Positions 1 through 64,000 of a stretch of 64,000 nt of DNA are shown piece by piece. The DNA comes from Dehalococcoidia bacterium (GTDB lineage: Bacteria > Chloroflexota > Dehalococcoidia > Lucifugimonadales > UBA3495). The stretch's first letter is position 1. The number at the start of each line of letters is the position of its first letter. The notes beneath the pieces are model-generated. The model worked only from the letters and a program-made list of their open reading frames with translations. It did not search any database and had not been told where the DNA came from. The stretch is from NCBI GenBank assembly GCA_965222025.1, contig CBDCTI010000010.1, forward strand, positions 250,375-314,374. Reading direction: 5' to 3'. Position numbers and translations under genes: made by a program.

Positions 1-138
1 GCCACCCTTTCAAGGTGGAGATCAGGGGATCGAAGCCCCTCCGGGGTACCAAATCAGACGATTAGCGAATCCACGCCAGCAAGTGCTCGGCGTGGATTTT
101 CTCTTCTCAGACGACGCCGGGTCAGGGGAATTATCAGA

Positions 139-603
139 ATGTCCGTAACCTGGGGAGAATTTGCTCAATCCGCACCGGAACTGGCGGTGCTGGGCGAAGA
201 ACAGTTCGCTCGCACCGGACTGGCGCTGGTGGGAACGCTGCGGAGGGACGGGTGGCCGCGCATCTCGCCGGTGGAGCCGTTCATCGCTGAAGGGCAGCTG
301 TACCTGGGTATGATGCTGCGGTCGGTCAAGGCGCTTGACCTTCTCCGAGACCCGCGCTGCGTGGTCCACAACACGGTATCCAACCGTGATGGTACGGAAG
401 GAGAGTTCAAGGTCTATGGCCGGGCTGTAGAAGTTACCGACCCTGACGAGTGGCGGAAATTCGGCGACGCTGTCTATGCCGCCATCGGCCTACGGGTAGA
501 GGAGGTCGAGGGCCACTGCTTTGCTATCGCAATTGAAAGCGTGGTCTTTTCCAAGCTCGTGGGCGAAGAGTTTCACCGGCAAATCTGGAAAGCAGAAACG
601 TAA
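139..603 (+). CDS. pyridoxamine 5'-phosphate oxidase (PPOX)-like FMN-binding split-barrel family protein
   Basis: 154-aa ORF. The pattern LVGTLRRDGWPRISPVEP...GQLYLGMM resembles PPOX-class proteins. The ORF is followed by a hairpin terminator. Confidence 0.55.
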   Translation: MSVTWGEFAQSAPELAVLGEEQFARTGLALVGTLRRDGWPRISPVEPFIAEGQLYLGMMLRSVKALDLLRDPRCVVHNTVSNRDGTEGEFKVYGRAVEVTDPDEWRKFGDAVYAAIGLRVEEVEGHCFAIAIESVVFSKLVGEEFHRQIWKAET

Positions 604-636
604 AGGGCGCAGAATCATTGTCCGCGCCCTCTTTGT
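604..636. terminator. hairpin between convergent genes (AGGGCGC-N13-GCGCCCT followed by CTTTGT)
   Basis: Perfect 7-bp GC-rich stem read directly from the sequence. It lies between the stops of the PPOX-like gene and the ADH gene. Confidence 0.5.
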
Positions 637-654
637 ATCCAGTAGAATCCGGAC

Positions 655-1671
655 TTAGTCAAATACGAACACGCACTTGCCGGTGGTAGCCCCATCAAAT
701 GTCTGGAAGGCCTCGATCGCCTGGTCCAGGCCGTATCGGTGGGTAATCAGCCGGTCCAGCGGGGCCTTGGTGTCGACGAAGAAACGGGCAATCTCGATGA
801 GTTCGGCCTTGCTGAACGTCCAGGATCCAAAAATGGTCAGCACCTTGAAGATCACATCGCGGTTGAAGTCGATCTCCGCCGGACTGCCAACGCCGACGTA
901 GCAGGCGCGGGCGAAGGGCCGCAGGCAGGTCAGCGTCTGCTGCCTTGCCGTGGGGTTGCCCGAGGTCTCCAGAGCCGCCGTTGCGCCCTGACCGTCGGTG
1001 AGATCAAGAATCGCCTGGACTGCGTCGCTGGAGGCGGCGTTGACTGTGTGGTCAGCCCCCAGCTCCGTCGCCAGCCGCAGCCGCTCGTCCATCACGTCGA
1101 TGGCAATCACGCGCGCGCCCATGGCCTTCGCCGACAGGGTGCCGCTGAGGCCCACGGGACCCTGCCCGAAGACTGCCACGATGTCCTTGCCCGAGACTTC
1201 CATCTTGTTCAGCCCGTTCCAGGCGGTGCCGGTGCCGCATGAAATGGCCGCCCCCTCCTCGAAGGAGAGCTCGTCCGGCAGATGCACCAGGGAGCGGGAC
1301 GGGCAGATCATATAGTCGGCGTTGGCCCCGTGCCCCGTACCGCCGCCGAAGGTGACGTGGCCTTGGGGGCACAGCTGCTCGTAGCCCATAGAGCAGATCT
1401 CACAGACTCCGCAGCCCTCATAGTGATGGCACATTACCCGGTCGCCCAGCTTCAGCCCTGGAGGCGCTCCCGGCCCCAGTTCCTCGATGACGCCGCACGG
1501 CTCGTGCCCGGTGATCATCTCCGTGGGTTCGGCGTCGCGGTAGCGGTGAAGGTCGGTGCCACAGAGCCCCGATGCGCGAATCCGCAGCACCGCCTCCCCG
1601 GGCCCAGCCTGGGGGTCAGGGAATTCGCGTATTTCAGCCTCATGGTTGCCCTTGAAAGTCACTCCGCGCAT
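655..1671 (-). CDS. zinc-dependent alcohol dehydrogenase (MDR superfamily)
   Basis: 338 aa. GHEPCGVIEELG zinc-ligand motif, a structural-zinc Cys cluster (CGVCEICSMG) and a GQGPVGL Rossmann motif. Confidence 0.85.
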   Translation of the reverse strand: MRGVTFKGNHEAEIREFPDPQAGPGEAVLRIRASGLCGTDLHRYRDAEPTEMITGHEPCGVIEELGPGAPPGLKLGDRVMCHHYEGCGVCEICSMGYEQLCPQGHVTFGGGTGHGANADYMICPSRSLVHLPDELSFEEGAAISCGTGTAWNGLNKMEVSGKDIVAVFGQGPVGLSGTLSAKAMGARVIAIDVMDERLRLATELGADHTVNAASSDAVQAILDLTDGQGATAALETSGNPTARQQTLTCLRPFARACYVGVGSPAEIDFNRDVIFKVLTIFGSWTFSKAELIEIARFFVDTKAPLDRLITHRYGLDQAIEAFQTFDGATTGKCVFVFD

Positions 1672-1813
1672 ATCTTTATCCCTCTATTGGCAATTTCGCC
1701 AAATGATATCAACTGGCAGTCAGCGATGCGAGACTCGTCTTTGTGTCGAAGGGCCTAGGGCCGATGCTGGAATGCCCGCCAGCTTTGGATTATGATAGGG
1801 ACGCTCGCGACTC

Positions 1814-2389
1814 GTGGGCACAACTGTTCCCCAGCCTCCACCAGGGCCTTGTTCTTTGCAGGAACTTCCAAGCCTCCAGGCGTTTGTTTCCATCGACGAG
1901 CCCTTCGATAGCGAGATCGACGCTGAGTGGCTAGAAGGGGTGGCGCGAGCGGGGCTGTCCGTGGCGGGCGTTGAAGGACAGGCGGAGGTCAGCCTCCTCA
2001 TTACGGGAGACGACACTGTCCAGGCATTGAACTCTGAATTCCGGGGACTGGACGAGACCACCGACGTCCTTTCTTTCTCCGCCGAACACCCAGGCCACTG
2101 GGAGGGCGAAGGAGACGGGCCGGAACGCCAGGCAGGCGACGATGACTTTGTATTACCTCCCGGAACTGCCAGACCACTGGGAGAAATCATCATCTCGCTA
2201 CCCCAGGCCCGGCGACAAGCAATCGACCACGGCGTCAGCCCCGGGCATGAACTGGCTCTTCTGGTCATACACGGTGCCCTGCACCTGGTAGGTTTCGACC
2301 ATGTGGAACCCGAGGAGACCTCGCTGATGCAGGCGCGGGAACGCGAGGCGCTTGAGTCCCTGATACTAACGGAGTCCCTGCAAGAATGA
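1814..2389 (+). CDS. ybeY: rRNA maturation endoribonuclease YbeY
   Basis: HGALHLVGFDH zinc-binding signature near the C-terminus. The GTG start at 1814 is uncertain because the N-terminus is longer than usual. The stop overlaps the dnaX start (ATGA). Confidence 0.8.
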   Translation: MGTTVPQPPPGPCSLQELPSLQAFVSIDEPFDSEIDAEWLEGVARAGLSVAGVEGQAEVSLLITGDDTVQALNSEFRGLDETTDVLSFSAEHPGHWEGEGDGPERQAGDDDFVLPPGTARPLGEIIISLPQARRQAIDHGVSPGHELALLVIHGALHLVGFDHVEPEETSLMQAREREALESLILTESLQE

Positions 2390-4053
2390 CATCGCAGGTC
2401 TACTACCGAAAGTGGCGCCCCTCCAGCTTCGGCGAACTCGCCGGCCAGGAGCACGTGTCCACCACCCTTCGCCAGTCGGTCCGCCTGGGCCGCATATCCC
2501 ATTCTTACCTGTTCTGCGGCCCGCGGGGATGCGGAAAGACCACGACCGCCCGCATCATCGCCAAGGCCGCCAATTGCCTCGACCTGCAGGACGGCGACCC
2601 CTGCAACAACTGCGCGGTCTGCCAGTCCATCAACGAAGGCCGCTTCATGGACATCATCGAGCTGGACGCGGCCAGCAACCGGGGCATCGACGAGATCCGG
2701 GACATCCGCGACAAGGTGAATTTCGCACCGGTGCAGGGCCGCCGCAAGGTCTACATCATCGACGAAGCCCACATGCTCACCGACGCGGCATCCAACGCCT
2801 TCCTGAAGACGCTTGAGGAGCCGCCGGCGCATGTCATGTTCGTCCTCTGCACCACCGAGGCCCACCGCATCTTGCCCACCATCATCTCGCGATGCCAACG
2901 GCTGGACTTCCGCCGCATCCCATCGGAGACGGTGTTTGGCCGCCTGTCGGAAATCGCGGAGGCCGAGGGCGTGGCAGTTGAACCCGCCGCATTGCGCCTG
3001 ATCGCCCGATACGCCGCGGGCAGCCTCCGCGACGCGGAAAACCTCCTCGAGCAACTGGTGGTCTCCTGCCCTGACGGCGTGACGGCCCCCCAGGTGGAAA
3101 AGCTGCTGGGTATGGGCAGCGACGAGACCGCGCTGGAGCTGGTCAAGTACGTGCTACTGGGCAACACCACAGCCGCTCTTTCTGCCGTTAACCGCGCCGC
3201 CTGGGAGGGCAGTGACCTTCGCCAGCTCCACCGCCAGGCCTCCGATCTGCTGCGTGGGTTCATGCACCTGCAGTGGGGCTCAGAGGATGCGGTAGACCTC
3301 CCGGAGCACGTGCGCACCCAACTGAAAGAAATGGTTGGCCAGCAGCCGCCATGGCGGATCGTACACGCCCTCAAGGTCTGGGGCGCGGTCAACATGCGCT
3401 ATGACGCCCCCTCGACGCTGCCGCTGGAACTGGCCGTGGTGGAGATCTGCGAGGAGTCCGCGGCACCAGCTCCCACGGCAGAAGCCCCACCTCCGGCGCC
3501 GCCACGCAGGGTGGCCGAACCCCAGCCGCAGCGTTCCGCACCTCCGCCGCGCGAGCCGAGGCCTGAGCCTCCGCCTACCCGGGAGCGCCCCGCGCCGACG
3601 CCGACGGCACCACGGGATCCGGCTCCCCAGCCTGCGCAAGCCATCAGCGGCCGGACAGGCGGCGATTCCAACTCCAACGAGCTGTGGGTACGCTGGAACG
3701 ATACCGTGAAATCCCTGTCCCGTCACAAGGGCAGGAAGTACAATCTGGGGGCCCTGCTCCGGGACTGCAAGGTAAACAGCATCACCCTCGAAGGGCAGAC
3801 ACTGGTGCTTCCCTTCAGCAATAAGGCCAATCTCGAACGGATGCAGGAAGAGCTGGAAGACCCATCGTCCCGCCAGCGCATGGCTGAAGCACTTGCCACG
3901 TCCTTCGGCGAGGGATGCGGATACGAACTGACTCTTGCCAACGGACAGCAGGCCTCCGGAAATGCAAACAAGACGGCCCAGAACAGCCCGCTGGTCCGCG
4001 CAGCCTTGGGTATGGGCGCACGAATCCTCCAGGAACAAGAGGTGGATGAATGA
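2386..4053 (+). CDS. dnaX: DNA polymerase III subunit gamma/tau
   Basis: Walker A GPRGCGKTT, zinc module CNNCAVCQSI, SRC motif (ISRCQRLDF) and a Pro-rich linker. Confidence 0.9.
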   Translation: MTSQVYYRKWRPSSFGELAGQEHVSTTLRQSVRLGRISHSYLFCGPRGCGKTTTARIIAKAANCLDLQDGDPCNNCAVCQSINEGRFMDIIELDAASNRGIDEIRDIRDKVNFAPVQGRRKVYIIDEAHMLTDAASNAFLKTLEEPPAHVMFVLCTTEAHRILPTIISRCQRLDFRRIPSETVFGRLSEIAEAEGVAVEPAALRLIARYAAGSLRDAENLLEQLVVSCPDGVTAPQVEKLLGMGSDETALELVKYVLLGNTTAALSAVNRAAWEGSDLRQLHRQASDLLRGFMHLQWGSEDAVDLPEHVRTQLKEMVGQQPPWRIVHALKVWGAVNMRYDAPSTLPLELAVVEICEESAAPAPTAEAPPPAPPRRVAEPQPQRSAPPPREPRPEPPPTRERPAPTPTAPRDPAPQPAQAISGRTGGDSNSNELWVRWNDTVKSLSRHKGRKYNLGALLRDCKVNSITLEGQTLVLPFSNKANLERMQEELEDPSSRQRMAEALATSFGEGCGYELTLANGQQASGNANKTAQNSPLVRAALGMGARILQEQEVDE

Positions 4054-4349
4054 ACCGCAACATGATGCGCCAGGCCCAGAAGCAACTGGCCCAGCTGCAG
4101 AAGATCCAAGAAGAGCTCGAGACTCTGACCGTTACCGGCACTGCCGGTGGTGGAGCCGTCCGGGTTGTCATGACCGGCAAGCAGGCCGTGGAATCCGTGG
4201 AAATCGAACCCGAAGCCGCTGAGGACCTGGAACTGCTGCAGGACATGCTGGTCGGCGCCTTCAACGACGCGGCCATCAAGGCGCAGGAACTGGCCACCAG
4301 CAGGATGAGCGTCATCACCGGCGGCATGAACATCCCGGGCCTTACCTGA
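4050..4349 (+). CDS. ybaB: YbaB/EbfC family nucleoid-associated protein
   Basis: 99 aa. N-terminal MMRQAQKQLAQLQKIQEEL and conserved dnaX-ybaB-recR synteny. The start overlaps the dnaX stop. Confidence 0.9.
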   Translation: MNRNMMRQAQKQLAQLQKIQEELETLTVTGTAGGGAVRVVMTGKQAVESVEIEPEAAEDLELLQDMLVGAFNDAAIKAQELATSRMSVITGGMNIPGLT

Positions 4350-4453
4350 GAGCCTCGAACGCATGCCCACTGGTATATGGGGATTTCAGGTGCGCGCAGT
4401 GCCTGTCGGTTCACTCGGGGACCACTTTCTTCACCTGAGCCGAGAGTTCTCCT

Positions 4454-5068
4454 GTGACCTCCGATAATCTTCCCTCGACTGCTCCCTCCATAGCCAGGCT
4501 GGTGCAGGAGTTGAATCGCCTGCCCGGCATCGGGCCCAAGAGCGCCCAGAGGCTGGCATACCACATTATCCGCCTGCCCGATGAGGAGGCGTACGCCCTG
4601 GCCGAGGCGGTAACCGCGGTCAAGCGCAACACCATCTTCTGCGGCGAGTGCCAAAACCTAGCGGAGTCCACGCCCTGCATCATCTGTGCCGACCACCGGC
4701 GCACGCGCTCAATTATCTGCGTTGTGGAAGACCCCATGGACGTGCTTGCCCTGGAGCGCACCCGCAGCTTCCGAGGTCTCTACCACGTCCTTCACGGCGT
4801 AATCTCGCCCATCAACGGTGTGGGGCCGGACCAGTTGAAGCTGCGAGAACTACTGTCCCGGCTCGCCGCCCCGGAGGTCGAGGAACTGGTCGTCGCCACC
4901 AACCCCACCCTGGAAGGCGAGGCCACCGCCATGTACATCCAGAGGCACCTCAACCGCGAAGACCTGCGCATCACCCGTCTTGCGCGGGGTCTGCCCGTGG
5001 GCGGCTCGCTGGAGCACACCGACGAGACAACGCTGAGCCGGGCCTTCCAGGGACGTCAGGAACTCTAA
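4454..5068 (+). CDS. recR: recombination protein RecR
   Basis: 204 aa. HhH N-terminus (LPGIGPKSAQRLAYH), C4 zinc finger (CGECQNL...CIICAD) and a Toprim region. GTG start. Confidence 0.95.
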   Translation: MTSDNLPSTAPSIARLVQELNRLPGIGPKSAQRLAYHIIRLPDEEAYALAEAVTAVKRNTIFCGECQNLAESTPCIICADHRRTRSIICVVEDPMDVLALERTRSFRGLYHVLHGVISPINGVGPDQLKLRELLSRLAAPEVEELVVATNPTLEGEATAMYIQRHLNREDLRITRLARGLPVGGSLEHTDETTLSRAFQGRQEL

Positions 5069-5070
5069 GC

Positions 5071-5868
5071 GTGTCCCCGCCTCGGACCTATCGCTGCGAG
5101 GGGCTGACCCTCCGCAAGGTTGCCATCGGCGAGGCCGACCTGGTGGTAACTGTCTTTACTGCCGAGCACGGGAAGGTGAGGGCAGTAGCCAAGGGCGCCC
5201 GCCGTTCTTCCAGCAGGCTAGTGGGCCACGTTGAGCCGCTGACCCTGACCAGGATGTCCATCGCCCGCGGGCGGGAGTTGGACATCGTTTCACAGGCAGA
5301 GGTGACGGACGGCTTCGCCGGGCTGAAGGCGGACCTGACCTCGGTTACCCGGGGCATTTACGTAGCCGAGCTCCTTGACGGCTTCGGCGCCGAGGACAGC
5401 CCTGCCCCCGGCCTTTTCCGTCTGGCTGTCAGCGTTTTGCGTGCCCTGCCCCATGCCTCCGATCCCGAAGCTTCGCTGCGGTATTTCGAGTTTCACCTGC
5501 TACGCCTGTCGGGGATGCTTCCCGAGCTCTACCAGTGTGTCGAGTGCCGGCAGGAAGTCCTGCCTGACGCCCATCGCTTCAGCGTAAACCTGGGCGGCGT
5601 CCTTTGCCCCGGCTGCAGTCCGATGGAGGCCCAGGTACGCCCGCTGTCGCTGCGGGCCATGAAAGTGCTCAGGCTGCTGCACCGGGGAGGCCTCTCAGAG
5701 GTCTCCTCGTTGAGCATCAGCCCGCAGCTATCCGCCGAATTGAAGTCGGTCCTGATCACCACCGTCCGCTACTGGCTCGGCAAGGAGATCCGGTCGAACG
5801 CCTTCCTGGAACGATTGCACAGCGAGGAACTCCTGGAGGCCGAAAAAGAGACCCACAGACAGACATAA
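5071..5868 (+). CDS. recO: DNA repair protein RecO
   Basis: The GTG at 5071 is in frame with the 4648..5868 ORF. The OB-fold N-terminus (EGLTLRKVAIGEADLVVTVFT...GKVRAVAKGARR) and the zinc motif CVECR...CPGC fit RecO. The part of the tracked ORF upstream of 5071 overlaps recR out of frame. Confidence 0.85.
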   Translation: MSPPRTYRCEGLTLRKVAIGEADLVVTVFTAEHGKVRAVAKGARRSSSRLVGHVEPLTLTRMSIARGRELDIVSQAEVTDGFAGLKADLTSVTRGIYVAELLDGFGAEDSPAPGLFRLAVSVLRALPHASDPEASLRYFEFHLLRLSGMLPELYQCVECRQEVLPDAHRFSVNLGGVLCPGCSPMEAQVRPLSLRAMKVLRLLHRGGLSEVSSLSISPQLSAELKSVLITTVRYWLGKEIRSNAFLERLHSEELLEAEKETHRQT

Positions 5869-5997
5869 ACACGCAGGCCAGCAAGCATGCGTAATCACTG
5901 CTTCGCTGGTATTATGTCCGCCAAACAACGCGAGTCTGAGACAAACTTGGGAATCCGCGCCAACATGAGAGAGGGAAATACGGGGAGGGGTGCGCTG

Positions 5998-7556
<1,559 letters not shown>

Positions 7557-7566
<10 letters not shown>

Positions 7567-7997
7567 CCAGGCTCCGTGTCCGCGTCGGAGGCAACTGGTA
7601 CGACGTCGAGGTGGGGGATCTCGACCGGTCGCCCGTCTATGTGACGGTCGAGGGGGAGACCTTCGCCGTTGAGGTGGAAGGCCTTTCCAGCCAGGCACGC
7701 ACGCGTCCCCGTCGTGGCCGCACTCAAACACCCGGGATCCTTGTCCCCCCGCCCGCCAGCCGGGTCAACCCAACCGGGGGTGATGGGAACTTCATCCGCT
7801 CCCCCATGCCTGGCCGCGTAATTTCCATCATGGTGCGCCCCGGCGACGCCGTTTCGGTCGGGCAGGAGGTGTGCGTGGTGGAAGCCATGAAGATGGAGCA
7901 GAGCATCCGCTCTCCGCAGAACGGCGTGATCAAGGAAATCCGCGTCCAGCCCATGGACTCGGTTCGCACCAACGACCCCCTCATGGAGCTGGAGTAG
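7557..7997 (+). CDS. biotin carboxyl carrier / biotinyl-domain protein
   Basis: The C-terminal VVEAMKMEQ biotinylation motif (AMKM) sits in a lipoyl-like domain. Putative TTG start overlaps the upstream stop. Confidence 0.75.
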
Positions 7998-8200
7998 AGG
8001 CTGCGGAAAGGCGCTGTCTCGCCTCCCTGCTTCAAAAGGTCCGGCCCCCTTCAAAGGATCCGGCCCCGCTCAAGTGCAATCGGCCTTTGATTGTTAAATT
8101 GTGATCCCGGACCTGCACACCCTTCCGGGTTTCTAGCTCGTCAAAGCCTCCCCGGTGTCCTTTCCTGATAACGCCTCGCCAGCTTGGCGGGGAGTTTGTG

Positions 8201-8206
8201 TATAAT
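8201..8206 (+). promoter_or_regulatory. candidate -10 box (TATAAT) upstream of the first GMC oxidoreductase
   Basis: Perfect TATAAT about 118 nt upstream of the ATG at 8324, in an AT-richer intergenic stretch. No convincing -35 box was seen. Confidence 0.3.
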
Positions 8207-8323
8207 GGGCTACCCCGAAATATCGATGCGGTGCGAGGCCAGAATTGAACGGCCGAAATCCGTCAGAGCTCAACCTGAGCAGCTGGAAAGGGGAACTGTT
8301 CAATACTCACAGGAGGGACAAGG

Positions 8324-9889
8324 ATGAAGTACGACTACATCGTTGTGGGGGGCGGTTCGGCGGGATGCACCATCGCCACGCGGCTGTCCGAAGATCCAAA
8401 TAATTCGGTGCTCCTGCTAGAAGCAGGGCCGGATTATCCTGACTTCGAGACGCTGCCCGACGACCTGAAGCTGGGCAACAATGTCTGGTTCTCAGCCTAC
8501 GGAGACCACAGCTGGGCCTACCGGGGCCACATGACCGACGAGCTACCCGACCTGGAAATCCCCCGGGGCAAGGCCACCGGCGGCTCCAGCGCCATCAATG
8601 GTCAGGTGCTGTACCGGGGCGTCCCCGACGACTACAACCGCTGGGCCCAGTGGGGCAACGACGAGTGGGGATACACCAGCTGCCTGCCCTACTTCAACAA
8701 GCTGGAGACCGACCTGGACTTCGGCGGCAGCGACTTCCACGGTACCGACGGCCCTGTGCCGGTAAGGCGCGCGCCGCGCACCGAGTGGCTGCCCCACGCG
8801 GTCGCCTTCGAGAAGGCGGCCCTGGCCGAGGGCTTCGAGATCTCCGAGGACATGAACGACCCCGAGTCCACCGGAGTATCGCCCCGCGCCCGGAACACCC
8901 TCAACTTCAAGGGCAGTAGCGGTGTGCGCATGAGCATGGCCCTGAACTACCTCGACATGGCCCGTCACCGCCTGAACTTCTCAATTCGCGGCAGCGTCAC
9001 CTGTCGGCGCATCTTGTTCGACGGCAAGAGGGCCGTGGGCGTTGAAGCTGAGAGCGGCGGCGAAGTCTTCACCGTCGAGGGCAACGAGATCATCCTCTCC
9101 AGCGGTGCCGTGGCATCGCCCCAGATCCTTATGCTTTCGGGCGTGGGCCCCAAGGACCACCTGGAGAGCCTCGGCATCTCGGTGGTTCACGATTCGCCGG
9201 GCGTGGGCAAGAACCTGCGCGACCATCCCTCCGCTGCCGCCATATACCAGGCCGAGGGCGAAAAGCCCGACGTGCAGGCGCCGGTAATCCAGGTGGGACT
9301 GCGCTACCAGGTGCCGGGCAGCCCCCTGGAAAACGATATGCAGCTCTCGCCCATGCTGATGACCAGCGAACACCGCCCGGCCCAGGTCACCATTGATGAG
9401 GACCTGAACTATGTCGGAATGAGCGCCAGCCTTCAGCTTGCCCTGGGGCAGGGGGAACTGACCCTGCAGGCCAACGACCCCCACGTCCAGCCGTTCATCA
9501 ACTACAACTATTACAAGGAACCGGAAGACCTGCGCAGGATGCGAGAGGCCATTCGACTGGGCGTCCGCATGGCGGAGAACCACGGTATTTACAAGGACAT
9601 CATCATCGAACGGGTCATGCCCACCGACGACGAGTTGGCCGACGACGCGGCTCTCGATGAGTGGCTGAAGCGCAATTCCGGCACTTCGCATCACATCTCC
9701 GGCACCTGCAAGATGGGGCCGGACAGCGACCCGCTGGCAGTGGTCGACCAGCACCTGCACGTCAAGGGCCTGGAGGGCCTGCGCGTCGCCGACGCCTCCA
9801 TCATGCCCGACTGCATCCGCGCCAACACCAACGCCACCACCATCATGATCGGTGAGCGCTGCGCCGACTTCATCAAGGACGGCAAGTAG
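8324..9889 (+). CDS. GMC family FAD-dependent oxidoreductase (choline dehydrogenase-like)
   Basis: N-terminal YDYIVVGGGSAGCTIATRLSED FAD fold, GMC signature GGSSAINGQV and C-terminal HISGTCKMG. AGGAGG RBS. Confidence 0.9.
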   Translation: MKYDYIVVGGGSAGCTIATRLSEDPNNSVLLLEAGPDYPDFETLPDDLKLGNNVWFSAYGDHSWAYRGHMTDELPDLEIPRGKATGGSSAINGQVLYRGVPDDYNRWAQWGNDEWGYTSCLPYFNKLETDLDFGGSDFHGTDGPVPVRRAPRTEWLPHAVAFEKAALAEGFEISEDMNDPESTGVSPRARNTLNFKGSSGVRMSMALNYLDMARHRLNFSIRGSVTCRRILFDGKRAVGVEAESGGEVFTVEGNEIILSSGAVASPQILMLSGVGPKDHLESLGISVVHDSPGVGKNLRDHPSAAAIYQAEGEKPDVQAPVIQVGLRYQVPGSPLENDMQLSPMLMTSEHRPAQVTIDEDLNYVGMSASLQLALGQGELTLQANDPHVQPFINYNYYKEPEDLRRMREAIRLGVRMAENHGIYKDIIIERVMPTDDELADDAALDEWLKRNSGTSHHISGTCKMGPDSDPLAVVDQHLHVKGLEGLRVADASIMPDCIRANTNATTIMIGERCADFIKDGK

Positions 9890-9918
9890 GCGCAAACTGA
9901 CCCCGGTTTAGACTCCCG

Positions 9919-9963
9919 GAGCGCAGAGGGAATATACGGACAATTCCTTCTGCGCTCTTTGCA
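9919..9963 (+). terminator. intrinsic terminator after the first GMC gene
   Basis: GAGCGCAGAGGGAAT-loop-ATTCCTTCTGCGCTC stem followed by TTTGCAATT. Confidence 0.6.
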
Positions 9964-9987
9964 ATTGAAAAAGCCTGGAGGGTTCCG

Positions 9988-11535
9988 ATGAAATACAACT
10001 ACATCGTGATCGGCGGCGGCTCGGCCGGCTGTGTCATGGCTTCGCGGTTGTCGGAAGACCCGGAGGTTACGGTGCTCCTGCTGGAGGCCGGTCCGGACTA
10101 TCCCGTGTTCGAAGCCCTTCCCGACGATCTGAAGATGGGCAACAATGTATGGCTGTCGGCCTACGGCCCGCACAGCTGGGCCTACCGCGGTCACATGACC
10201 AACGATTTGCCGGACCTGGAGATTCCCCGAGGCCGGGCCACCGGCGGCTCCAGCGCCATCAACGGCCAGGTGTTGCTGCGTGGCATCCCAGAGGACTACG
10301 ACCGCTGGGCCGAGTGGGGAAACGACGAGTGGGGCTTCACCCAATGCCTGCCCTACTTCAACAAGATGGAGACCGACCTCGACTTCGGCGGCGGCGACCT
10401 CCACGGCAACAGCGGTCCCGTCCCGGTACGGCGATACCCCCGCTCGGAATGGCTGCCTCACGCAGTCGCCTTCGAGCAGGCTTGCGTTGCCGAGGGCTAC
10501 CCCGTACACGAAGACCAGAACGATCCCGATTCAACCGGCGTGTCACCCCGCGCCCGCAATACCATCGACGGCGTGCGCATGAGCAATGCCCTGAACTACC
10601 TGGATATCGCGCGGCACCGCCTCAATCTCACCATCCGGGGTGGCGTAACCGCCCATCGTGTGCTCTTCGACGGCAAGCGGGCGGTGGGAGTGGAAGCCGA
10701 GAGCGGCGGCGAGGTATTCACGGTCCAGGGCGACCAGATCATTGTGTGCAGCGGTGCGGTGGCCTCCCCCCAGCTGCTGATGCTTTCCGGCGTCGGGCCG
10801 GCCGGCCACCTGCAGGGCTTCGGGATCGAGGTGGTCTACGACTCCCCCGGGGTCGGCAAGAACCTGCGCGACCATCCTTCGGCAGCGGTGCTGTACCGGG
10901 CGAAGGGCGACAGGCCTGATGTGCAGGCACCCATGACCCAGGTCGGGATGCGCTACACCGCCACGGACTCCCCCCTGCGCAACGACATGCAGCTTCAGCC
11001 GATGCTGATGACCAGCGAACACCGGCCCGCCCAGGTCGAAATCGATGACGACAGCAACTACATCGGAATGAACGCCAGTCTGCAACTGGCGCTGGGACAG
11101 GGAGAGCTTACCCTCCAGTCCACGGACCCGCATGTCCAGCCCTTCATCAACTACAACTACTACCAGGAGGAAGAAGACCTGCGCCGGATGCGGGACGGCA
11201 TCCGCCTAGGCGTACGAGTGGCCGAGCAGTCCATGTACCAAGGCATCCTAGAAGAGCGTGTCACCCCGACGGACGAGGAACTGGCCACGGACGAGTCTCT
11301 GAACGGCTGGCTTAGGCGCAACTCCGGCACGTCCCACCACATCTCCGGCACCTGCAAGATGGGGCCGGAAAGCGACCCTATGACGGTGGTAGACCAGTAC
11401 CTCAAGGTCAAGGGAGTGGAGAACCTGCGCGTTGCCGACGCCTCGGTCATGCCCGACTGCATCCGTGCCAACACCAACGCCACCACCATCATGATCGCCG
11501 AGAAGCTCTGCGACTTCATCAAGGCTGGCAACTAG
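9988..11535 (+). CDS. GMC family FAD-dependent oxidoreductase, tandem paralog
   Basis: 515 aa, collinear with the upstream GMC protein and carrying the same motifs. Many blocks are identical, e.g. HSWAYRGHMT and LQLALGQGELTLQ. Confidence 0.9.
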   Translation: MKYNYIVIGGGSAGCVMASRLSEDPEVTVLLLEAGPDYPVFEALPDDLKMGNNVWLSAYGPHSWAYRGHMTNDLPDLEIPRGRATGGSSAINGQVLLRGIPEDYDRWAEWGNDEWGFTQCLPYFNKMETDLDFGGGDLHGNSGPVPVRRYPRSEWLPHAVAFEQACVAEGYPVHEDQNDPDSTGVSPRARNTIDGVRMSNALNYLDIARHRLNLTIRGGVTAHRVLFDGKRAVGVEAESGGEVFTVQGDQIIVCSGAVASPQLLMLSGVGPAGHLQGFGIEVVYDSPGVGKNLRDHPSAAVLYRAKGDRPDVQAPMTQVGMRYTATDSPLRNDMQLQPMLMTSEHRPAQVEIDDDSNYIGMNASLQLALGQGELTLQSTDPHVQPFINYNYYQEEEDLRRMRDGIRLGVRVAEQSMYQGILEERVTPTDEELATDESLNGWLRRNSGTSHHISGTCKMGPESDPMTVVDQYLKVKGVENLRVADASVMPDCIRANTNATTIMIAEKLCDFIKAGN

Positions 11536-11621
11536 AGCCATTGACAGAGTCATGATCGAACTGTTGGGGCGCGCGACTGTGCGCCCCTGGATTTGAACCA
11601 TCTTCACAGTGGAGCACCATC

Positions 11622-12767
11622 ATGAAACGCAGCCAATCACGCATCCTCACCACCCACACCGGCAGCCTGCCACGCCCCGACGGTCTGGTGGAGATGCTGG
11701 GGGCGGTTGCCCGTGGAGATGCGGTGGACGAGTCGGCCCTGGCGGACGCGGCCCGACAGGCGACCGCCGACGTGGTGCGGGGGCAGATCGACGCTGGCGT
11801 CGACGTGGTCAACGGAGGCGAGCAGTCGCGCGTCAGCTTCTCGACTTATGTAACGCAGCGGATGTCGGGGTTCGGCGGGACGTGGACACGGCGCGGACAC
11901 CGCGACCAGATGGAGTTTCCGTCAGTGATTCGTGCCCGGGTCGTCAATCTGATGCAGGGCGTCCCGATGTGCATCGGACCGCTGTCCTACGATCGGCTCG
12001 ATGCTGCCGAGCAGGAATGCGATGACCTCTTCAGCGCAATTTCCGAATCGGCATTAGCCCACGAGGAACTCTTCATGACTGCGGCGTCGCCGGGCATCAT
12101 CACCCTTACTATGAAGAACGACCACTACTCTTCATATGAAGACTACGTGTACGCTGTGGCGGAGGAGATGCGCAAGGAATACGAGCTGATCGTCTCCAGG
12201 GGGCTGACGCTCCAGCTCGACTGCCCCGACCTGGCCATGGAGCGCCACGTGTCATACCAGGACGAGCCGCTGGAGGCCTTCCAGGAAGTGGTAGAACTGC
12301 ATATTGATGCTATCAATCGTGCTCTGCGCAACATCCCAAGGGAGCAGGTGCGTCTGCACGTCTGCTGGGGCAACAGCGAGGGCCCGCACCACTACGACGT
12401 TCCCCTCCAGGACATCCTGCCCATCATCTACAGGGCGAACGTCGGTGCTCTGGTGATGGAAATGGCCAACCCTCGGCACGCCCATGAATACAAGGTCTAC
12501 GAACAGCTACCCTTGCCGGAAGATATGATGCTGGTGGCTGGCGTCATCGACACCAAGACCAACTACGTGGAGCACCCGGAATTGATCGCCGACCGCCTGC
12601 GATTGGCCGTGCAGGCCGCGGGCGGGGACCCGACGCGGGTGATGGCTGGGACCGACTGCGGTTTCGACACCTCCGCAGGCTCCAACCGCGTCGACAAGGG
12701 TGTGGTCTGGCTCAAGTTGCGCTCTATGCGCGAGGGCGCAGACATTGCCAGCCGAGACCTGTTCTGA
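11622..12767 (+). CDS. cobalamin-independent methionine synthase (MetE C-terminal domain)-like family protein
   Basis: 381 aa. The N-terminal ILTTHTGSLPRP motif is typical of the MetE-like/COG0620 family, and the sequence fits a TIM-barrel-type fold. Confidence 0.65.
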   Translation: MKRSQSRILTTHTGSLPRPDGLVEMLGAVARGDAVDESALADAARQATADVVRGQIDAGVDVVNGGEQSRVSFSTYVTQRMSGFGGTWTRRGHRDQMEFPSVIRARVVNLMQGVPMCIGPLSYDRLDAAEQECDDLFSAISESALAHEELFMTAASPGIITLTMKNDHYSSYEDYVYAVAEEMRKEYELIVSRGLTLQLDCPDLAMERHVSYQDEPLEAFQEVVELHIDAINRALRNIPREQVRLHVCWGNSEGPHHYDVPLQDILPIIYRANVGALVMEMANPRHAHEYKVYEQLPLPEDMMLVAGVIDTKTNYVEHPELIADRLRLAVQAAGGDPTRVMAGTDCGFDTSAGSNRVDKGVVWLKLRSMREGADIASRDLF

Positions 12768-13345
12768 CGACCGGCATTCCAGTAGTTGGACCACCCGGTA
12801 CCAAACACTATCAGTTAATGACTCTTGCTCCGCTGGATCCGTAGACGCATTCCTATCAGGGTGTTGTGCTTGCCTCGCACAGCAAGTTCAGCACGGGTCA
12901 ACCTGCTCACTAGGTAGCCGACTCATGGAGCCAACTGCCTGAAGTGCAAGGATTTTGAGACCATCTTTTTGCACAGTCCATACCCGTCAGCCGCTGCCGA
13001 ATTAGTCTCCAATGGGATGGACGCTTTTTGAAGGCGTCTCACTCCTCGGGGCCGGTAACTGCAGGCCGGCTCGTTTCTGGAGCATACCCTGAGAACACGC
13101 TTTGTTTTCCCTCATCAGTGCCAACCAATCCAGACAGTCGGGAGGGTGCACGCCCTCAAGATCGAATCGATCCACGCGTGGTACGTCACCCCCGTATGAG
13201 CGGAGGCGGCGGCAAGGAGGAATAGGCAGACGCTCACCAACAGGCTCTAGCAGCCAGGGTCGGAACGCTACGGTAGTCTGCTCCGTTCTTGCCCGTGTGA
13301 TAAACTGCCGTCCAACATCGTCACTGTGCTTGCGGAGGGGGCAGT

Positions 13346-14416
13346 TTGGCCGACAGCTTGATTACTGACGAAGTGCGCGCCCTGATTGGAACGGAGACCC
13401 CGCCTGAGCGGAACCGCTTTCCCATCAGCGAGGAAATGGCGTACGACCTGGCCGATGCCACCGAGGACCCCAATCCTCTTTATGTCGACCGCGACGTCGC
13501 GGAATCCAGCCGCTTCGGTGGTATGATCTGCCCTCCCCTGGCCACGTGGAAGGACATCACGCCGCCCATCGGCTACTTCGGTGCCGGTCAGGAGTCCCAC
13601 TTCGAGGTTCCGCTCCCCTTCAACAGCTACGGCCTCAACGGCGGCAGCGACTGGCAGTTCCTGCGCCCACCCTACGTTGGAAGCTGGATCACGCGGCAGT
13701 TCAAGATCCTGGATATCTTCCAGAAACAGGGACGTTCCGGACCATTGGTGTTCGTCGAACGCCTCGAGACCCAGACCGACCAGCACGGGCAGGTCATCCT
13801 GCTGGCCCGCCGTGTCAGCATTCACCGGGCACTCGACCAGGACGCCAGCACTCCCCGGGATGGCGCCAACGTTGCCAGCGAACTCCACACCGTCAACCTG
13901 TCGCCCCCAGGCCCCGGCGAGGAAGTGGCCCGCCCTTCCCCGTCTGACCGGGCCCAGCTGTACTTCGAGGATATCGCGGACGGCATGGGTCTCCCGCCAG
14001 TTATCAAGGGCCCCCTGACCACCACGCATCTGGTGCGTTGGGCCGCGGCCAACGGCAACTACGCCCGAATCCACTGGGATCTTCCCTTCGCCCAGATGCA
14101 GCAGGGTCTTGAGAACGTCGTGGTAAATGGCTCCCTCAAGAACCAGTACCTTGGCCAGCTGCTCGTCGACTTTGCCGGGCACGGCGGCTGGCTCCGCCGT
14201 TTCTACGTGCAGCACCGCGGTATGGACTATCCAGGCGATGTTATGACCGCCGCTGGCATTGTCACCGGTCTCCGAGAAGTTGACGGCTTAGGCCTCGCGG
14301 ACTGCACCGTCACACTCACCAACAGCCGCGGCCACCAGACCGCCTCTGGCGTCGGCACAGTGGCCCTGCCTCGTCGCGGGCAGGAACTGCCGCTGGTGTG
14401 GGAGCCGGAGGACTAG
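13346..14416 (+). CDS. double hotdog-fold (FAS1-like/MaoC-like) acyl dehydratase
   Basis: 356 aa. N-terminal EDPNPLYVDRDVAESSRFGGMICPP and a C-terminal half with LVRWAAANGNYARIHWD (MaoC-like). TTG start as given in the ORF track. Confidence 0.6.
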   Translation: MADSLITDEVRALIGTETPPERNRFPISEEMAYDLADATEDPNPLYVDRDVAESSRFGGMICPPLATWKDITPPIGYFGAGQESHFEVPLPFNSYGLNGGSDWQFLRPPYVGSWITRQFKILDIFQKQGRSGPLVFVERLETQTDQHGQVILLARRVSIHRALDQDASTPRDGANVASELHTVNLSPPGPGEEVARPSPSDRAQLYFEDIADGMGLPPVIKGPLTTTHLVRWAAANGNYARIHWDLPFAQMQQGLENVVVNGSLKNQYLGQLLVDFAGHGGWLRRFYVQHRGMDYPGDVMTAAGIVTGLREVDGLGLADCTVTLTNSRGHQTASGVGTVALPRRGQELPLVWEPED

Positions 14417-15600
14417 CCTTGCTGGCCGGCCTGCGAGTTCTCGACCTGGGGCCGGGCATCGCCCCTTCCTTCTGCGCCAAGCTGCTGGCCGACTACGGTG
14501 CCGAGGTCATCAAGGTAGAGCCCCCACAAGGGGACCCACTCAGACGCCAAGGACCCTTCGCCAGCGACGACCCCCATCCCGAGAAGAGCATCCCGTTCCT
14601 TTATGTGAACACGGGGAAACGGGCTGTTACCCTCAACCTTTCGACCGAGTCAGGCAGCGCCCTGTTGCGGAAACTCCTGGACGACGCCGACGTTCTCGTG
14701 CAGGGTTTCCCGCCTTCGTTCACCGAAGGCTCGCCAATCAGCTACGAAGCTCTATGCGGCACGCACCCCCGGTTGGTGGTGACATCAGTCACGCCCTTCG
14801 GCCAGGACGGCCCATACCGAGACCTCCAGACGACCGACATCATCACCTGCGCCATGAGCGGCCTGATGTACCACTCCGGCGACTCCGACAAAGAGCCGCT
14901 GCGCAACGCCCTGGACCAGTCGCTGTATGTGGCCGGCTCCAACGCGGCAGCGGCCACCCTCGTAGCAGTTTTCGCCCGGCTCACGTCTGGCGAGGGGCAG
15001 CACGTGGACGTCTCCGTGGCAGAGTGCCTGGCCAGTCACCTGGTCCAGCCTGTGCCCTACTACAACTACATGGGCGCCACAAAGGGCCGGAGACCGGTCC
15101 GTGGGTCAGGCTTCGAGGAGCTCATGCCCGCCCGCGACGGCTACGTCGTGCCGTCCGTACAGGGCTCCCAACCGTGGGAGACGGTCGCCGACCTGATTGG
15201 CCTTGAGGAACTGCACGACCCCCGGTTCGCCACGGGCGCCGGGCGGATAGCTCACGGCGAGGAACTGAAGGCCTTACTCGTAAAGGGTCTGTCCCAATGG
15301 GACCGGCTCCCTCTCTTCGAGGCATCGGGCGAGCGGCGTCTCGTATTTGGCATGGCCCAGGATGCCGGTGATATGGTCGGCTGCCCGCACCTGGAAGCCC
15401 GTGGGTTTTTCCACGAAGTCGAACATCCGGTGGTCGGCACTGCTACCTATCCGGGCATGGGTGCCGCCCTGTCTGACTATCCAGCTCAAGCCCCTATTCC
15501 TGCCCCGGTGCTGGGTCAGCATAACCGCGAAGTCTACTGCGACGAACTTGGTATGAGCAACGATGAGTTGCTGGCGCTTAGATACGCGGGTGTGATATGA
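14398..15600 (+). CDS. family III CoA-transferase (CaiB/BaiF)
   Basis: LRVLDLGPGIAPSFCAKLLADYGAEVIKVEPPQGDPLR N-terminus. The start is either GTG 14398 or the in-frame TTG 14419. Confidence 0.85.
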   Translation: MGAGGLALLAGLRVLDLGPGIAPSFCAKLLADYGAEVIKVEPPQGDPLRRQGPFASDDPHPEKSIPFLYVNTGKRAVTLNLSTESGSALLRKLLDDADVLVQGFPPSFTEGSPISYEALCGTHPRLVVTSVTPFGQDGPYRDLQTTDIITCAMSGLMYHSGDSDKEPLRNALDQSLYVAGSNAAAATLVAVFARLTSGEGQHVDVSVAECLASHLVQPVPYYNYMGATKGRRPVRGSGFEELMPARDGYVVPSVQGSQPWETVADLIGLEELHDPRFATGAGRIAHGEELKALLVKGLSQWDRLPLFEASGERRLVFGMAQDAGDMVGCPHLEARGFFHEVEHPVVGTATYPGMGAALSDYPAQAPIPAPVLGQHNREVYCDELGMSNDELLALRYAGVI

Positions 15601-16973
15601 GCCGCCCACCGCTCGAGAACATCCGCGTATTGGACCTGAGCCGCGTGTTCGCGATGCCCTTCGCGGGCGCGAACCTGGCCGACCTGGGCGCTGAGGTCAT
15701 CAAGATAGACACCTGCCAGGCCCAGTTCATGGAGACCACTCGCACAATTACCGGCCCCTTTCCCGACAACCAGCCAGGCGACCTTTGGTGGGAGCAGGGC
15801 GGCACCTTCCAGACCCTGAACCGGGGTAAGCGCAGCCTGACCCTGGACCTGCGTTCCGAGGAAGCACAGTCTATCCTCAAAGAGCTGGTGTCGATCAGCG
15901 ACATAGTGCTTGAGAACTTCACCCCCCGGGTGATGACCCGTTTCGGTCTCGACTATGCGTCGTTGCGGGCCGTCAAACCCGACCTGATCATGGTCTCGAA
16001 CACCGGCTACGGGCACAGCGGCCCTTGGAGCAACTTCGGCGCGATGGCCTCGGCCTTGGAGCCGACCCACGGCACTGGCGCCTTCATGGGTTATCTCGAC
16101 GATGACGGAAGTGGCACACTTGGGTCGGGAAGCATCCCCAACAAGGTGGGCAATTCTTATACCGACTTCCTGGCTACCTGGACTGCACTCCTCTCAATCA
16201 TGGCTGCCCTGCTCAACCGGGCTGCCACCGGCCGGGGTACTTGGATAGACCTCGCCATGTACCAGGCCGGCGCCTCGTTCGTTGGCGAGGGGCTGCTCGC
16301 CTACTCACTGAATGGTGAGCGCACCCGTCGCATCGGCAACCGGCACCCGTCCATGGCCCCTCACGGCTGCTATCCCTGCAGAGGCAACGACCAGTGGGTG
16401 ACTATCGCCGTACGTGACGACACGGATTGGGCAGAATTCTGCAGGGCCATTGACAGCGCTGATCTGGCCGACGATGGCCGTTTCGCCACCGTCTCCCAGC
16501 GCCTTGCGCACCAGGATGAGCTGGACGGCATTGTCTCGGGCTGGACCAGGACCCGTGCCTCCTATGAGGTGATGGAAACGCTACAGGCCGCAGGCATTCC
16601 TGCAGGTCCGATGTTGACCGCGGGCCAGGTCCTCTCCGATCCGCAGTTCCGGCAGAGAGGCTTCTTCGAGAAAGTCGAACACGCTCCGGAAACCGGTCTG
16701 GGCTCCAAGGAGTACATCGGCAGAGGTTGGAAGTTTTCGAAGAGCGAAACCCGAATCGCAGGTCCCGCCCCGCTGCTGGGAGAGGCCAACGACTACGCGT
16801 TGCGAGAACTGCTGGGCCTTTCGCAACCGACAATCACAGCGCTGTCTGAACAAGAAATAGTAGGTAACGAGCCGGTCGGCGGACGCCCCCCGTCCCAGGT
16901 GTCAATGGAAACCCAGGTTGAACTCGGATGGATCGCTGCCTACACGCCCGACTACAAGACCACGAATCACTGA
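15597..16973 (+). CDS. family III CoA-transferase (CaiB/BaiF), second copy
   Basis: IRVLDLSRVFAMPFAGANLADLGAEVIKID N-terminus. The ATGA overlap with the upstream CoA-transferase suggests an operon. Confidence 0.85.
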   Translation: MSRPPLENIRVLDLSRVFAMPFAGANLADLGAEVIKIDTCQAQFMETTRTITGPFPDNQPGDLWWEQGGTFQTLNRGKRSLTLDLRSEEAQSILKELVSISDIVLENFTPRVMTRFGLDYASLRAVKPDLIMVSNTGYGHSGPWSNFGAMASALEPTHGTGAFMGYLDDDGSGTLGSGSIPNKVGNSYTDFLATWTALLSIMAALLNRAATGRGTWIDLAMYQAGASFVGEGLLAYSLNGERTRRIGNRHPSMAPHGCYPCRGNDQWVTIAVRDDTDWAEFCRAIDSADLADDGRFATVSQRLAHQDELDGIVSGWTRTRASYEVMETLQAAGIPAGPMLTAGQVLSDPQFRQRGFFEKVEHAPETGLGSKEYIGRGWKFSKSETRIAGPAPLLGEANDYALRELLGLSQPTITALSEQEIVGNEPVGGRPPSQVSMETQVELGWIAAYTPDYKTTNH

Positions 16974-17127
16974 ATCGCCGGCAGATTGCCCCTCAATTGA
17001 GACGCTCCAGGCCTGGCCTGTGTCGCTGCGATGTGTATTATCAACCGACGTGATGCTTCGCACTGCATTCACTTCGCGAATCCGAGATGTGCACCCAGCT
17101 TTAGCGTGCTTCCGGGAGCTGTATTTC

Positions 17128-17520
17128 TCACCCAGCCGGAGTTCTGCTGATAATCCGGATCAGCCGATACCCGTACCTGGAAGCGTCCTGAGGCGGCTTC
17201 TCCATGTCTGGCCATGCATCGTACCGTACGACTTCCAGTCGGTATATAAATCCTTGCTCGTAGTCAAATCCCTTGATTTCGTCATAAAAGAGCTCGCCAT
17301 TAACCACTAGGCACTTCATGGGCGCTACGCCTACGCAGTCTCTGAGTTCTGACCCAACTACCAGCAGGAGCGACTGGCTGTCATCGGAAGATACACAAGC
17401 AACCGTGATCAGGGTGACCACTGTCGCGATCACGAACGATACTATCGGCAGCAAAACTCTGGGGCGAACTCTCCGGTGATCAATGGGTGATTTTCTTCCG
17501 AACCTCATATTCATGACCAT
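17128..17520 (-). CDS. small secreted/lipoprotein-like protein (DUF4377-like)
   Basis: 130 aa. N-terminal TM/signal segment with VACVSS, then C..G..PM.CL...GELFYDEIKGFDYEQGFIYRLEV...PPQDASRYGYRL, which matches my recollection of DUF4377. Confidence 0.45.
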   Translation of the reverse strand: MVMNMRFGRKSPIDHRRVRPRVLLPIVSFVIATVVTLITVACVSSDDSQSLLLVVGSELRDCVGVAPMKCLVVNGELFYDEIKGFDYEQGFIYRLEVVRYDAWPDMEKPPQDASRYGYRLIRIISRTPAG

Positions 17521-17818
17521 GATTGTTTCACTTGTTACAAATATTGACTATTTCAATTAGTAATACGATGGAACCTAGTCGATGGTTCTACCTTCTCCTC
17601 AACCGATAAGACAACAACGGACCTACGCCTTCGGGGAGAAGCTCAGCTAGAGGCCTTTGGGAGGATCAGCGGGCAACCAATCCCCTAGACCTATAACAGG
17701 CCGCCTGGGCGTGGCGGCATCATGCCAAGGGGTAAAAAAGGGCGCTCAATTATGCTCAAACGGGACTAGTAGTCGAACATTTTTGAATTGAGTACTGAGC
17801 GAGAGTAGTCTACCAAGC

Positions 17819-18133
17819 CTAGTACTCGGTCAAAGTAGAAGTGTCAGGGTATAGCCTACGGAGTTTGGTTCTGGCCTTCCTGGTGGTAAATCGCCAGTTG
17901 ATGGGGGCTGCCGCGGCGTTGCGCTCCGAGACGCAGGTGTTGACGGCTTGCTCCAAGCTGTCCTCGTCCGGGTTGCGCCCCCGCAGACAGGCTCGGGCGA
18001 GGACGCTGAACTCGATCTCCGCCATATTCAGCCAACTCCCATGCTTGGGCGTGTGGTGGAACTCCAGCCGCTTGGCAATGCGCCGAGCCTCTGCTGGCGG
18101 GAAGGTCTCGAACAGCGACTGTTGATGGTCTAC
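17819..18133 (-). pseudogene. IS630-family transposase, C-terminal fragment only
   Basis: The last about 104 codons of the 17819..19009 ORF align with the IS630 copy at 20263-20934 (PAEARRIA..HHTPKHGSWLNMAEIEF...WRFTT..AR.KL..LYP). The upstream part was replaced by the ISNCY-like insertion. Confidence 0.75.
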
Positions 18134-18139
18134 GATTCG

Positions 18140-19785
18140 GTCACCTGCTAACTGGTCAGCGAACATGTCATCCCCATGAGGGATGTAACGTTGAACCAGC
18201 AGGAACAGGCAAGGATTCCGGTTCTCAACGGTGTTCTGGAATACCAGCTTCCCATCGCGCAGGCCGCCGAGATCATGGGAGTGAGCGAACGCCACACCAA
18301 GCGTCTCCTCGCGGCTTACCGCAGGAACGGTGCCGCCGCACTGGCCCATGGGAACCGGGGCCGAAGACCTCACAACGCCGTCCCTGAGACGGCCGCCGCT
18401 GCCGTGGTGAAGCTGGCCAGCAACGGCTATGCGGGCGCCAACCACACTCATCTCACCGAGCTGCTGCGGGAGCGCGAGAGCATCGACCTGAGCCGCCCCA
18501 CGGTGCGCCGCATCCTGACCAAGGCCGGCATCGGCAGTCCTCGCAGCCGCCGCTCCCAGCAACACCGGTTCCGGCGCCGGCGCATGCCCCAAGAGGGCAT
18601 GCTGGTGCAGATCGATGGCAGCAACCATCCCTGGCTGGAGGACCGGGGACCGAAACTGACGCTGCTCATCGCCGTGGACGACGCCACCGGCACCGTGGCC
18701 CAAGCCGATTTCCGCACCGGCGAGGACACCCGCGGCTACCTGATGCTCCTGGAGGGCCTGGTCCGTCAGTGGGGAATCCCCCTGGCCCTCTACAGCGACC
18801 GCCACGCTGCCTTCAAGTACAACGCCCGTCAGAAGCCGGTGCCTGTTGAAACCACCCACCAGTTCGCTAGGGTGATGCGGGAGCTGGGCATCCAGCAGAT
18901 ATTCGCACTCTCTCCGCAAGCCAAGGGACGGGTGGAGCGGATGCTGGAAACCTTCCAGGACCGGCTGGTCACCGAACTGCGCCTTGCCAAGGCCGGCACC
19001 GTCGACCAAGCCAAGGAGGTCCTCCAGGAGTTTCTACCCAAGATCAACGCCCGGTTCGCCGTGGCTGCGGAGCAGCCCGAGACTGCCTACCGCCCGGTGC
19101 CGGCCGAGCTGTCTCTGACCGAGACCATCTGCATCAAGGACACCCGCAAGGTGGCCCGAGACAACACGGTGAAGTACCACTGGCGGGTCCTGCAGTTGCT
19201 GCCTGGACAGGAACGGCCCAGCTATGCCGGTCTCCGGGTGGACGTCATGGAACGGGCCGACGGGTAGCTGATGATCAGGTACCAGGGAGAGGCCGTGGAT
19301 TATCAGGAGGGGCCGCCGCCCTCCTCGGCGCTGTGGAGCGCAGCCAACGCCTGCTTCCCCGGCCCGGAACAGCAGGAGGGCGCCGATGGGGTGGTCAACA
19401 GCCATCTGAACGAGGCTCAACAAGAACGCCTGGCCGCCCTTGAATCGTCAGAATCGTCCGATGACGACGAGGCCAACGACGAAGACGTAGCCACCAGGCG
19501 CAGAGGTGGAAAGACAAAGCCAGTTCGCCACCAGTTGCGCCGGACGCCCACGGAAACCCAGCAGGCTCGCTGGGAGGCGGTCCAACAGGCCAAGGAGCAG
19601 GGGCTTTCCCTCCGGGCCATCGCCCGGAAGCTGGGCATGGACCGAAACACCGCCGGAAAGTACGCCCTGGCGGAGACTCCGCCTACAAAGAAACTCAGTG
19701 CAAAGGAGCGTGCCAAAGCAGAGACCCTGGCCGGATCACCAACCTCCGCCGACTAAACCGGGTGACATATTCGCTTTTCATTTAA
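18140..19785 (+). mobile_element. ISNCY-like (ISBst12-type) insertion sequence, approximate ends
   Basis: Contains the rve/DDE transposase 18176-19756. It is flanked by two IS630 fragments in opposite orientation. Termini were not resolved by eye. Confidence 0.55.
18176..19267 (+). CDS. ISNCY-family (HTH + integrase-core DDE) transposase, ends at an in-frame TAG
   Basis: HTH region (IAQAAEIMGVSERHTKRLLAAYR) and DDE core (VQIDGSNHPWLEDRG...LLIAVDDATG...YSDRHAAF...SPQAKGRVER). The same frame continues after TAG 19265-19267 into ORF 19271-19756. Confidence 0.75.
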   Translation: MRDVTLNQQEQARIPVLNGVLEYQLPIAQAAEIMGVSERHTKRLLAAYRRNGAAALAHGNRGRRPHNAVPETAAAAVVKLASNGYAGANHTHLTELLRERESIDLSRPTVRRILTKAGIGSPRSRRSQQHRFRRRRMPQEGMLVQIDGSNHPWLEDRGPKLTLLIAVDDATGTVAQADFRTGEDTRGYLMLLEGLVRQWGIPLALYSDRHAAFKYNARQKPVPVETTHQFARVMRELGIQQIFALSPQAKGRVERMLETFQDRLVTELRLAKAGTVDQAKEVLQEFLPKINARFAVAAEQPETAYRPVPAELSLTETICIKDTRKVARDNTVKYHWRVLQLLPGQERPSYAGLRVDVMERADG

Positions 19786-19789
19786 GGGG

Positions 19790-20900
19790 ACACAATCGCT
19801 GGACAACAACGTTGGTGTGCCGTGGCCGGGCGGCGGCATACAAGCAGACCCACGGGCGCATCCTGCTGCTGAGTGATGAGGCCCATACGGAAGGGGCCAT
19901 GAAGGATGAAGGCATTGCCCGGGTCCTGCAGATTGGCCGGGCGACGGGGGAGCGGGTGCGCCGCCGTTGCGTGGAGGAAGGAATTGAGGCGGCGCTGGGA
20001 CGAAAGCGGCAGCTTAATCGTCGTCCGAAGCGACTGGACGGTCAAGGGGAAGCCCACCTGATTGCCCTGGCCTGCGGAGAACCGCCGGAAAGCCGGGCGA
20101 GTTGGACACTGAAGCTGTTGGCCCACCGGCTGGTCGAATGCGAGATAGTGGAGAGCATCAGCACTGAAACGGTGTGCCAAACGCTCAAAAAACGAACTCA
20201 AGCCTTGGCTGAAGGAATGCTGGTGTATCCCTCCGCAAGGCAGCGCCGAGTTTGTCTGTGCGATGGAAGACGTGCTGGAAGTCTATCAGCGCCGGTATGG
20301 GGACAACGAAGTTCTTGTCTGTCTGGACGAGACCAGCAAGCAACAGGTGAAAGAGACGCGTCTGCCGCGTCCGGCCCGGCCTGGGGCGGCGGGCTCCTAC
20401 GATTACGAATACGAGCGCAACGGGGTGAGCAACCTTTTCATGTTGTTCGCTCCGCTGGAAGGGTGGCGCCGGGTGGAAGTGACGGACCGGCGCACGAAAG
20501 CCGATTGGGCCCGGGTGGTCAAGCAACTGGTGGACGAGGACTGCCCGCACAAGGGCCGTATTGTGCTGGTGATGGACAACTTGAACACCCACCACCAGTC
20601 CTCGCTGTACGAGGAATTTGAACCTGCCGAAGCGCGGCGCATCGCCGAACGATCGGAGATCCACTACACGCCCAAGCATGGCAGTTGGCTGGATATGGCC
20701 CAGACCGAAATCGGGGTGATGGCCCGGCAATGCCTGGACCGCCGCATTCCTGATCAAAGAACTCTGCGGCGGGAGGTGGGAGCGTGGCAGGCTCAAGGCA
20801 ACCGGGACCGGTTACGAGTGGACTGGCGCTTCACCACCGAGGATGCCCGCATCAAACTGAAGTCTCTTTACCCATCAATCCAACACCGATGGTCTACTAG
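19790..20900 (+). pseudogene. IS630-family transposase, 5'-truncated and frameshifted
   Basis: The HTH half (…GRILLLSDE…WTLKLLAHRL) lies in one frame to about 20190. The DDE half (MEDVLEVYQ...LDETSKQQV...VMDNLNTHH...HYTPKHGSWLDMAQTEI) lies in another. The frames switch at CTCAAAAAACGAACTCAAG. The 3' end is interrupted by an IS5-type element at 20901. Confidence 0.8.
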
Positions 20901-21788
20901 GGCGAATCGACAATTGCTAGCCCCAGATGACTGAGGAGACCAGATGCAAGGCCGACAGCAGGTAGAGGCTTCGACGGTCGTATCTGGTTGCGATTCGCCG
21001 CCAGTGTTTCAACTTGTTTCAGGCTCTTTCGATCAGATTCCGTTGCTTTTACAGTTCCCGGTCATATTCCCAAGGCTCCTTCCGGTTTGACTTGGGCGGT
21101 ATGACCGCCTCGGCTCCCTGGTCCCTGACAAAGGCCAGTACGCGGTTGCTTTCATACCCCTTGTCGGCGATGACGGCCCTCGTCTCTATGCCGGTCAGCA
21201 GGGGTATGAACTGGGAAACATCGGCCCTCTGACCACCGGTGATGGAGAAACGCACCGGCCGGCCCATGGCATCAGCCACCAGGTGAATCTTGGTGCTCAG
21301 TCCGCCCCCTTCGGCAGGCTCAGGAGGAGCGGCCCAGAGCCTCACTTTGGCCCCCCCTTTGCCACAGGCTGCCTGCTGATGGGCCCGGACTATGGTGGAA
21401 TCAATCATGACGTGCCTGTTGTCCGGGTCATCCAGCAACGCCTGAAAGACTCCCTCCCAGATTCCAGACCTGGCCCAGCGGGTGAAACGCTTGTGGGCAC
21501 TCTTCCAGTTGCCGTACCCAGGGGGCAGGTCTTTCCAATGGGCACCGCTGCGCAGAACCCAGAGCACCCCATTAACGAAGGTCCGGTTGTCCTTGGCTGT
21601 AACCCCGACCCAGCCGGCACGCCCCGGCAAGAAGCTCTCTATCCGGTCCCACTGAGCAGCACTCAATTCGTAGCTCACCACACACCTCCCCTCACCGGCA
21701 CTTTGACGCCGGACTTACAATCTACCCACTAAACTCCGATTTACCCCCTCTAAGCTTTATCCCAGTTTCACCCAATTGTCGATTCGCC
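20901..21788 (-). mobile_element. IS5-family (IS427/IS1031-like) element with decayed transposase
   Basis: Terminal inverted repeats GGCGAATCGACAATTG / CAATTGTCGATTCGCC, flanked by CTAG on both sides (20897-20900, 21789-21792). The transposase frame 20917-21681 (…WKDLPPGYGNWKSAHKRFTRW…DKGYES…ELYKQRNLIERA.NKLKHWRRIATRYD) carries in-frame TAA (21049-21051) and TGA (21019-21021). Confidence 0.85.
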
Positions 21789-21909
21789 CTAGTAGAGCGA
21801 AATCTTTGTATTGATGGGCAGTGGGACTGACGAAATGACCGGGCAACGATTTGAACGGGTAACCTGCGGGCAAGAATTTCCCATCATTTCTACGATGATG
21901 GTCTACTAG

Positions 21910-23150
21910 GAATCCTCTGAACAAGTGGGGTGAGGTGTGGCATAGTTAGGCTGAACCAGCAGGTGCCTTTTGAGGGAGTGAAGGCAGATGGATCAGCCAA
22001 CTCATTCCGACCTGGAATGTCAAGCCAAAAAGCGCAAGACCCGCCGGGAACTGTTCCTGGAACGGGTGGACGGCCTGATTCCCTGGCAGATTCTGGAGGA
22101 TCGCGTCCATCCCTGCTACCCCAAGCCCGGAAAGGGAGAGACAGCCCTACCCGCTGTCCGTCATGCTGAAAACTCACTGCGTCCAGCTCTTCTACAACCT
22201 GAGCGACCCGGGCATGGAGGATCTGCTCTACGAGTCCGACCCGGTGCGGCGGTTCGTGGGGCTGAGGCTCTCAGGTCCCTTGCCCGACGAGACCAACCAT
22301 CCTAGACTTCCGTCATCTCCTGGAAAAACACAAGTTTGGGCAGGGGCCTCTGGAAGAAATCAACGCCCACCTGGAATCCCAGGGGATGCGGCTCAGGGAT
22401 GGAATCATCGTGGACGCCGCCATCATCGAGGCACGGCCCTCCACCAATAACCGGGCTGGGGAGCGGGACCCGGAGATGCATCAGACCAAGAAGGGGAACC
22501 AGCAGCACTTCGGGATGAAGGCGCACATCCTTCGGCAAGCTCAGAATGTTAGACGCCGATACCGGCATAGTACACAGCATGAGTGCGACGGCGGCCAACG
22601 CCCACGACGTCACGCAGGCGCACAATCTTCTGCACGGGTGTGAGACGGTGGTGTGGGGTGATGCCTGGTATCAGGGGTTCACAAAAGGGAGTAGAACCTG
22701 GGGCTGGGGGTGGAATGGCGGGTGGCGATGCCTCCGGGGCGTCGGCGGAAGCTGGAGCCTGGGAGCGAAGAGGCGCTGGTGGAGAAGGGGAAGGCGTCGG
22801 TGAGAGCCGAGGTGGAGCACCCATTTCTGATGCTGAAGCGGTTGTTCGGTTACGGCCAGAGCCTGCCCCCGAGCCCCATCGGGGGTACGCTAACGGGGGC
22901 TGGCGAAGAACATGGAGCGGCTCGCGCAGCTGTTCGGGCTGGGTAACCTGCAGACGGGGGAGGGTCAACTGGCGGCGTAGCGCACAATTACTGCGGGACA
23001 ACGCCGTTCTCAGGGCCGCATCAAGCCTCGAACAGCCCAGTCAGGGGAGAAACTCAAGAGCCCGGCGGCAAACCCCCGACTGGAGTTCTCACCCCTTTCG
23101 CAGTTCCGTCATACACAACCCAGGCCAATATCTCCTTGTTCAGAGGATTC
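21910..23150 (+). mobile_element. degenerate IS5-family (IS5-group) element
   Basis: IRs GAATCCTCTGAACAAG / CTTGTTCAGAGGATTC, flanked by CTAG on both sides. Transposase homology to the intact copy at 59343-60299 is spread over at least 5 overlapping ORFs in different frames (21988-22946). Confidence 0.85.
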
Positions 23151-23283
23151 CTAGGTCTCAGAGTTATACCATCACCCTTGCACAAGTCTGACTATGGCCC
23201 CCTGACGGTCGGGGCTAGTCTCGGTGCCCCACGTTGTCGAGCGAGGCTATTCCGTCATGTTGACACAAGGGGATCCAGGCGCC

Positions 23284-24984
23284 TTAGGCCGAATCCACCG
23301 ATAGAGGACGTCAGGTTAGCGACCTGAAGTGGTCAAAGGGTGCTCCTCTGAATCTGGGATAATGGTTTTCGAGAAAGGAAACCGACCCCAGAAAAGGAGC
23401 ACCCAATTGATGCTACCACGCAACCATCCCGACCGTATTCGCATCGTCTTTGACGACCACCGTCTGGTGGCCAATGCCGGCCTGCTCCTGCCGGCCACTC
23501 TCGCCCAACACCTGGGCCTGGGGGAACTCGTAGACCATCACCTCAATCTCGGCAGCGCGCCGGGCCGGGCCAACGCCGGCGACAAGATGATGACCCTGGT
23601 CGCCTCTGCCCTGGCTGGCGGCGATTGCATCGACGACGCCGATGCGCTGCGCGCCGGTGGGACGGCCGGTGTTCTCGACTGTAGGGTCAAGGCGCCATCC
23701 ACCCTGGGCACCTTCCTGCGCAGCTTCCGCTGGGGCCATGTCCGTCAGCTGGACCGGGTGATCCGGGAACTGCTGGCCCGGGCCTGGGCCGCCGGGGCGG
23801 GACCCGGCGACGCGCCGTTCACCATCGATCTGGACTCCACCATCTGCGAGACCTACGGACTGGCCAAGGAGGGGGCGCGACACCACGGCTATACCGGCAA
23901 GCGGGGCTATCACCCGCTGTTGGCCGTGGCCGCCGGCACCGGCGACGTGTTGATGTCCCGGCTGCGCGAGGGCCGGGCCAACACTGTTCGGGGCGCCGCC
24001 CACTTCCTGCGCGAGACGGTGGGACGGGTGCGCTACGCCGGCGCCAGGGGCCGACTCACGGTGCGGGCCGACAGCGGCTTCTATGCCCACGCCATCGTCG
24101 CCGTCTGCCGCAAGATGGATGTCCGCTACTCCATCACCATCCGCCAGCACAAAAGCCTGCGCAATCTCATCGAGGCCATACCCGAGACGGATTGGACGCC
24201 CATCCCATACTGGATGGACGGCGCCGCCGATGTGGCCGAGACCACCTACACTCCCTTTGAGAGTGAGGCCGGCGCCGCGCCGGTGCGGCTCATCGTCCGG
24301 CGTGTGAAGCCCACGCCCGGTTCCCAACTGGCCCTCTTCGCCACCTACAGCTATCACGGATTCATCACCGACCGGGACGGGGAGACCCTGGAGCTGGAGG
24401 CCGACCACCGCCGCCACGCCGAGATCGAGAACGCCATCCGGGACCTCAAGTACGGCGTCGGGCTGAACCACCTGCCGTCCGGCCGATTCGCCGCCAACGG
24501 CGCTTGGCTGGCGGTACAGGTGATGGCCCACAACCTGGCCCGCTGGACGGCCCGCATCGGCTTGCGCGAGCAGATCGTGACCACCAAGACCCTCCGGCGT
24601 CGGTTCTTCGCCCTGGCGGGACGGACCACCCGCTCGGCGCGCCGCCTCACTTTGCATCTTCCCAAGCATTGGCCCTGGGAAACCCAGTTCAGCAGCGCCC
24701 TGGCCCGGCTGCGAGCCATTCCACTCCCCGCCTGACGGCGCTGTCCGCAACCGCCCCAACACCTCCAAACTCGCGTCCGCCCCGCCCGCGAGTGCATCCT
24801 GCTGCGTCCGATCTCACTATCACGCGATTCCCAGCCTCCATAGACCGCTCTCCAGGTCCGGTGCGGCTACTGAAAACCCTCGCGGGGTCACATCGGTCCA
24901 ATGAAGCCCAGGCTTTCTCCCTTGCAGGCTCCCTCATCCCAATTTGCCCAGCATTCACGCCTCCCATCGGTGGATTCGGGCTAA
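23284..24984 (+). mobile_element. IS1380-family insertion sequence, copy A (1701 bp)
   Basis: Terminal IRs TTAGGCCGAATCCACCGA / TCGGTGGATTCGGGCTAA. The sequence reads identical to copy B (41226-42926) except one base in the left IR (G at 23288 versus C at 41230). Confidence 0.9.
23410..24735 (+). CDS. IS1380-family DDE transposase
   Basis: MLPRNHPDRIRIVFDDHRLVANAGLLLPATLA N-terminus after an AAGGAG RBS. Motifs include IDLDSTICETYG, RADSGFY and HRRHAEIENAIRDLKYGVGLNHLPSG. The tracked ORF starts earlier, at 23329. Confidence 0.9.
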   Translation: MLPRNHPDRIRIVFDDHRLVANAGLLLPATLAQHLGLGELVDHHLNLGSAPGRANAGDKMMTLVASALAGGDCIDDADALRAGGTAGVLDCRVKAPSTLGTFLRSFRWGHVRQLDRVIRELLARAWAAGAGPGDAPFTIDLDSTICETYGLAKEGARHHGYTGKRGYHPLLAVAAGTGDVLMSRLREGRANTVRGAAHFLRETVGRVRYAGARGRLTVRADSGFYAHAIVAVCRKMDVRYSITIRQHKSLRNLIEAIPETDWTPIPYWMDGAADVAETTYTPFESEAGAAPVRLIVRRVKPTPGSQLALFATYSYHGFITDRDGETLELEADHRRHAEIENAIRDLKYGVGLNHLPSGRFAANGAWLAVQVMAHNLARWTARIGLREQIVTTKTLRRRFFALAGRTTRSARRLTLHLPKHWPWETQFSSALARLRAIPLPA

Positions 24985-25281
24985 CGGCCCGGGCCGGGTC
25001 GCGCTGGAAGCTGCCAGGAGGGCCTGATAGACGGGCACGCCCCGACGCAGTACCTGCTGGCCCTCCAGCCACTGGGCGTCCGTGCGGGTTTCCACCACTC
25101 TGAGGGCGGCGGTGCGTACCCGTGCGGTTGTCGTGGGTTCTCCCCTGCTCCGGCTTCGCAGGGCCAGCGGCGTTTCCGGCTTGAGGGTATCGGAGTCGCT
25201 GGGCCTGGTGAGCATGATGACTGCGCCGTCTTCGGTGGTCCTGTCGATGAACCCCAGGGGCAGGATACGGTTTTCGGCCAT
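24985..25281 (-). pseudogene. 5' fragment (about 99 codons) of an unknown gene truncated by IS1380 copy A
   Basis: Good RBS (AGAGAGG) before the ATG at 25281. The reading frame runs straight into the IS1380 right end at 24984. No family was recognised. Confidence 0.4.
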
Positions 25282-25433
25282 GATGCCTCTCTTTTTACTT
25301 TTGCCGGAAATCCGTGTCTGAATTCCCTATTGGGAGTATGTCCTGGTTTTCACGCCCTGTTTCAGCCTTGCGTACGGGCATTCCGTCACCGATCGGCCAT
25401 GAGGCCGGGCTTCCGGATGCGAAGTTCGTGACC

Positions 25434-26683
25434 CTAAACCAAAGCCAAGGTGAAATGCGCAGACGCATAGGGTAGATTTGTGAGGTAACTGGATTAGCTG
25501 GTCTCAGGAGTTGTAGGGGTTGGTGATGAGTGTGAAGGAGATTGATCAGTTACTCGAACAGTGGGAGATGAACGTCAGGGATCTGCACCGGCGGGTGATT
25601 CTGGCGCCCACACCCAGGGAGCGGGAACGCTGGCACGCCGTCTGGCTGCTGGCCCAAGGTTGGACGGCATCGTCCACGGCGGAGGCACTGGGACGGGATC
25701 CCCACACCATAGGCCGGTGGTCCGCTGCCTTCGGCGAAGGCGGCCCAAAGGCCCTGATATTCGAGCAGACCGGGGGTTCCCCCCCGCCCTCGACGAGGCG
25801 GAGCAGGCGGCGCTGAAAGAAGCGGTGCAGGAGTTGCCAGATGCGGCGGGCATTGGTATGGCCAACTGGACCCTTCGACAAGCTCAGGAGGAGGGTGGTT
25901 CGTGAGTTCGTCGCCTTGTGGTTTGGCATCAGCCTGAGCCGCAGCAGTTGCCTGAACTACCTGCACCGGCTGGGATTCGCCTTCAAGCGTCCCAAGAAAC
26001 GTCTGTTAAAGGCGGATGAGGCCAAGCGGGAGTCATTCGTGGCGGAGTACGCCGCCCTGATGGAGGAGGCGTGTCAAAGCAACGCCAAGATATTCTTTGC
26101 TGACGAGGCCCATTTCCGTGCCGACGCCGAGTTGCGGGGCAAGTGGGTGTCGAGGGGAGAGCCGGCATTGGTGGACTCGACCAGTCCGAGGTACGGAGAA
26201 AAGGCCAGCTACTATTCGGCGGTGTGCTTGGAGACGGGGGAGGTGGAGTGGAAGGAACTGGAGGGGAACAGCAACAGCTAGACATCGGCAGCCTTCCTGG
26301 AGCAGTTGCGTGAGAGGTACTCCGGGCGTCTGAACGTGATCTGGGACAACGCGCCGGCACACCGTGGCGAAGCGGTGAGGGAGTATATCCGGACGCCAGG
26401 TCTGAACCTGCGGCTGGTGAACCTGCCAGGCTACAGCCCGGATTTCAACGCCGATGAGGCCATCTGGGGTTGGACGAGAGAGGAGACCACCGGGAACCTG
26501 TGTTTGGGAACCAGGGAGGCGGTCCATGAAAGGGTCAGCAGCTTCCTGGCCGGTCTGACCAACCGAAAGGACGAGGTGAGACGGCGCTGCCGGACCGTCC
26601 TGCAATCAAGGGCAGAAAGGCTATTGCAGGACTCCCAGCACCATCGCCAACCCCAGGCAAATGCACATCCCACCTAGTCTTTA
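25434..26683 (+). mobile_element. IS630/Tc1-mariner-like element, subtype 2, copy 1 (decayed; right IR split by IS1182)
   Basis: Left IR CTAAACCAAAGCCAAGGTGAAATGCGCA. Transposase pieces at 25520-25816, 25841-26281 and 26306-26677 have frameshifts and an in-frame TAG (26279-26281). The last bases of the right IR resume at 28342-28347. Confidence 0.8.
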
Positions 26684-28337
26684 CAGCCTGTCTCAAAAGT
26701 TGGAGTGTACACTTAGCGGAGACGCTAAGAGAGGAGATCGAAAGAGTGCCGCTTCGAGACATGCCCCGGGAGCAGGCCTGGCTGTTGCCGCCGTCCCTTG
26801 ATGAGTTGTTGCCGTTGGATCATCCTGCCCGTTTCGTGGCCGAATTCGTTGACGCCCTGAACCGAGAGGACTGGAAGGAACTCGGCGTCGAGATAGAAGG
26901 CGACCCGCTGGGAGCGCCGGCCTATCATCCCCGGGCACTGCTGAGCGTCTGGCTGTATGGCTTCATGACCGGAATTCGCTCCAGCCGCAAGCTGGAGGCG
27001 GCCTGCCGCGACCAGATATCCTATCTGTGGCTGACCGGCTGGCAGCACCCGGACCACAACACCCTGTGGCGGTTCTACAAGGATCATCGCCAGGCAATGA
27101 GAGGTCTCCTCAAGCGAACGGTGCGAACGGCAGTGGCGATGAAGTTGGTGGACTTGGCGGTACAGGCGGTGGACGGGACCAAGTTATCTGCCAACGCATC
27201 GTCTAAACGCAGTTACGATGCCGAGGGACTGGCCAAACTGCTGGAGCGGTTGGACCGGGCCATCGCCGAACTGGAGGACCAGAATGAAGGGGAAACCGAG
27301 AGGGCTCCGGTGCATCTCCCGGAGGAATTGGCCGACAAGAGGACCTTGCGCGACCGGGTGCGCCGGGCGATGGATGAACTGGAGGACCTGAAGGGCCGCA
27401 AGAATATCAACCTGACGGACCGGGACGCCCGGTTCATGAAAATGAGGCAGGGCTTCTTGCCGGCCTACAACGCCCAGGGCATGGTTTCACCGGTAAATAC
27501 AGGCCAGGAAACGTCAGGCATGCTGGTCACGGCCGTTGAAGTGGTGGATGAACCGGCAGAATACGCTAGGCTGATCCCGATGCTCCAAAGGGCGGAGGAG
27601 ACCACCGGAGTCAAGACGCCATTGACCCTGGCCGATGCTGGATACCATTCGGCAGCGGCGCTACAGGAATGCGCTGACCGCGGTCAGCAGGTGGCGATGC
27701 CGGAGTCGCCCAGAGGAATGGCGCTGGACCACCCCTACCACAAGGACCGGTTCACCTATGATGCCGACAGCGACACATACAGGTGTCCCCAAGGCCAGGT
27801 GCTGAGCCTGGTGCGCGGCAGGTTCGCCAGGAAAACGAACAAGAGAATGTACCAAGCCCCCAAGCATGTTTGCCAGGCGTGTCCGGTTGCCGGAGCGTGC
27901 CTCACCCGTGGTTCTCCCAGCCGGAGCTTGGCAATAAGCCCCTATGACGCTGCCCTGCGCCGTCATCGCGCCTGGATGGCCACAGACGAGGCTCGTTCGG
28001 CGTTCAAGAAGAGAAAGCAACTGGTGGAACCCGTCTTCGGGATCATCAAGGAACAGCAGGGGTTAAGGAGGTTCCTGTTGCGAGGTGTTGGCAACGTCGC
28101 TGCCGAATGGGCCCTGCTGGCCACCGCCTTCAACCTGCGGACTCTGTGGCGTGTCTGGAGTGCCCGGAGTCCGAATTACTCCGTACCTCGGGGAGCGAAC
28201 CGTGCTCACGGCATAGTCGCCAACGCGACTGCTAACCGGTTGCACTGCCTGACCAATTCCCTTTACCCCCGTAGCCGATGAATTTGCCGCAACGCCAGTC
28301 TCCGGGAAGTCCATTTGTGGCCTTATGAGACAGGCTG
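26684..28337 (+). mobile_element. IS1182-family insertion sequence
   Basis: IRs CAGCCTGTCTC / GAGACAGGCTG, with a 4-bp direct duplication TTTA (26680-26683 and 28338-28341). Encodes an intact 511-aa transposase. Confidence 0.85.
26746..28281 (+). CDS. IS1182-family transposase
   Basis: N-terminal LLPPSLDELLPLDHPARFV, GAPAYHPRALLSVWLYGF and a DDE region (AVDGTKL...LADAGYHS). C-terminal Cys cluster and LVEPVFGIIKEQQGLRRFLLRG. Confidence 0.85.
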   Translation: MPLRDMPREQAWLLPPSLDELLPLDHPARFVAEFVDALNREDWKELGVEIEGDPLGAPAYHPRALLSVWLYGFMTGIRSSRKLEAACRDQISYLWLTGWQHPDHNTLWRFYKDHRQAMRGLLKRTVRTAVAMKLVDLAVQAVDGTKLSANASSKRSYDAEGLAKLLERLDRAIAELEDQNEGETERAPVHLPEELADKRTLRDRVRRAMDELEDLKGRKNINLTDRDARFMKMRQGFLPAYNAQGMVSPVNTGQETSGMLVTAVEVVDEPAEYARLIPMLQRAEETTGVKTPLTLADAGYHSAAALQECADRGQQVAMPESPRGMALDHPYHKDRFTYDADSDTYRCPQGQVLSLVRGRFARKTNKRMYQAPKHVCQACPVAGACLTRGSPSRSLAISPYDAALRRHRAWMATDEARSAFKKRKQLVEPVFGIIKEQQGLRRFLLRGVGNVAAEWALLATAFNLRTLWRVWSARSPNYSVPRGANRAHGIVANATANRLHCLTNSLYPRSR

Positions 28338-28420
28338 TTTAGTTTAGGACGACGTCAGGCGTTCGAAGTTGCCCCTAATCCACTCAGCGAGAACGTTACA
28401 CGTTCCAGGAGACATACTCT

Positions 28421-29254
28421 GTGAGAAATGAAGACGTAGCATCCATCGTTTCCACGACGCAAGCCTACTACGACGGCCCTGCTGACGAGATCTACCGGAC
28501 TATCTGGGGCGACAACATACACCTTGGCGTCTACTGCAGCGAGGAATGCCACCAGCTGGAGGCCAAGGAACACACCAACGAGATTATGGCTACTGCCGTA
28601 CCGCTGGGGCCGGACATACAAGTCCTTGACCTCGGCTGCGGCTATGGCTCGGCCGCCCGCTACCTTGCCGCAAGCTTCGGCTGCAGGGTCACCGGCACCA
28701 ACATCAGCGAAAAGGAGCTGGAGCTGGCCCGCACCCGCAGCAAGGAGGCCCACCTCGAACACCTGCTGAACTTCGAGTACGGGGACTTTCATCAACTGGG
28801 ATACTCCGATGAGTCCTTCGACGTGATCTGGAGCCAGGATGCGTTCCTTCATGCAGCCGACAAGATGGCGGTGCTGTCGGAGTGCCGCCGCGTCCTCAGG
28901 CCGGGCGGCGCGCTTGTCTTTACCGACATCCTGGTGTCGCGGGAAACCCCGGACGAGGATCGGGCAAGAATATACGACCGGGTGAAGTCGCCGGACATGT
29001 GGGACCTGGGAGACTACCGAAGGGCTTTCTCCAGCCTGAAATTCCCCATCACCAGGGAGGAGGACTGGTCGCGTAATGTGGCACCTTCATATGCTTGGGT
29101 GAGGGACGGGCTTCAAGAGAAACGGGAGGCCCTGCTGCCACGCGTCGGCGCCGAGACCATCGACAACACCGTTGCGTCCCTGACCTTCTGGGTTGAGTCG
29201 GCAGAATCGGGCAAGATCGGCTGGGCGCTGATAGTCGCAAAGAAACCTGAGTGA
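28421..29254 (+). CDS. class I SAM-dependent methyltransferase (sarcosine/dimethylglycine N-methyltransferase-like)
   Basis: VLDLGCGYGSAARYLA SAM motif I and RPGGALVFTDIL post-motif. N-terminal YYDGPADEIYRTIWGDNIHLG and C-terminal GKIGWALIVAKK resemble GSMT/SDMT-type enzymes as I recall them. AGGAGA RBS, GTG start. Confidence 0.65.
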   Translation: MRNEDVASIVSTTQAYYDGPADEIYRTIWGDNIHLGVYCSEECHQLEAKEHTNEIMATAVPLGPDIQVLDLGCGYGSAARYLAASFGCRVTGTNISEKELELARTRSKEAHLEHLLNFEYGDFHQLGYSDESFDVIWSQDAFLHAADKMAVLSECRRVLRPGGALVFTDILVSRETPDEDRARIYDRVKSPDMWDLGDYRRAFSSLKFPITREEDWSRNVAPSYAWVRDGLQEKREALLPRVGAETIDNTVASLTFWVESAESGKIGWALIVAKKPE

Positions 29255-29527
29255 CAGTGCCCGGCTGATTGTGTTTAAGCCCCGGGAAATTGACTAAACC
29301 TTGAGTGCTGAATTCGGGTGCTGTCTCAGGAAGGGAGAGCAGGCGCTTCAGTCAGGGCCTGTTTGACATCTATTGCTGCGGGGGCCGCACGTGCTGTGCC
29401 AGCTGGCGGATGGTCTCGGTGAAAGTCCGGTCGCTGTCCCTCATCTCGGGGAATTCCTCTCCGAGGGGTGTGCTGCCGATCAACCGATACATTTCCGCAA
29501 CACCCTTAAAGAGGTGCGGGGTCATTC

Positions 29528-30797
29528 CTAAACCAAAGCGAAGGTGAAACCCGCATATACGTCGGCTAGAATCAGGGAGTCATAGCGTCAGGAACGGGAG
29601 CGGGCTGAGTGAGGATGGGTATGAGGGGGATAAGGCCGGACTTGGAGCGGTGGCAGTTGGATTTGGCTGGTGTGCGCCGCAGGATGTACCTGGCGCCGAC
29701 GACGCCTCGGGAAAGAGAACGGTGGCACGCTCTGTGGCTCCTGTGCCGGGGCATGACCGCCTCTGCCACTGCCCAGGCACTGGGCCGGAATGCTCACACC
29801 ATCGGCAGATGGGCCACCGCCTTTAGCGAGGGAGATCCGGCGGCCCTGATATTCGAACAGTCCGGTGGTTCCCCCCCGCCTTCGAAGAGGCGCAGCAGGC
29901 GGCGTTGAGTGCCGCGGTGCAGGAGTTGCCCACCAAGTCGGGCATCGTAATGGCCAACTGGACCCCTCGGCAAGCTCAGGAGGAAGGTGGTGCGGCAGTT
30001 CCTCTCTGAGCGCTTCAGTATCAGCCTGAGCCGCAGCACTTGCCTGAACTATCTGCACCGTCTGGGATTCGTGCTAAAGCGCCCCAAGAAGCGTCTGCTC
30101 AAGGCTGATGCGGAGAAACGGGAGGCCTTCGTGGCGGAGTACGCCACCCTGGCATCCCAGGCTCAAGAGTCCGGGGAGAAGATATTCTTCGCCGACGAGG
30201 CTCACTTCCGTGCGGACGCCGAGTTGCGGGGCAAGTGGGTGCTGAGGGCAGAGCCAGCCTTGGTGGACTCGACCAGCTCGCGCTACGGAGAGAAGGCCAG
30301 CTACTATTCGGCGGTGTGCTTGGAGACCGTCGAGGTGGAGTGGATGGAACTGGGGGGGAACAGCAACGGAGAAAGCTCTGTGGCTTTCTTGGAACGGTTG
30401 CGGGAGAGGCAAGGCGGTCGGCTGGGCGTGATCTGGGACAATGCGCCGGCGTCCCTTCGGCAAGCTCAGGAGGGGTCCGGCGATGCGGTCATACCCGGAG
30501 ACCCCTGGCCTGAACTTGCGGTTGGTGAACCTGCCGGGCTGCAGCCCAGACTTCAACGCTGATGAGCCGGTCTGGGGCTGGGTGAGAGAGGGGGCGGCGG
30601 GGAATCCGTGTCTGGGAAGCAAGGCCCTGGTACAGCAGAGAGTCGGCAATTTCCGCTCCGGTCTGACCAGCCGGAGCGGCGAAGTAAAACGGCGCTGCCG
30701 GACCGTCCTGCAAGCAGGGGCCGAAGCACTCCTGCGAGACTCGCAGCCCGATTCCGGGCACACCCCAAATGCACATCCCACTTTGGCTTTGGTTTAG
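29528..30797 (+). mobile_element. IS630-like subtype 2, copy 2 (decayed)
   Basis: IRs CTAAACCAAAGCGAAGGTGAAAC... / ...CCCACTTTGGCTTTGGTTTAG. Transposase homology is split across 29609-29908, 29987-30562 and 30441-30797. Confidence 0.8.
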
Positions 30798-31209
30798 GAG
30801 TGATGCGCCCATAGAGCAGAAACTTGTCCGTGATGAGCAGGGCTATGTCCCTACGGGGACCGCCCACGATACTGTAATATCGATCAGCGACTCTATGCAG
30901 CGTAACCACCCCGATTCAAAGCAAGGGGATACTCGCTTGGCGCTCGACAGACCCCTACGTGCAATAGGAGATGGCGGGCGGAGCTCGGCGTTGATCGGCT
31001 CAGTTGGACGTGCTGGCGATCACGATCGTGTGCGCGCTGATTACAGCAGTGCTGGTAGTGCTGCGGCGATGATCGTGGGGGGGTCGTACCAGAACCTGCG
31101 ACTGCGCCGTGTCGTGGAGCGAGCGGGAACCAAGCTCGGGGAGCAGCCATAGGCGGTGTCTCTCCGGCATTGTTAGCCTCCCCCATGGACGTAGTGAGAG
31201 TGATGAGCC

Positions 31210-33708
31210 ATGAGCAGAGCGCTCAACTGGCTGAGCTGGCTTGTGACGGTGCACCCGTGGGTCACGCTTGTCGTCATCGCGATCGTGACACTGGTGTTGG
31301 CCGCCGGGATTACGCAGCGCGCGCCGGTGGCAGAGAACGAGGCCTTCCTCCCTCGGGATAGCGGCGTCGCCAAGGCGTTGGAGGAGATAGAGACCCTATT
31401 CGGGGACTCCGATGTCGTCGTGGTTACGCTCGTCTTCCGTGGTGAAGCGCTCACACCCGATGGACTCGCCCAGATGGACAGCTTGCTCGTCCGCATCGTT
31501 AGCTACCCGGGCGTGGGGGAACTCCTGCCGCCCGCCGATGCAGTCACCGCCCCTACCTTGCTGATGAAACCCCTGCTCCAGGTAGCCGACTTCGATTCGG
31601 TCACGCAGGTGCAGATCGATACGGCGCTCGACCATATTCGGGCCACCCCGGAGTTCCAACCGGCGCGAACAGCGCTCGACATGATGACCGGAACGGACAC
31701 GGATGGCACGCGGATCACGGTCGCCACCGTCCGGCTGCGCGATACCGGCGGCGAGGCAGTTGACGACGCGCAGCTGGCGATCAACAGCCTGGCGGAGACG
31801 GACGAGGGCCCGCTGAGCGTGAGCAGCGTGTCGCTCGCCGTGATTGAGGAGGAGTATCAGGAGGCCACGAGCACCGGCGTGCTGCCGCTGGTGGGGCTGG
31901 CGCTGCTCGTGGTCGCGTTGCTGACGCTGCTCTTCATGCGCACACTCTCCGACCTGCTGCTCACGCTGACGGGGCTCGTACTCGCAGTGATCTGGACCGT
32001 CGGGGCGGAGAGCTGGCTCGGTCCGGGCGCCTTGGATGAGATCGGCCCACCGAACGCGCTCACGGCAATGGTGCCGATCATCCTGATAAGCCTCGCGGTG
32101 GACTACTCGATCCAGGCGGTGTCGCACTACCGGGAGCAACGGATGGCCGGCGAGCCGGTGGCGGTAGCGGTGCTCGCAGGGCTACGGAACGTCATCATCC
32201 CTCTGGCGCTGGCCGCCGCCACCACGGCCGTAAGCTTCCTGGCGAACCTGCTCTCGCCGATCTCGGGGATCGGGGACTTCGGCGTGGTCGCGGCGCTGGG
32301 CGTCGGGTTGAGCTTGACCGTGATGCTGACGCTGATCCCAGCCGCGCGAACGATCATCGACCAGCGTCGCGAGGCCCGCGGAGCGCTTCCTCCGCCCCGT
32401 CTGATCGCAAATGCAATCCCCGGCGTCGACCGGCTAGCGGAAAGGCTGGGGACATCCATCACGCAGAGGCCAGTGGCCTACCTGGTTCTCGTAGTTGCGG
32501 TGACGGTCGGGCTCGGGTTCGCGGCCTCGGGGATCACCACGGACTTCACTATCCGCGACGTCCTGTCCAAGGACGGGAGCTTGACCCAGGACCTGAATTC
32601 GCTCGATGCGGCCGTCGGAGGCTCAACGGAGGTTGTAAGCGTCCTGGTCAGGGCGGAGGTGACGGAGACCCGCGTGCTCCAGAACCTGTTCTCCATGACG
32701 GAGGCGTTTGAGGACGACCTAAGCCGGCCACGGGCTGCGGACGGCGGGATGGAGGCTTCGCTCCCTCTGCTCGTCCTCGACTGGACCACGGACGACGGCA
32801 CGCCAGGTGACAGGTACGACCCCGAGCTAGATCGGTTGTTCGCGGAGGCGACAACGGGACTGCATCTCGATCCGGTGCTGATTCAGAAGTTCCTTGATGC
32901 GCTCGCCGCCACCGATCCCGAAGCCGTGGCGCGGGTTCTGGTCGGGGACACGGGGGGCATCGACACCACGCTGCTCCAGTTCCGGGCCTTCTCAGGCAAT
33001 CGTGAGCGAACCGAGGGGATGGTACAGGACATTGACGGGCTGTGGTTCGGCGACGACAAAGCGATCGCGATGACCTCGCAGGACATCATCGTACTCGCCA
33101 CCTCGGACGAGATAAGGGATCGCCAGACAGAGGTGATCATCACGACGATCGCGGCAGCCCTCGGCATCCTCACGATCTTCTTCTGGATAACGCTGCGCCA
33201 GCCCGCGCTGGGGTTCATCGCGGTAGGACCGATAGTGCTCGTCGTCATCTGGGTACTGGGCACAATGGCGCTTTTGGGCATCCCTTACACAATCGTCACC
33301 TCGATCACCACGGCGCTCTCAATCGGGGTCGGCGTGGACTACACGATCCACGTGATCTATCGCTACCGGGAAGAGTTCGCCAAGCGGCGCAACCCGGAAG
33401 CGGCTGCGATCCGGACGCTCGCCAACACCGGCTCTGCTCTGCTGGGCTCGGCGCTGACGACGGCGCTCGGGTTCGCGGTGCTCACGCTGTCGCCGCTGCA
33501 GTCATTGGAGCAGTTCGGAATCACGGCGGCGATCACGATCGCGTACGCGCTGATCGTCTCCATCCTGGTGGTGCCGCCCGCCATGATTGTCTGGGCCGCC
33601 TACCAGAACATGCGGATGCGCTCGATGGTGGAGCGCATGTGGAATGAGCTTGACGTCGCCATCGAGGACACACACCGGCGCCATGAGCAGGACCAAGACT
33701 CGTCGTAG
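31210..33708 (+). CDS. MMPL/RND-superfamily membrane transporter
   Basis: 832 aa with two hydrophobic 6-TM bundles. Each is followed by the MMPL-type motif (SLAVDYSIQAVSHYREQ and GVGVDYTIHVIYRYREEF), with large extracytoplasmic loops. Confidence 0.8.
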   Translation: MSRALNWLSWLVTVHPWVTLVVIAIVTLVLAAGITQRAPVAENEAFLPRDSGVAKALEEIETLFGDSDVVVVTLVFRGEALTPDGLAQMDSLLVRIVSYPGVGELLPPADAVTAPTLLMKPLLQVADFDSVTQVQIDTALDHIRATPEFQPARTALDMMTGTDTDGTRITVATVRLRDTGGEAVDDAQLAINSLAETDEGPLSVSSVSLAVIEEEYQEATSTGVLPLVGLALLVVALLTLLFMRTLSDLLLTLTGLVLAVIWTVGAESWLGPGALDEIGPPNALTAMVPIILISLAVDYSIQAVSHYREQRMAGEPVAVAVLAGLRNVIIPLALAAATTAVSFLANLLSPISGIGDFGVVAALGVGLSLTVMLTLIPAARTIIDQRREARGALPPPRLIANAIPGVDRLAERLGTSITQRPVAYLVLVVAVTVGLGFAASGITTDFTIRDVLSKDGSLTQDLNSLDAAVGGSTEVVSVLVRAEVTETRVLQNLFSMTEAFEDDLSRPRAADGGMEASLPLLVLDWTTDDGTPGDRYDPELDRLFAEATTGLHLDPVLIQKFLDALAATDPEAVARVLVGDTGGIDTTLLQFRAFSGNRERTEGMVQDIDGLWFGDDKAIAMTSQDIIVLATSDEIRDRQTEVIITTIAAALGILTIFFWITLRQPALGFIAVGPIVLVVIWVLGTMALLGIPYTIVTSITTALSIGVGVDYTIHVIYRYREEFAKRRNPEAAAIRTLANTGSALLGSALTTALGFAVLTLSPLQSLEQFGITAAITIAYALIVSILVVPPAMIVWAAYQNMRMRSMVERMWNELDVAIEDTHRRHEQDQDSS

Positions 33709-33822
33709 GACGGGACCCGAGGGCGGGTCGCCAGAGGTCCGCGACCTCGGTCGTGTGGCCTGCGGCGCAGATATGCGAACAACCCGAGACACCCTACAGG
33801 TAGCTGTTGAGGGAAGACCGGG

Positions 33823-34524
33823 ATGACGACGCCGAAACAAATCAGGGTGATGCTGGCGGATGACCATCCCATCATGAGGGACGACCTGCGGAACGCCCTG
33901 CAGGATGAGGGGGACTTTGAGGTTGTCGGACTGGCGCGAGACGGGGTTGAGGCGGTGAGGATGGTACAGAGCCTTGCGCCCGAAGTCATCGTCATGGACG
34001 TGATGATGCCGCACAAGGGCGGAGTGGACGCCTGCCGGGAGATCATGCAACTGCGGACGGACACGCGGGTGCTGATGCTGACGGCCTCCACCACAGAGGA
34101 TGCGGTCATCGAGGCAATCACCGCCGGAGCGACGGGCTACCTGCAGAAGGACTCGGGGCCTGAGGAGCTGGCGGAGGCGATCCGGGATGTGGCCCAGGGC
34201 CTTCTGCGCATTCCGGACAGGTCCATCAGGCGGGTCCTCGCCATGGTCCGCAGCCAGCGGGGGCTCACCGCCAACCGGGCCTTGGACGGGATGACCGCGG
34301 TAGAGGAGGAAATCCTGACGATGTTTGCCAGCGGCAGGTCATACGCCCAGATCGCCGAGCCCAGCGGGACCAAGACCGTGGACGTCAGGAACGCTGTCTA
34401 CTGCATTCAGGACAAAGTGGGAGTCCATTCGAAACAGGAGCTCGTGGCCTGGGCCGGGCGGAACGGACTGCTGAATGAGGTGGCAGCGGGCGATGGCCCA
34501 CCACCACCGCCGCGGGGCCAGTGA
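33823..34524 (+). CDS. response regulator, NarL/LuxR family
   Basis: REC domain (VMLADDHPIMRD...VIVMDVMMP...MLTAS) plus a C-terminal LuxR HTH (LTAVEEEILTMFASGRSYAQIA). No histidine kinase is adjacent. Confidence 0.85.
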   Translation: MTTPKQIRVMLADDHPIMRDDLRNALQDEGDFEVVGLARDGVEAVRMVQSLAPEVIVMDVMMPHKGGVDACREIMQLRTDTRVLMLTASTTEDAVIEAITAGATGYLQKDSGPEELAEAIRDVAQGLLRIPDRSIRRVLAMVRSQRGLTANRALDGMTAVEEEILTMFASGRSYAQIAEPSGTKTVDVRNAVYCIQDKVGVHSKQELVAWAGRNGLLNEVAAGDGPPPPPRGQ

Positions 34525-34784
34525 CCCGCGACCAACCGCTTACAGGCCGGGCTGCTGGATTTAGCTGAGCGAGCCGACGTTGTTTGGTGGGGCGCTGAAT
34601 TGAGCGAATGGATGCTCCCGTGGTGGAGAGGGCTCAAGCCACAGTCCAGCGGACGGGAGGTAGTTGTGCCTCAAAAGTAACGTTGCTCCCCCTGCTCGCC
34701 AACGGCTGGCAGACGGGTCCGTTCTGTCCCCTGGGTTACGTCCGGCGGTCAGAAGACCGGTTTTGCGAAGCACAAAATCGGTGT

Positions 34785-35135
34785 CTAAGGGACCTCTTGA
34801 ACATCATGTACCCTGCTGCCCGGACCGCTCTCGATGATCCGCCGCACGGTCCAGGGTAGCCAGTCAGATTCGTCGTCGCCAGATGAGTCATAGAGCACGC
34901 CATCATCAGCAACAGACAGTAACTCCAGTGCCCTGCACAGAAGTTCGACGCAGGCCCTGTAGTCTTCATACCGCACCGACTGGCTCCAGTCTTGCGGGCA
35001 CAGAGGACATTCCTCAGGCACGTTCAGTATGGATCGTTTCATAGAATAAGCAATTTCGCCCTTGCAATTCGTACACCGGAGGAGCACCCTCAGGACATCT
35101 CCAAGTACGAAGCTTGTAAGACGTTCTTTTGCCAT
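34785..35135 (-). CDS. hypothetical protein with CxxC...CxxC zinc-ribbon-like motif
   Basis: 116 aa from the internal ATG at 35135 (MAKERLTSF...CTNCKGE...CPLCPQDW). It lies in a locally lower-GC patch. No family was recognised. Confidence 0.35.
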   Translation of the reverse strand: MAKERLTSFVLGDVLRVLLRCTNCKGEIAYSMKRSILNVPEECPLCPQDWSQSVRYEDYRACVELLCRALELLSVADDGVLYDSSGDDESDWLPWTVRRIIESGPGSRVHDVQEVP

Positions 35136-35469
35136 CTTTCTATTCCATAACGGGCCAGAACGGGCATTGTGCGAACCGCAATTTCGCACTATAAGTGGTA
35201 CTCTTAACCGAGACTTTCCTGCCCCATCCGGGCAACCCCCTGGAGGCCCCCCGACTTACCCCACCGGGGGGCCGCTCTTTGCCCATCTGCAGCCCCGGTC
35301 GGGCGTGGCGAAGGATTTCCCATGGGGGGTGGCCCCCTAAGGTCGGCTCTGGAATTTCAGGGGTCTTACATCGCTTCCTCGAAGGACGGATGTCCTGGAA
35401 TTTCCGCCGACCGGCCCCTTTCAGCCCGATTTCCCGGTGATCGCCGCCCCAGCGTCCCGATGGATCGGC

Positions 35470-35832
35470 GTTGCGGAGGAAGCTCCACTCTCGTTTGGTC
35501 CGCCATCGAACGGTGAGACGACGGCACCGGCCGACTGCTCATCGAGCGGAGCAAGACCGGTCAGACCGGCGAGGTGGTGTTCATCACCCGCAGGGCCATG
35601 AACGCCTTGGATGAGCTCCGACATCTCCGCGGAGATGCCAGTCCGTCCGTCTTCGTGATGACGGCCAAGACGATCAACCGCCGGGTCAAGGCGGCGGCGC
35701 AGGCGGCGTGCTTGGGCGAGGGGTTGCTCCGGCCATAGCGGCCGGGTGGCGATGGCCCGGCGGTTGGACCGGGCCGACGCTCCGGATTCGGCGATCATGA
35801 GGCAGGGCGCCGGCCTCCGGTGGTTGGAATGA
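35470..35832 (+). pseudogene. tyrosine recombinase (phage-type integrase) C-terminal fragment, frameshifted with in-frame stop
   Basis: Reading across frames gives L.WSAIE.*DDGTGRLLIERSKTGQTGEVVFITRRAMNALDEL...AGLGEG(frameshift)GHSGRVGMARRL...AIMRQG. This matches the integrase box II region. No intact ORF remains. Confidence 0.55.
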
Positions 35833-35857
35833 AGGTTTTGTAGGTCGTCCAGCCGCT

Positions 35858-36124
35858 TCAGATTGGGTCGTCATGGTCCTCCAGGGCCCAGGCTTCCACC
35901 AGCTCGAACAGTGCCGGCGAGCTCCTGGCTATGAGCGTCATCACCTTCTGGAGGCAGGCCCGCTTCACCTGGCAGGGCAGGCAGGCGCAGCCCTTGGCAT
36001 GGGGAGGGCCATCGAGGCTGGCGACCACCTCGAAAAACGCCTTCTCCTTGCCGGCGGCATATCCCTCGTCGTAGCAGGCGCAGGGCTCGGGGCAATCGCA
36101 GATGGGACGTTCTGTGGCGGTCAC
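35858..36124 (-). CDS. small Cys-rich hypothetical protein
   Basis: 88 aa with a GTG start 6 nt after a perfect AGGAGG. 9 Cys residues (CDCPEPCAC..., CACLPC). No family was recognised. Confidence 0.5.
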   Translation of the reverse strand: MTATERPICDCPEPCACYDEGYAAGKEKAFFEVVASLDGPPHAKGCACLPCQVKRACLQKVMTLIARSSPALFELVEAWALEDHDDPI

Positions 36125-36249
36125 TTAGACCTCCTGAAACTTCTCTTTCAGGACGCCCAGAAACTATCGTGGCATGCACGATACTCATATTAATCGCGCA
36201 TAACAAGATCAACGTAAGAGACTGGTTCCTTCGGCAGAAATCCGCACTC

Positions 36250-37230
36250 CATCTGAAGGCGGGCCGCTGCCTTCTAGTGAGGGCGGTTCCCAAGCCCTGG
36301 TGTTCGAGCAGCCCAGAGGTTCCCCCACCCTCGGCTAGGCGCAGCAGGCGGAGTTGAGGGCGGGGGTGCAAGATTTGCCGGCGGCAGCCGGCATCGGTCT
36401 GGTCAGCTGGAACTGGATAGGGCTGCATCAGTTCGTCCGGGAGCGCTTCGGCGTCAGCCTGAGCCGCAGCGGTTGCCTGAACTATCTATACCGGCTGGGG
36501 TTCGTCCTGGAGGGTCCCAAGAAGCGTCTGCTCAAGGCTGACAGGAGGAAGCGGGAGTGCTTCGCGGTGGAGTGCGCCGCCCTGACAGCGGAGGCTCGGC
36601 TCTCAGGGAACAAGATATTCTTCGCCGATGAGGCCTCCTTCCGGGCGGATGCTGAGCTTCGGGCAAGATAGGTGCTGAGAAAAGAGTCGGCGTTGGTGGA
36701 CTCCAGCAGTCGGCGTTGGGGAAAGAAGGCCAGCAACTATTCGGCGGTGTGCCTGGAGACCGGCGAGGTGGAATGGATGGAACTGGAGGGGAACAGCAAC
36801 GGAGAAAGCTCCGTGGCTTTCTTGGAACGGTTGCGTGAGAGGCACGGCGGGCGGCCGGGCGTGATCTGGGACAACGCGCCGGCGCCCCCTCGGAGGTTCA
36901 GGGGGGGGTCCGGTGATGCGGTCATACTTGGAGACCCCTGGCCTGAACCTGAGGCTGGTGAATCTGTCTGGCTACAGCCCGGACTTCAACGCTGATGAGG
37001 CGGTCTGGGGCTGGGAAAGGCAAGAGGCCACTGGGAACCAGTGCCTGGGAACCAAAGCCTTGGTGCAGCAGAGACTCACCCACTTCCTCGCCGGGCTGGC
37101 CAGCCGGAAAGACGAGGTGAAACGCCGCTGCCGGACGGTCCTGCAATCCAAGGCCGAAGCACGCCTGCGAGACTTTCAGCCGGATTCCGGGCACTCGGCA
37201 AATGCACATCCCACCTTGGCTTTAGTTTAG
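36250..37230 (+). mobile_element. IS630-like subtype 2, copy 3 (5'-truncated, decayed)
   Basis: Right IR ...CCCACCTTGGCTTTAGTTTAG ends at 37230. Transposase homology sits in 36354-36671, 36672-36995 and 36913-37230. The left IR and HTH start are missing. Confidence 0.75.
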
Positions 37231-37302
37231 TCGGCGGGTTTCTTCATGAGACAGCCGCCCGAGGATGTCAGTTAGCTAACCCGTTTTCTTGACCGAGAGC
37301 TG

Positions 37303-37665
37303 TCACTGCCCCCAGGGTTTTAGTCCGTGCTTGCGGGTCAGGGATTCCAGGTCCAGTGTCTGACTGCCGGATTGCGGCGCCGGGTTGGTTTTCCCAATCT
37401 GGTCCCAGGCTACGTCCACTTCCACGCTGGCAACGTCTTCAAGCTCCGACAGGCTTTCCTTCACTGATGTTACAAGGCGTGTCATGCCAAAAATGCAGCA
37501 GGGCAGGACCTTCACCGAGACCGCGCCCTCGCCCTCCACCTTTACATTGTGGACCAAACCCAACTGGCCGACGCCGAATCTGGCGTCACAGCAACCAACG
37601 CTTTGTAGCGCCTCCCTCACTCTATCTTCCAGCGGTTCGTCCGGTTGTTCTACTGGAAAGCTCAT
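37303..37665 (-). CDS. DUF59-like (metal-sulfur cluster assembly factor family) small protein
   Basis: 120 aa from the internal ATG at 37665, preceded by GGAGAGG. The pattern VREALQSV...LGLVHNVKVEGEGAVSVKV...SLSELEDVASVEVDVAWD resembles DUF59. The usual DPE motif is replaced. Confidence 0.45.
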   Translation of the reverse strand: MSFPVEQPDEPLEDRVREALQSVGCCDARFGVGQLGLVHNVKVEGEGAVSVKVLPCCIFGMTRLVTSVKESLSELEDVASVEVDVAWDQIGKTNPAPQSGSQTLDLESLTRKHGLKPWGQ

Positions 37666-37702
37666 TCCTCTCCTGTGCTGCCCGGCGACGGTGGCCCCTT
37701 TG

Positions 37703-38755
37703 TTAGCTGGAAGACCAAGCTGTTGCGAGGCCGTTGGCCCGGCGCTGGGCGAACTCGTCATGGGCGATTTCAGCCTTCTTGGCTTCGATGTCTATGCCGT
37801 GCAGCTTGGCGAGATTCTCGCCCAGAATCTTCCGCTTGATCTCCGGAGTGAGTTGGGGATAGCCGTATCCGTCGGTCAGGTCCTGGGGCATCTGGAACTC
37901 CGAGAAAGCCTTGAGCGCCCATTGCGGGTGCCACAAAGGGACCTCCGAGCCGGATATGATTCTGTCCGGGCCGCCCCAGAACAACAGCTTGCCCAAGACT
38001 TCGGCGAACCACCGGGGGGCCTTGCCGATGAAGTTCAGCGTTGCCGCCAGCGACACATATATATTCGGAAACCGGACTATTTGCCAGCATATCTCTTCGA
38101 TGAACGGCAGGCCGGGATGGAAGATGATGAAGTTGAGGTCCGGGAAGTTCGCCGCGGCCTGGTCGATGTCGTACACCTGTGTGCCCTCGAGGGGCTGCGG
38201 CCCCAGAGGCACTCCCTTGTGCACGGCTATCAGGTTGATGCCCAGTTCCCTTGCCTTCTCGTACACCGGGAAGGCTACCCTCGGGTCATCCATCCTCCAG
38301 GGAAACGGCTCACCGAAGTCATAGCGGATGTTGTAGAACTTGAACGCCTTGACTCCATGCTCCTTAACCTGAAGCTCCATCAAGTCCAGAGCCTTATTTC
38401 CTTCCAAGGGATTCACTGTACCCCAAGTAACCACCCTGGAGGGATATTGCTTCGCCATGGCGGCACAACGCTGCCAGTCTGAAAGCCCGTCGTAGAAGAA
38501 ATCAGTCAAAGGCAGCGGCTGCGCCACCAAGATGTCCGTGTCAGTCTCGGTGAACACCAGGTTGGCGATGGTCTCGATGTCCCAATCCCGGAGGAATTCG
38601 TCCTGGGTCAATACCCTCTCGCCTTCAGGAGTGAGAGCCGCGTGAAAACCGTAGAGGTGGTTATTGAAAAGCGAACCTCCCGGAGCTCTGACATTGGCGC
38701 TGTTCATGTTATAGAGATGAGTAACTGCGTCGAATACGAAAGCATCACCAATCAT
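37703..38755 (-). CDS. amidohydrolase-2 family metal-dependent hydrolase
   Basis: 350 aa. N-terminal FDAVTHLYN, plus VKAFKFY, IAVHKG, IIFHPGLPF and a C-terminal ILGENLAKLHGID typical of the ACMSD/amidohydrolase_2 family. Confidence 0.7.
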   Translation of the reverse strand: MIGDAFVFDAVTHLYNMNSANVRAPGGSLFNNHLYGFHAALTPEGERVLTQDEFLRDWDIETIANLVFTETDTDILVAQPLPLTDFFYDGLSDWQRCAAMAKQYPSRVVTWGTVNPLEGNKALDLMELQVKEHGVKAFKFYNIRYDFGEPFPWRMDDPRVAFPVYEKARELGINLIAVHKGVPLGPQPLEGTQVYDIDQAAANFPDLNFIIFHPGLPFIEEICWQIVRFPNIYVSLAATLNFIGKAPRWFAEVLGKLLFWGGPDRIISGSEVPLWHPQWALKAFSEFQMPQDLTDGYGYPQLTPEIKRKILGENLAKLHGIDIEAKKAEIAHDEFAQRRANGLATAWSSS

Positions 38756-38848
38756 CGCACTATCTCTCTTTCCCGTGAATTCGGTTTCGTCGGTTACGGT
38801 GTTTCATAAGCAGACGCAGCCCCTGCCCTGGGGGCCGTCACACGTTAC

Positions 38849-38882
38849 CTATTTATCCCTGAATTCTATTTATCCCTGAATT
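38849..38882. repeat. perfect 2 x 17-bp tandem direct repeat (CTATTTATCCCTGAATT)
   Basis: Read directly from the sequence. It lies about 95-130 bp upstream of the amidohydrolase start, in an AT-rich intergenic region next to the IS1380 copy C end. Confidence 0.9.
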
Positions 38883-39006
38883 ATTGACGGGAGTGAGAAT
38901 CCCAACAATGAGGGGTAATTTGTATCTAATACATCTGCCAAAAGGCTTTTTTGAAGGGATTTACATATCAGAGATCAGTATATCACTTCCTATTCGACAA
39001 CAAACC

Positions 39007-40695
39007 TTAGCCCGAATCCACCGAGGGACGGCCGTGGTGTTGGAACAAGGGGTGAGGGATTTACAGGGGAGATGGCCTGGGCTCCATTGGGGTAGAGGGA
39101 GATCGGCGAACGGTCTTCAGCCCCTATGGCCGTCTGCGGGAGCTGCGATGGGTAGGAGGCGAGAGAATACGCAGGAGGGTACTCCCGCGGGCCGGGCTGG
39201 CGCGAGTTGGCGGGGACGTTGGGTCAGTTGCAGGCTGGCCGTCAGGCCGGGAGTGGAATGGCTCGCAGCCGGGCCAGGGCGCGGCTGAACTGGGTTTCCC
39301 AAGGCCAGCCCTGTGGCAGATGCAGGGTAAGGCGGCCCGCCGAGCGGGTGAGCCGTCCCGCCAGAGCGAAGAACCGCCGCCGGAGGGTCTTGGTGGTAAC
39401 CACCTGCTCACCCAGACCGATCCGCGCTGTCCAGCGAGCGAGGTTGTGGGCCAGCACCTGGACGGCAAGCCACGCAGCATTGCCGGCCAAGCGCCCCGAG
39501 GGGAGATGGTTCAGGCCGACGCCGTACTTGAGGTCTCGGATGGCATTCTCGACCTCGGCGTGGCGGCGATGGTCGGCCTCCAGTTCCAGGGTCTCCCCGT
39601 CCCGGTCGGTGATGAAGTCGTGGTAGCTGTAGCTGGCGAAGAGGGCCAGTTGAGAACCGGGCGTAGGCTTCACCCGCCGGACAATGAGCCGCACCGGCGC
39701 GGCGTCCTGCTTGGTCTGGAAGGGGGTGTAGGTCGTCTCGGCGACATCGGCTGCACCGTCCATACAGTAGGGGATGGCGTCCAGGCATCTTCAGGTATGG
39801 CCTCGATGAGATTCCGCAGGCTTTTGTGTTGGCGGATGGTGATGGAGAAGCGCAGGTCCATCTTGTGGCAGATGGATACCACGCTATGAGTGTAGAAGCC
39901 GCTGTCGGCCCGCACTGTGAGTTGCCCCTGGGCCCCGGCGTACCGTACCCGCCCCACCGTCTCCCGCAGGAAGTGGGCGGCACCTCGGGCGGTGTTGGCG
40001 CGGCTCTCGCGCAGCCGGGACATCAGCACGTCGCCGGTGCCGGCGGCGATAGCCAGCAGCGGGTGATAGCCACGGGCGCCGGTACAGCCGTGGTGTCGCG
40101 CTCCCTCCTGGGCCAGTCCATAGGTTTCGCAGATGGTGGAGTCGAGGTCGATGGTGAACGGCCCGTCGCCGGGTCCCGCCCCAGCGGTCCAGGCCCGTGC
40201 CAGCAGCTCCCGGCTCACCCGATCCAGCTGGCGCACATGGCCCCATCGGAAGCTGCGCAGGAAGGTGCCCAGGGTGGATGGAGCCTTGACCACGCAGCCG
40301 AGAATACCGGCCGTTCCACCGGCACGCGGCGCATCGGCGTCGTCGATGCAGTCGCCGCCAGCCAGCGCGGAGGCGACCATGATCATTATCTTGTCGCCGG
40401 TATTGGCCCGCCCCGCCCCGCCGCGCTACCGAGATCGAGGTGATGGTCAATGAGTTCCCCCAGGCCGAGGTGCAAGGCCAAGGTGGCCGGAAGGAGCAGT
40501 CCCGCGTTGGCCACCAAGCGGTGGCCGTCGAAGGCGATTTGGATGCGGTCGAGGTGGTTGCGTGACAGCATCAATCGAGTGCTCCTTTTCTGGGACTGTT
40601 TTGCTGTTACAAAACCATTATCCCAGATTCAGAGGAGCACCTTCTTGTTTCTTCAGAGGCCTCTCACACGCACCCCTTCGGTGGATTCGGGCTAA
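39007..40695 (-). mobile_element. IS1380-family element, copy C (decayed, opposite orientation)
   Basis: IRs TTAGCCCGAATCCACCGA / TCGGTGGATTCGGGCTAA. The transposase is split into three minus-strand ORFs (40386-40574, 39670-40386, 39242-39763), about 90% similar to copies A/B. Confidence 0.85.
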
Positions 40696-40823
40696 AAACA
40701 CCCTCATCATGGAGGTCGCCCTATGAGTCGTTTAAATCGAATTAACAGACAAACAGGCCCCCGGGCACTTGAGTGTCAGCTAATCGCAGGCAGCCGGCGG
40801 ACCCACTGCACAAGGAGAAGTCC

Positions 40824-41090
40824 ATGACCACGATGGGGAACGATGGCCCAGAAGAAGTCAACCTCAACGAAATGCTGGCCCGGGGCGGAAGGGAGGCGGC
40901 CGTGGCATTCCACCTGCTCAGTATCGAATACCACGCCAGCATCATCGAGACAAGCGGCGACGCGGAGGACCTGGAAATGCTGAGCGACATGCTGGTCCAG
41001 CACCTGATGGGCGTTCGTGCGCTGCTCGCAGAGGCGGCAGGGAACCTTGACGTCGTCTCCCCCAAGCTCATTGTCCCCGGCAGGCCGTGA
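40824..41090 (+). CDS. hypothetical small helical protein
   Basis: 88 aa from the ATG at 40824 after AAGGAG. It is trapped between IS1380 copies C and B. No family was recognised. Confidence 0.35.
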   Translation: MTTMGNDGPEEVNLNEMLARGGREAAVAFHLLSIEYHASIIETSGDAEDLEMLSDMLVQHLMGVRALLAEAAGNLDVVSPKLIVPGRP

Positions 41091-41225
41091 CCCAGACAAG
41101 CCAGGACAGCCGAGGAATGCGGTGAGTAACAACAGCCGGGTCTGGAACGAGCTCGCGGCCCTCAGCTCGTGCTGACGATCTAACAGGCCAAATCCAAAGG
41201 CAGTAGCACTGTCATTAGAATGACT

Positions 41226-42926
41226 TTAGCCCGAATCCACCGATAGAGGACGTCAGGTTAGCGACCTGAAGTGGTCAAAGGGTGCTCCTCTGAATCTGGG
41301 ATAATGGTTTTCGAGAAAGGAAACCGACCCCAGAAAAGGAGCACCCAATTGATGCTACCACGCAACCATCCCGACCGTATTCGCATCGTCTTTGACGACC
41401 ACCGTCTGGTGGCCAATGCCGGCCTGCTCCTGCCGGCCACTCTCGCCCAACACCTGGGCCTGGGGGAACTCGTAGACCATCACCTCAATCTCGGCAGCGC
41501 GCCGGGCCGGGCCAACGCCGGCGACAAGATGATGACCCTGGTCGCCTCTGCCCTGGCTGGCGGCGATTGCATCGACGACGCCGATGCGCTGCGCGCCGGT
41601 GGGACGGCCGGTGTTCTCGACTGTAGGGTCAAGGCGCCATCCACCCTGGGCACCTTCCTGCGCAGCTTCCGCTGGGGCCATGTCCGTCAGCTGGACCGGG
41701 TGATCCGGGAACTGCTGGCCCGGGCCTGGGCCGCCGGGGCGGGACCCGGCGACGCGCCGTTCACCATCGATCTGGACTCCACCATCTGCGAGACCTACGG
41801 ACTGGCCAAGGAGGGGGCGCGACACCACGGCTATACCGGCAAGCGGGGCTATCACCCGCTGTTGGCCGTGGCCGCCGGCACCGGCGACGTGTTGATGTCC
41901 CGGCTGCGCGAGGGCCGGGCCAACACTGTTCGGGGCGCCGCCCACTTCCTGCGCGAGACGGTGGGACGGGTGCGCTACGCCGGCGCCAGGGGCCGACTCA
42001 CGGTGCGGGCCGACAGCGGCTTCTATGCCCACGCCATCGTCGCCGTCTGCCGCAAGATGGATGTCCGCTACTCCATCACCATCCGCCAGCACAAAAGCCT
42101 GCGCAATCTCATCGAGGCCATACCCGAGACGGATTGGACGCCCATCCCATACTGGATGGACGGCGCCGCCGATGTGGCCGAGACCACCTACACTCCCTTT
42201 GAGAGTGAGGCCGGCGCCGCGCCGGTGCGGCTCATCGTCCGGCGTGTGAAGCCCACGCCCGGTTCCCAACTGGCCCTCTTCGCCACCTACAGCTATCACG
42301 GATTCATCACCGACCGGGACGGGGAGACCCTGGAGCTGGAGGCCGACCACCGCCGCCACGCCGAGATCGAGAACGCCATCCGGGACCTCAAGTACGGCGT
42401 CGGGCTGAACCACCTGCCGTCCGGCCGATTCGCCGCCAACGGCGCTTGGCTGGCGGTACAGGTGATGGCCCACAACCTGGCCCGCTGGACGGCCCGCATC
42501 GGCTTGCGCGAGCAGATCGTGACCACCAAGACCCTCCGGCGTCGGTTCTTCGCCCTGGCGGGACGGACCACCCGCTCGGCGCGCCGCCTCACTTTGCATC
42601 TTCCCAAGCATTGGCCCTGGGAAACCCAGTTCAGCAGCGCCCTGGCCCGGCTGCGAGCCATTCCACTCCCCGCCTGACGGCGCTGTCCGCAACCGCCCCA
42701 ACACCTCCAAACTCGCGTCCGCCCCGCCCGCGAGTGCATCCTGCTGCGTCCGATCTCACTATCACGCGATTCCCAGCCTCCATAGACCGCTCTCCAGGTC
42801 CGGTGCGGCTACTGAAAACCCTCGCGGGGTCACATCGGTCCAATGAAGCCCAGGCTTTCTCCCTTGCAGGCTCCCTCATCCCAATTTGCCCAGCATTCAC
42901 GCCTCCCATCGGTGGATTCGGGCTAA
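41226..42926 (+). mobile_element. IS1380-family insertion sequence, copy B (1701 bp), inserted into the DUF499 gene
   Basis: Same IRs and essentially the same sequence as copy A. The right end abuts the in-frame continuation of a DUF499-type ATPase. Confidence 0.9.
41352..42677 (+). CDS. IS1380-family DDE transposase (identical to 23410-24735)
   Basis: The translation is identical to the copy A transposase over the full length in the ORF track. Confidence 0.9.
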   Translation: MLPRNHPDRIRIVFDDHRLVANAGLLLPATLAQHLGLGELVDHHLNLGSAPGRANAGDKMMTLVASALAGGDCIDDADALRAGGTAGVLDCRVKAPSTLGTFLRSFRWGHVRQLDRVIRELLARAWAAGAGPGDAPFTIDLDSTICETYGLAKEGARHHGYTGKRGYHPLLAVAAGTGDVLMSRLREGRANTVRGAAHFLRETVGRVRYAGARGRLTVRADSGFYAHAIVAVCRKMDVRYSITIRQHKSLRNLIEAIPETDWTPIPYWMDGAADVAETTYTPFESEAGAAPVRLIVRRVKPTPGSQLALFATYSYHGFITDRDGETLELEADHRRHAEIENAIRDLKYGVGLNHLPSGRFAANGAWLAVQVMAHNLARWTARIGLREQIVTTKTLRRRFFALAGRTTRSARRLTLHLPKHWPWETQFSSALARLRAIPLPA

Positions 42927-45547
42927 GTGGCGGCGACGGCGCGTCGGTAACCGAGGTGCAGACTCCCTTCGGCGGCGGCAAGACCCACGCCCTGCTCACC
43001 TTCTACCACCTGATGAACAGCCCGGCGCTGGCCATGTCCGTTCCTGCCGTGCAACAGGCCCTGGGCGACGCGAGCATTCCTGCTGACGCGCGGGTGCTGG
43101 TCTTCGACGGTCAGGAGCACGGAACGGAGCCGGCGCTGAAGGAGAACGGCATCTCTGTATCCACTATGTGGGGAGAGCTAACCAGCCAGATTGACGCCGG
43201 TCTGTATAACCGTCTGATCAGGGAATGCGACGGAAAAGGGGAAGCGCCGGGCAACGCTGTCTTCGCCCAAGTACTGGAGGCGGCTGCGCCCTGCCTGATT
43301 CTTATCGACGAAGTGGTCAGTTATCTGGTAAAGCTTAATTTCTCCAATAGCCGACGCACTCAAAACCTCTACCGGCAGACGGTTCAGTTCCTGCAGGAGG
43401 CGCTGCAACTGGCCGGGAGCATTCCAGGGGTGTGCGTGCTCATCTCACTACCCAAGAGCCGGACGGAGTTTGGCGGAATAGACCCCCGGGAGCTACAGGG
43501 CGAACTGCGGATCATGGATGAGCTTCAGCCCAGGGCCGATAGGGTGGTGTCCAAGAGAACACCTGTCAACGACGACGAGGTCTACCTGCTGATGAGCCGG
43601 CGTTTGTTCAAGCGGGCTGATGCTAACGCCGCGCAGGCGGTAGCCCAGGCCTACCGGGACGTTTACGAAAGGACCCCTGGCCAATACGACGCCACCGTCC
43701 GCAGCCCCGACTACTTCAATCAGCAGGTCGCCGCCTATCCGTTCCACCCCGAGCTGATCGACGTCCTGTACAAGAAGTGGTCCACGGCGTCGGATTTCCC
43801 CCGAACCCGCGCGGTGCTGCAACTGCTGGCCAACATCGTGGCCGACCAGTGGACCAACCGCCGGGAATCCTACACCATCCAGTCGAGCCACATAGACCTG
43901 GGGCGGGAGCGCATCCGTACCCGCATCGTCAGTGCCGCCGGATCCGGTGGGGGCTATGAAGGGGTGGTTGCCTCGGACATTATCGGCGGCGACGCCCACG
44001 CCGACCACCAGGACCAGCGACGGGGAGGGGAGTACGCCCGGCACCGCATTTCGCGGGGCGTCGCCACCACCCTGCTGACCCATTCCTTCGGTGGACTGAT
44101 GCAGCCCGGCGCAGCGGCCCAAGAGCTGCGTCTGGGCACCGTCGCCCCCAACGTCGGCCTTGAATACGTCAGCGAGGTGCTGGGGAGCTTGGAGCAGTCC
44201 CTATGGTACGTTCACCGGGAAGGGGATTTGCTGAAATTCCAGACTCGCCCCAACCTCTACCGGGTCATCGCCCAGACCGCCGAGACCCGGTCGCAGCAGC
44301 AGGTGGGTGACCGTCTGAGGCAGGAACTGGAAAAGGCCTGTGGCAACGAGCCCGGCTTCCGAATTGTCGCATGGGCTGGCGCCGACGGGACTATCGCCGA
44401 CAGCCCCGATCCTACCATAGCCCTGCTGGACCCGGCGCGTTACTTGACCGCGGGCGACGTGAATGGTGTATCCGATGGCAGTGAGACCATCAAGAAGGTG
44501 TGGGACCGGGTGGGCGGCGGCCTTCGCACTTACCGTAACTCCCTGGTGCTGGTCGCCCCCGACACCGAGCTTTGGAAGAGCGCCGAAGAAGCCGTCCGCG
44601 AGGTGATGGCCTACGAAGCCGTTATGGACGGCTCCACGGCGGGCCAGCTCAGCGAGGCCGACAAAAGGGAACTGAGCAGCCGCCGTGACGACAAGCGGAA
44701 CAGCCTCACCACCAGTATTGTCACCGCCTACCGCTGGGTCTTCTACCCAGGAGACCAGACCCTGGAAACAGGGTCCCTGCCCGTGCCGGCCACCTCCAGA
44801 GAGAAGATTGCCGGCCGGGTCATTCGCCGACTGTCCGACCAAGACTATGGAACGCCGAAGATACTGCGTCGCATGAGCGCAGTGTACTTCAACTCCAGGT
44901 TTAGTCCTCGCCTCTGGCGGGACGAGTCGAACGCCTTGGACTTATCCGAGGCAGCCCGCCGGTTCCCTCAGTGGACGTTCCTGCCCATCCTTCCTGACCG
45001 CGAAGAGACTCTCCGGAACTGCATCCGCGAGGGGGTGAGCCAAAACTTGTGGGCCGTAGTTGTCGGCGACAACGCAACCTCGACCTATCAGCAGCTCAAA
45101 GACACGCCCGAGGCCCTGGATCAAATGGTGTCCCTGTTCGACGGCTCGGCGTCGCTCGTGAAGGGAGACCTGCTTCAGCTCATACGGGAGGAACTGCGTC
45201 CAGCGGCTGGGCCGGAGACGCCGAATGTTCCCCACGAGCATGGGGTTGCGCCAGATAATTCCATCTATGAGGAGCAGCCCACTCCGCCGGAACCTCCGCC
45301 GGTGATTCCGCCTCCGGCCAAACGCCTGACCAGGGTACGCCTGAACGTCAACAATCTCGACGTGTCCAAGACCAGTAACCTCCAGCCCTACCTGTTCAAG
45401 TTGCTCCAGGAACAGGATGCCGGAGCCCGAGTCAACGTGACCATCGAAGTATCCAGCACGTCCGGTATCTCCCAAGACATCCTGAATCAGCGGATTGTCG
45501 AGGGTTTCGATCAACTCGGAATAGAGGTGAAGTGGGAAGAGGGATAG
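42927..45547 (+). pseudogene. DUF499-type P-loop ATPase (BrxC/PglY-like class), 5'-truncated by IS1380
   Basis: About 873 codons. Walker A FGGGKTHAL lies right after the junction (42968-42988), followed by Walker B-like CLILIDEV. The hallmark AAYPFHPELIDVLYKKW...FPRTRAVLQLLANIV matches my recollection of DUF499. The tracked ORF (42446-45547) begins with IS-derived sequence. Confidence 0.7.
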
Positions 45548-46003
45548 GTTATATCTTCCTGTGCTGGAAAATGCTGCACGCTGAGGGGAAACCGGGCGTC
45601 ATGGCCGACAAGACCAGCAGCTGACTGGGCCTTATGCGTTTGGTTTGCTGCCAAATCCCCCATGCCACGCTGGACGCCGCCGCGTCGTCGCCCTTGATAA
45701 AAAAGGGGGCAGCAGGCAGATTAACTTTGAACCGAACCAAGATATCGGAACACTCGCCATAGACGTTGGACCTGCCTTGCCCCCAATGTGGCGAGCAGAA
45801 CGGCAGGGCGCACATCGTGGCGGTCTGCTGCCTCGCGCCCTACCTTGTGAGGCGATTGCTCGGCCTCAGATTGTCAGGCCTCAAGGATGTAGTGGGTTGC
45901 CGGAGAAAGGACAGTCGTTGTAGAGTATCGTGGCGGGTTGATAGTTGAAAATGGCCAAGGCCGTCGCTGGTTGGTTCAAATCGGCTTATGGACGATAACA
46001 ATC

Positions 46004-49000
46004 ATGAAATTAATGCTTCTGCACCTGAGTGATATCCACATTACTAGCGAAGACAATAGCATAACGCAGAAATATCCCTACATCGTTGATGCTGTCAAAA
46101 ATCTTGACTATGAACTTGACATGTGTGTAGTCATGGTTACAGGCGACATCGCTTATTCTGGCCAAGAATACCAGTATTAAATTGCAATGGACGTCTTGGA
46201 GAACATTAAAGAAGGTCTGTCAAACAATTTTGCAAGAGTCTCAAATGATCCAGTGCCCGTCCACATAGTTGTGGTTCCCGGTAATCACGACTGTGATTTT
46301 CAAATATCCGGAGAGCTAAGAGAGCTCATACTACCAACCGTGCTTGCGGATCATACAAAAGCAAGTTCTTCAGAAATTGTGGAATTATGTACAGCTGTTC
46401 AACTATGCTTTTTCCAATTTCGAGAGGCCGTTGAGTCCGCGCCGGCCGAAGCAGCCAGTTTGAATTTTGACCACAAGCTGGCCTATCGATACAAGTTTGA
46501 GTTTGGAGCTCATAGTATCCTGTTTCTTTGTTACAACACGGCTTGGTTATCCCAACTGAACGAAAGCCAAGGACGCTTATACTTCCCGGCCGACGCGGTC
46601 GTTGCTGACCAGGGCGAATGTGAGTTAGTTGTGGCAGCTTTCCATCATCCATACAATTGGATTGAATCAAATTCAGCCCGCTTATTCCGTGAGCGAGTAG
46701 AATCTGTTGCAGATATCATTCTCACAGGCCATGAGCATGTTTCTTCGCGGAGGACTCAAGAGGGCGATCGGCATCAGAACAATACTTATGTGGAGGGAGG
46801 TGTATTGCAGGACACTAAGGCATCTGATCTTAGTGAATTCAACGTGTTCATATTTGACACCGAACTCCAACGGCATAAGTTCGCGAGTTTTGGTTGGGAG
46901 GGGCAAGAATACTCCTTGACCGATAGATCCATGCTAGGAGATGAAGCTGGAGGATTAGGCTGGAAAGAATATCAGGAGAATCAAGCACGACCGTCGAGGC
47001 GGTTTCGGATGTCGGAGGGAATGAGGCACATCTTAGAAGACCCCGGAATCAGTCTTGTACATCAAAAGAAAGGAAATCTTGAGCTCAGAGACATCTTTTT
47101 GTACCCGGAGCTGCTTCAAATGCGGACTCGAGAGGATATGTTTGGTCGACGAATTGCTGGAAACGCAATCATAGACCTATTGGATTCTCAATCGCTGATT
47201 ATGATTACAGGCGATACAGAGTCCGGCAAAACATGCATGGCTAAGACATTATTCTGTGATCTAATGGATGTTGGTCTCACTCCCATTTTCATAGATGGGT
47301 CTCGCAGGATACCGACTGGGGATAGTATTTATGGACATATCGAAAGGTTATTTGAAGAGCAATTCAATTCTCTACAATTGGATGCCTATCGGCAGCTAAA
47401 TAAATCCTCAAAAGCGATTATTGTGAATGATTTTGATAAACTGGACCAAACGCCTCTTCAAAGGGAGAATTTGCTAGACCGATTGGCTTCGTATGCCAGT
47501 AGCGTTATTATATTCGCCAATGATATGGCCTCAGATGTAAATGACCTGACAAACCCTGGAAGTTTTCAAAACCCGTTCGGAGAAGTTCAACATTACAGGA
47601 TTCAGCCTTTAGGATTTGTGAGTCGGAATAAACTGGTGGAGCGTTGGATGTTGCTCGGAGAGGGAAGCGATTCCAATGACTTGACATTTGTTCAAAACTT
47701 GAATCGACGAAACGAAATTATTAATACTATAGTTGGAAGGAATTACGTTCCATCGTATCCGGTTTATGTGCTGGCTGTCCTCCAGGCACTTGATACGGCT
47801 ACGCCTATCGATATCAACGCCAGCACTCACGGATACTTTTATGAGTTGTTCATTAGAACTTCACTTGCACGCGGAAGGTCCAATATAGATTTCGACATTA
47901 TTGCGTCCTACCTGGCTTGTGTAGCTCGCCAGTTTCAATTGCAGGGTGTCAAAATTGTAGAGGAGTCGGCGTTTCGTCGCATCCATGATGACTTTCAGGA
48001 GCAATATGACATCAGAAGGCCTTATGAATCCATCAAACAGCAACTGATAAATCAAAATATCTTGGTTTCTATCAATGATGGGATAGCATTCAGATACAGT
48101 TACCTATACAACTATTTCGTTGCAAGTTACCTTAAGGACCATATATATGAGAGTTATGTACAAGAGACCATCGCAAGAATGAGCCAGGAAGTGCACATTG
48201 AAACCAACGCCAATATTTTACTGTTCCTCGCCCATTTGTCCAAAGACCCCACTGTAATAGGCGAACTCCTGCAAGCCGCTAAGGCTAGATTTTCCCAACA
48301 TAGCCCTATGACTTTGGACGCTGATGTTAAGTTTTTGGAGGGCTTGGGTATAAGCTTACCCGATGTGGTTTATGAGGACCGGGATACAAGGGTGAATCGG
48401 GAGGCGGTGTTGGCTAAATTTGACCAAGCTAGTCCGCCAGACGACGGAGGCATCGATATTGCTTCTAACGAATGTGAGACACAGGTTGACGTAGATAATC
48501 CTGTGATACAATTGCAATCTGCGATTCGGCACTTGGATATTCTTGGGCAGATTCTCAAAAACTTCCCTGGCTCTCTCGAGGGATATGTGAAATTGGAGAT
48601 TGCCAGAGAATGCTACCAATTGGGTCTTAGATCGTTGTCAGTGATATTTGAGATTATAGAATCGGAACAGACGGAAATTCTCAAGCAAATTGCAGATATT
48701 ATAAAAGATCACAATCCTCTTTTTACTGCTTTGGAGACTGAGAACAGAGCCCGTGAAACATTGATGGGAATGACACACGTGGTAAGCTACGGTATGATTT
48801 GGCGTGTTTCAAGAGCCGTTGGGTCTCGTGATCTTTTTAACACCTTCGAAAGACTGATGAAAGAATCTGACAGTGCGGCATACAAACTCATCAACAGCGC
48901 ACTAGAGATAGACAACAGGCAAAAATGTCCAGAACTTGCAATTCGGCGAGCTGTTAGAGAATTCAAAGATGACCTTTTGCCTTTGTCAGTACTGCGACAC

Positions 49001-49153
49001 TTGGTGGTATCCCATTTTCAACTCTTCCCTGTGGAATACACAACAAAAAAGAGCATATGCGACATTATGGGTATATCTTATTCTAGGTTGTACCGATCGA
49101 CGCCAGTACCCGAAATGCTTCCTGCTGCTAGAACCGGAATGCAACCTGATTAA
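46004..49153 (+). CDS. calcineurin-like metallophosphoesterase fused to a P-loop (STAND/NACHT-like) NTPase, interrupted by an in-frame TAA at 46178-46180
   Basis: ORFs 45938-46180 and 46187-49153 are in the same frame. All five phosphoesterase motifs are present: LHLSDIH, GDIAYSG, PGNHD, AAFHHP, GHEH. Walker A GDTESGKT lies at 47211-47234, with Walker B-like AIIVNDFD and a long helical C-terminal region. The gene is AT-rich relative to its flanks. Confidence 0.7.
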
Positions 49154-49695
49154 TTGTCAAGGCTGCAAGTTACTGAGGATGTAGAATGCGGAGGTAAATT
49201 GGACCCGTGGGGGGATTGATTAGCTGACTGCGATAATATGTCTTTGCCATCTCGGCTTTGGTCTGTCCCAATTGTTGACTGGTGAGCGACGACAATTAGT
49301 CCGGCCGAGCCTCGCAGATTATTCTTTCCAGTTCACCTTCCGTTACTGACTCCTCTGTCCCCAACAGGCTGAGAAAAATGGCCGTGCCAGACACTTTGGT
49401 TTACCGCGTGGCGGCGGGAGAACCCGCAACCGCACACGGCACTCTGGGGCGTGACTAATTTACACCCTCTTGATTCGCCATCCGTCTAATCCCAGCCGTC
49501 CTTGAAGGCATTCGTCGGCAGCGCCTCCACTTCCTCAACCTTAATGACCCGGCGGACCGGCGATTCTGACGCTCCCTGGCCCTGGGCAATTTGGGCCAGG
49601 GACATGCCCAGCTCCTTGCTCATCCGGTGTATGGGATGGTCAACTACAATTAGTCTTGCCAGCTTGTTGCCTCTCCAGAGAATGTTACCGAAAGT

Positions 49696-50330
49696 CTAGC
49701 CCCTATTTCCCACCCTAACCAAGACTAATTCCACCTCCTCGCTCCGTTCCGATGCAGGCTCATCGGAAGCAGTGTAGACCAGCCTCTTGGTCATGACGCC
49801 GCGCCAGTCCTTCACCCTGCGCTGCAGGGTCCGCAGCTGGGCGTCGCTGAACCGCCCTCGATGGGCTGCCCGAAGCCTTGCCAGCAGTTCTTTGGCGTTG
49901 GTGGCGGGGTTTTTCTGCAACCAAAGCAGCACGTCGCACCAAACGCCTTCGAAGGGGTCCTTCCGGGTACGCCAGTCCCGGGGCGGGCAAACTCGCGCCT
50001 TGTGAGTGGGTCGTGCTTCCCCCTGTTGCCACAGGCTGGACAGGCGAGCCAGAAACCGGTCCGTCGGGGGCTATGTGTGCCCTCCCTGGATGCCCAGGCG
50101 ACATTTGGGAGCATTCGGCATCTCGTGAGATACGGAAGAGGAACATCGCCAAGAGAAGAGCATCCACCGGGTCCGGGGACGGCTGGCTCGAGAGGAAGGT
50201 GGCTTGGCTATGTGCGGCTATTGAGGGTATGCGCCGTGTACCTTGAGGAACGCCTTTTCGGGCCAGCATGTGCGAGGCGTTCGGCAATCCGATGCCCCGC
50301 TGTGGCCATGACGCCGGTTCATCGCCGCAT
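49696..50330 (-). pseudogene. DDE (rve-type) transposase C-terminal remnant
   Basis: The 78-aa ORF LLWLQKNPATNAKELLARLRAAHRGRFSDAQLRTLQRRVKDWRG matches a tail I recall from rve-type transposases. Upstream homology (…RTRKDPFEGVW…) is in another frame, and no intact ORF remains. Confidence 0.5.
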
Positions 50331-50356
50331 CATCAGTTGACAGCTGAATTCAGAGG

Positions 50357-51430
50357 TCACCTCAACTGGATGAGCAAGGACCCGGCAGGGTGTCCGAAGT
50401 GTTCTACCACCCGCCGGGCGCGCCCGGCGATCAGGATCCCTGTCCCATGGCAGGAGGCGAAAATGCCCGTGTCCCCGATGGGCCGGGACACGTTCAGTTC
50501 CCCGGCTGCCCTGGAATAGTAGGGCAGTTTCCTGCCCCGTATTTCCAGAATTCTCTCGAAGTCCCCGGGGTGGCTGTCGCGCATCATCAGGCAGACCCCC
50601 ACCAGCAGGCCGGACCAGGACGTGACATCCCTTGTTTCAGAATCCAGGGTGAAGGAGGCCGGTGTTGAGCGGAGGCCCCTGCCGGGGCCGGATCCTGCGG
50701 CGTCCTCGGTGCCCGGTGCCAGCAGCGCGGCGCGGTTCTCCGCCAGCACCCGGCGGACCAGCCGGTTGTCGGGACGGTGGCCGGCCCTCTGTTCTGCAGC
50801 GGTGGCGACCAGTTCGATCAGACCCTCGTCAAGACCGCCGACCACCTGTCGCCAGCCTTGGATTACGGCCCGCCGGTCCACCGCATTCTGGTTACTGTCC
50901 CGCAGCTCCCTTTCCGCCGACCTGGCGGCCTGCCCGTTGCACACCCTGTCCCTGGTCAGGTACCGGTTGATGTTCGCCGCCGCGGCCTCCGGGTCTCCCC
51001 TGAGGTTGATTTCACAGAAGCGACTTTCCATCCGGCCGCCGCCGGGCGACCACAGGAATAGCAGCCAGCGCAGTCCGTTGGTCAGCGCCGCCAGGGATAC
51101 CTCCTCCCTGGCGCAGAGGGCCAGCAGTTGCCGCTCCATCCGGGGACTCTCGATGTTATCGGTCGGCGTTCTCACGTCAATGAACACCCTGGGCGAGACT
51201 GCTCCTTTGGGCTGGCCTGGCGGCATCAGGGCGAAGTCGATGCTTCTGTTACCGGTGATGTATCCCGGCATCACCTGCAAGAGATCGAAGACGTCCCACC
51301 CGGCGGCGGCCAGCAGTCTCAGCACAACGGCCTGCGCGATGGCCGCCTTGGTCCGCCCCTCCAGTGAGGGCATGTCTCTTATCCCGGAAACCGCCTGGGA
51401 AATGGACTCCCTGTAATCGGCTCTCAGCAT
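50357..51430 (-). CDS. hypothetical protein with HsdR-N-like / PD-(D/E)xK-like N-terminal domain
   Basis: 357 aa. The N-terminal K.AIAQAVVLRLLAAAGWDV......GNRSIDFAL....PRVFIDVRTP follows the spacing of type I restriction enzyme R N-terminal domains, with R replacing the usual K. The C-terminal half is unrecognised. Confidence 0.4.
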   Translation of the reverse strand: MLRADYRESISQAVSGIRDMPSLEGRTKAAIAQAVVLRLLAAAGWDVFDLLQVMPGYITGNRSIDFALMPPGQPKGAVSPRVFIDVRTPTDNIESPRMERQLLALCAREEVSLAALTNGLRWLLFLWSPGGGRMESRFCEINLRGDPEAAAANINRYLTRDRVCNGQAARSAERELRDSNQNAVDRRAVIQGWRQVVGGLDEGLIELVATAAEQRAGHRPDNRLVRRVLAENRAALLAPGTEDAAGSGPGRGLRSTPASFTLDSETRDVTSWSGLLVGVCLMMRDSHPGDFERILEIRGRKLPYYSRAAGELNVSRPIGDTGIFASCHGTGILIAGRARRVVEHFGHPAGSLLIQLR

Positions 51431-51714
51431 CTGATGGATTCTCTTGTCTGATCGAAGGGTTGGGCAACGGGAGCGCGGTTTTTAATTTCCGTTATTGAGG
51501 GTTGTATGAGTGCGTAGCGGAAACTTCCCGAGCTTAATATAGGCTTGCCGGCGTTCTGCTGCATAGGCACAGCAACGGAGTGGGTATCGGACGGAGTCCG
51601 ATTATCGGCCTTGCCAGTTCGGCGTTCACCGCGGGCGTGGCAGTGGCAGTCCCCATGGTGCCTCCCTCTCCCTCGAGGGAGAATGAAAAGGCCCTGTTGC
51701 CATGCGGGGGTTCC

Positions 51715-51744
51715 TTGACACCGCGAAAATGGGGGGCGTAGGCT
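51715..51744 (+). promoter_or_regulatory. candidate sigma70-type promoter for the tRNA
   Basis: TTGACA (51715-51720), an 18-nt spacer, then TAGGCT (51739-51744), 7 nt before the tRNA 5' end. Confidence 0.4.
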
Positions 51745-51751
51745 ACCGATG

Positions 51752-51826
51752 AGGCTCGTAGCTCAGTGGTAGAGCAGCCGGCTCATAACCGGCTGGTGGC
51801 TGGTTCGATCCCAGCCGGGCCCACCA
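51752..51826 (+). tRNA. tRNA with CAT anticodon (elongator Met or Ile2), CCA encoded
   Basis: Cloverleaf read by eye. D-arm GCTC-AGTGGTA-GAGC. Anticodon arm GCCGG-CTCATAA-CCGGC with the anticodon at 51784-51786. T-arm GCTGG-TTCGATC-CCAGC. Acceptor AGGCTCG/CGGGCCC has an A1:C72 mismatch and a U5:G68 wobble. It lacks the initiator GGG/CCC stem. Confidence 0.85.
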
Positions 51827-53403
51827 TGACGTACCGAATTCATAACACCCCCGTTTAGGGCGATCTCCACGGCGTCCGCACCCCCTGCCGGAGAGTCGTC
51901 CGGCGTCGGTATCGAGTAGACGATAGCGGCCCTGCCGGGCTTGACCACGATCTCCTTGACGAAGGACCTCACGAAAGCCTTGGTCTCGGTCAGTTCGCTG
52001 GTCTTGAGGAAATCGCTCATATCGGCGGCGAAGGCGGCGATGGTGTCGGCGCTGTCCAGGAACTGACGCCGGTCCGACAGAAGCGCCCGCGCCTCCTCGG
52101 CGGCGATCTCCAGCTTCTCCTTGCGCTCCCGGTGCTCCCTGATGCGCTCCGAGGCGTCGGCCATTTCGATGTCGGTGGTCTCGATGACCTGCCAGATGCG
52201 GCCCAGCCGCTTCTTCACGTCCTCCAGCTCTTCTTCGATGGTCTCCAGCCGCTCCCGCTGCTCGCGGGCCACCCCGTCCATCTCCTCGTCCAGCAGCTTC
52301 ACCAGATCGCGGATGTTGGACTCGGTGAGCACGTTCTCCCTGATCTCGCTGACGATGAGCTTCTCGAAACTCTTGGCGTTGAGCCTGGGGGTCTCGCAGG
52401 TTCCCTTGCCCCGCTTCAAAAGGGAGTGGCAGATGTAGTAGGTGTACCTGCCGCTCTTGGCCTCGGCGGCGGTCATGGCCTTGCCGCAGGTCTCGCACTT
52501 GACCAGGCCGCTGAGCAGGTAGGGGCTGGAAGCCCGGCGGGGGTTCATCTTCTTCGGGGCGCGGGACGCCAGCAACTTCCTGGCTTTCTGGAAATCCCGC
52601 TTGGATACAATGGCGGGATGCGCGTCCTCGACGCGCACCGGCGGCGCGCCGTCCTTGGCTTTTGCTCCCCAGACCAAAGTGCCGGTGTAGGCTTCGTTGT
52701 CCAGCATGGTGTGGATGGTGGTCTTGAGCCACTTCTTGCCGTTGGTGGTGGGGATGCCCTCTGAGTTGAGGGTCTTGGTCACGTCGAGGATGCTCTTGCC
52801 CTGGAGCACCATGTCGAAGATGCGCCGGACCACGGCGTCGGCGGGCGGGTTGAGCTCCAGCTTGGGGCGCTTCTTGATTCCGTCCTGAACGTAGACCCGC
52901 TTGTAGCCGTAGGGGGCGTAGGTGGTCATCCAGAAGCCGCGAGTGGCGGCCTCGCGCATCCCCCGGAGAACCTCTTGCGCAAGATTCTCGCTATAGAACT
53001 CGTCCACGCTCTCGATGATGGCCTCAAGGAGCTTGCCGGTGGGGGTGTCGTCGGCCTGCTCGGTGATGGAGACGACCCGGACGCCCCTGCGCCGCAGCAT
53101 GGACTTGAAGGCCACGGCGTGCTCGCGCTTTCTGGTGAAGCGGGAGAATTTCCAGACCAGGATTTCCTTGAAAGGGGCCTCGGGCTTGCTGGCCTCGTCC
53201 AGCATCCGGCTGAACTGGGGCCGGTCGGCGATGCGGCCGCTCTCGGCCTCGTCCACGTACTCGCGGGCTACCAGGTAGCCGTTCCGCTGGGCGTAGTCGC
53301 GCAGCGCCCGAAGCTGGGCGGCCACGGACAGGTCCACGTCCTGTCGGTCGCTGGAGACCCGGGCGTAGAGGGCTGCCGGTATCAGGTCGTGTAGTTCAGT
53401 CAT
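51763..53403 (-). CDS. large serine recombinase (integrase)
   Basis: 546 aa. Resolvase catalytic domain (ALYARVSSDRQD...), recombinase domain, zinc ribbon (CETCGKAM...YYICHS) and coiled-coil. The last about 21 codons run antisense through the tRNA gene. Confidence 0.9.
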   Translation of the reverse strand: MTELHDLIPAALYARVSSDRQDVDLSVAAQLRALRDYAQRNGYLVAREYVDEAESGRIADRPQFSRMLDEASKPEAPFKEILVWKFSRFTRKREHAVAFKSMLRRRGVRVVSITEQADDTPTGKLLEAIIESVDEFYSENLAQEVLRGMREAATRGFWMTTYAPYGYKRVYVQDGIKKRPKLELNPPADAVVRRIFDMVLQGKSILDVTKTLNSEGIPTTNGKKWLKTTIHTMLDNEAYTGTLVWGAKAKDGAPPVRVEDAHPAIVSKRDFQKARKLLASRAPKKMNPRRASSPYLLSGLVKCETCGKAMTAAEAKSGRYTYYICHSLLKRGKGTCETPRLNAKSFEKLIVSEIRENVLTESNIRDLVKLLDEEMDGVAREQRERLETIEEELEDVKKRLGRIWQVIETTDIEMADASERIREHRERKEKLEIAAEEARALLSDRRQFLDSADTIAAFAADMSDFLKTSELTETKAFVRSFVKEIVVKPGRAAIVYSIPTPDDSPAGGADAVEIALNGGVMNSVRHGGPGWDRTSHQPVMSRLLYH

Positions 53404-53626
53404 TAGATTCGCCTCCTTCGTCCTCTGGCTTCGTGGCTTGGCGGGAGCGCAGCCGTTCCAATCGCTCCTGGCGGCGCAGCTCCCTTTCTTCCATGTACAG
53501 GCGGAGGGCTTCCCGCACCAACTCGCTCATGTCTCGGCCCTCCTCTTCCTTCACCCGCTGCACCTGCTCGAACATCTCCGGGGGCAGGGAGAAGGTGATG
53601 GTCCTGGAAATACGGCGTGGTGGCAT
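53396..53626 (-). CDS. ribbon-helix-helix (CopG/Arc-like) protein
   Basis: 76 aa. RISRTITFSLPPEMFEQVQRV...SELVREALRLYM is a typical RHH pattern. An 8-nt overlap with the recombinase start suggests translational coupling. Confidence 0.7.
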   Translation of the reverse strand: MPPRRISRTITFSLPPEMFEQVQRVKEEEGRDMSELVREALRLYMEERELRRQERLERLRSRQATKPEDEGGESND

Positions 53627-54160
53627 GGTCTCTCTTTTTGCCTGTTGATGTAATCGAGTGTCTTACTATACATCATCGGACAAACGGTCCGGCCTGTCAA
53701 GGAGAGGTTGGCGCCCGCCGGGGGCGGGCGCTGGATTCACTGCCCGGCCACGGGGCTGCCCCATGCTGCGGGGCCAGCGCCTGGCGATTCTCCCAGGGCA
53801 GGGCGACCACGATCACCTTGGCGAGGCGGCCCTTCCAGAAGACGGGCTTGGCGACCACGGCCAGGCCGTCGCCCTCGGCGTACTCCGTCCCGCCGCTGCG
53901 GGCCGCCCGCTCCGCCAGGGAACCGGAGGACAGGGGTTTGCCGGACCGGGGACTGCCGTTCCGCCAGCCGGTCAGCAGGCGGGAGCGCAGGGGCGGGAAG
54001 CCAGTCTGGCGGCTGGCCGGGGCGGGCGTAATGCCCTGAAAGGGGGGGTTAGCAGACCCCCCCTTTCGAGGCGTGGGATTTTCGGAGGCCGCCGTGGTGT
54101 TAGGGACGTGTACAGGAATTGGGACTTGGATGGCGCCGGTTGATGGGAGGGGATTCGTAG

Positions 54161-54329
54161 CTGAAATGGGGGGTGCAGCCCCATTTCAGCGGTAAGTTTG
54201 CGAACACCTGGAGTCCAGGGCGGATTCCGGCGGTGGGGTGCATCGGCCCCGTTTGAGGGGTGCAGTTTGCAGTCCGGCGAAAACAGGACGGGGGTGCAAG
54301 GCCCCTGTTGGAAAGGTGCAATTTGCACC
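54161..54329. promoter_or_regulatory. cluster of GGTGCA-containing palindromes / operator-like sites
   Basis: Five GGTGCA hexamers lie within 150 bp (54172, 54237, 54259, 54293, 54315). There is a perfect 15-bp palindrome GGTGCAATTTGCACC (54315-54329). There is also a perfect 11-bp inverted repeat CTGAAATGGGG-N7-CCCCATTTCAG (54161-54189). Confidence 0.55.
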
Positions 54330-54496
54330 GGGGAGGTATGAGCATGGTTGAGCGTGATGCCTTCGGGCCGGGCAGCGGCGGGACAGCCCCCGGCCAGACG
54401 GCCTCGCGGCGGCGGGCGATGGGCGGGCCGGTGCCGGCGGGGGCGTGATGGCGGGCGACGGGAGAGGCGCAAACGGCGGGGACGAAAACGCGGCCC

Positions 54497-55348
54497 ATGC
54501 CCCCTGATGCGGATGATGGCGACGCCGTGACGGGACTGGACGACGCCTTCGACGAGGCGGCGGCCCAGGTCATCGACGACGTGTACGAGCTGCGGCTCAC
54601 CGCGTTGTTCCGCCAACTGGTGCGGACCCGGGGGCACAAGGGCGCGGGCCGGGTGCTGGGCCTGGACCCCAGGACGGTGGCGGGCAGCGTGCAGCAGGGG
54701 ATGTCGCGGCGGGTGCGGGACGCCGTGGAGAAGATGCTGGTGGAAAGGGACGGCGGCGCCAGGGACGAGCTGGAGGAGGCGGTGGAGGGGCTGGCGGGAC
54801 AGGTCGGCGGGCTGACGACCCAGGTGGCCGGGTTGGAGGGTGAGCTGCGGGAGGGCATGAAGGCCCTGGGGGAGACCCACGCCCAGGGGATGCGGCGGCT
54901 GGAGCAGCGGCTGGCCCAGGGGGAGACCAGGGCAGGCGCCGGAACCGGGCTGCCGCGTCCGGCGCCGGTGGCGGGAGTAGCGACCCGCCGGCGTTACCCC
55001 GATCTGGTAACCCGTGACCCGGGCGAGGACGACGAGGTAGTCTTCGGCGACGCCTGGCCCTTGGTGGCGGAGTGGCGGGAGCTCTGGGACGGCCACCCGG
55101 CCCAGGGCAAGGGCTTGGCGTGGGTGTCAACCCGCCAGCGGATTCTGGAGCTGGAGGTGGCCCTGCTGGAGGAGCACGGCCTGACCCTGCCGCCGGAGAC
55201 GGAGCCGCTGCGGGGCCTGGACCGGGGGGCGCAGTTGAACTGGCGTCTGAAGGCGCTGCACCAGTTCAGAAAGCGGCGGGCCAGGCTGGGGTTGCTGGCG
55301 AAGGTGGCGGGGGCGCCGAGTCCGTGGCGGTGGCTGAGGGCGGTTTAG
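54497..55348 (+). CDS. hypothetical coiled-coil protein of the recombinase-associated module
   Basis: 283 aa with coding-like GC3 bias. A possible HTH (GAGRVLGLDPRTVAGSV) is followed by E/A/L-rich heptad-like segments. No family was recognised. Confidence 0.5.
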   Translation: MPPDADDGDAVTGLDDAFDEAAAQVIDDVYELRLTALFRQLVRTRGHKGAGRVLGLDPRTVAGSVQQGMSRRVRDAVEKMLVERDGGARDELEEAVEGLAGQVGGLTTQVAGLEGELREGMKALGETHAQGMRRLEQRLAQGETRAGAGTGLPRPAPVAGVATRRRYPDLVTRDPGEDDEVVFGDAWPLVAEWRELWDGHPAQGKGLAWVSTRQRILELEVALLEEHGLTLPPETEPLRGLDRGAQLNWRLKALHQFRKRRARLGLLAKVAGAPSPWRWLRAV

Positions 55349-55411
55349 GACCGTCTGAGGTTGGCCCTGCTGCGGTGGAGGCGGTAGGCTGCCGGCGGCG
55401 CCTCCGGGCGC

Positions 55412-55461
55412 TTCCGGCGGGTTGCGGGATTCCGGCGGGATACCTGCCGGTTTCCGGCGGG
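55412..55461. repeat. three direct copies of TTCCGGCGGG spaced 18 and 22 bp
   Basis: Copies start at 55412, 55430 and 55452. A related ATTCCGGCGG lies at 54224-54233 in the other intergenic region of the same module. Confidence 0.7.
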
Positions 55462-56139
55462 GCGTTTGCAATCAATGTGGGCGGGTCGTCGCCGGAACCC
55501 TTGCCAGGGGTCTTCCGGGGGCCGGATACTGATTTCGTTGTCTGGCTTTTCCAGTGTTTCCACTGCCTAGAAACCTGGGGGCGTGATCCCTGCTCGCCCG
55601 GGCCTGCTCCGTGAGGATTGAAGCTTTTCTCCCCGGAGCGCCCACGAGGGAATTGCTGACAGGCAGAGTGAATTATCCTTCGCCCGCAGCCGGTAGTCCT
55701 TACCACTGAAGTGCGCGGTGCGCTTCGTACGGCATCCCAACCCAAGGCCCGGAGTCCCTGCCCCACGGACTGAATCACGGAGGTGGCAACCGAAGCAACA
55801 ACGGCATCCCGGATTCCCTTTCCACGGCAGACCCTGAACTCACGGTAGTCCCACTGCCAGGAGGTGTCAGCTAGACCCAGGACGGTATCCCGGAAGCTCT
55901 TTCCCCTTCGGCTTCTGAGCGGCGGAGCGGTTGACGCGCTACGCACTCTCTACACTCTGCGGTTGGAGCGGACAACAAGCTCCGGCTGCTTCCCCATGAC
56001 TGCGGCGTAGCTGCTGGACACAGATAGCGGCACCGCAGCTTCCCCTTGCTCCGGTCGCACTGCAACGCCAGACCGGACGGTCATCGTTGTAGCGCAGTTC
56101 CCATCAATCCGGCGGCCTACGACGTAGCCACTGGCCGGA

Positions 56140-56480
56140 CTGCGTTCCTCTCCATTTCCCTCTCCTAACCCCCAACCTAGCAGCTCCGCGGGAATGACGC
56201 CCTGGGCGAACTGCGCCTTTCCCCAACTCCCCAAACCGGCGTTTCAGGCCCAATGCCAGACCTGGGGCGTAGTGCGTCCGGCACCGGGGTTAAAGCCACA
56301 TCCCCAGCTGCGTTCCTCTCCAATTCTCCCCTCATTGCAGCCTCCAGGGTTCGCGTTTCCGCTGAATAACACCCTGGGCGAGCTGCGTCTTGCTCCAACC
56401 CTCACCCTGCGTTCCTGCGTTCTCCGTTGCGGGTCTCACCGTGGGCGGAGTGCGTCCGGCGCCGGGTGGCGGAACTGTCT
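56140..56480. repeat. imperfect tandem duplication (about 170-185 bp unit) in a noncoding region
   Basis: Three blocks recur in the same order: CTGCGTTCCTCTCC (56140 / 56308), CCCTGGGCGA(A/G)CTGCG (56200 / 56372) and GTGCGTCCGGC (56273 / 56460). Confidence 0.65.
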
Positions 56481-56648
56481 CCCCAACGTCATTCACAAAA
56501 CCAAGAAACCAAGGAGGTAATTCACCACTCGGAACAACTGAATAACCGGCAGGAACCATAGGCCCGTCGCCCCCTGGGTGGCGCGGCGGATACCAGGGCG
56601 GCCGTATGAGCCGCCACCGGCAACTGAAAATCGATTGCTTACAGACGA

Positions 56649-56690
56649 GCGGGGTCGGTCCCTTTGGGCCGGCCCCGCTTTCTGCGTTTT
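56649..56690 (+). terminator. intrinsic terminator-like hairpin immediately upstream of the HTH-array gene RBS
   Basis: GCGGGGTCGG-N10-CCGGCCCCGC (one mismatch) followed by TTTCTGCGTTTT. GGAGGAAACGAC-ATG follows directly. Confidence 0.55.
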
Positions 56691-56702
56691 GGAGGAAACG
56701 AC

Positions 56703-57962
56703 ATGAAGACGACCACCAACATCCAGACCACCGAGGTAATCACCCATTCCATAACCGGGTTCGACGGCAACGAGAACGCCGCAGCGGGTGCGGGGAACAT
56801 CCAGGGAACGCAGGCCGGGGCGGCGGCCCAGGGACGGACCAAGGGCAAGCCCGAGAGCGAGCTTCGGGCGGCGGCCCGGCGGCACGGCCTCAACCTGAAG
56901 GAGCTGGCGGACCGGATGGGCGTCAACTACGGCTACCTGTCCTCGGTGGCCAGCGGGCGCCGGCCCTGGTCTCCCCTGCTGCGGGAGAGGGCCACGGCGG
57001 TGCTGGGCGAGGTGCCCGGCCAGGGCGTCGTCTACCGGCAGGGCGGCCTGGTGCAGGGGGAGAGCACCTGCATCCGGGAGCGCGCCCGCGCCCTGGGCAT
57101 GAGCCAGAAGGACCTGGCCCAGCGGGTGGGGGTGTCGGTCGGCTACATGTCGGAGGTGGCGCGGGGCCGGAAGAACATGAGCCCGGCGGTCCAGACGCGG
57201 GTCGAATCGGTGCTGGGCGGCCCGGTGAAAGTCGGGCCTGCCAGGTGCGCCAACCGCCAGGACGGAGTGGTGAAAGGGAGGGGGCAGAGCAGCTACATCC
57301 GGGAGCGGGCCAGGGAGCGAGGCTTTAGCCTGAAGGGCCTGGCGGAACATGTGGGGGTGTCTCGCGGCTACATGACCCAGGTGTCCCGGGGCGAAAGGAG
57401 CATGAGCCCGGCGGTCCAGACGCGGGTCGAAGAGGCCCTAGACGGCCCGGCCAGGATCGAGCCCGCCCAGCCTCCCACCGTCGATCCGCGCGCCCTGTGG
57501 GACCGGATGGATGCGCACGAGCTGAGCCAGAACGAGACCGCCCGGCTGGCCGGAATCAGCTCCGGTCATCTCTCCCAGATCATGAACGGCCAGCGAAACC
57601 CGTCGGGGGAGATGCTGGCGAAGCTGCACGGGGTCCTGTTCCGGCCTACGGCGGCGGAGCTGGTGGTGCCCGCCGAGGTCAAGGTGATGGCCTGGAAGAA
57701 GGGCGGGCGCAACGGCGTGGTGGTGCGCGGCGCCGGTGGGCCGGGGGCTGGCGGCAACCAGCCTGGCGGCGGGACCGTTCGCATCGGCGGACGGGTGCCC
57801 TGGGGCGCGGAGGTTGAATACGCCTACCGCGCCGGTTACGACAGCCGGGGCCGGGTGTCGGTGACTCACCTGGTGGACGAGCGGGGCTATGGCCGGATGT
57901 TGACGCAGCCGGAGCCGGACGGCGCCGGTCCCGGTCCCGGCGAGGACCGGACCGGGGTCTGA
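56703..57962 (+). CDS. protein with four tandem XRE-type HTH units
   Basis: 419 aa from the ATG at 56703 (GGAGGA RBS). There are four repeats of ...L(K/Q).LA..(V/M)GVS.GY(L/M)S.V.RG.R.MSP.V..RV...L. The fourth is more divergent (LAGISSGHLSQIMNGQRNPS). The C-terminal tail is Gly-rich. Confidence 0.75.
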   Translation: MKTTTNIQTTEVITHSITGFDGNENAAAGAGNIQGTQAGAAAQGRTKGKPESELRAAARRHGLNLKELADRMGVNYGYLSSVASGRRPWSPLLRERATAVLGEVPGQGVVYRQGGLVQGESTCIRERARALGMSQKDLAQRVGVSVGYMSEVARGRKNMSPAVQTRVESVLGGPVKVGPARCANRQDGVVKGRGQSSYIRERARERGFSLKGLAEHVGVSRGYMTQVSRGERSMSPAVQTRVEEALDGPARIEPAQPPTVDPRALWDRMDAHELSQNETARLAGISSGHLSQIMNGQRNPSGEMLAKLHGVLFRPTAAELVVPAEVKVMAWKKGGRNGVVVRGAGGPGAGGNQPGGGTVRIGGRVPWGAEVEYAYRAGYDSRGRVSVTHLVDERGYGRMLTQPEPDGAGPGPGEDRTGV

Positions 57963-58369
57963 GCCCAGACAAGGAGGACCGGCGGGCACGGGCGCTACGC
58001 CAACAGTCTTTCCCTCTACCGGATACGGGACGCCGCGCCGGAGGTCGCGCTGGACTTGGTCAACGTCCGCCGCAGGGCACCCGCAGAGGGTCGGCAGTCG
58101 CCCTTCTCCGGGCCGGGTTCCAGGCTGGGACCCCGCCCAGACCGGGGGACGCAACGGCAAGGCCAAACCACCGTCCCTGTCTCTGTTCGAAGGGGCGTTC
58201 GTTGCCGAGCAGGCACGGGAGAAGGAACCGGCAGGCGCGTATGGCTGGAGCACATCAACAATGGGGCAGGAACATCGCTGGTGCGGCGATGTTCCTGCCC
58301 CGACTGCGCATGTATGCGCCCTTTTTGCGTTCCAGGTCAAGGGCATCAGCCCCCCGGTGTGCTCGACCG

Positions 58370-58612
58370 TTACTCGTCCTCCTCCACAATGACGAACAGG
58401 GTGTCAAAATCACTCACCCCCAGCACCTCCATCAAACGCCGCCGCAGCCGCGGCGACGGACTGCGTTCCCCCCGCATCAGCTGGGACATGTAGCCCCGGG
58501 AAATCCCGCAGCGGCGCGCCAGATCGTTCTGAGAGATGTTGAGTTGGTCCAGCAGTTCCCATACCACCTCCTGACGGAGCATCACCCTGACTGAGCGGCG
58601 CCTGGGTCTCAT
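58370..58612 (-). CDS. single-domain XRE-type HTH regulator, paralog of the repeat unit
   Basis: 80 aa. ISQNDLARRCGISRGYMSQLMRGERSPSPRLRRRLMEVLG has the same signature as the repeats in 56703-57962. GGGAGGGAG RBS. Confidence 0.7.
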   Translation of the reverse strand: MRPRRRSVRVMLRQEVVWELLDQLNISQNDLARRCGISRGYMSQLMRGERSPSPRLRRRLMEVLGVSDFDTLFVIVEEDE

Positions 58613-59164
58613 CTCGCCTGCTCCCTCCCAACCGGTTCCGCCCCTCCCTCTACCGGGACTGCCTTACCCTGGGCCGCTGGGCTGGCGCGGAGGCCGCCGC
58701 CAGCCCAGCGGCCTCCGCCGCTCTTCCGTGTTTGGGTGCTGTTCTGCTTCTTGGGAACCTCCCTTCCGGTGAGTGGGACCTAGCCGCCCGGCCCGCCGAC
58801 CGTCAACTCCAGACTGTGGGAGTAACTGTTCAGACTGGGGCGGATATGGGTTGGGAGAGGATGGAATTGAGAGCATGGTAAGGGTTGCGTCCTTGTAAAC
58901 GCCAAGCGCCAAACCAAGCGCGAAACAAGGAAGCCATGATGCTCTTGGTCCCGATGCCTGTCCGGAGCGGGTGCGGCCGCTGATCTTTCGGCTCACCACC
59001 GGCGGCCGCAGGCTCCGCTCCGCCGCTGCTTGTCAGGACGTTGACCGACGCGTTCGCGTCCTGGCCTGGTTCTAGCTCGCAGCACATGGGCAACGGAACA
59101 CACGGTATTCCTGTTGTTGGGGGCATTAGCCCAACATTGGTTGCAGGCCCTGGAGGGATTTCTA

Positions 59165-60402
59165 GGGAACCTCTGAACAATAAGCAGCCAGACGGGATTT
59201 CGGGCAGTTGAAAGTTTTGACCTGCTCGGAGTCGCGTTTTGGGGCTATTTTCCGGTCATTTCACCCCGGTTGAGCGGGCTTCCCACCCGATTCCGGCCCC
59301 TCATTCGGCTCCCACCCGGATTTGGGCCCACTACCCCCTGGGTCAACCGGCCGCCAGCCAGCGTTGGCCTTTCTTCAGGTTGGACAGTCCCAGCAGCAGG
59401 GCCAACCGTTCCGTGTTCTTGGCCAGTCCCCGATAGCGTACCTTGCCGTAGCCGAAGTGTCCCTTGACCTCCAGGAAGGGGTGTTCCACCTTGGCCCTGA
59501 TTGACGCCTTGACCCGCTCCGCCCAGGCCGCCAGGCTCCCCGGTTCCAGCTTCCGCCGCTGGCTGGGCCGCATTGCTACTCGCCAGTCCACTGCCAACCC
59601 CAGGTTTTCCTCCCGTTTCTGCACTCCCACGTACCCCGCGTCGCCCCACACCTGCAACTCCCCGCCGTGCAGCAACTTGTGCGCCTCGGTCACGTCATGG
59701 ACGTTGGCCGGGGTGGTAGTCATGCTATGCACCAGGCCCGTCGCGGCGTCCACCCCGATATGCAATTTCATCCCGAAGTGGTATTGGTTCCCCTTCTTGG
59801 TCTGGTGCATCGCCGGGTCCCGTTCCCTGGCCTGGTTCTTGGTCGATGATGGCGCCTCGATGATGGTAGCGTCCACGATGCTTCCCTCCCGCATGCGCAG
59901 CCCCTGCGACTCCAGATGCCCATTGATTTCCGCAAACAGCCCTTGCCCCAATTCGTGACGCTCCAGCAGGTGGCGGAAGTGCAGTATCGTGCTCTCGTCC
60001 GGCAACGGCTCCCTTAGTCCCAGCCCCACGAAGCGGCGGACCGATTCCGCTTCATACAATAGGTCCTCCATCGCTGGGTCGCTCAGGTTGTGGAATACCT
60101 GGACACAGTGCACCCGCAACATCACCGACAGGGGGTAAGGCTGCCTTCCCCGGTCTCCCTTGGGATAGTAGGGACGGATGCGCTCTTCCAGCCTTTCCCA
60201 CGGAATCAGCCCGTCCATCCGCTCCAGGAACACTTCTCGGCGGGTCTTGTGCTTCTTCCCGGCGTATTCCAGGTCAGCAAAAGTTGGCTCCTCCAGCATA
60301 TCTTCACTCTCCAGTCAATCCAGCGTTTCAGCCGTGGTTTCATCCAGCGTTGCCTGACCAGTATTATAATGGCTTGACGCGCAGATTTGTTCAGAGGTTC
60401 CC
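59165..60402 (-). mobile_element. IS5-family (IS5 group) insertion sequence, apparently intact
   Basis: IRs GGGAACCTCTGAACAA / TTGTTCAGAGGTTCCC, with flanks CTAG / CTAA. Single uninterrupted transposase ORF. Confidence 0.9.
59343..60299 (-). CDS. IS5-family DDE transposase
   Basis: 318 aa. Motifs include DLEYAGKKHKTRRE, SIVDATIIEAPSSTKN, HQTKKGNQYHFGMKLHIGVD, GDAGY and AKVEHPF. Confidence 0.9.
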   Translation of the reverse strand: MLEEPTFADLEYAGKKHKTRREVFLERMDGLIPWERLEERIRPYYPKGDRGRQPYPLSVMLRVHCVQVFHNLSDPAMEDLLYEAESVRRFVGLGLREPLPDESTILHFRHLLERHELGQGLFAEINGHLESQGLRMREGSIVDATIIEAPSSTKNQARERDPAMHQTKKGNQYHFGMKLHIGVDAATGLVHSMTTTPANVHDVTEAHKLLHGGELQVWGDAGYVGVQKREENLGLAVDWRVAMRPSQRRKLEPGSLAAWAERVKASIRAKVEHPFLEVKGHFGYGKVRYRGLAKNTERLALLLGLSNLKKGQRWLAAG

Positions 60403-60405
60403 TAA

Positions 60406-60557
60406 GAAACCTCTGAACAAGTAAAGGTCTGTGCCGACCAACCCGTCATTCCGGCGAAAGCCGGAATCCAGAAAATACCCGCCGGATACAAACTTTGCCA
60501 CGGCCAAGTCCCGGTGGATTCCGGCCTGCGCCGGAATGACGATTATTCAGAGGTTTC
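60406..60557. mobile_element. 152-bp MITE with IS5-type terminal inverted repeats
   Basis: GAAACCTCTGAACAAG ... CTTATTCAGAGGTTTC termini flanked by CTAA / CTAG. No coding capacity. Contains ATTCCGGC-N4-GCCGGAAT hairpins. Confidence 0.75.
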
Positions 60558-60582
60558 CTAGCTTGATGTCTCCGTCGCCGCC

Positions 60583-60614
60583 GGGACTAGTAGCCCAACA
60601 TTTTTGAATTGAGG
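60583..60614. repeat. solo copy of a terminal-repeat-like motif also present next to the IS630 fragment at 17763-17795
   Basis: GGGACTAGTAGCCCAACATTTTTGAATTGAGG here versus GGGACTAGTAGTCGAACATTTTTGAATTGAG at 17763. Confidence 0.6.
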
Positions 60615-61054
60615 ACTAAAGAGAGGGTTGCTCCCCTCAATCGTCATTCCGGCCTTGAGCCGGAATCCAGGAATAGCCAAGGGAAAAGAATTTCCGCCGG
60701 ACCAGGTTCTGGATTTCGGCCCCGTCTTTCGCCGGAATGACGAGGTGTGGCCGGTCAACTCATCATTGCAACGCTGTTGAACTACCAGGACAGTACAAAG
60801 TCGGGAGGTGGATTGGACTGCCACGGTGTTGCTCGGACGCGCTGCTGGAACTTCTCCCACGAGCGCACCCGCCGCCGCTTTTCCTATTGCTGAAGACGGC
60901 GGGCGGTCAGTTGGCCGGAATGGAGACTTTAGACGGAGCCGACCACGGGCCGATCTTATTCCCTTCCCCATCGAAGGCCCGGACCGAGTAGAAGTAGGAC
61001 TGTCCGGCTTCCAAGTCGCCATCCTCATCCCGGTACTCGGCAGCGCCTTGCCAG

Positions 61055-64000
61055 CTACGTTCCAGTCTCCGTCGTCATCACCGCCACTACACTGTTATTG
61101 CCGTCGTAGGCGGTAATTTGGTATTCGTACCGGGAGTTACGCACTACATTGTCATCGTAGTAACGCGTTCCCCCGAAGCGCCCCGGCATCAACCGCCCGT
61201 TCTTCTGGATCCTATAACTCTCCGCCCCGTCAACATCGTCCCATGTTAATACGATCCGCCCTTGGACATAGATCGCTTCAGCTTGGTAAGAATTGTCCGC
61301 AGTCTCCTGCTCCCCTTCCTCCGCGGTTTCCGTGGTGTCGGGCGGCGGCGCAGTGCCGCCCGTGACCGCAGTGGCCGGCGCAGACCAAGGCCCCCAGCCT
61401 TCGGCGTTTCTCGCCCGCACCTGCACGTCATAGGACGTTCCGGCGGTGATGCTCTGTCCATTCCGGTTCACCAGGTTGTAGCCGGTGCGGATCCCCGCTT
61501 TCGTGGGCTTCACGTCGGCGTAGGCGGAATCTTCCTCAGAGGCCAGCTTGTATTGGATGCCGTAGCCGGCAATGGCGGAGGAACCCGCCGCCGGCGCCGT
61601 CCAGGTTATGCGGAAGGAAGTCTCCTTGACGTTGATTATCTCCGGCGTGTCTGGCTGGCCCGGCGGCGTGTCCGCCACGTTGGTTACCGTGATGGTCACC
61701 GAGACGCTGGCGGTCAACCCGCCGCCGTCGGTGGCCGTTACCGTCACCGAGTAGGAGTCCTTGGACTCGTAGTCCAGGGCGCCTTTGGTTTTGACTTGGC
61801 TGCTGCTGCTGTCGATGGCGAAGTGGCCGTCGTCGGCAGCGCTGCCCAGGGTGTAAGTCAGGCTGTCCCCGGCGTCGAGCTCGGTAGCGGTGATGGCGTC
61901 GCCAATGGCCGTGCCTACTGCCGTGTTCTCCGCCACACTCAGGCTTACGCTGCTGGCGGCGAAGGCCGGGGCTTCGTTCACGTTGGTTACCGTGATGGTT
62001 ACCGTGACGCTGGCGGTCAACTCGCCGCCGTCGGTGGCAGTTACCGTCACCGCGTAGGAGGTCTTGGACTCGTAGTCCAGGGCGCCCTGGGTCTTGAGCT
62101 GGCCCGTGCTGCTGTCGATGGCGAAGTGGCTGTCGTCGTCAGTGCTGCCCAGGGCGTAGGCCAGCGTGTCCCCGGCGTTCGAGTCGGTGGCGGTGATGGC
62201 CTTGCCGATGGCTGTGCCTGCCGCCGTGTTCTCCGCCACACTCAGGCTTATACTGCTGGCGGCGAAGGCCGGGGCGGTGTTAACCGGAGCCGGGGTTACG
62301 GTGGCCGCGATGGCCGGATTTGACCACTCGCTCCAGCCCTCAGAGTTCCTCGCCCGCACCCGCACCGCGTAGGAAGTCCCCGCTGTGATGGTTTGCCCGC
62401 TCCGGTTCACTACGTTGTAGCCGGTGACGGTTCCCGAAGGCGTGGGCTTCACGTCGGCGTAGGCCGAATCATCCTCCGAGGCCAGTTTGTATTGGATGCT
62501 GTAGCCGGCGATGGCGGAAGAGCCCGCCGCCGGAGCGGTCCAGGTCATGCGGAAGTATGTCTCCGCAACGTTGCTGATCGTTGGCGCGTCGGGCCGGCCC
62601 GGCGGCGTGTCCGCCACGTTGGTTACCGTGATGGTTACCGAGACGCTGGCGGTCAACTCGCCGCCGTCGGTGGCCGTTACCGTCACCGCGTAGGAGGTCT
62701 TGGACTCGTAGTCCAGGGCGCCCTGGGTCTTGAGCTGGCCGGTGCTGCTGTCGATGGCGAAGTGGCCGTCGTCGGCGGTGCTGCCCAGCGTGTAGGCGAG
62801 GGTGTCGCCGGTGTCCGGGTCGGTGGCGGTGTTGGCGTTGCCGATGTTCATGCCTGCTGCGGTGTTCTCGGCCACGCTCAGGCTAACGCTGGTGTCGGCG
62901 AAGGCCGGAGCCTGGTTTACCGGCGGGGCCGGAGTCTCAGCGCCATCCCCGCCGGCCGTGGTGGTCCACCGGGAGCGGCTCCCGTCGCCGAAGAATGACC
63001 GGACTCCGTAGAGGTAGTTTTGCCCCGGCAGCAGGTTGTTGCCGCTGTCCCGGTAGGCCAGTTGGCCGGACGTATCGTCGGCGTCCAGTTCGCCGTTGTC
63101 GCTTAATTTGCGCACGATGATCTGATACTGGGAGCCGTCGGTGTCCACCCGGCGGCGTATCCGGTAGTAGGTAGCGTCGTCGGCGCTCTCGTCGGCTGCC
63201 CAGCTCACCAGCATGGAGGCGTCGGGGGCCGCTACGGACCGGCCGGCCAGCCGTCGCACCGGCAGGTCCAGCGTGCCCGGCTGCGGACCGGCTGGTCCTT
63301 GCGGCGGGGCCACGCCCTGCACCACCGCTTGCGCCGAGCTGCTCTCCGGTTCCAGGTCCGCAATATTTATGGTTACCACGATGCTGTCGGTTAGGCTGCC
63401 GTCGGTGACCGTTATCGTTACCGTGTAGGTGTTGGCGCTTTCGTAATCCAGGGGACTGCGGGTCTGCAACTGGCCGCTGACCGTGACGATGCCGAAGTGC
63501 GCCTGGTCACCGGTGCTGTCCAGGGAGTAGGCCAGCACGTTGCCCCCGTAAGGGTCGGTGGCCGAAACGGGGAGGCCGATGTCGGCGCCGGAGGCGGTGT
63601 TCTCTCGCACCATGCGCTGGGTGGTGGGGCCATCCGTGAATACCGGCGCGCGGTTGACCCGCTGGCTGCCGAACTCGGCCACGGTGGCCGAGTTGTCGTT
63701 ATCGAAGTCCACTTTCAGGGCCGGGTACTGGATGGCCGTGCCGAAGTCCCACAGGTCGGCCTTGCCGGTGTCGCCGCTGTCGCCGGTAATGACGCTCAAG
63801 TCCACGTTCCAGACGGCGTAGATGCCGGTGTAGCCGGTGGGGGCCTGCAACTCGGCGGTGGTGTGACCCGTGCCCACCGGGCTGCTGGTCTGGCGGGATA
63901 CGGTGGTGTCCCAATAGCTGTCGGTGGCCGTGGCGTCGGCGCCGTTCATGCCCACCAGCCCGCCGGCCTGGGGGTCGTCCTCCACCCCGCTGGCCAGGCT
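61055..64000 (-). CDS. giant surface protein with cadherin-like and fibronectin type III repeats (partial; extends beyond the window)
   Basis: More than 976 aa. There are at least four cadherin-like modules (AP.F....S.SV.EN...G..IG...ATD.D.GD.L.Y.L.......F.ID..TGQL.T...LDYE......V.VTATDGG). They alternate with FN3 modules (P..P....V....F...W..P....S.I.GY.IQY...). No start codon context lies within the window. Confidence 0.8.
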   Translation of the reverse strand, partial: SLASGVEDDPQAGGLVGMNGADATATDSYWDTTVSRQTSSPVGTGHTTAELQAPTGYTGIYAVWNVDLSVITGDSGDTGKADLWDFGTAIQYPALKVDFDNDNSATVAEFGSQRVNRAPVFTDGPTTQRMVRENTASGADIGLPVSATDPYGGNVLAYSLDSTGDQAHFGIVTVSGQLQTRSPLDYESANTYTVTITVTDGSLTDSIVVTINIADLEPESSSAQAVVQGVAPPQGPAGPQPGTLDLPVRRLAGRSVAAPDASMLVSWAADESADDATYYRIRRRVDTDGSQYQIIVRKLSDNGELDADDTSGQLAYRDSGNNLLPGQNYLYGVRSFFGDGSRSRWTTTAGGDGAETPAPPVNQAPAFADTSVSLSVAENTAAGMNIGNANTATDPDTGDTLAYTLGSTADDGHFAIDSSTGQLKTQGALDYESKTSYAVTVTATDGGELTASVSVTITVTNVADTPPGRPDAPTISNVAETYFRMTWTAPAAGSSAIAGYSIQYKLASEDDSAYADVKPTPSGTVTGYNVVNRSGQTITAGTSYAVRVRARNSEGWSEWSNPAIAATVTPAPVNTAPAFAASSISLSVAENTAAGTAIGKAITATDSNAGDTLAYALGSTDDDSHFAIDSSTGQLKTQGALDYESKTSYAVTVTATDGGELTASVTVTITVTNVNEAPAFAASSVSLSVAENTAVGTAIGDAITATELDAGDSLTYTLGSAADDGHFAIDSSSSQVKTKGALDYESKDSYSVTVTATDGGGLTASVSVTITVTNVADTPPGQPDTPEIINVKETSFRITWTAPAAGSSAIAGYGIQYKLASEEDSAYADVKPTKAGIRTGYNLVNRNGQSITAGTSYDVQVRARNAEGWGPWSAPATAVTGGTAPPPDTTETAEEGEQETADNSYQAEAIYVQGRIVLTWDDVDGAESYRIQKNGRLMPGRFGGTRYYDDNVVRNSRYEYQITAYDGNNSVVAVMTTETGT
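61560..62700. repeat. near-identical intragenic repeats (939-bp offset) inside the cadherin/FN3 gene
   Basis: Antisense shadow ORFs 61572-61754 and 62511-62693 translate almost identically. On the sense strand, DYESKTSYAVTVTATDGGELTASV.VTITVTNV occurs twice. Confidence 0.8.

What the first reader, a model, noticed from the sequence alone, without database searches (positions are those of the whole stretch)
45930..49330. AT-rich islet encoding a metallophosphoesterase-P-loop NTPase fusion (effector-NTPase-sensor layout) broken by a single in-frame TAA
The composition changes sharply. The flanks are GC-rich, while about 3.4 kb here is AT-rich, with codons dominated by A/T third positions, which argues for recent horizontal acquisition. 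One 1,050-codon frame (46004-49153) encodes all five calcineurin-like phosphoesterase motifs: LHLSDIH, GDIAYSG, PGNHD, AAFHHP and GHEH. These are followed by a P-loop NTPase (GDTESGKT at 47211-47234; AIIVNDFD) and about 500 aa of helical sequence. That order of N-terminal enzymatic effector, central NTPase and C-terminal helical array is the architecture of STAND/NLR-like antiphage proteins (Avs, bNACHT). I do not recognise this particular phosphoesterase fusion as a named defence system. It sits between a DUF499 ATPase remnant and an HsdR-N-like gene, next to a tRNA and an integrase, which is typical defence-island context. The frame is cut by one TAA (46178-46180) between motifs II and III. 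The gene is therefore a very recent pseudogene, a sequencing/assembly error, or expressed as a split protein.
Basis: partly seen in the sequence, partly recalled or inferred. Interest (0 to 1): 0.72.

Follow-up and report, generated by a model that had tools for sequence, protein, structure and literature searches.

The report
Broken copy of DS-8 antiphage gene
This AT-rich stretch is a copy of DS-8, an already described and tested single-gene phage-defence protein, that has been knocked out by a stop codon inside a decaying defence island, so it is a tidy but ordinary case.

Summary
Window 46004-49153 (+) is one 1,050-codon frame cut by a single TAA at 46178-46180. Its GC is 0.44, against about 0.63 in the flanks.

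The repaired protein is a full-length, above-cutoff match to the NCBIfam equivalog NF053861 "DS8_antiphage" (929.9 bits, cutoff 790). It also matches PADLOC candidate PDC-S60. DS-8 is a single-protein system (metallophosphatase plus NACHT-like NTPase) validated in E. coli (DefensePredictor, Science 2026). The layout is therefore real but already named.

An intact allele (P0121, locus L002) lies on a collinear contig that is 97.6% identical. It reads TTA (Leu59) where the window reads TAA. The window lineage also changed the family-invariant Walker B aspartate (D475N) and carries 12 derived amino-acid changes, against 1-2 in the sister lineage.

The neighbouring HmaC/DUF499 gene is cut off at about codon 250 by a 1,701-bp IS, and the rest of that operon is absent.

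Low GC is a family-wide trait (41 of 41 loci), not evidence of an especially recent transfer.

Verdict: a pseudogenised new member of a known family in a probable Chloroflexota genome. Interest is low. Sequencing error at the stop cannot be excluded without reads.

The parts
46004..46180 (+). 5' fragment of the DS-8 gene: codons 1-58 plus the premature TAA. It holds metallophosphatase motifs I (LHLSDIH) and II (GDIAYSG).
   Evidence: Translation. Family-invariant residues G47 and D48, and near-invariant D10 and H12.
46178..46180 (+). Premature stop codon TAA. The intact allele has TTA (Leu59), so this is a single T>A change at 46179.
   Evidence: Ungapped comparison with L002. Polarised as derived in the window using L001, which has CTG Leu. 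Leu is the commonest residue at this column, 28 of 65.
46187..49153 (+). The 988-aa ORF left downstream of the stop (protein P0001 in public databases). It lacks motifs I and II.
46004..46903 (+). Calcineurin-like metallophosphatase (effector) domain, aa 1 to ~300.
   Evidence: Pfam PF00149 at 39.9 bits, cutoff 21.5, aa 5-246. Foldseek hits to YydB, GpdQ, Lmo2642, SMPDL3B, Rv0805 and purple acid phosphatases.
47210..47233 (+). Walker A / P-loop GDTESGKT (aa 403-410, with K409).
   Evidence: G408 is invariant and K409 is conserved in >=90% of the family.
47414..47437 (+). Walker B strand AIIVNDFD (aa 471-478). Codon 475 (47426-47428) is AAT (Asn) where every other family member has Asp.
   Evidence: D475 is present in 65 of 65 other homologs plus P0121. 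The change is derived in the window.
47957..48121 (+). nSTAND_NTPase4 signature region (aa 652-706), downstream of the NTPase core.
   Evidence: Pfam PF24406 at 39.3 bits, cutoff 27.
48131..49150 (+). C-terminal all-helical region (aa ~710-1049), the presumed sensor.
   Evidence: AF2 model of the intact allele has helices through aa 717-1022 with pLDDT mostly 85-95. The region is conserved together with the NTPase in TIR-fused relatives.
42927..45547 (+). 5'-truncated HmaC/DUF499 ATPase gene, the remnant of a neighbouring Hma-type defence operon. It starts at about codon 250-256 of the 1,123-aa intact gene.
   Evidence: PADLOC HmaC 2.6e-102, profile positions 69-935 of 941. tblastn shows L002 HmaC aa 256-1124 matching the window, and no match for the upstream L002 genes.
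41226..42926 (+). 1,701-bp insertion sequence (DDE_Tnp_1_4 transposase). Its right end abuts the truncated HmaC.
   Evidence: 99.94% identical to the copy at 23284-24984. Pfam PF13701 at 9e-59. Terminal inverted repeats seen.
49696..49932 (-). 78-aa transposase fragment (Y4rL_C type) in the GC-rich spacer downstream of DS-8.
   Evidence: The same ORF in L002 is labelled PF27155 and is 100% identical at protein level. A full-length Y4rL_C/rve/Mu-transposase gene is seen in L090.

Best explanation
The islet is a horizontally mobile, single-gene antiphage cassette of the DS-8 family (also PADLOC PDC-S60), and in this genome it has been inactivated.

How the intact protein most likely works (inferred from the family, from the mutant data for E. 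coli DS-8, and from other STAND/NLR-type defence proteins): the helical C-terminal region senses a phage cue. The central NACHT-like STAND NTPase binds nucleotide and drives oligomerisation. This switches on the N-terminal binuclear metallophosphatase, which hydrolyses a phosphodiester substrate that has not yet been identified. By fold, this is more likely a nucleotide or small phosphodiester than DNA ends.

In the window, a T>A change turned Leu59 (TTA) into TAA. This separates metal-binding motifs I and II from the rest of the enzyme. The Mg-coordinating Walker B aspartate has also become asparagine. The gene is therefore a recent pseudogene. It lies in a defence island that is eroding as a whole, because an IS has also truncated the neighbouring Hma-type system.
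For: Identity:
- NCBIfam NF053861 DS8_antiphage (equivalog), 929.9 bits against a cutoff of 790, covering profile positions 1-994 of 994.
- PADLOC PDC-S60, 1.3e-91 and 1e-23.
- Pfam Metallophos and nSTAND_NTPase4, both above cutoff.
- DS-8 was validated, with D52A, N84A and K375A mutants abolishing defence.

Fold: AF2 model of the intact allele has pLDDT 85.3. Foldseek finds NLRC4, NLRP3, NAIP and Avs4 for the NTPase. For the N-terminal domain it finds YydB, GpdQ, SMPDL3B, Rv0805 and purple acid phosphatases.

Effector modularity: the same NTPase plus C-terminus is fused to TIR on plasmids, with 27% identity over 733 aa and E=2e-59. That TIR protein also matches PDC-S60.

Pseudogene:
- The intact allele P0121 lies on a collinear contig that is 97.6% identical with no gaps over 7,661 nt, and it reads TTA where the window reads TAA.
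- The window branch has 12 derived nonsynonymous and 14 synonymous changes. The sister branch has 1-2 and 12. The dN/dS ratio is about 0.24 against about 0.05.
- D475N hits a residue that is invariant in 66 of 66 other sequences.
- The absence of any indel over 7.6 kb argues against a sloppy assembly.

Island decay: the IS at 41226-42926 abuts HmaC at about codon 250, and the helicase, methylase and AAA_15/DUF3226 genes of L002 are absent.
Against: - No reads are available, so a substitution error at 46179 cannot be excluded.
- The asymmetry in nonsynonymous changes is only suggestive: Fisher p is 0.03-0.18, depending on how the ambiguous sites are assigned.
- The activation mechanism is inferred from homologs, and no DS-8 substrate or trigger is known.
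- The strict NACHT Walker B signature D[GAS]hDE is not present. The family has DD[YF][HD]K.
- I could not retrieve the E. coli DS-8 sequence. The mapping of D52, N84 and K375 onto D48, N94 and K409 therefore rests on motif identity, not on a pairwise alignment.
Confidence: 0.8

Rival explanations
1. The TAA is a sequencing or assembly error (or a minority variant fixed by the assembler), and the organism carries an intact, working DS-8 gene.
For: It is a single-base substitution. The source is evidently a metagenome-assembled contig: cluster-mates come from ENA metagenome assemblies, some at low coverage such as '7x'. A nearly identical intact allele exists in nature.
Against: - The same allele carries D475N at a family-invariant Walker B residue, and 10 further derived amino-acid changes.
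- There are no indels over 7.6 kb relative to L002, so the assembly looks clean.
- The adjacent defence operon is independently destroyed by an IS, which fits relaxed selection on the whole island.
Confidence: 0.12
2. The gene is expressed as two polypeptides, aa 1-58 and the 988-aa product restarted at ATG 46187 (six bases after the stop). These reassemble into an active split metallophosphatase-NTPase.
For: An ATG lies two codons after the stop, so translational re-initiation is physically plausible. The break falls in a helix (aa 55-75) after the second beta strand, not inside a strand.
Against: - No other family member among the 120 listed is split at this point. Shorter entries sit on short contigs or are unrelated truncations.
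- No Shine-Dalgarno-like sequence precedes 46187.
- The intact allele in the sister strain shows that the split is very recent.
- D475N would still compromise the NTPase.
Confidence: 0.04
3. The 988-aa product is made and retained for a new role, for example as an effector-dead sensor that acts as a regulator or as a dominant-negative brake on a second copy.
For: The long ORF remains open for 988 codons after the stop. The window branch still shows dN/dS below 1, about 0.24.
Against: - A dN/dS below 1 is expected if most of the branch predates the nonsense mutation.
- There is no second DS-8 copy in the 64-kb window: the tblastn and BLAST comparisons found only this locus.
- The Walker B aspartate is lost, and there is no precedent for this in the family.
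Confidence: 0.04

Closest known systems
DS-8 (E. coli WP_032203427.1; NCBIfam NF053861 'DS8_antiphage'; DefensePredictor, Science 2026, PMC13092281)
   Same: Single polypeptide of about 1,000-1,050 aa with an N-terminal metallophosphatase, a central NACHT-like P-loop NTPase and a helical C-terminus. It gives a full-length HMM match above the curated equivalog cutoff. The catalytic Asp and Asn and the Walker A Lys that were shown to be essential in DS-8 are conserved as D48, N94 and K409.
   Different: It comes from a high-GC, probably Chloroflexota, genome rather than E. coli, and no DNA-level similarity to E. coli genomes was found. The gene is interrupted by a stop at codon 59 and carries D475N in Walker B, so it is most likely non-functional.
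PADLOC candidate PDC-S60 (models PDLC05050 and PDLC05051)
   Same: Same NTPase plus C-terminal chassis. PDLC05050 matches aa 336-1027 at 1.3e-91, and PDLC05051 matches aa 5-507 at 1e-23.
   Different: The best-scoring model (PDLC05050) fits TIR-headed relatives end to end, as in the Vibrio plasmid protein. Here the head is a metallophosphatase. PDC-S60 was a computational candidate only.
Avs / bNACHT / eukaryotic NLR STAND immune receptors
   Same: Tripartite logic of effector, NTPase and sensor. The structure resembles NLRC4, NLRP3, NAIP and Avs4. The effector is swappable.
   Different: There are no PADLOC Avs or bNACHT model hits. Pfam NACHT (PF05729) does not hit this protein. The Walker B signature is DD[YF][HD]K rather than D[GAS]hDE. 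Pfam places it in the 'novel STAND' families nSTAND4 and nSTAND3.
Phosphodiesterase-type metallophosphatases (GpdQ, Rv0805, SMPDL3A/B, purple acid phosphatase) and B. subtilis YydB / DS-9A
   Same: Same binuclear-metal fold and motifs. The top Foldseek hit is YydB (1e-13), followed by GpdQ, Lmo2642, SMPDL3B and Rv0805. There is a weak NCBIfam hit to DS9_1.
   Different: Those are stand-alone enzymes or parts of two-gene systems. Here the domain is fused to a STAND NTPase. The substrate is unknown, and Mre11/SbcD nucleases score only marginally (TIGR00619, E=0.001).

Membership tests
DS-8 antiphage protein (NCBIfam NF053861, equivalog) | Full-length match to the family HMM above the curated cutoff | tested here: met
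   929.9 bits against a cutoff of 790. Aa 7-1024 align to profile positions 1-994 of 994, using the frame with the stop masked.
DS-8 antiphage protein (NCBIfam NF053861, equivalog) | Metallophosphatase catalytic residues (E. coli D52 and N84, essential for defence) present | tested here: met
   D48 (GD motif) and N94 (GNHD motif) are present and invariant in the family. The correspondence to D52 and N84 is by motif, not by direct alignment.
DS-8 antiphage protein (NCBIfam NF053861, equivalog) | Walker A lysine (E. coli K375, essential for defence) present | tested here: met
   GDTESGKT with K409. The residue is conserved in >=90% of the family.
DS-8 antiphage protein (NCBIfam NF053861, equivalog) | Uninterrupted ORF encoding effector, NTPase and C-terminus on one chain | tested here: not met
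   TAA at codon 59. The intact allele P0121 has Leu. It is therefore a pseudogene member of the family.
DS-8 antiphage protein (NCBIfam NF053861, equivalog) | Walker B aspartate, invariant in the family | tested here: not met
   N475 in the window, against D in 66 of 66 other sequences.
DS-8 antiphage protein (NCBIfam NF053861, equivalog) | Single-gene system with no conserved partner gene | tested here: met
   Seven neighbourhoods share no common neighbour. Local tblastn of window neighbours against all fetched loci hits only the sister contig L002.
DS-8 antiphage protein (NCBIfam NF053861, equivalog) | Protects against phage | not testable with these tools
   Shown only for the E. coli protein.
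PADLOC PDC-S60 | Match to PDC-S60 HMMs | tested here: met
   PDLC05050 at 1.3e-91 and PDLC05051 at 9.9e-24.
NACHT clade of STAND NTPases (strict sense) | Walker B signature D[GAS]hDE (Kibby et al. 2022 preprint) | tested here: not met
   The family consensus is DDYHK. The intact allele has DDFDK and the window has NDFDK.
NACHT clade of STAND NTPases (strict sense) | Pfam NACHT (PF05729) match | tested here: not met
   There is no PF05729 hit for this protein at E<=0.1. A few distant family members do carry a precomputed PF05729 hit.
STAND NTPases (broad sense) | P-loop NTPase followed by helical/winged-helix extension, with fold similarity to NLR/Avs NTPase modules | tested here: met
   nSTAND_NTPase4 is above cutoff and nSTAND3 is below it. 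Foldseek hits NLRC4 at 2e-9, NLRP3 at 3e-8 and Avs4 at 4e-7.
Avs (AVAST) systems | Match to Avs family models | tested here: not met
   No Avs model appears among the PADLOC hits at E<=0.1. The only link is structural resemblance to Avs4.
Calcineurin-like metallophosphoesterases (Pfam PF00149) | Five metal-binding motifs and an HMM match above cutoff | tested here: met
   39.9 bits against a cutoff of 21.5. The motifs are at aa 6-12, 47-53, 92-96, 211-216 and 242-245.
Hma system (neighbouring gene 42927-45547) | Helicase, methylase and ATPase genes all present | tested here: not met
   Only the C-terminal ~870 aa of HmaC remain. The helicase, DUF1156 methylase and AAA_15/DUF3226 genes present in L002 have no tblastn match in the window.

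The most novel reading that the evidence does not exclude
The interruption is tolerated or even used. Translation re-initiates at ATG 46187, giving a 58-aa piece carrying metal-binding motifs I and II and a 988-aa piece. These either reassemble into a working split enzyme or provide an effector-dead, Walker-B-altered sensor with a regulatory role. That would be a naturally split STAND immune receptor.
Probability: 0.04. Interest if true: 0.5.

Novelty: new member of a known kind. Interest (0 to 1): 0.2.

Why it matters
Mostly as a correct annotation. This ORF is deposited as a 988-aa hypothetical protein, and it should be labelled a DS-8-family pseudogene.

There is modest added value in four points:
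- It shows DS-8 in a probable Chloroflexota host, with an intact and a broken allele 1.4% apart. That gives a natural loss-of-function pair (L59stop and D475N) for anyone testing non-E. coli DS-8 proteins.
- The DS-8 NTPase/sensor chassis is documented with a TIR head on plasmids, which ties DS-8 to PADLOC PDC-S60.
- Low GC relative to the host is universal for this family.
- It illustrates the erosion of a defence island, with a nonsense mutation in one system and an IS-mediated truncation in its neighbour.

None of this changes what is known about how such systems work.

Tried and rejected
- **DNA search in E. coli genomes.** I searched all complete E. coli genomes with the islet and with an Enterobacterales homolog, hoping to reach the validated DS-8 gene for a direct alignment. 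There was no match in either case. The residue mapping to D52, N84 and K375 therefore rests on motifs.
- **Exact-match metagenome scan.** A scan of JGI metagenomes for the TTA or TAA allele found nothing.
- **Look-up of the window's own contig.** Look-ups via the 988-aa and 357-aa products failed, as they are not on record.
- **Sequence-only PDB search.** A search with the family profile gave only weak RecA, ClpX and GpdQ hits. The fold search was needed.
- **Phage records.** They hold no homolog.
- **Literature.** Searches for PDC-S60 and for metallophosphoesterase plus NACHT plus phage defence found nothing beyond DefensePredictor and the bNACHT preprint.
- **Mre11/SbcD-type nuclease effector: rejected as the first choice.** SbcD scores only E=0.001, and the fold hits are phosphodiesterases and phosphatases.
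- **Stop-codon reassignment: rejected.** The gene itself ends in TAA.
- **Functional link between DS-8 and the 357-aa downstream gene or HmaC: rejected.** Neither neighbour recurs next to other DS-8 homologs.
Full report
**1. Observation**

The frame 46004-49153 (+) is 1,050 codons long with a single internal stop, TAA at 46178-46180. The ORF caller therefore reports an 80-aa ORF ending at 46180 and a 988-aa ORF starting at ATG 46187.

The five calcineurin-type motifs, the P-loop GDTESGKT (47210-47233) and the AIIVNDFD strand are all present.

GC is 0.40-0.48 across about 45950-49300 and 0.60-0.65 on both sides. GC3 is 0.44, against 0.77 in the adjacent gene.

**2. Identity**

With the stop masked, the protein matches the following:
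- NCBIfam NF053861 'DS8_antiphage' (equivalog) at 929.9 bits, cutoff 790, end to end over profile positions 1-994 of 994.
- PADLOC PDC-S60, with PDLC05050 at 1.3e-91 over aa 336-1027 and PDLC05051 at 1e-23 over aa 5-507.
- Pfam Metallophos (aa 5-246) and nSTAND_NTPase4 (aa 652-706), both above their cutoffs. nSTAND3 and AAA_22 fall below cutoff at the P-loop.

DS-8 is one of 42 systems validated in E. coli by the DefensePredictor study. It is a single protein with a metallophosphatase homologous to human SMPDL3A and a NACHT domain. Mutating two metallophosphatase catalytic residues (D52A, N84A) or the NTPase lysine (K375A) abolished defence. The substrate is unknown (PMC13092281).

**3. Structure**

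An AlphaFold2 model of the natural intact allele, built with a 66-sequence alignment, has mean pLDDT 85.3. It shows three parts:
- an alpha/beta sandwich domain at aa 1 to ~305;
- a P-loop alpha/beta domain at aa ~385-535;
- an almost entirely helical remainder up to aa 1022.

Foldseek against the PDB gave two groups of hits. For the N-terminal domain it found B. subtilis YydB (1e-13), GpdQ (1e-7), Lmo2642, SMPDL3B (1e-6), Rv0805 (2e-6) and purple acid phosphatases. For the NTPase it found NLRC4 (2e-9), NLRP3, NAIP, NLRP9, Avs4 (4e-7) and ORC/Cdc6.

The effector therefore groups with phosphodiesterase and phosphatase-type metallophosphatases rather than with Mre11/SbcD nucleases. SbcD scores only E=0.001.

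By the strict motif definition of NACHT (D[GAS]hDE after the Walker B strand; Kibby et al. preprint), this family does not qualify. It has DD[YF][HD]K. 'NACHT-like novel STAND' is the accurate label.

**4. Modularity**

tblastn against plasmids found full-length metallophosphatase-headed homologs, for example on Clostridium botulinum plasmids. It also found proteins that match only aa ~310-1020 and are annotated as TIR proteins.

One of these, from a Vibrio parahaemolyticus plasmid, has the following properties:
- TIR_2 plus nSTAND_NTPase4 domains;
- a PDC-S60 match at 9.4e-97;
- 27% identity to the intact allele over 733 aa, E=2e-59.

The N-terminal domain is thus an exchangeable effector on a conserved NTPase/sensor chassis. 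This supports the effector-NTPase-sensor logic by comparative evidence, not only by analogy.

**5. The stop codon**

The 90%-identity cluster of the window's 988-aa product contains an intact 1,049-aa protein, P0121. Its contig (L002) is collinear with window 42921-50581 at 97.6% identity, with no gaps over 7,661 nt. At the stop it reads TTA (Leu), so the lesion is one T>A change at 46179.

I used a 77%-identical homolog (P0002, L001) as an outgroup to polarise the differences:

| Lineage | Derived amino-acid changes | Synonymous changes | dN/dS |
|---|---|---|---|
| Window | 12 (including the stop) | 14 | ~0.24 |
| L002 | 1-2 | 12 | ~0.05 |

Fisher p is 0.03-0.18, depending on the ambiguous sites, so this is suggestive rather than decisive.

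One derived change, D475N, replaces the Walker B aspartate, which is Asp in all 66 other aligned sequences. F975C hits a position that is Phe in 56 of 65.

The 988-aa product lacks D10, H12 and D48. Because the D52A mutant of DS-8 is dead, this product should be catalytically inactive.

I conclude that this is a genuine recent pseudogene, at about 0.8 confidence. A base-call error remains possible at about 0.12, because reads are not available.

**6. Context**

*Upstream.* ORF 42446-45547 matches PADLOC HmaC (2.6e-102) from profile position 69 onward. Its first ~160 codons are read-through from a 1,701-bp IS at 41226-42926. That IS is 99.94% identical to a copy at 23284-24984 and encodes a DDE_Tnp_1_4 transposase.

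In L002 the HmaC gene is 1,123 aa (HEPN_Swt1 plus DUF499). It is preceded by a DUF1156 methylase, an AAA_15/DUF3226 pair and an SNF2/NOV_C helicase. None of these has a match in the window. The neighbouring system is therefore destroyed as well.

*Downstream.* There is a Y4rL_C transposase fragment at 49696-49932 (-). Next comes a 357-aa gene with no detectable family. It is an independent ~1.4-kb cassette that occurs in eight other contigs without DS-8. Beyond it lie tRNA-Met (51752-51826) and a large serine recombinase.

*Host.* The host is probably Chloroflexota. A cluster-mate of a window protein at >=90% identity carries that name. The nearest genome homologs of the DS-8 gene are Dehalococcoidia MAGs at 50-54% identity.

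**7. Distribution and composition**

There are 811 database proteins at E<=1e-10 and 355 loci among GTDB species representatives, spread across many phyla.

The gene is GC-poorer than its flanks in 41 of 41 loci, with a mean difference of -0.118. This includes the relatives at 50-77% identity in other high-GC hosts. Low GC is therefore a property of the family, consistent with habitual horizontal movement. It does not date this particular acquisition, which predates the split from the L002 strain.

Similarity to the 77% homolog covers only 45949-49134. The mobile unit is essentially the gene plus about 55 bp upstream.

Neighbourhoods are mixed:
- About four of seven lie in defence or mobile islands. 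These hold Hma; a ubiquitin-like Bil-type operon with PemK and IS21; Type ISP restriction; and IS21/HNH/Mrr/PIN.
- Three of seven are solitary insertions between housekeeping genes, often beside toxin-antitoxin pairs.

**8. Mechanism**

Shown:
- family membership;
- the fold of each module;
- effector swapping;
- the essentiality of the metallophosphatase and P-loop residues in the E. coli protein (from the literature);
- the lesions in this allele.

Inferred:
- the C-terminal helical region senses a phage cue;
- nucleotide-dependent oligomerisation activates the metallophosphatase;
- the substrate is a small phosphodiester or nucleotide rather than DNA ends;
- the window allele is non-functional.

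**9. Verdict**

This is a new, pseudogenised member of a known and experimentally validated family, in an eroding defence island. It is not a new kind of system. Interest is 0.2.

Noticed in passing
window 23284-24984, 41226-42926, and inverted diverged copy 39169-40696: Two copies of a 1,701-bp IS are 99.94% identical. They encode a DDE_Tnp_1_4 transposase and have terminal inverted repeats TTAGCCCGAATCCACCGAT / ATCGGTGGATTCGGGCTAA. A third copy is 84% identical and inverted. The near-identity suggests recent transposition. One copy truncates HmaC.
   Followed up: partly
window 25605-26660, 29697-30768, 36322-37201: Three copies of a ~1-kb repeat are 70-83% identical to one another. They lie next to a DDE_Tnp_1_6/DUF772 transposase gene (26746-28281). 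The region upstream of the island is dense in IS relics.
   Followed up: no
window 42921-50581 vs L002: Divergence from the sister contig is mosaic: 0-0.4% over 42921-43900, 6-7% over 43900-45400 (the C-terminal half of HmaC), 1-2% across DS-8, and rising again after 50200. Synonymous divergence of HmaC (0.108) is 2.6 times that of DS-8 (0.041), with p=3e-6. This suggests a recombination tract or a hypervariable segment in HmaC.
   Followed up: partly
window 50259-51666 (ORF 50357-51430, minus strand): A 357-aa protein with no Pfam, PADLOC or NCBIfam hit. It sits in a discrete ~1.4-kb cassette that recurs at 87.8% DNA identity in eight other metagenome contigs in a different context (PIN/PhdYeFM, ammonium transporter, IS630-type elements). 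It may be a mobile gene of unknown function.
   Followed up: partly
window 51752-51826 (+) and 51763-53403 (-): The 3' end of the large serine recombinase ORF overlaps tRNA-Met by about 64 nt on the opposite strand. If the tRNA is an attachment site, the recombinase's element would lie to the right of the tRNA. In that case the DS-8/Hma island would lie outside it.
   Followed up: no
L096 3566-6187 (Vibrio parahaemolyticus plasmid NZ_CP034287.1); also Streptococcus and Lactococcus plasmids: TIR-headed relatives share the DS-8 NTPase and C-terminal module and are the best fit to PADLOC PDC-S60 model PDLC05050. DS-8 and PDC-S60 therefore appear to be effector variants of one chassis.
   Followed up: yes
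L083 14163-17905: In a Dehalococcoidia genome, the DS-8 homolog sits next to a gene pair encoding an HATPase_c_3 protein (773 aa) and a separate 474-aa metallophosphatase. A Type ISP restriction enzyme and a 1,715-aa DEAD/UvrD helicase are also nearby. The pair may be another metallophosphatase-based defence system, similar in size to DS-9A and YydB.
   Followed up: no
window 8324-9889 and 9988-11535: Tandem paralogous genes, about 78% identical at DNA level. A >=90% identical cluster-mate is named mycofactocin system GMC oxidoreductase MftG [Chloroflexota bacterium]. This is the main clue to the host's phylum.
   Followed up: partly
window 61055-63985 (-): A 976-aa ORF that contains several ~300-nt internal direct repeats, 79-89% identical (61362-62914). 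It looks like a repetitive protein and was not examined.
   Followed up: no
L001 234-3673: The 77%-identical DS-8 homolog lies beside an operon with ThiF (E1-like), Prok-E2_E, Multi_ubiq and BubE genes, plus a PemK toxin, integrase fragments and IS21. This is a different defence-island setting from the window.
   Followed up: no
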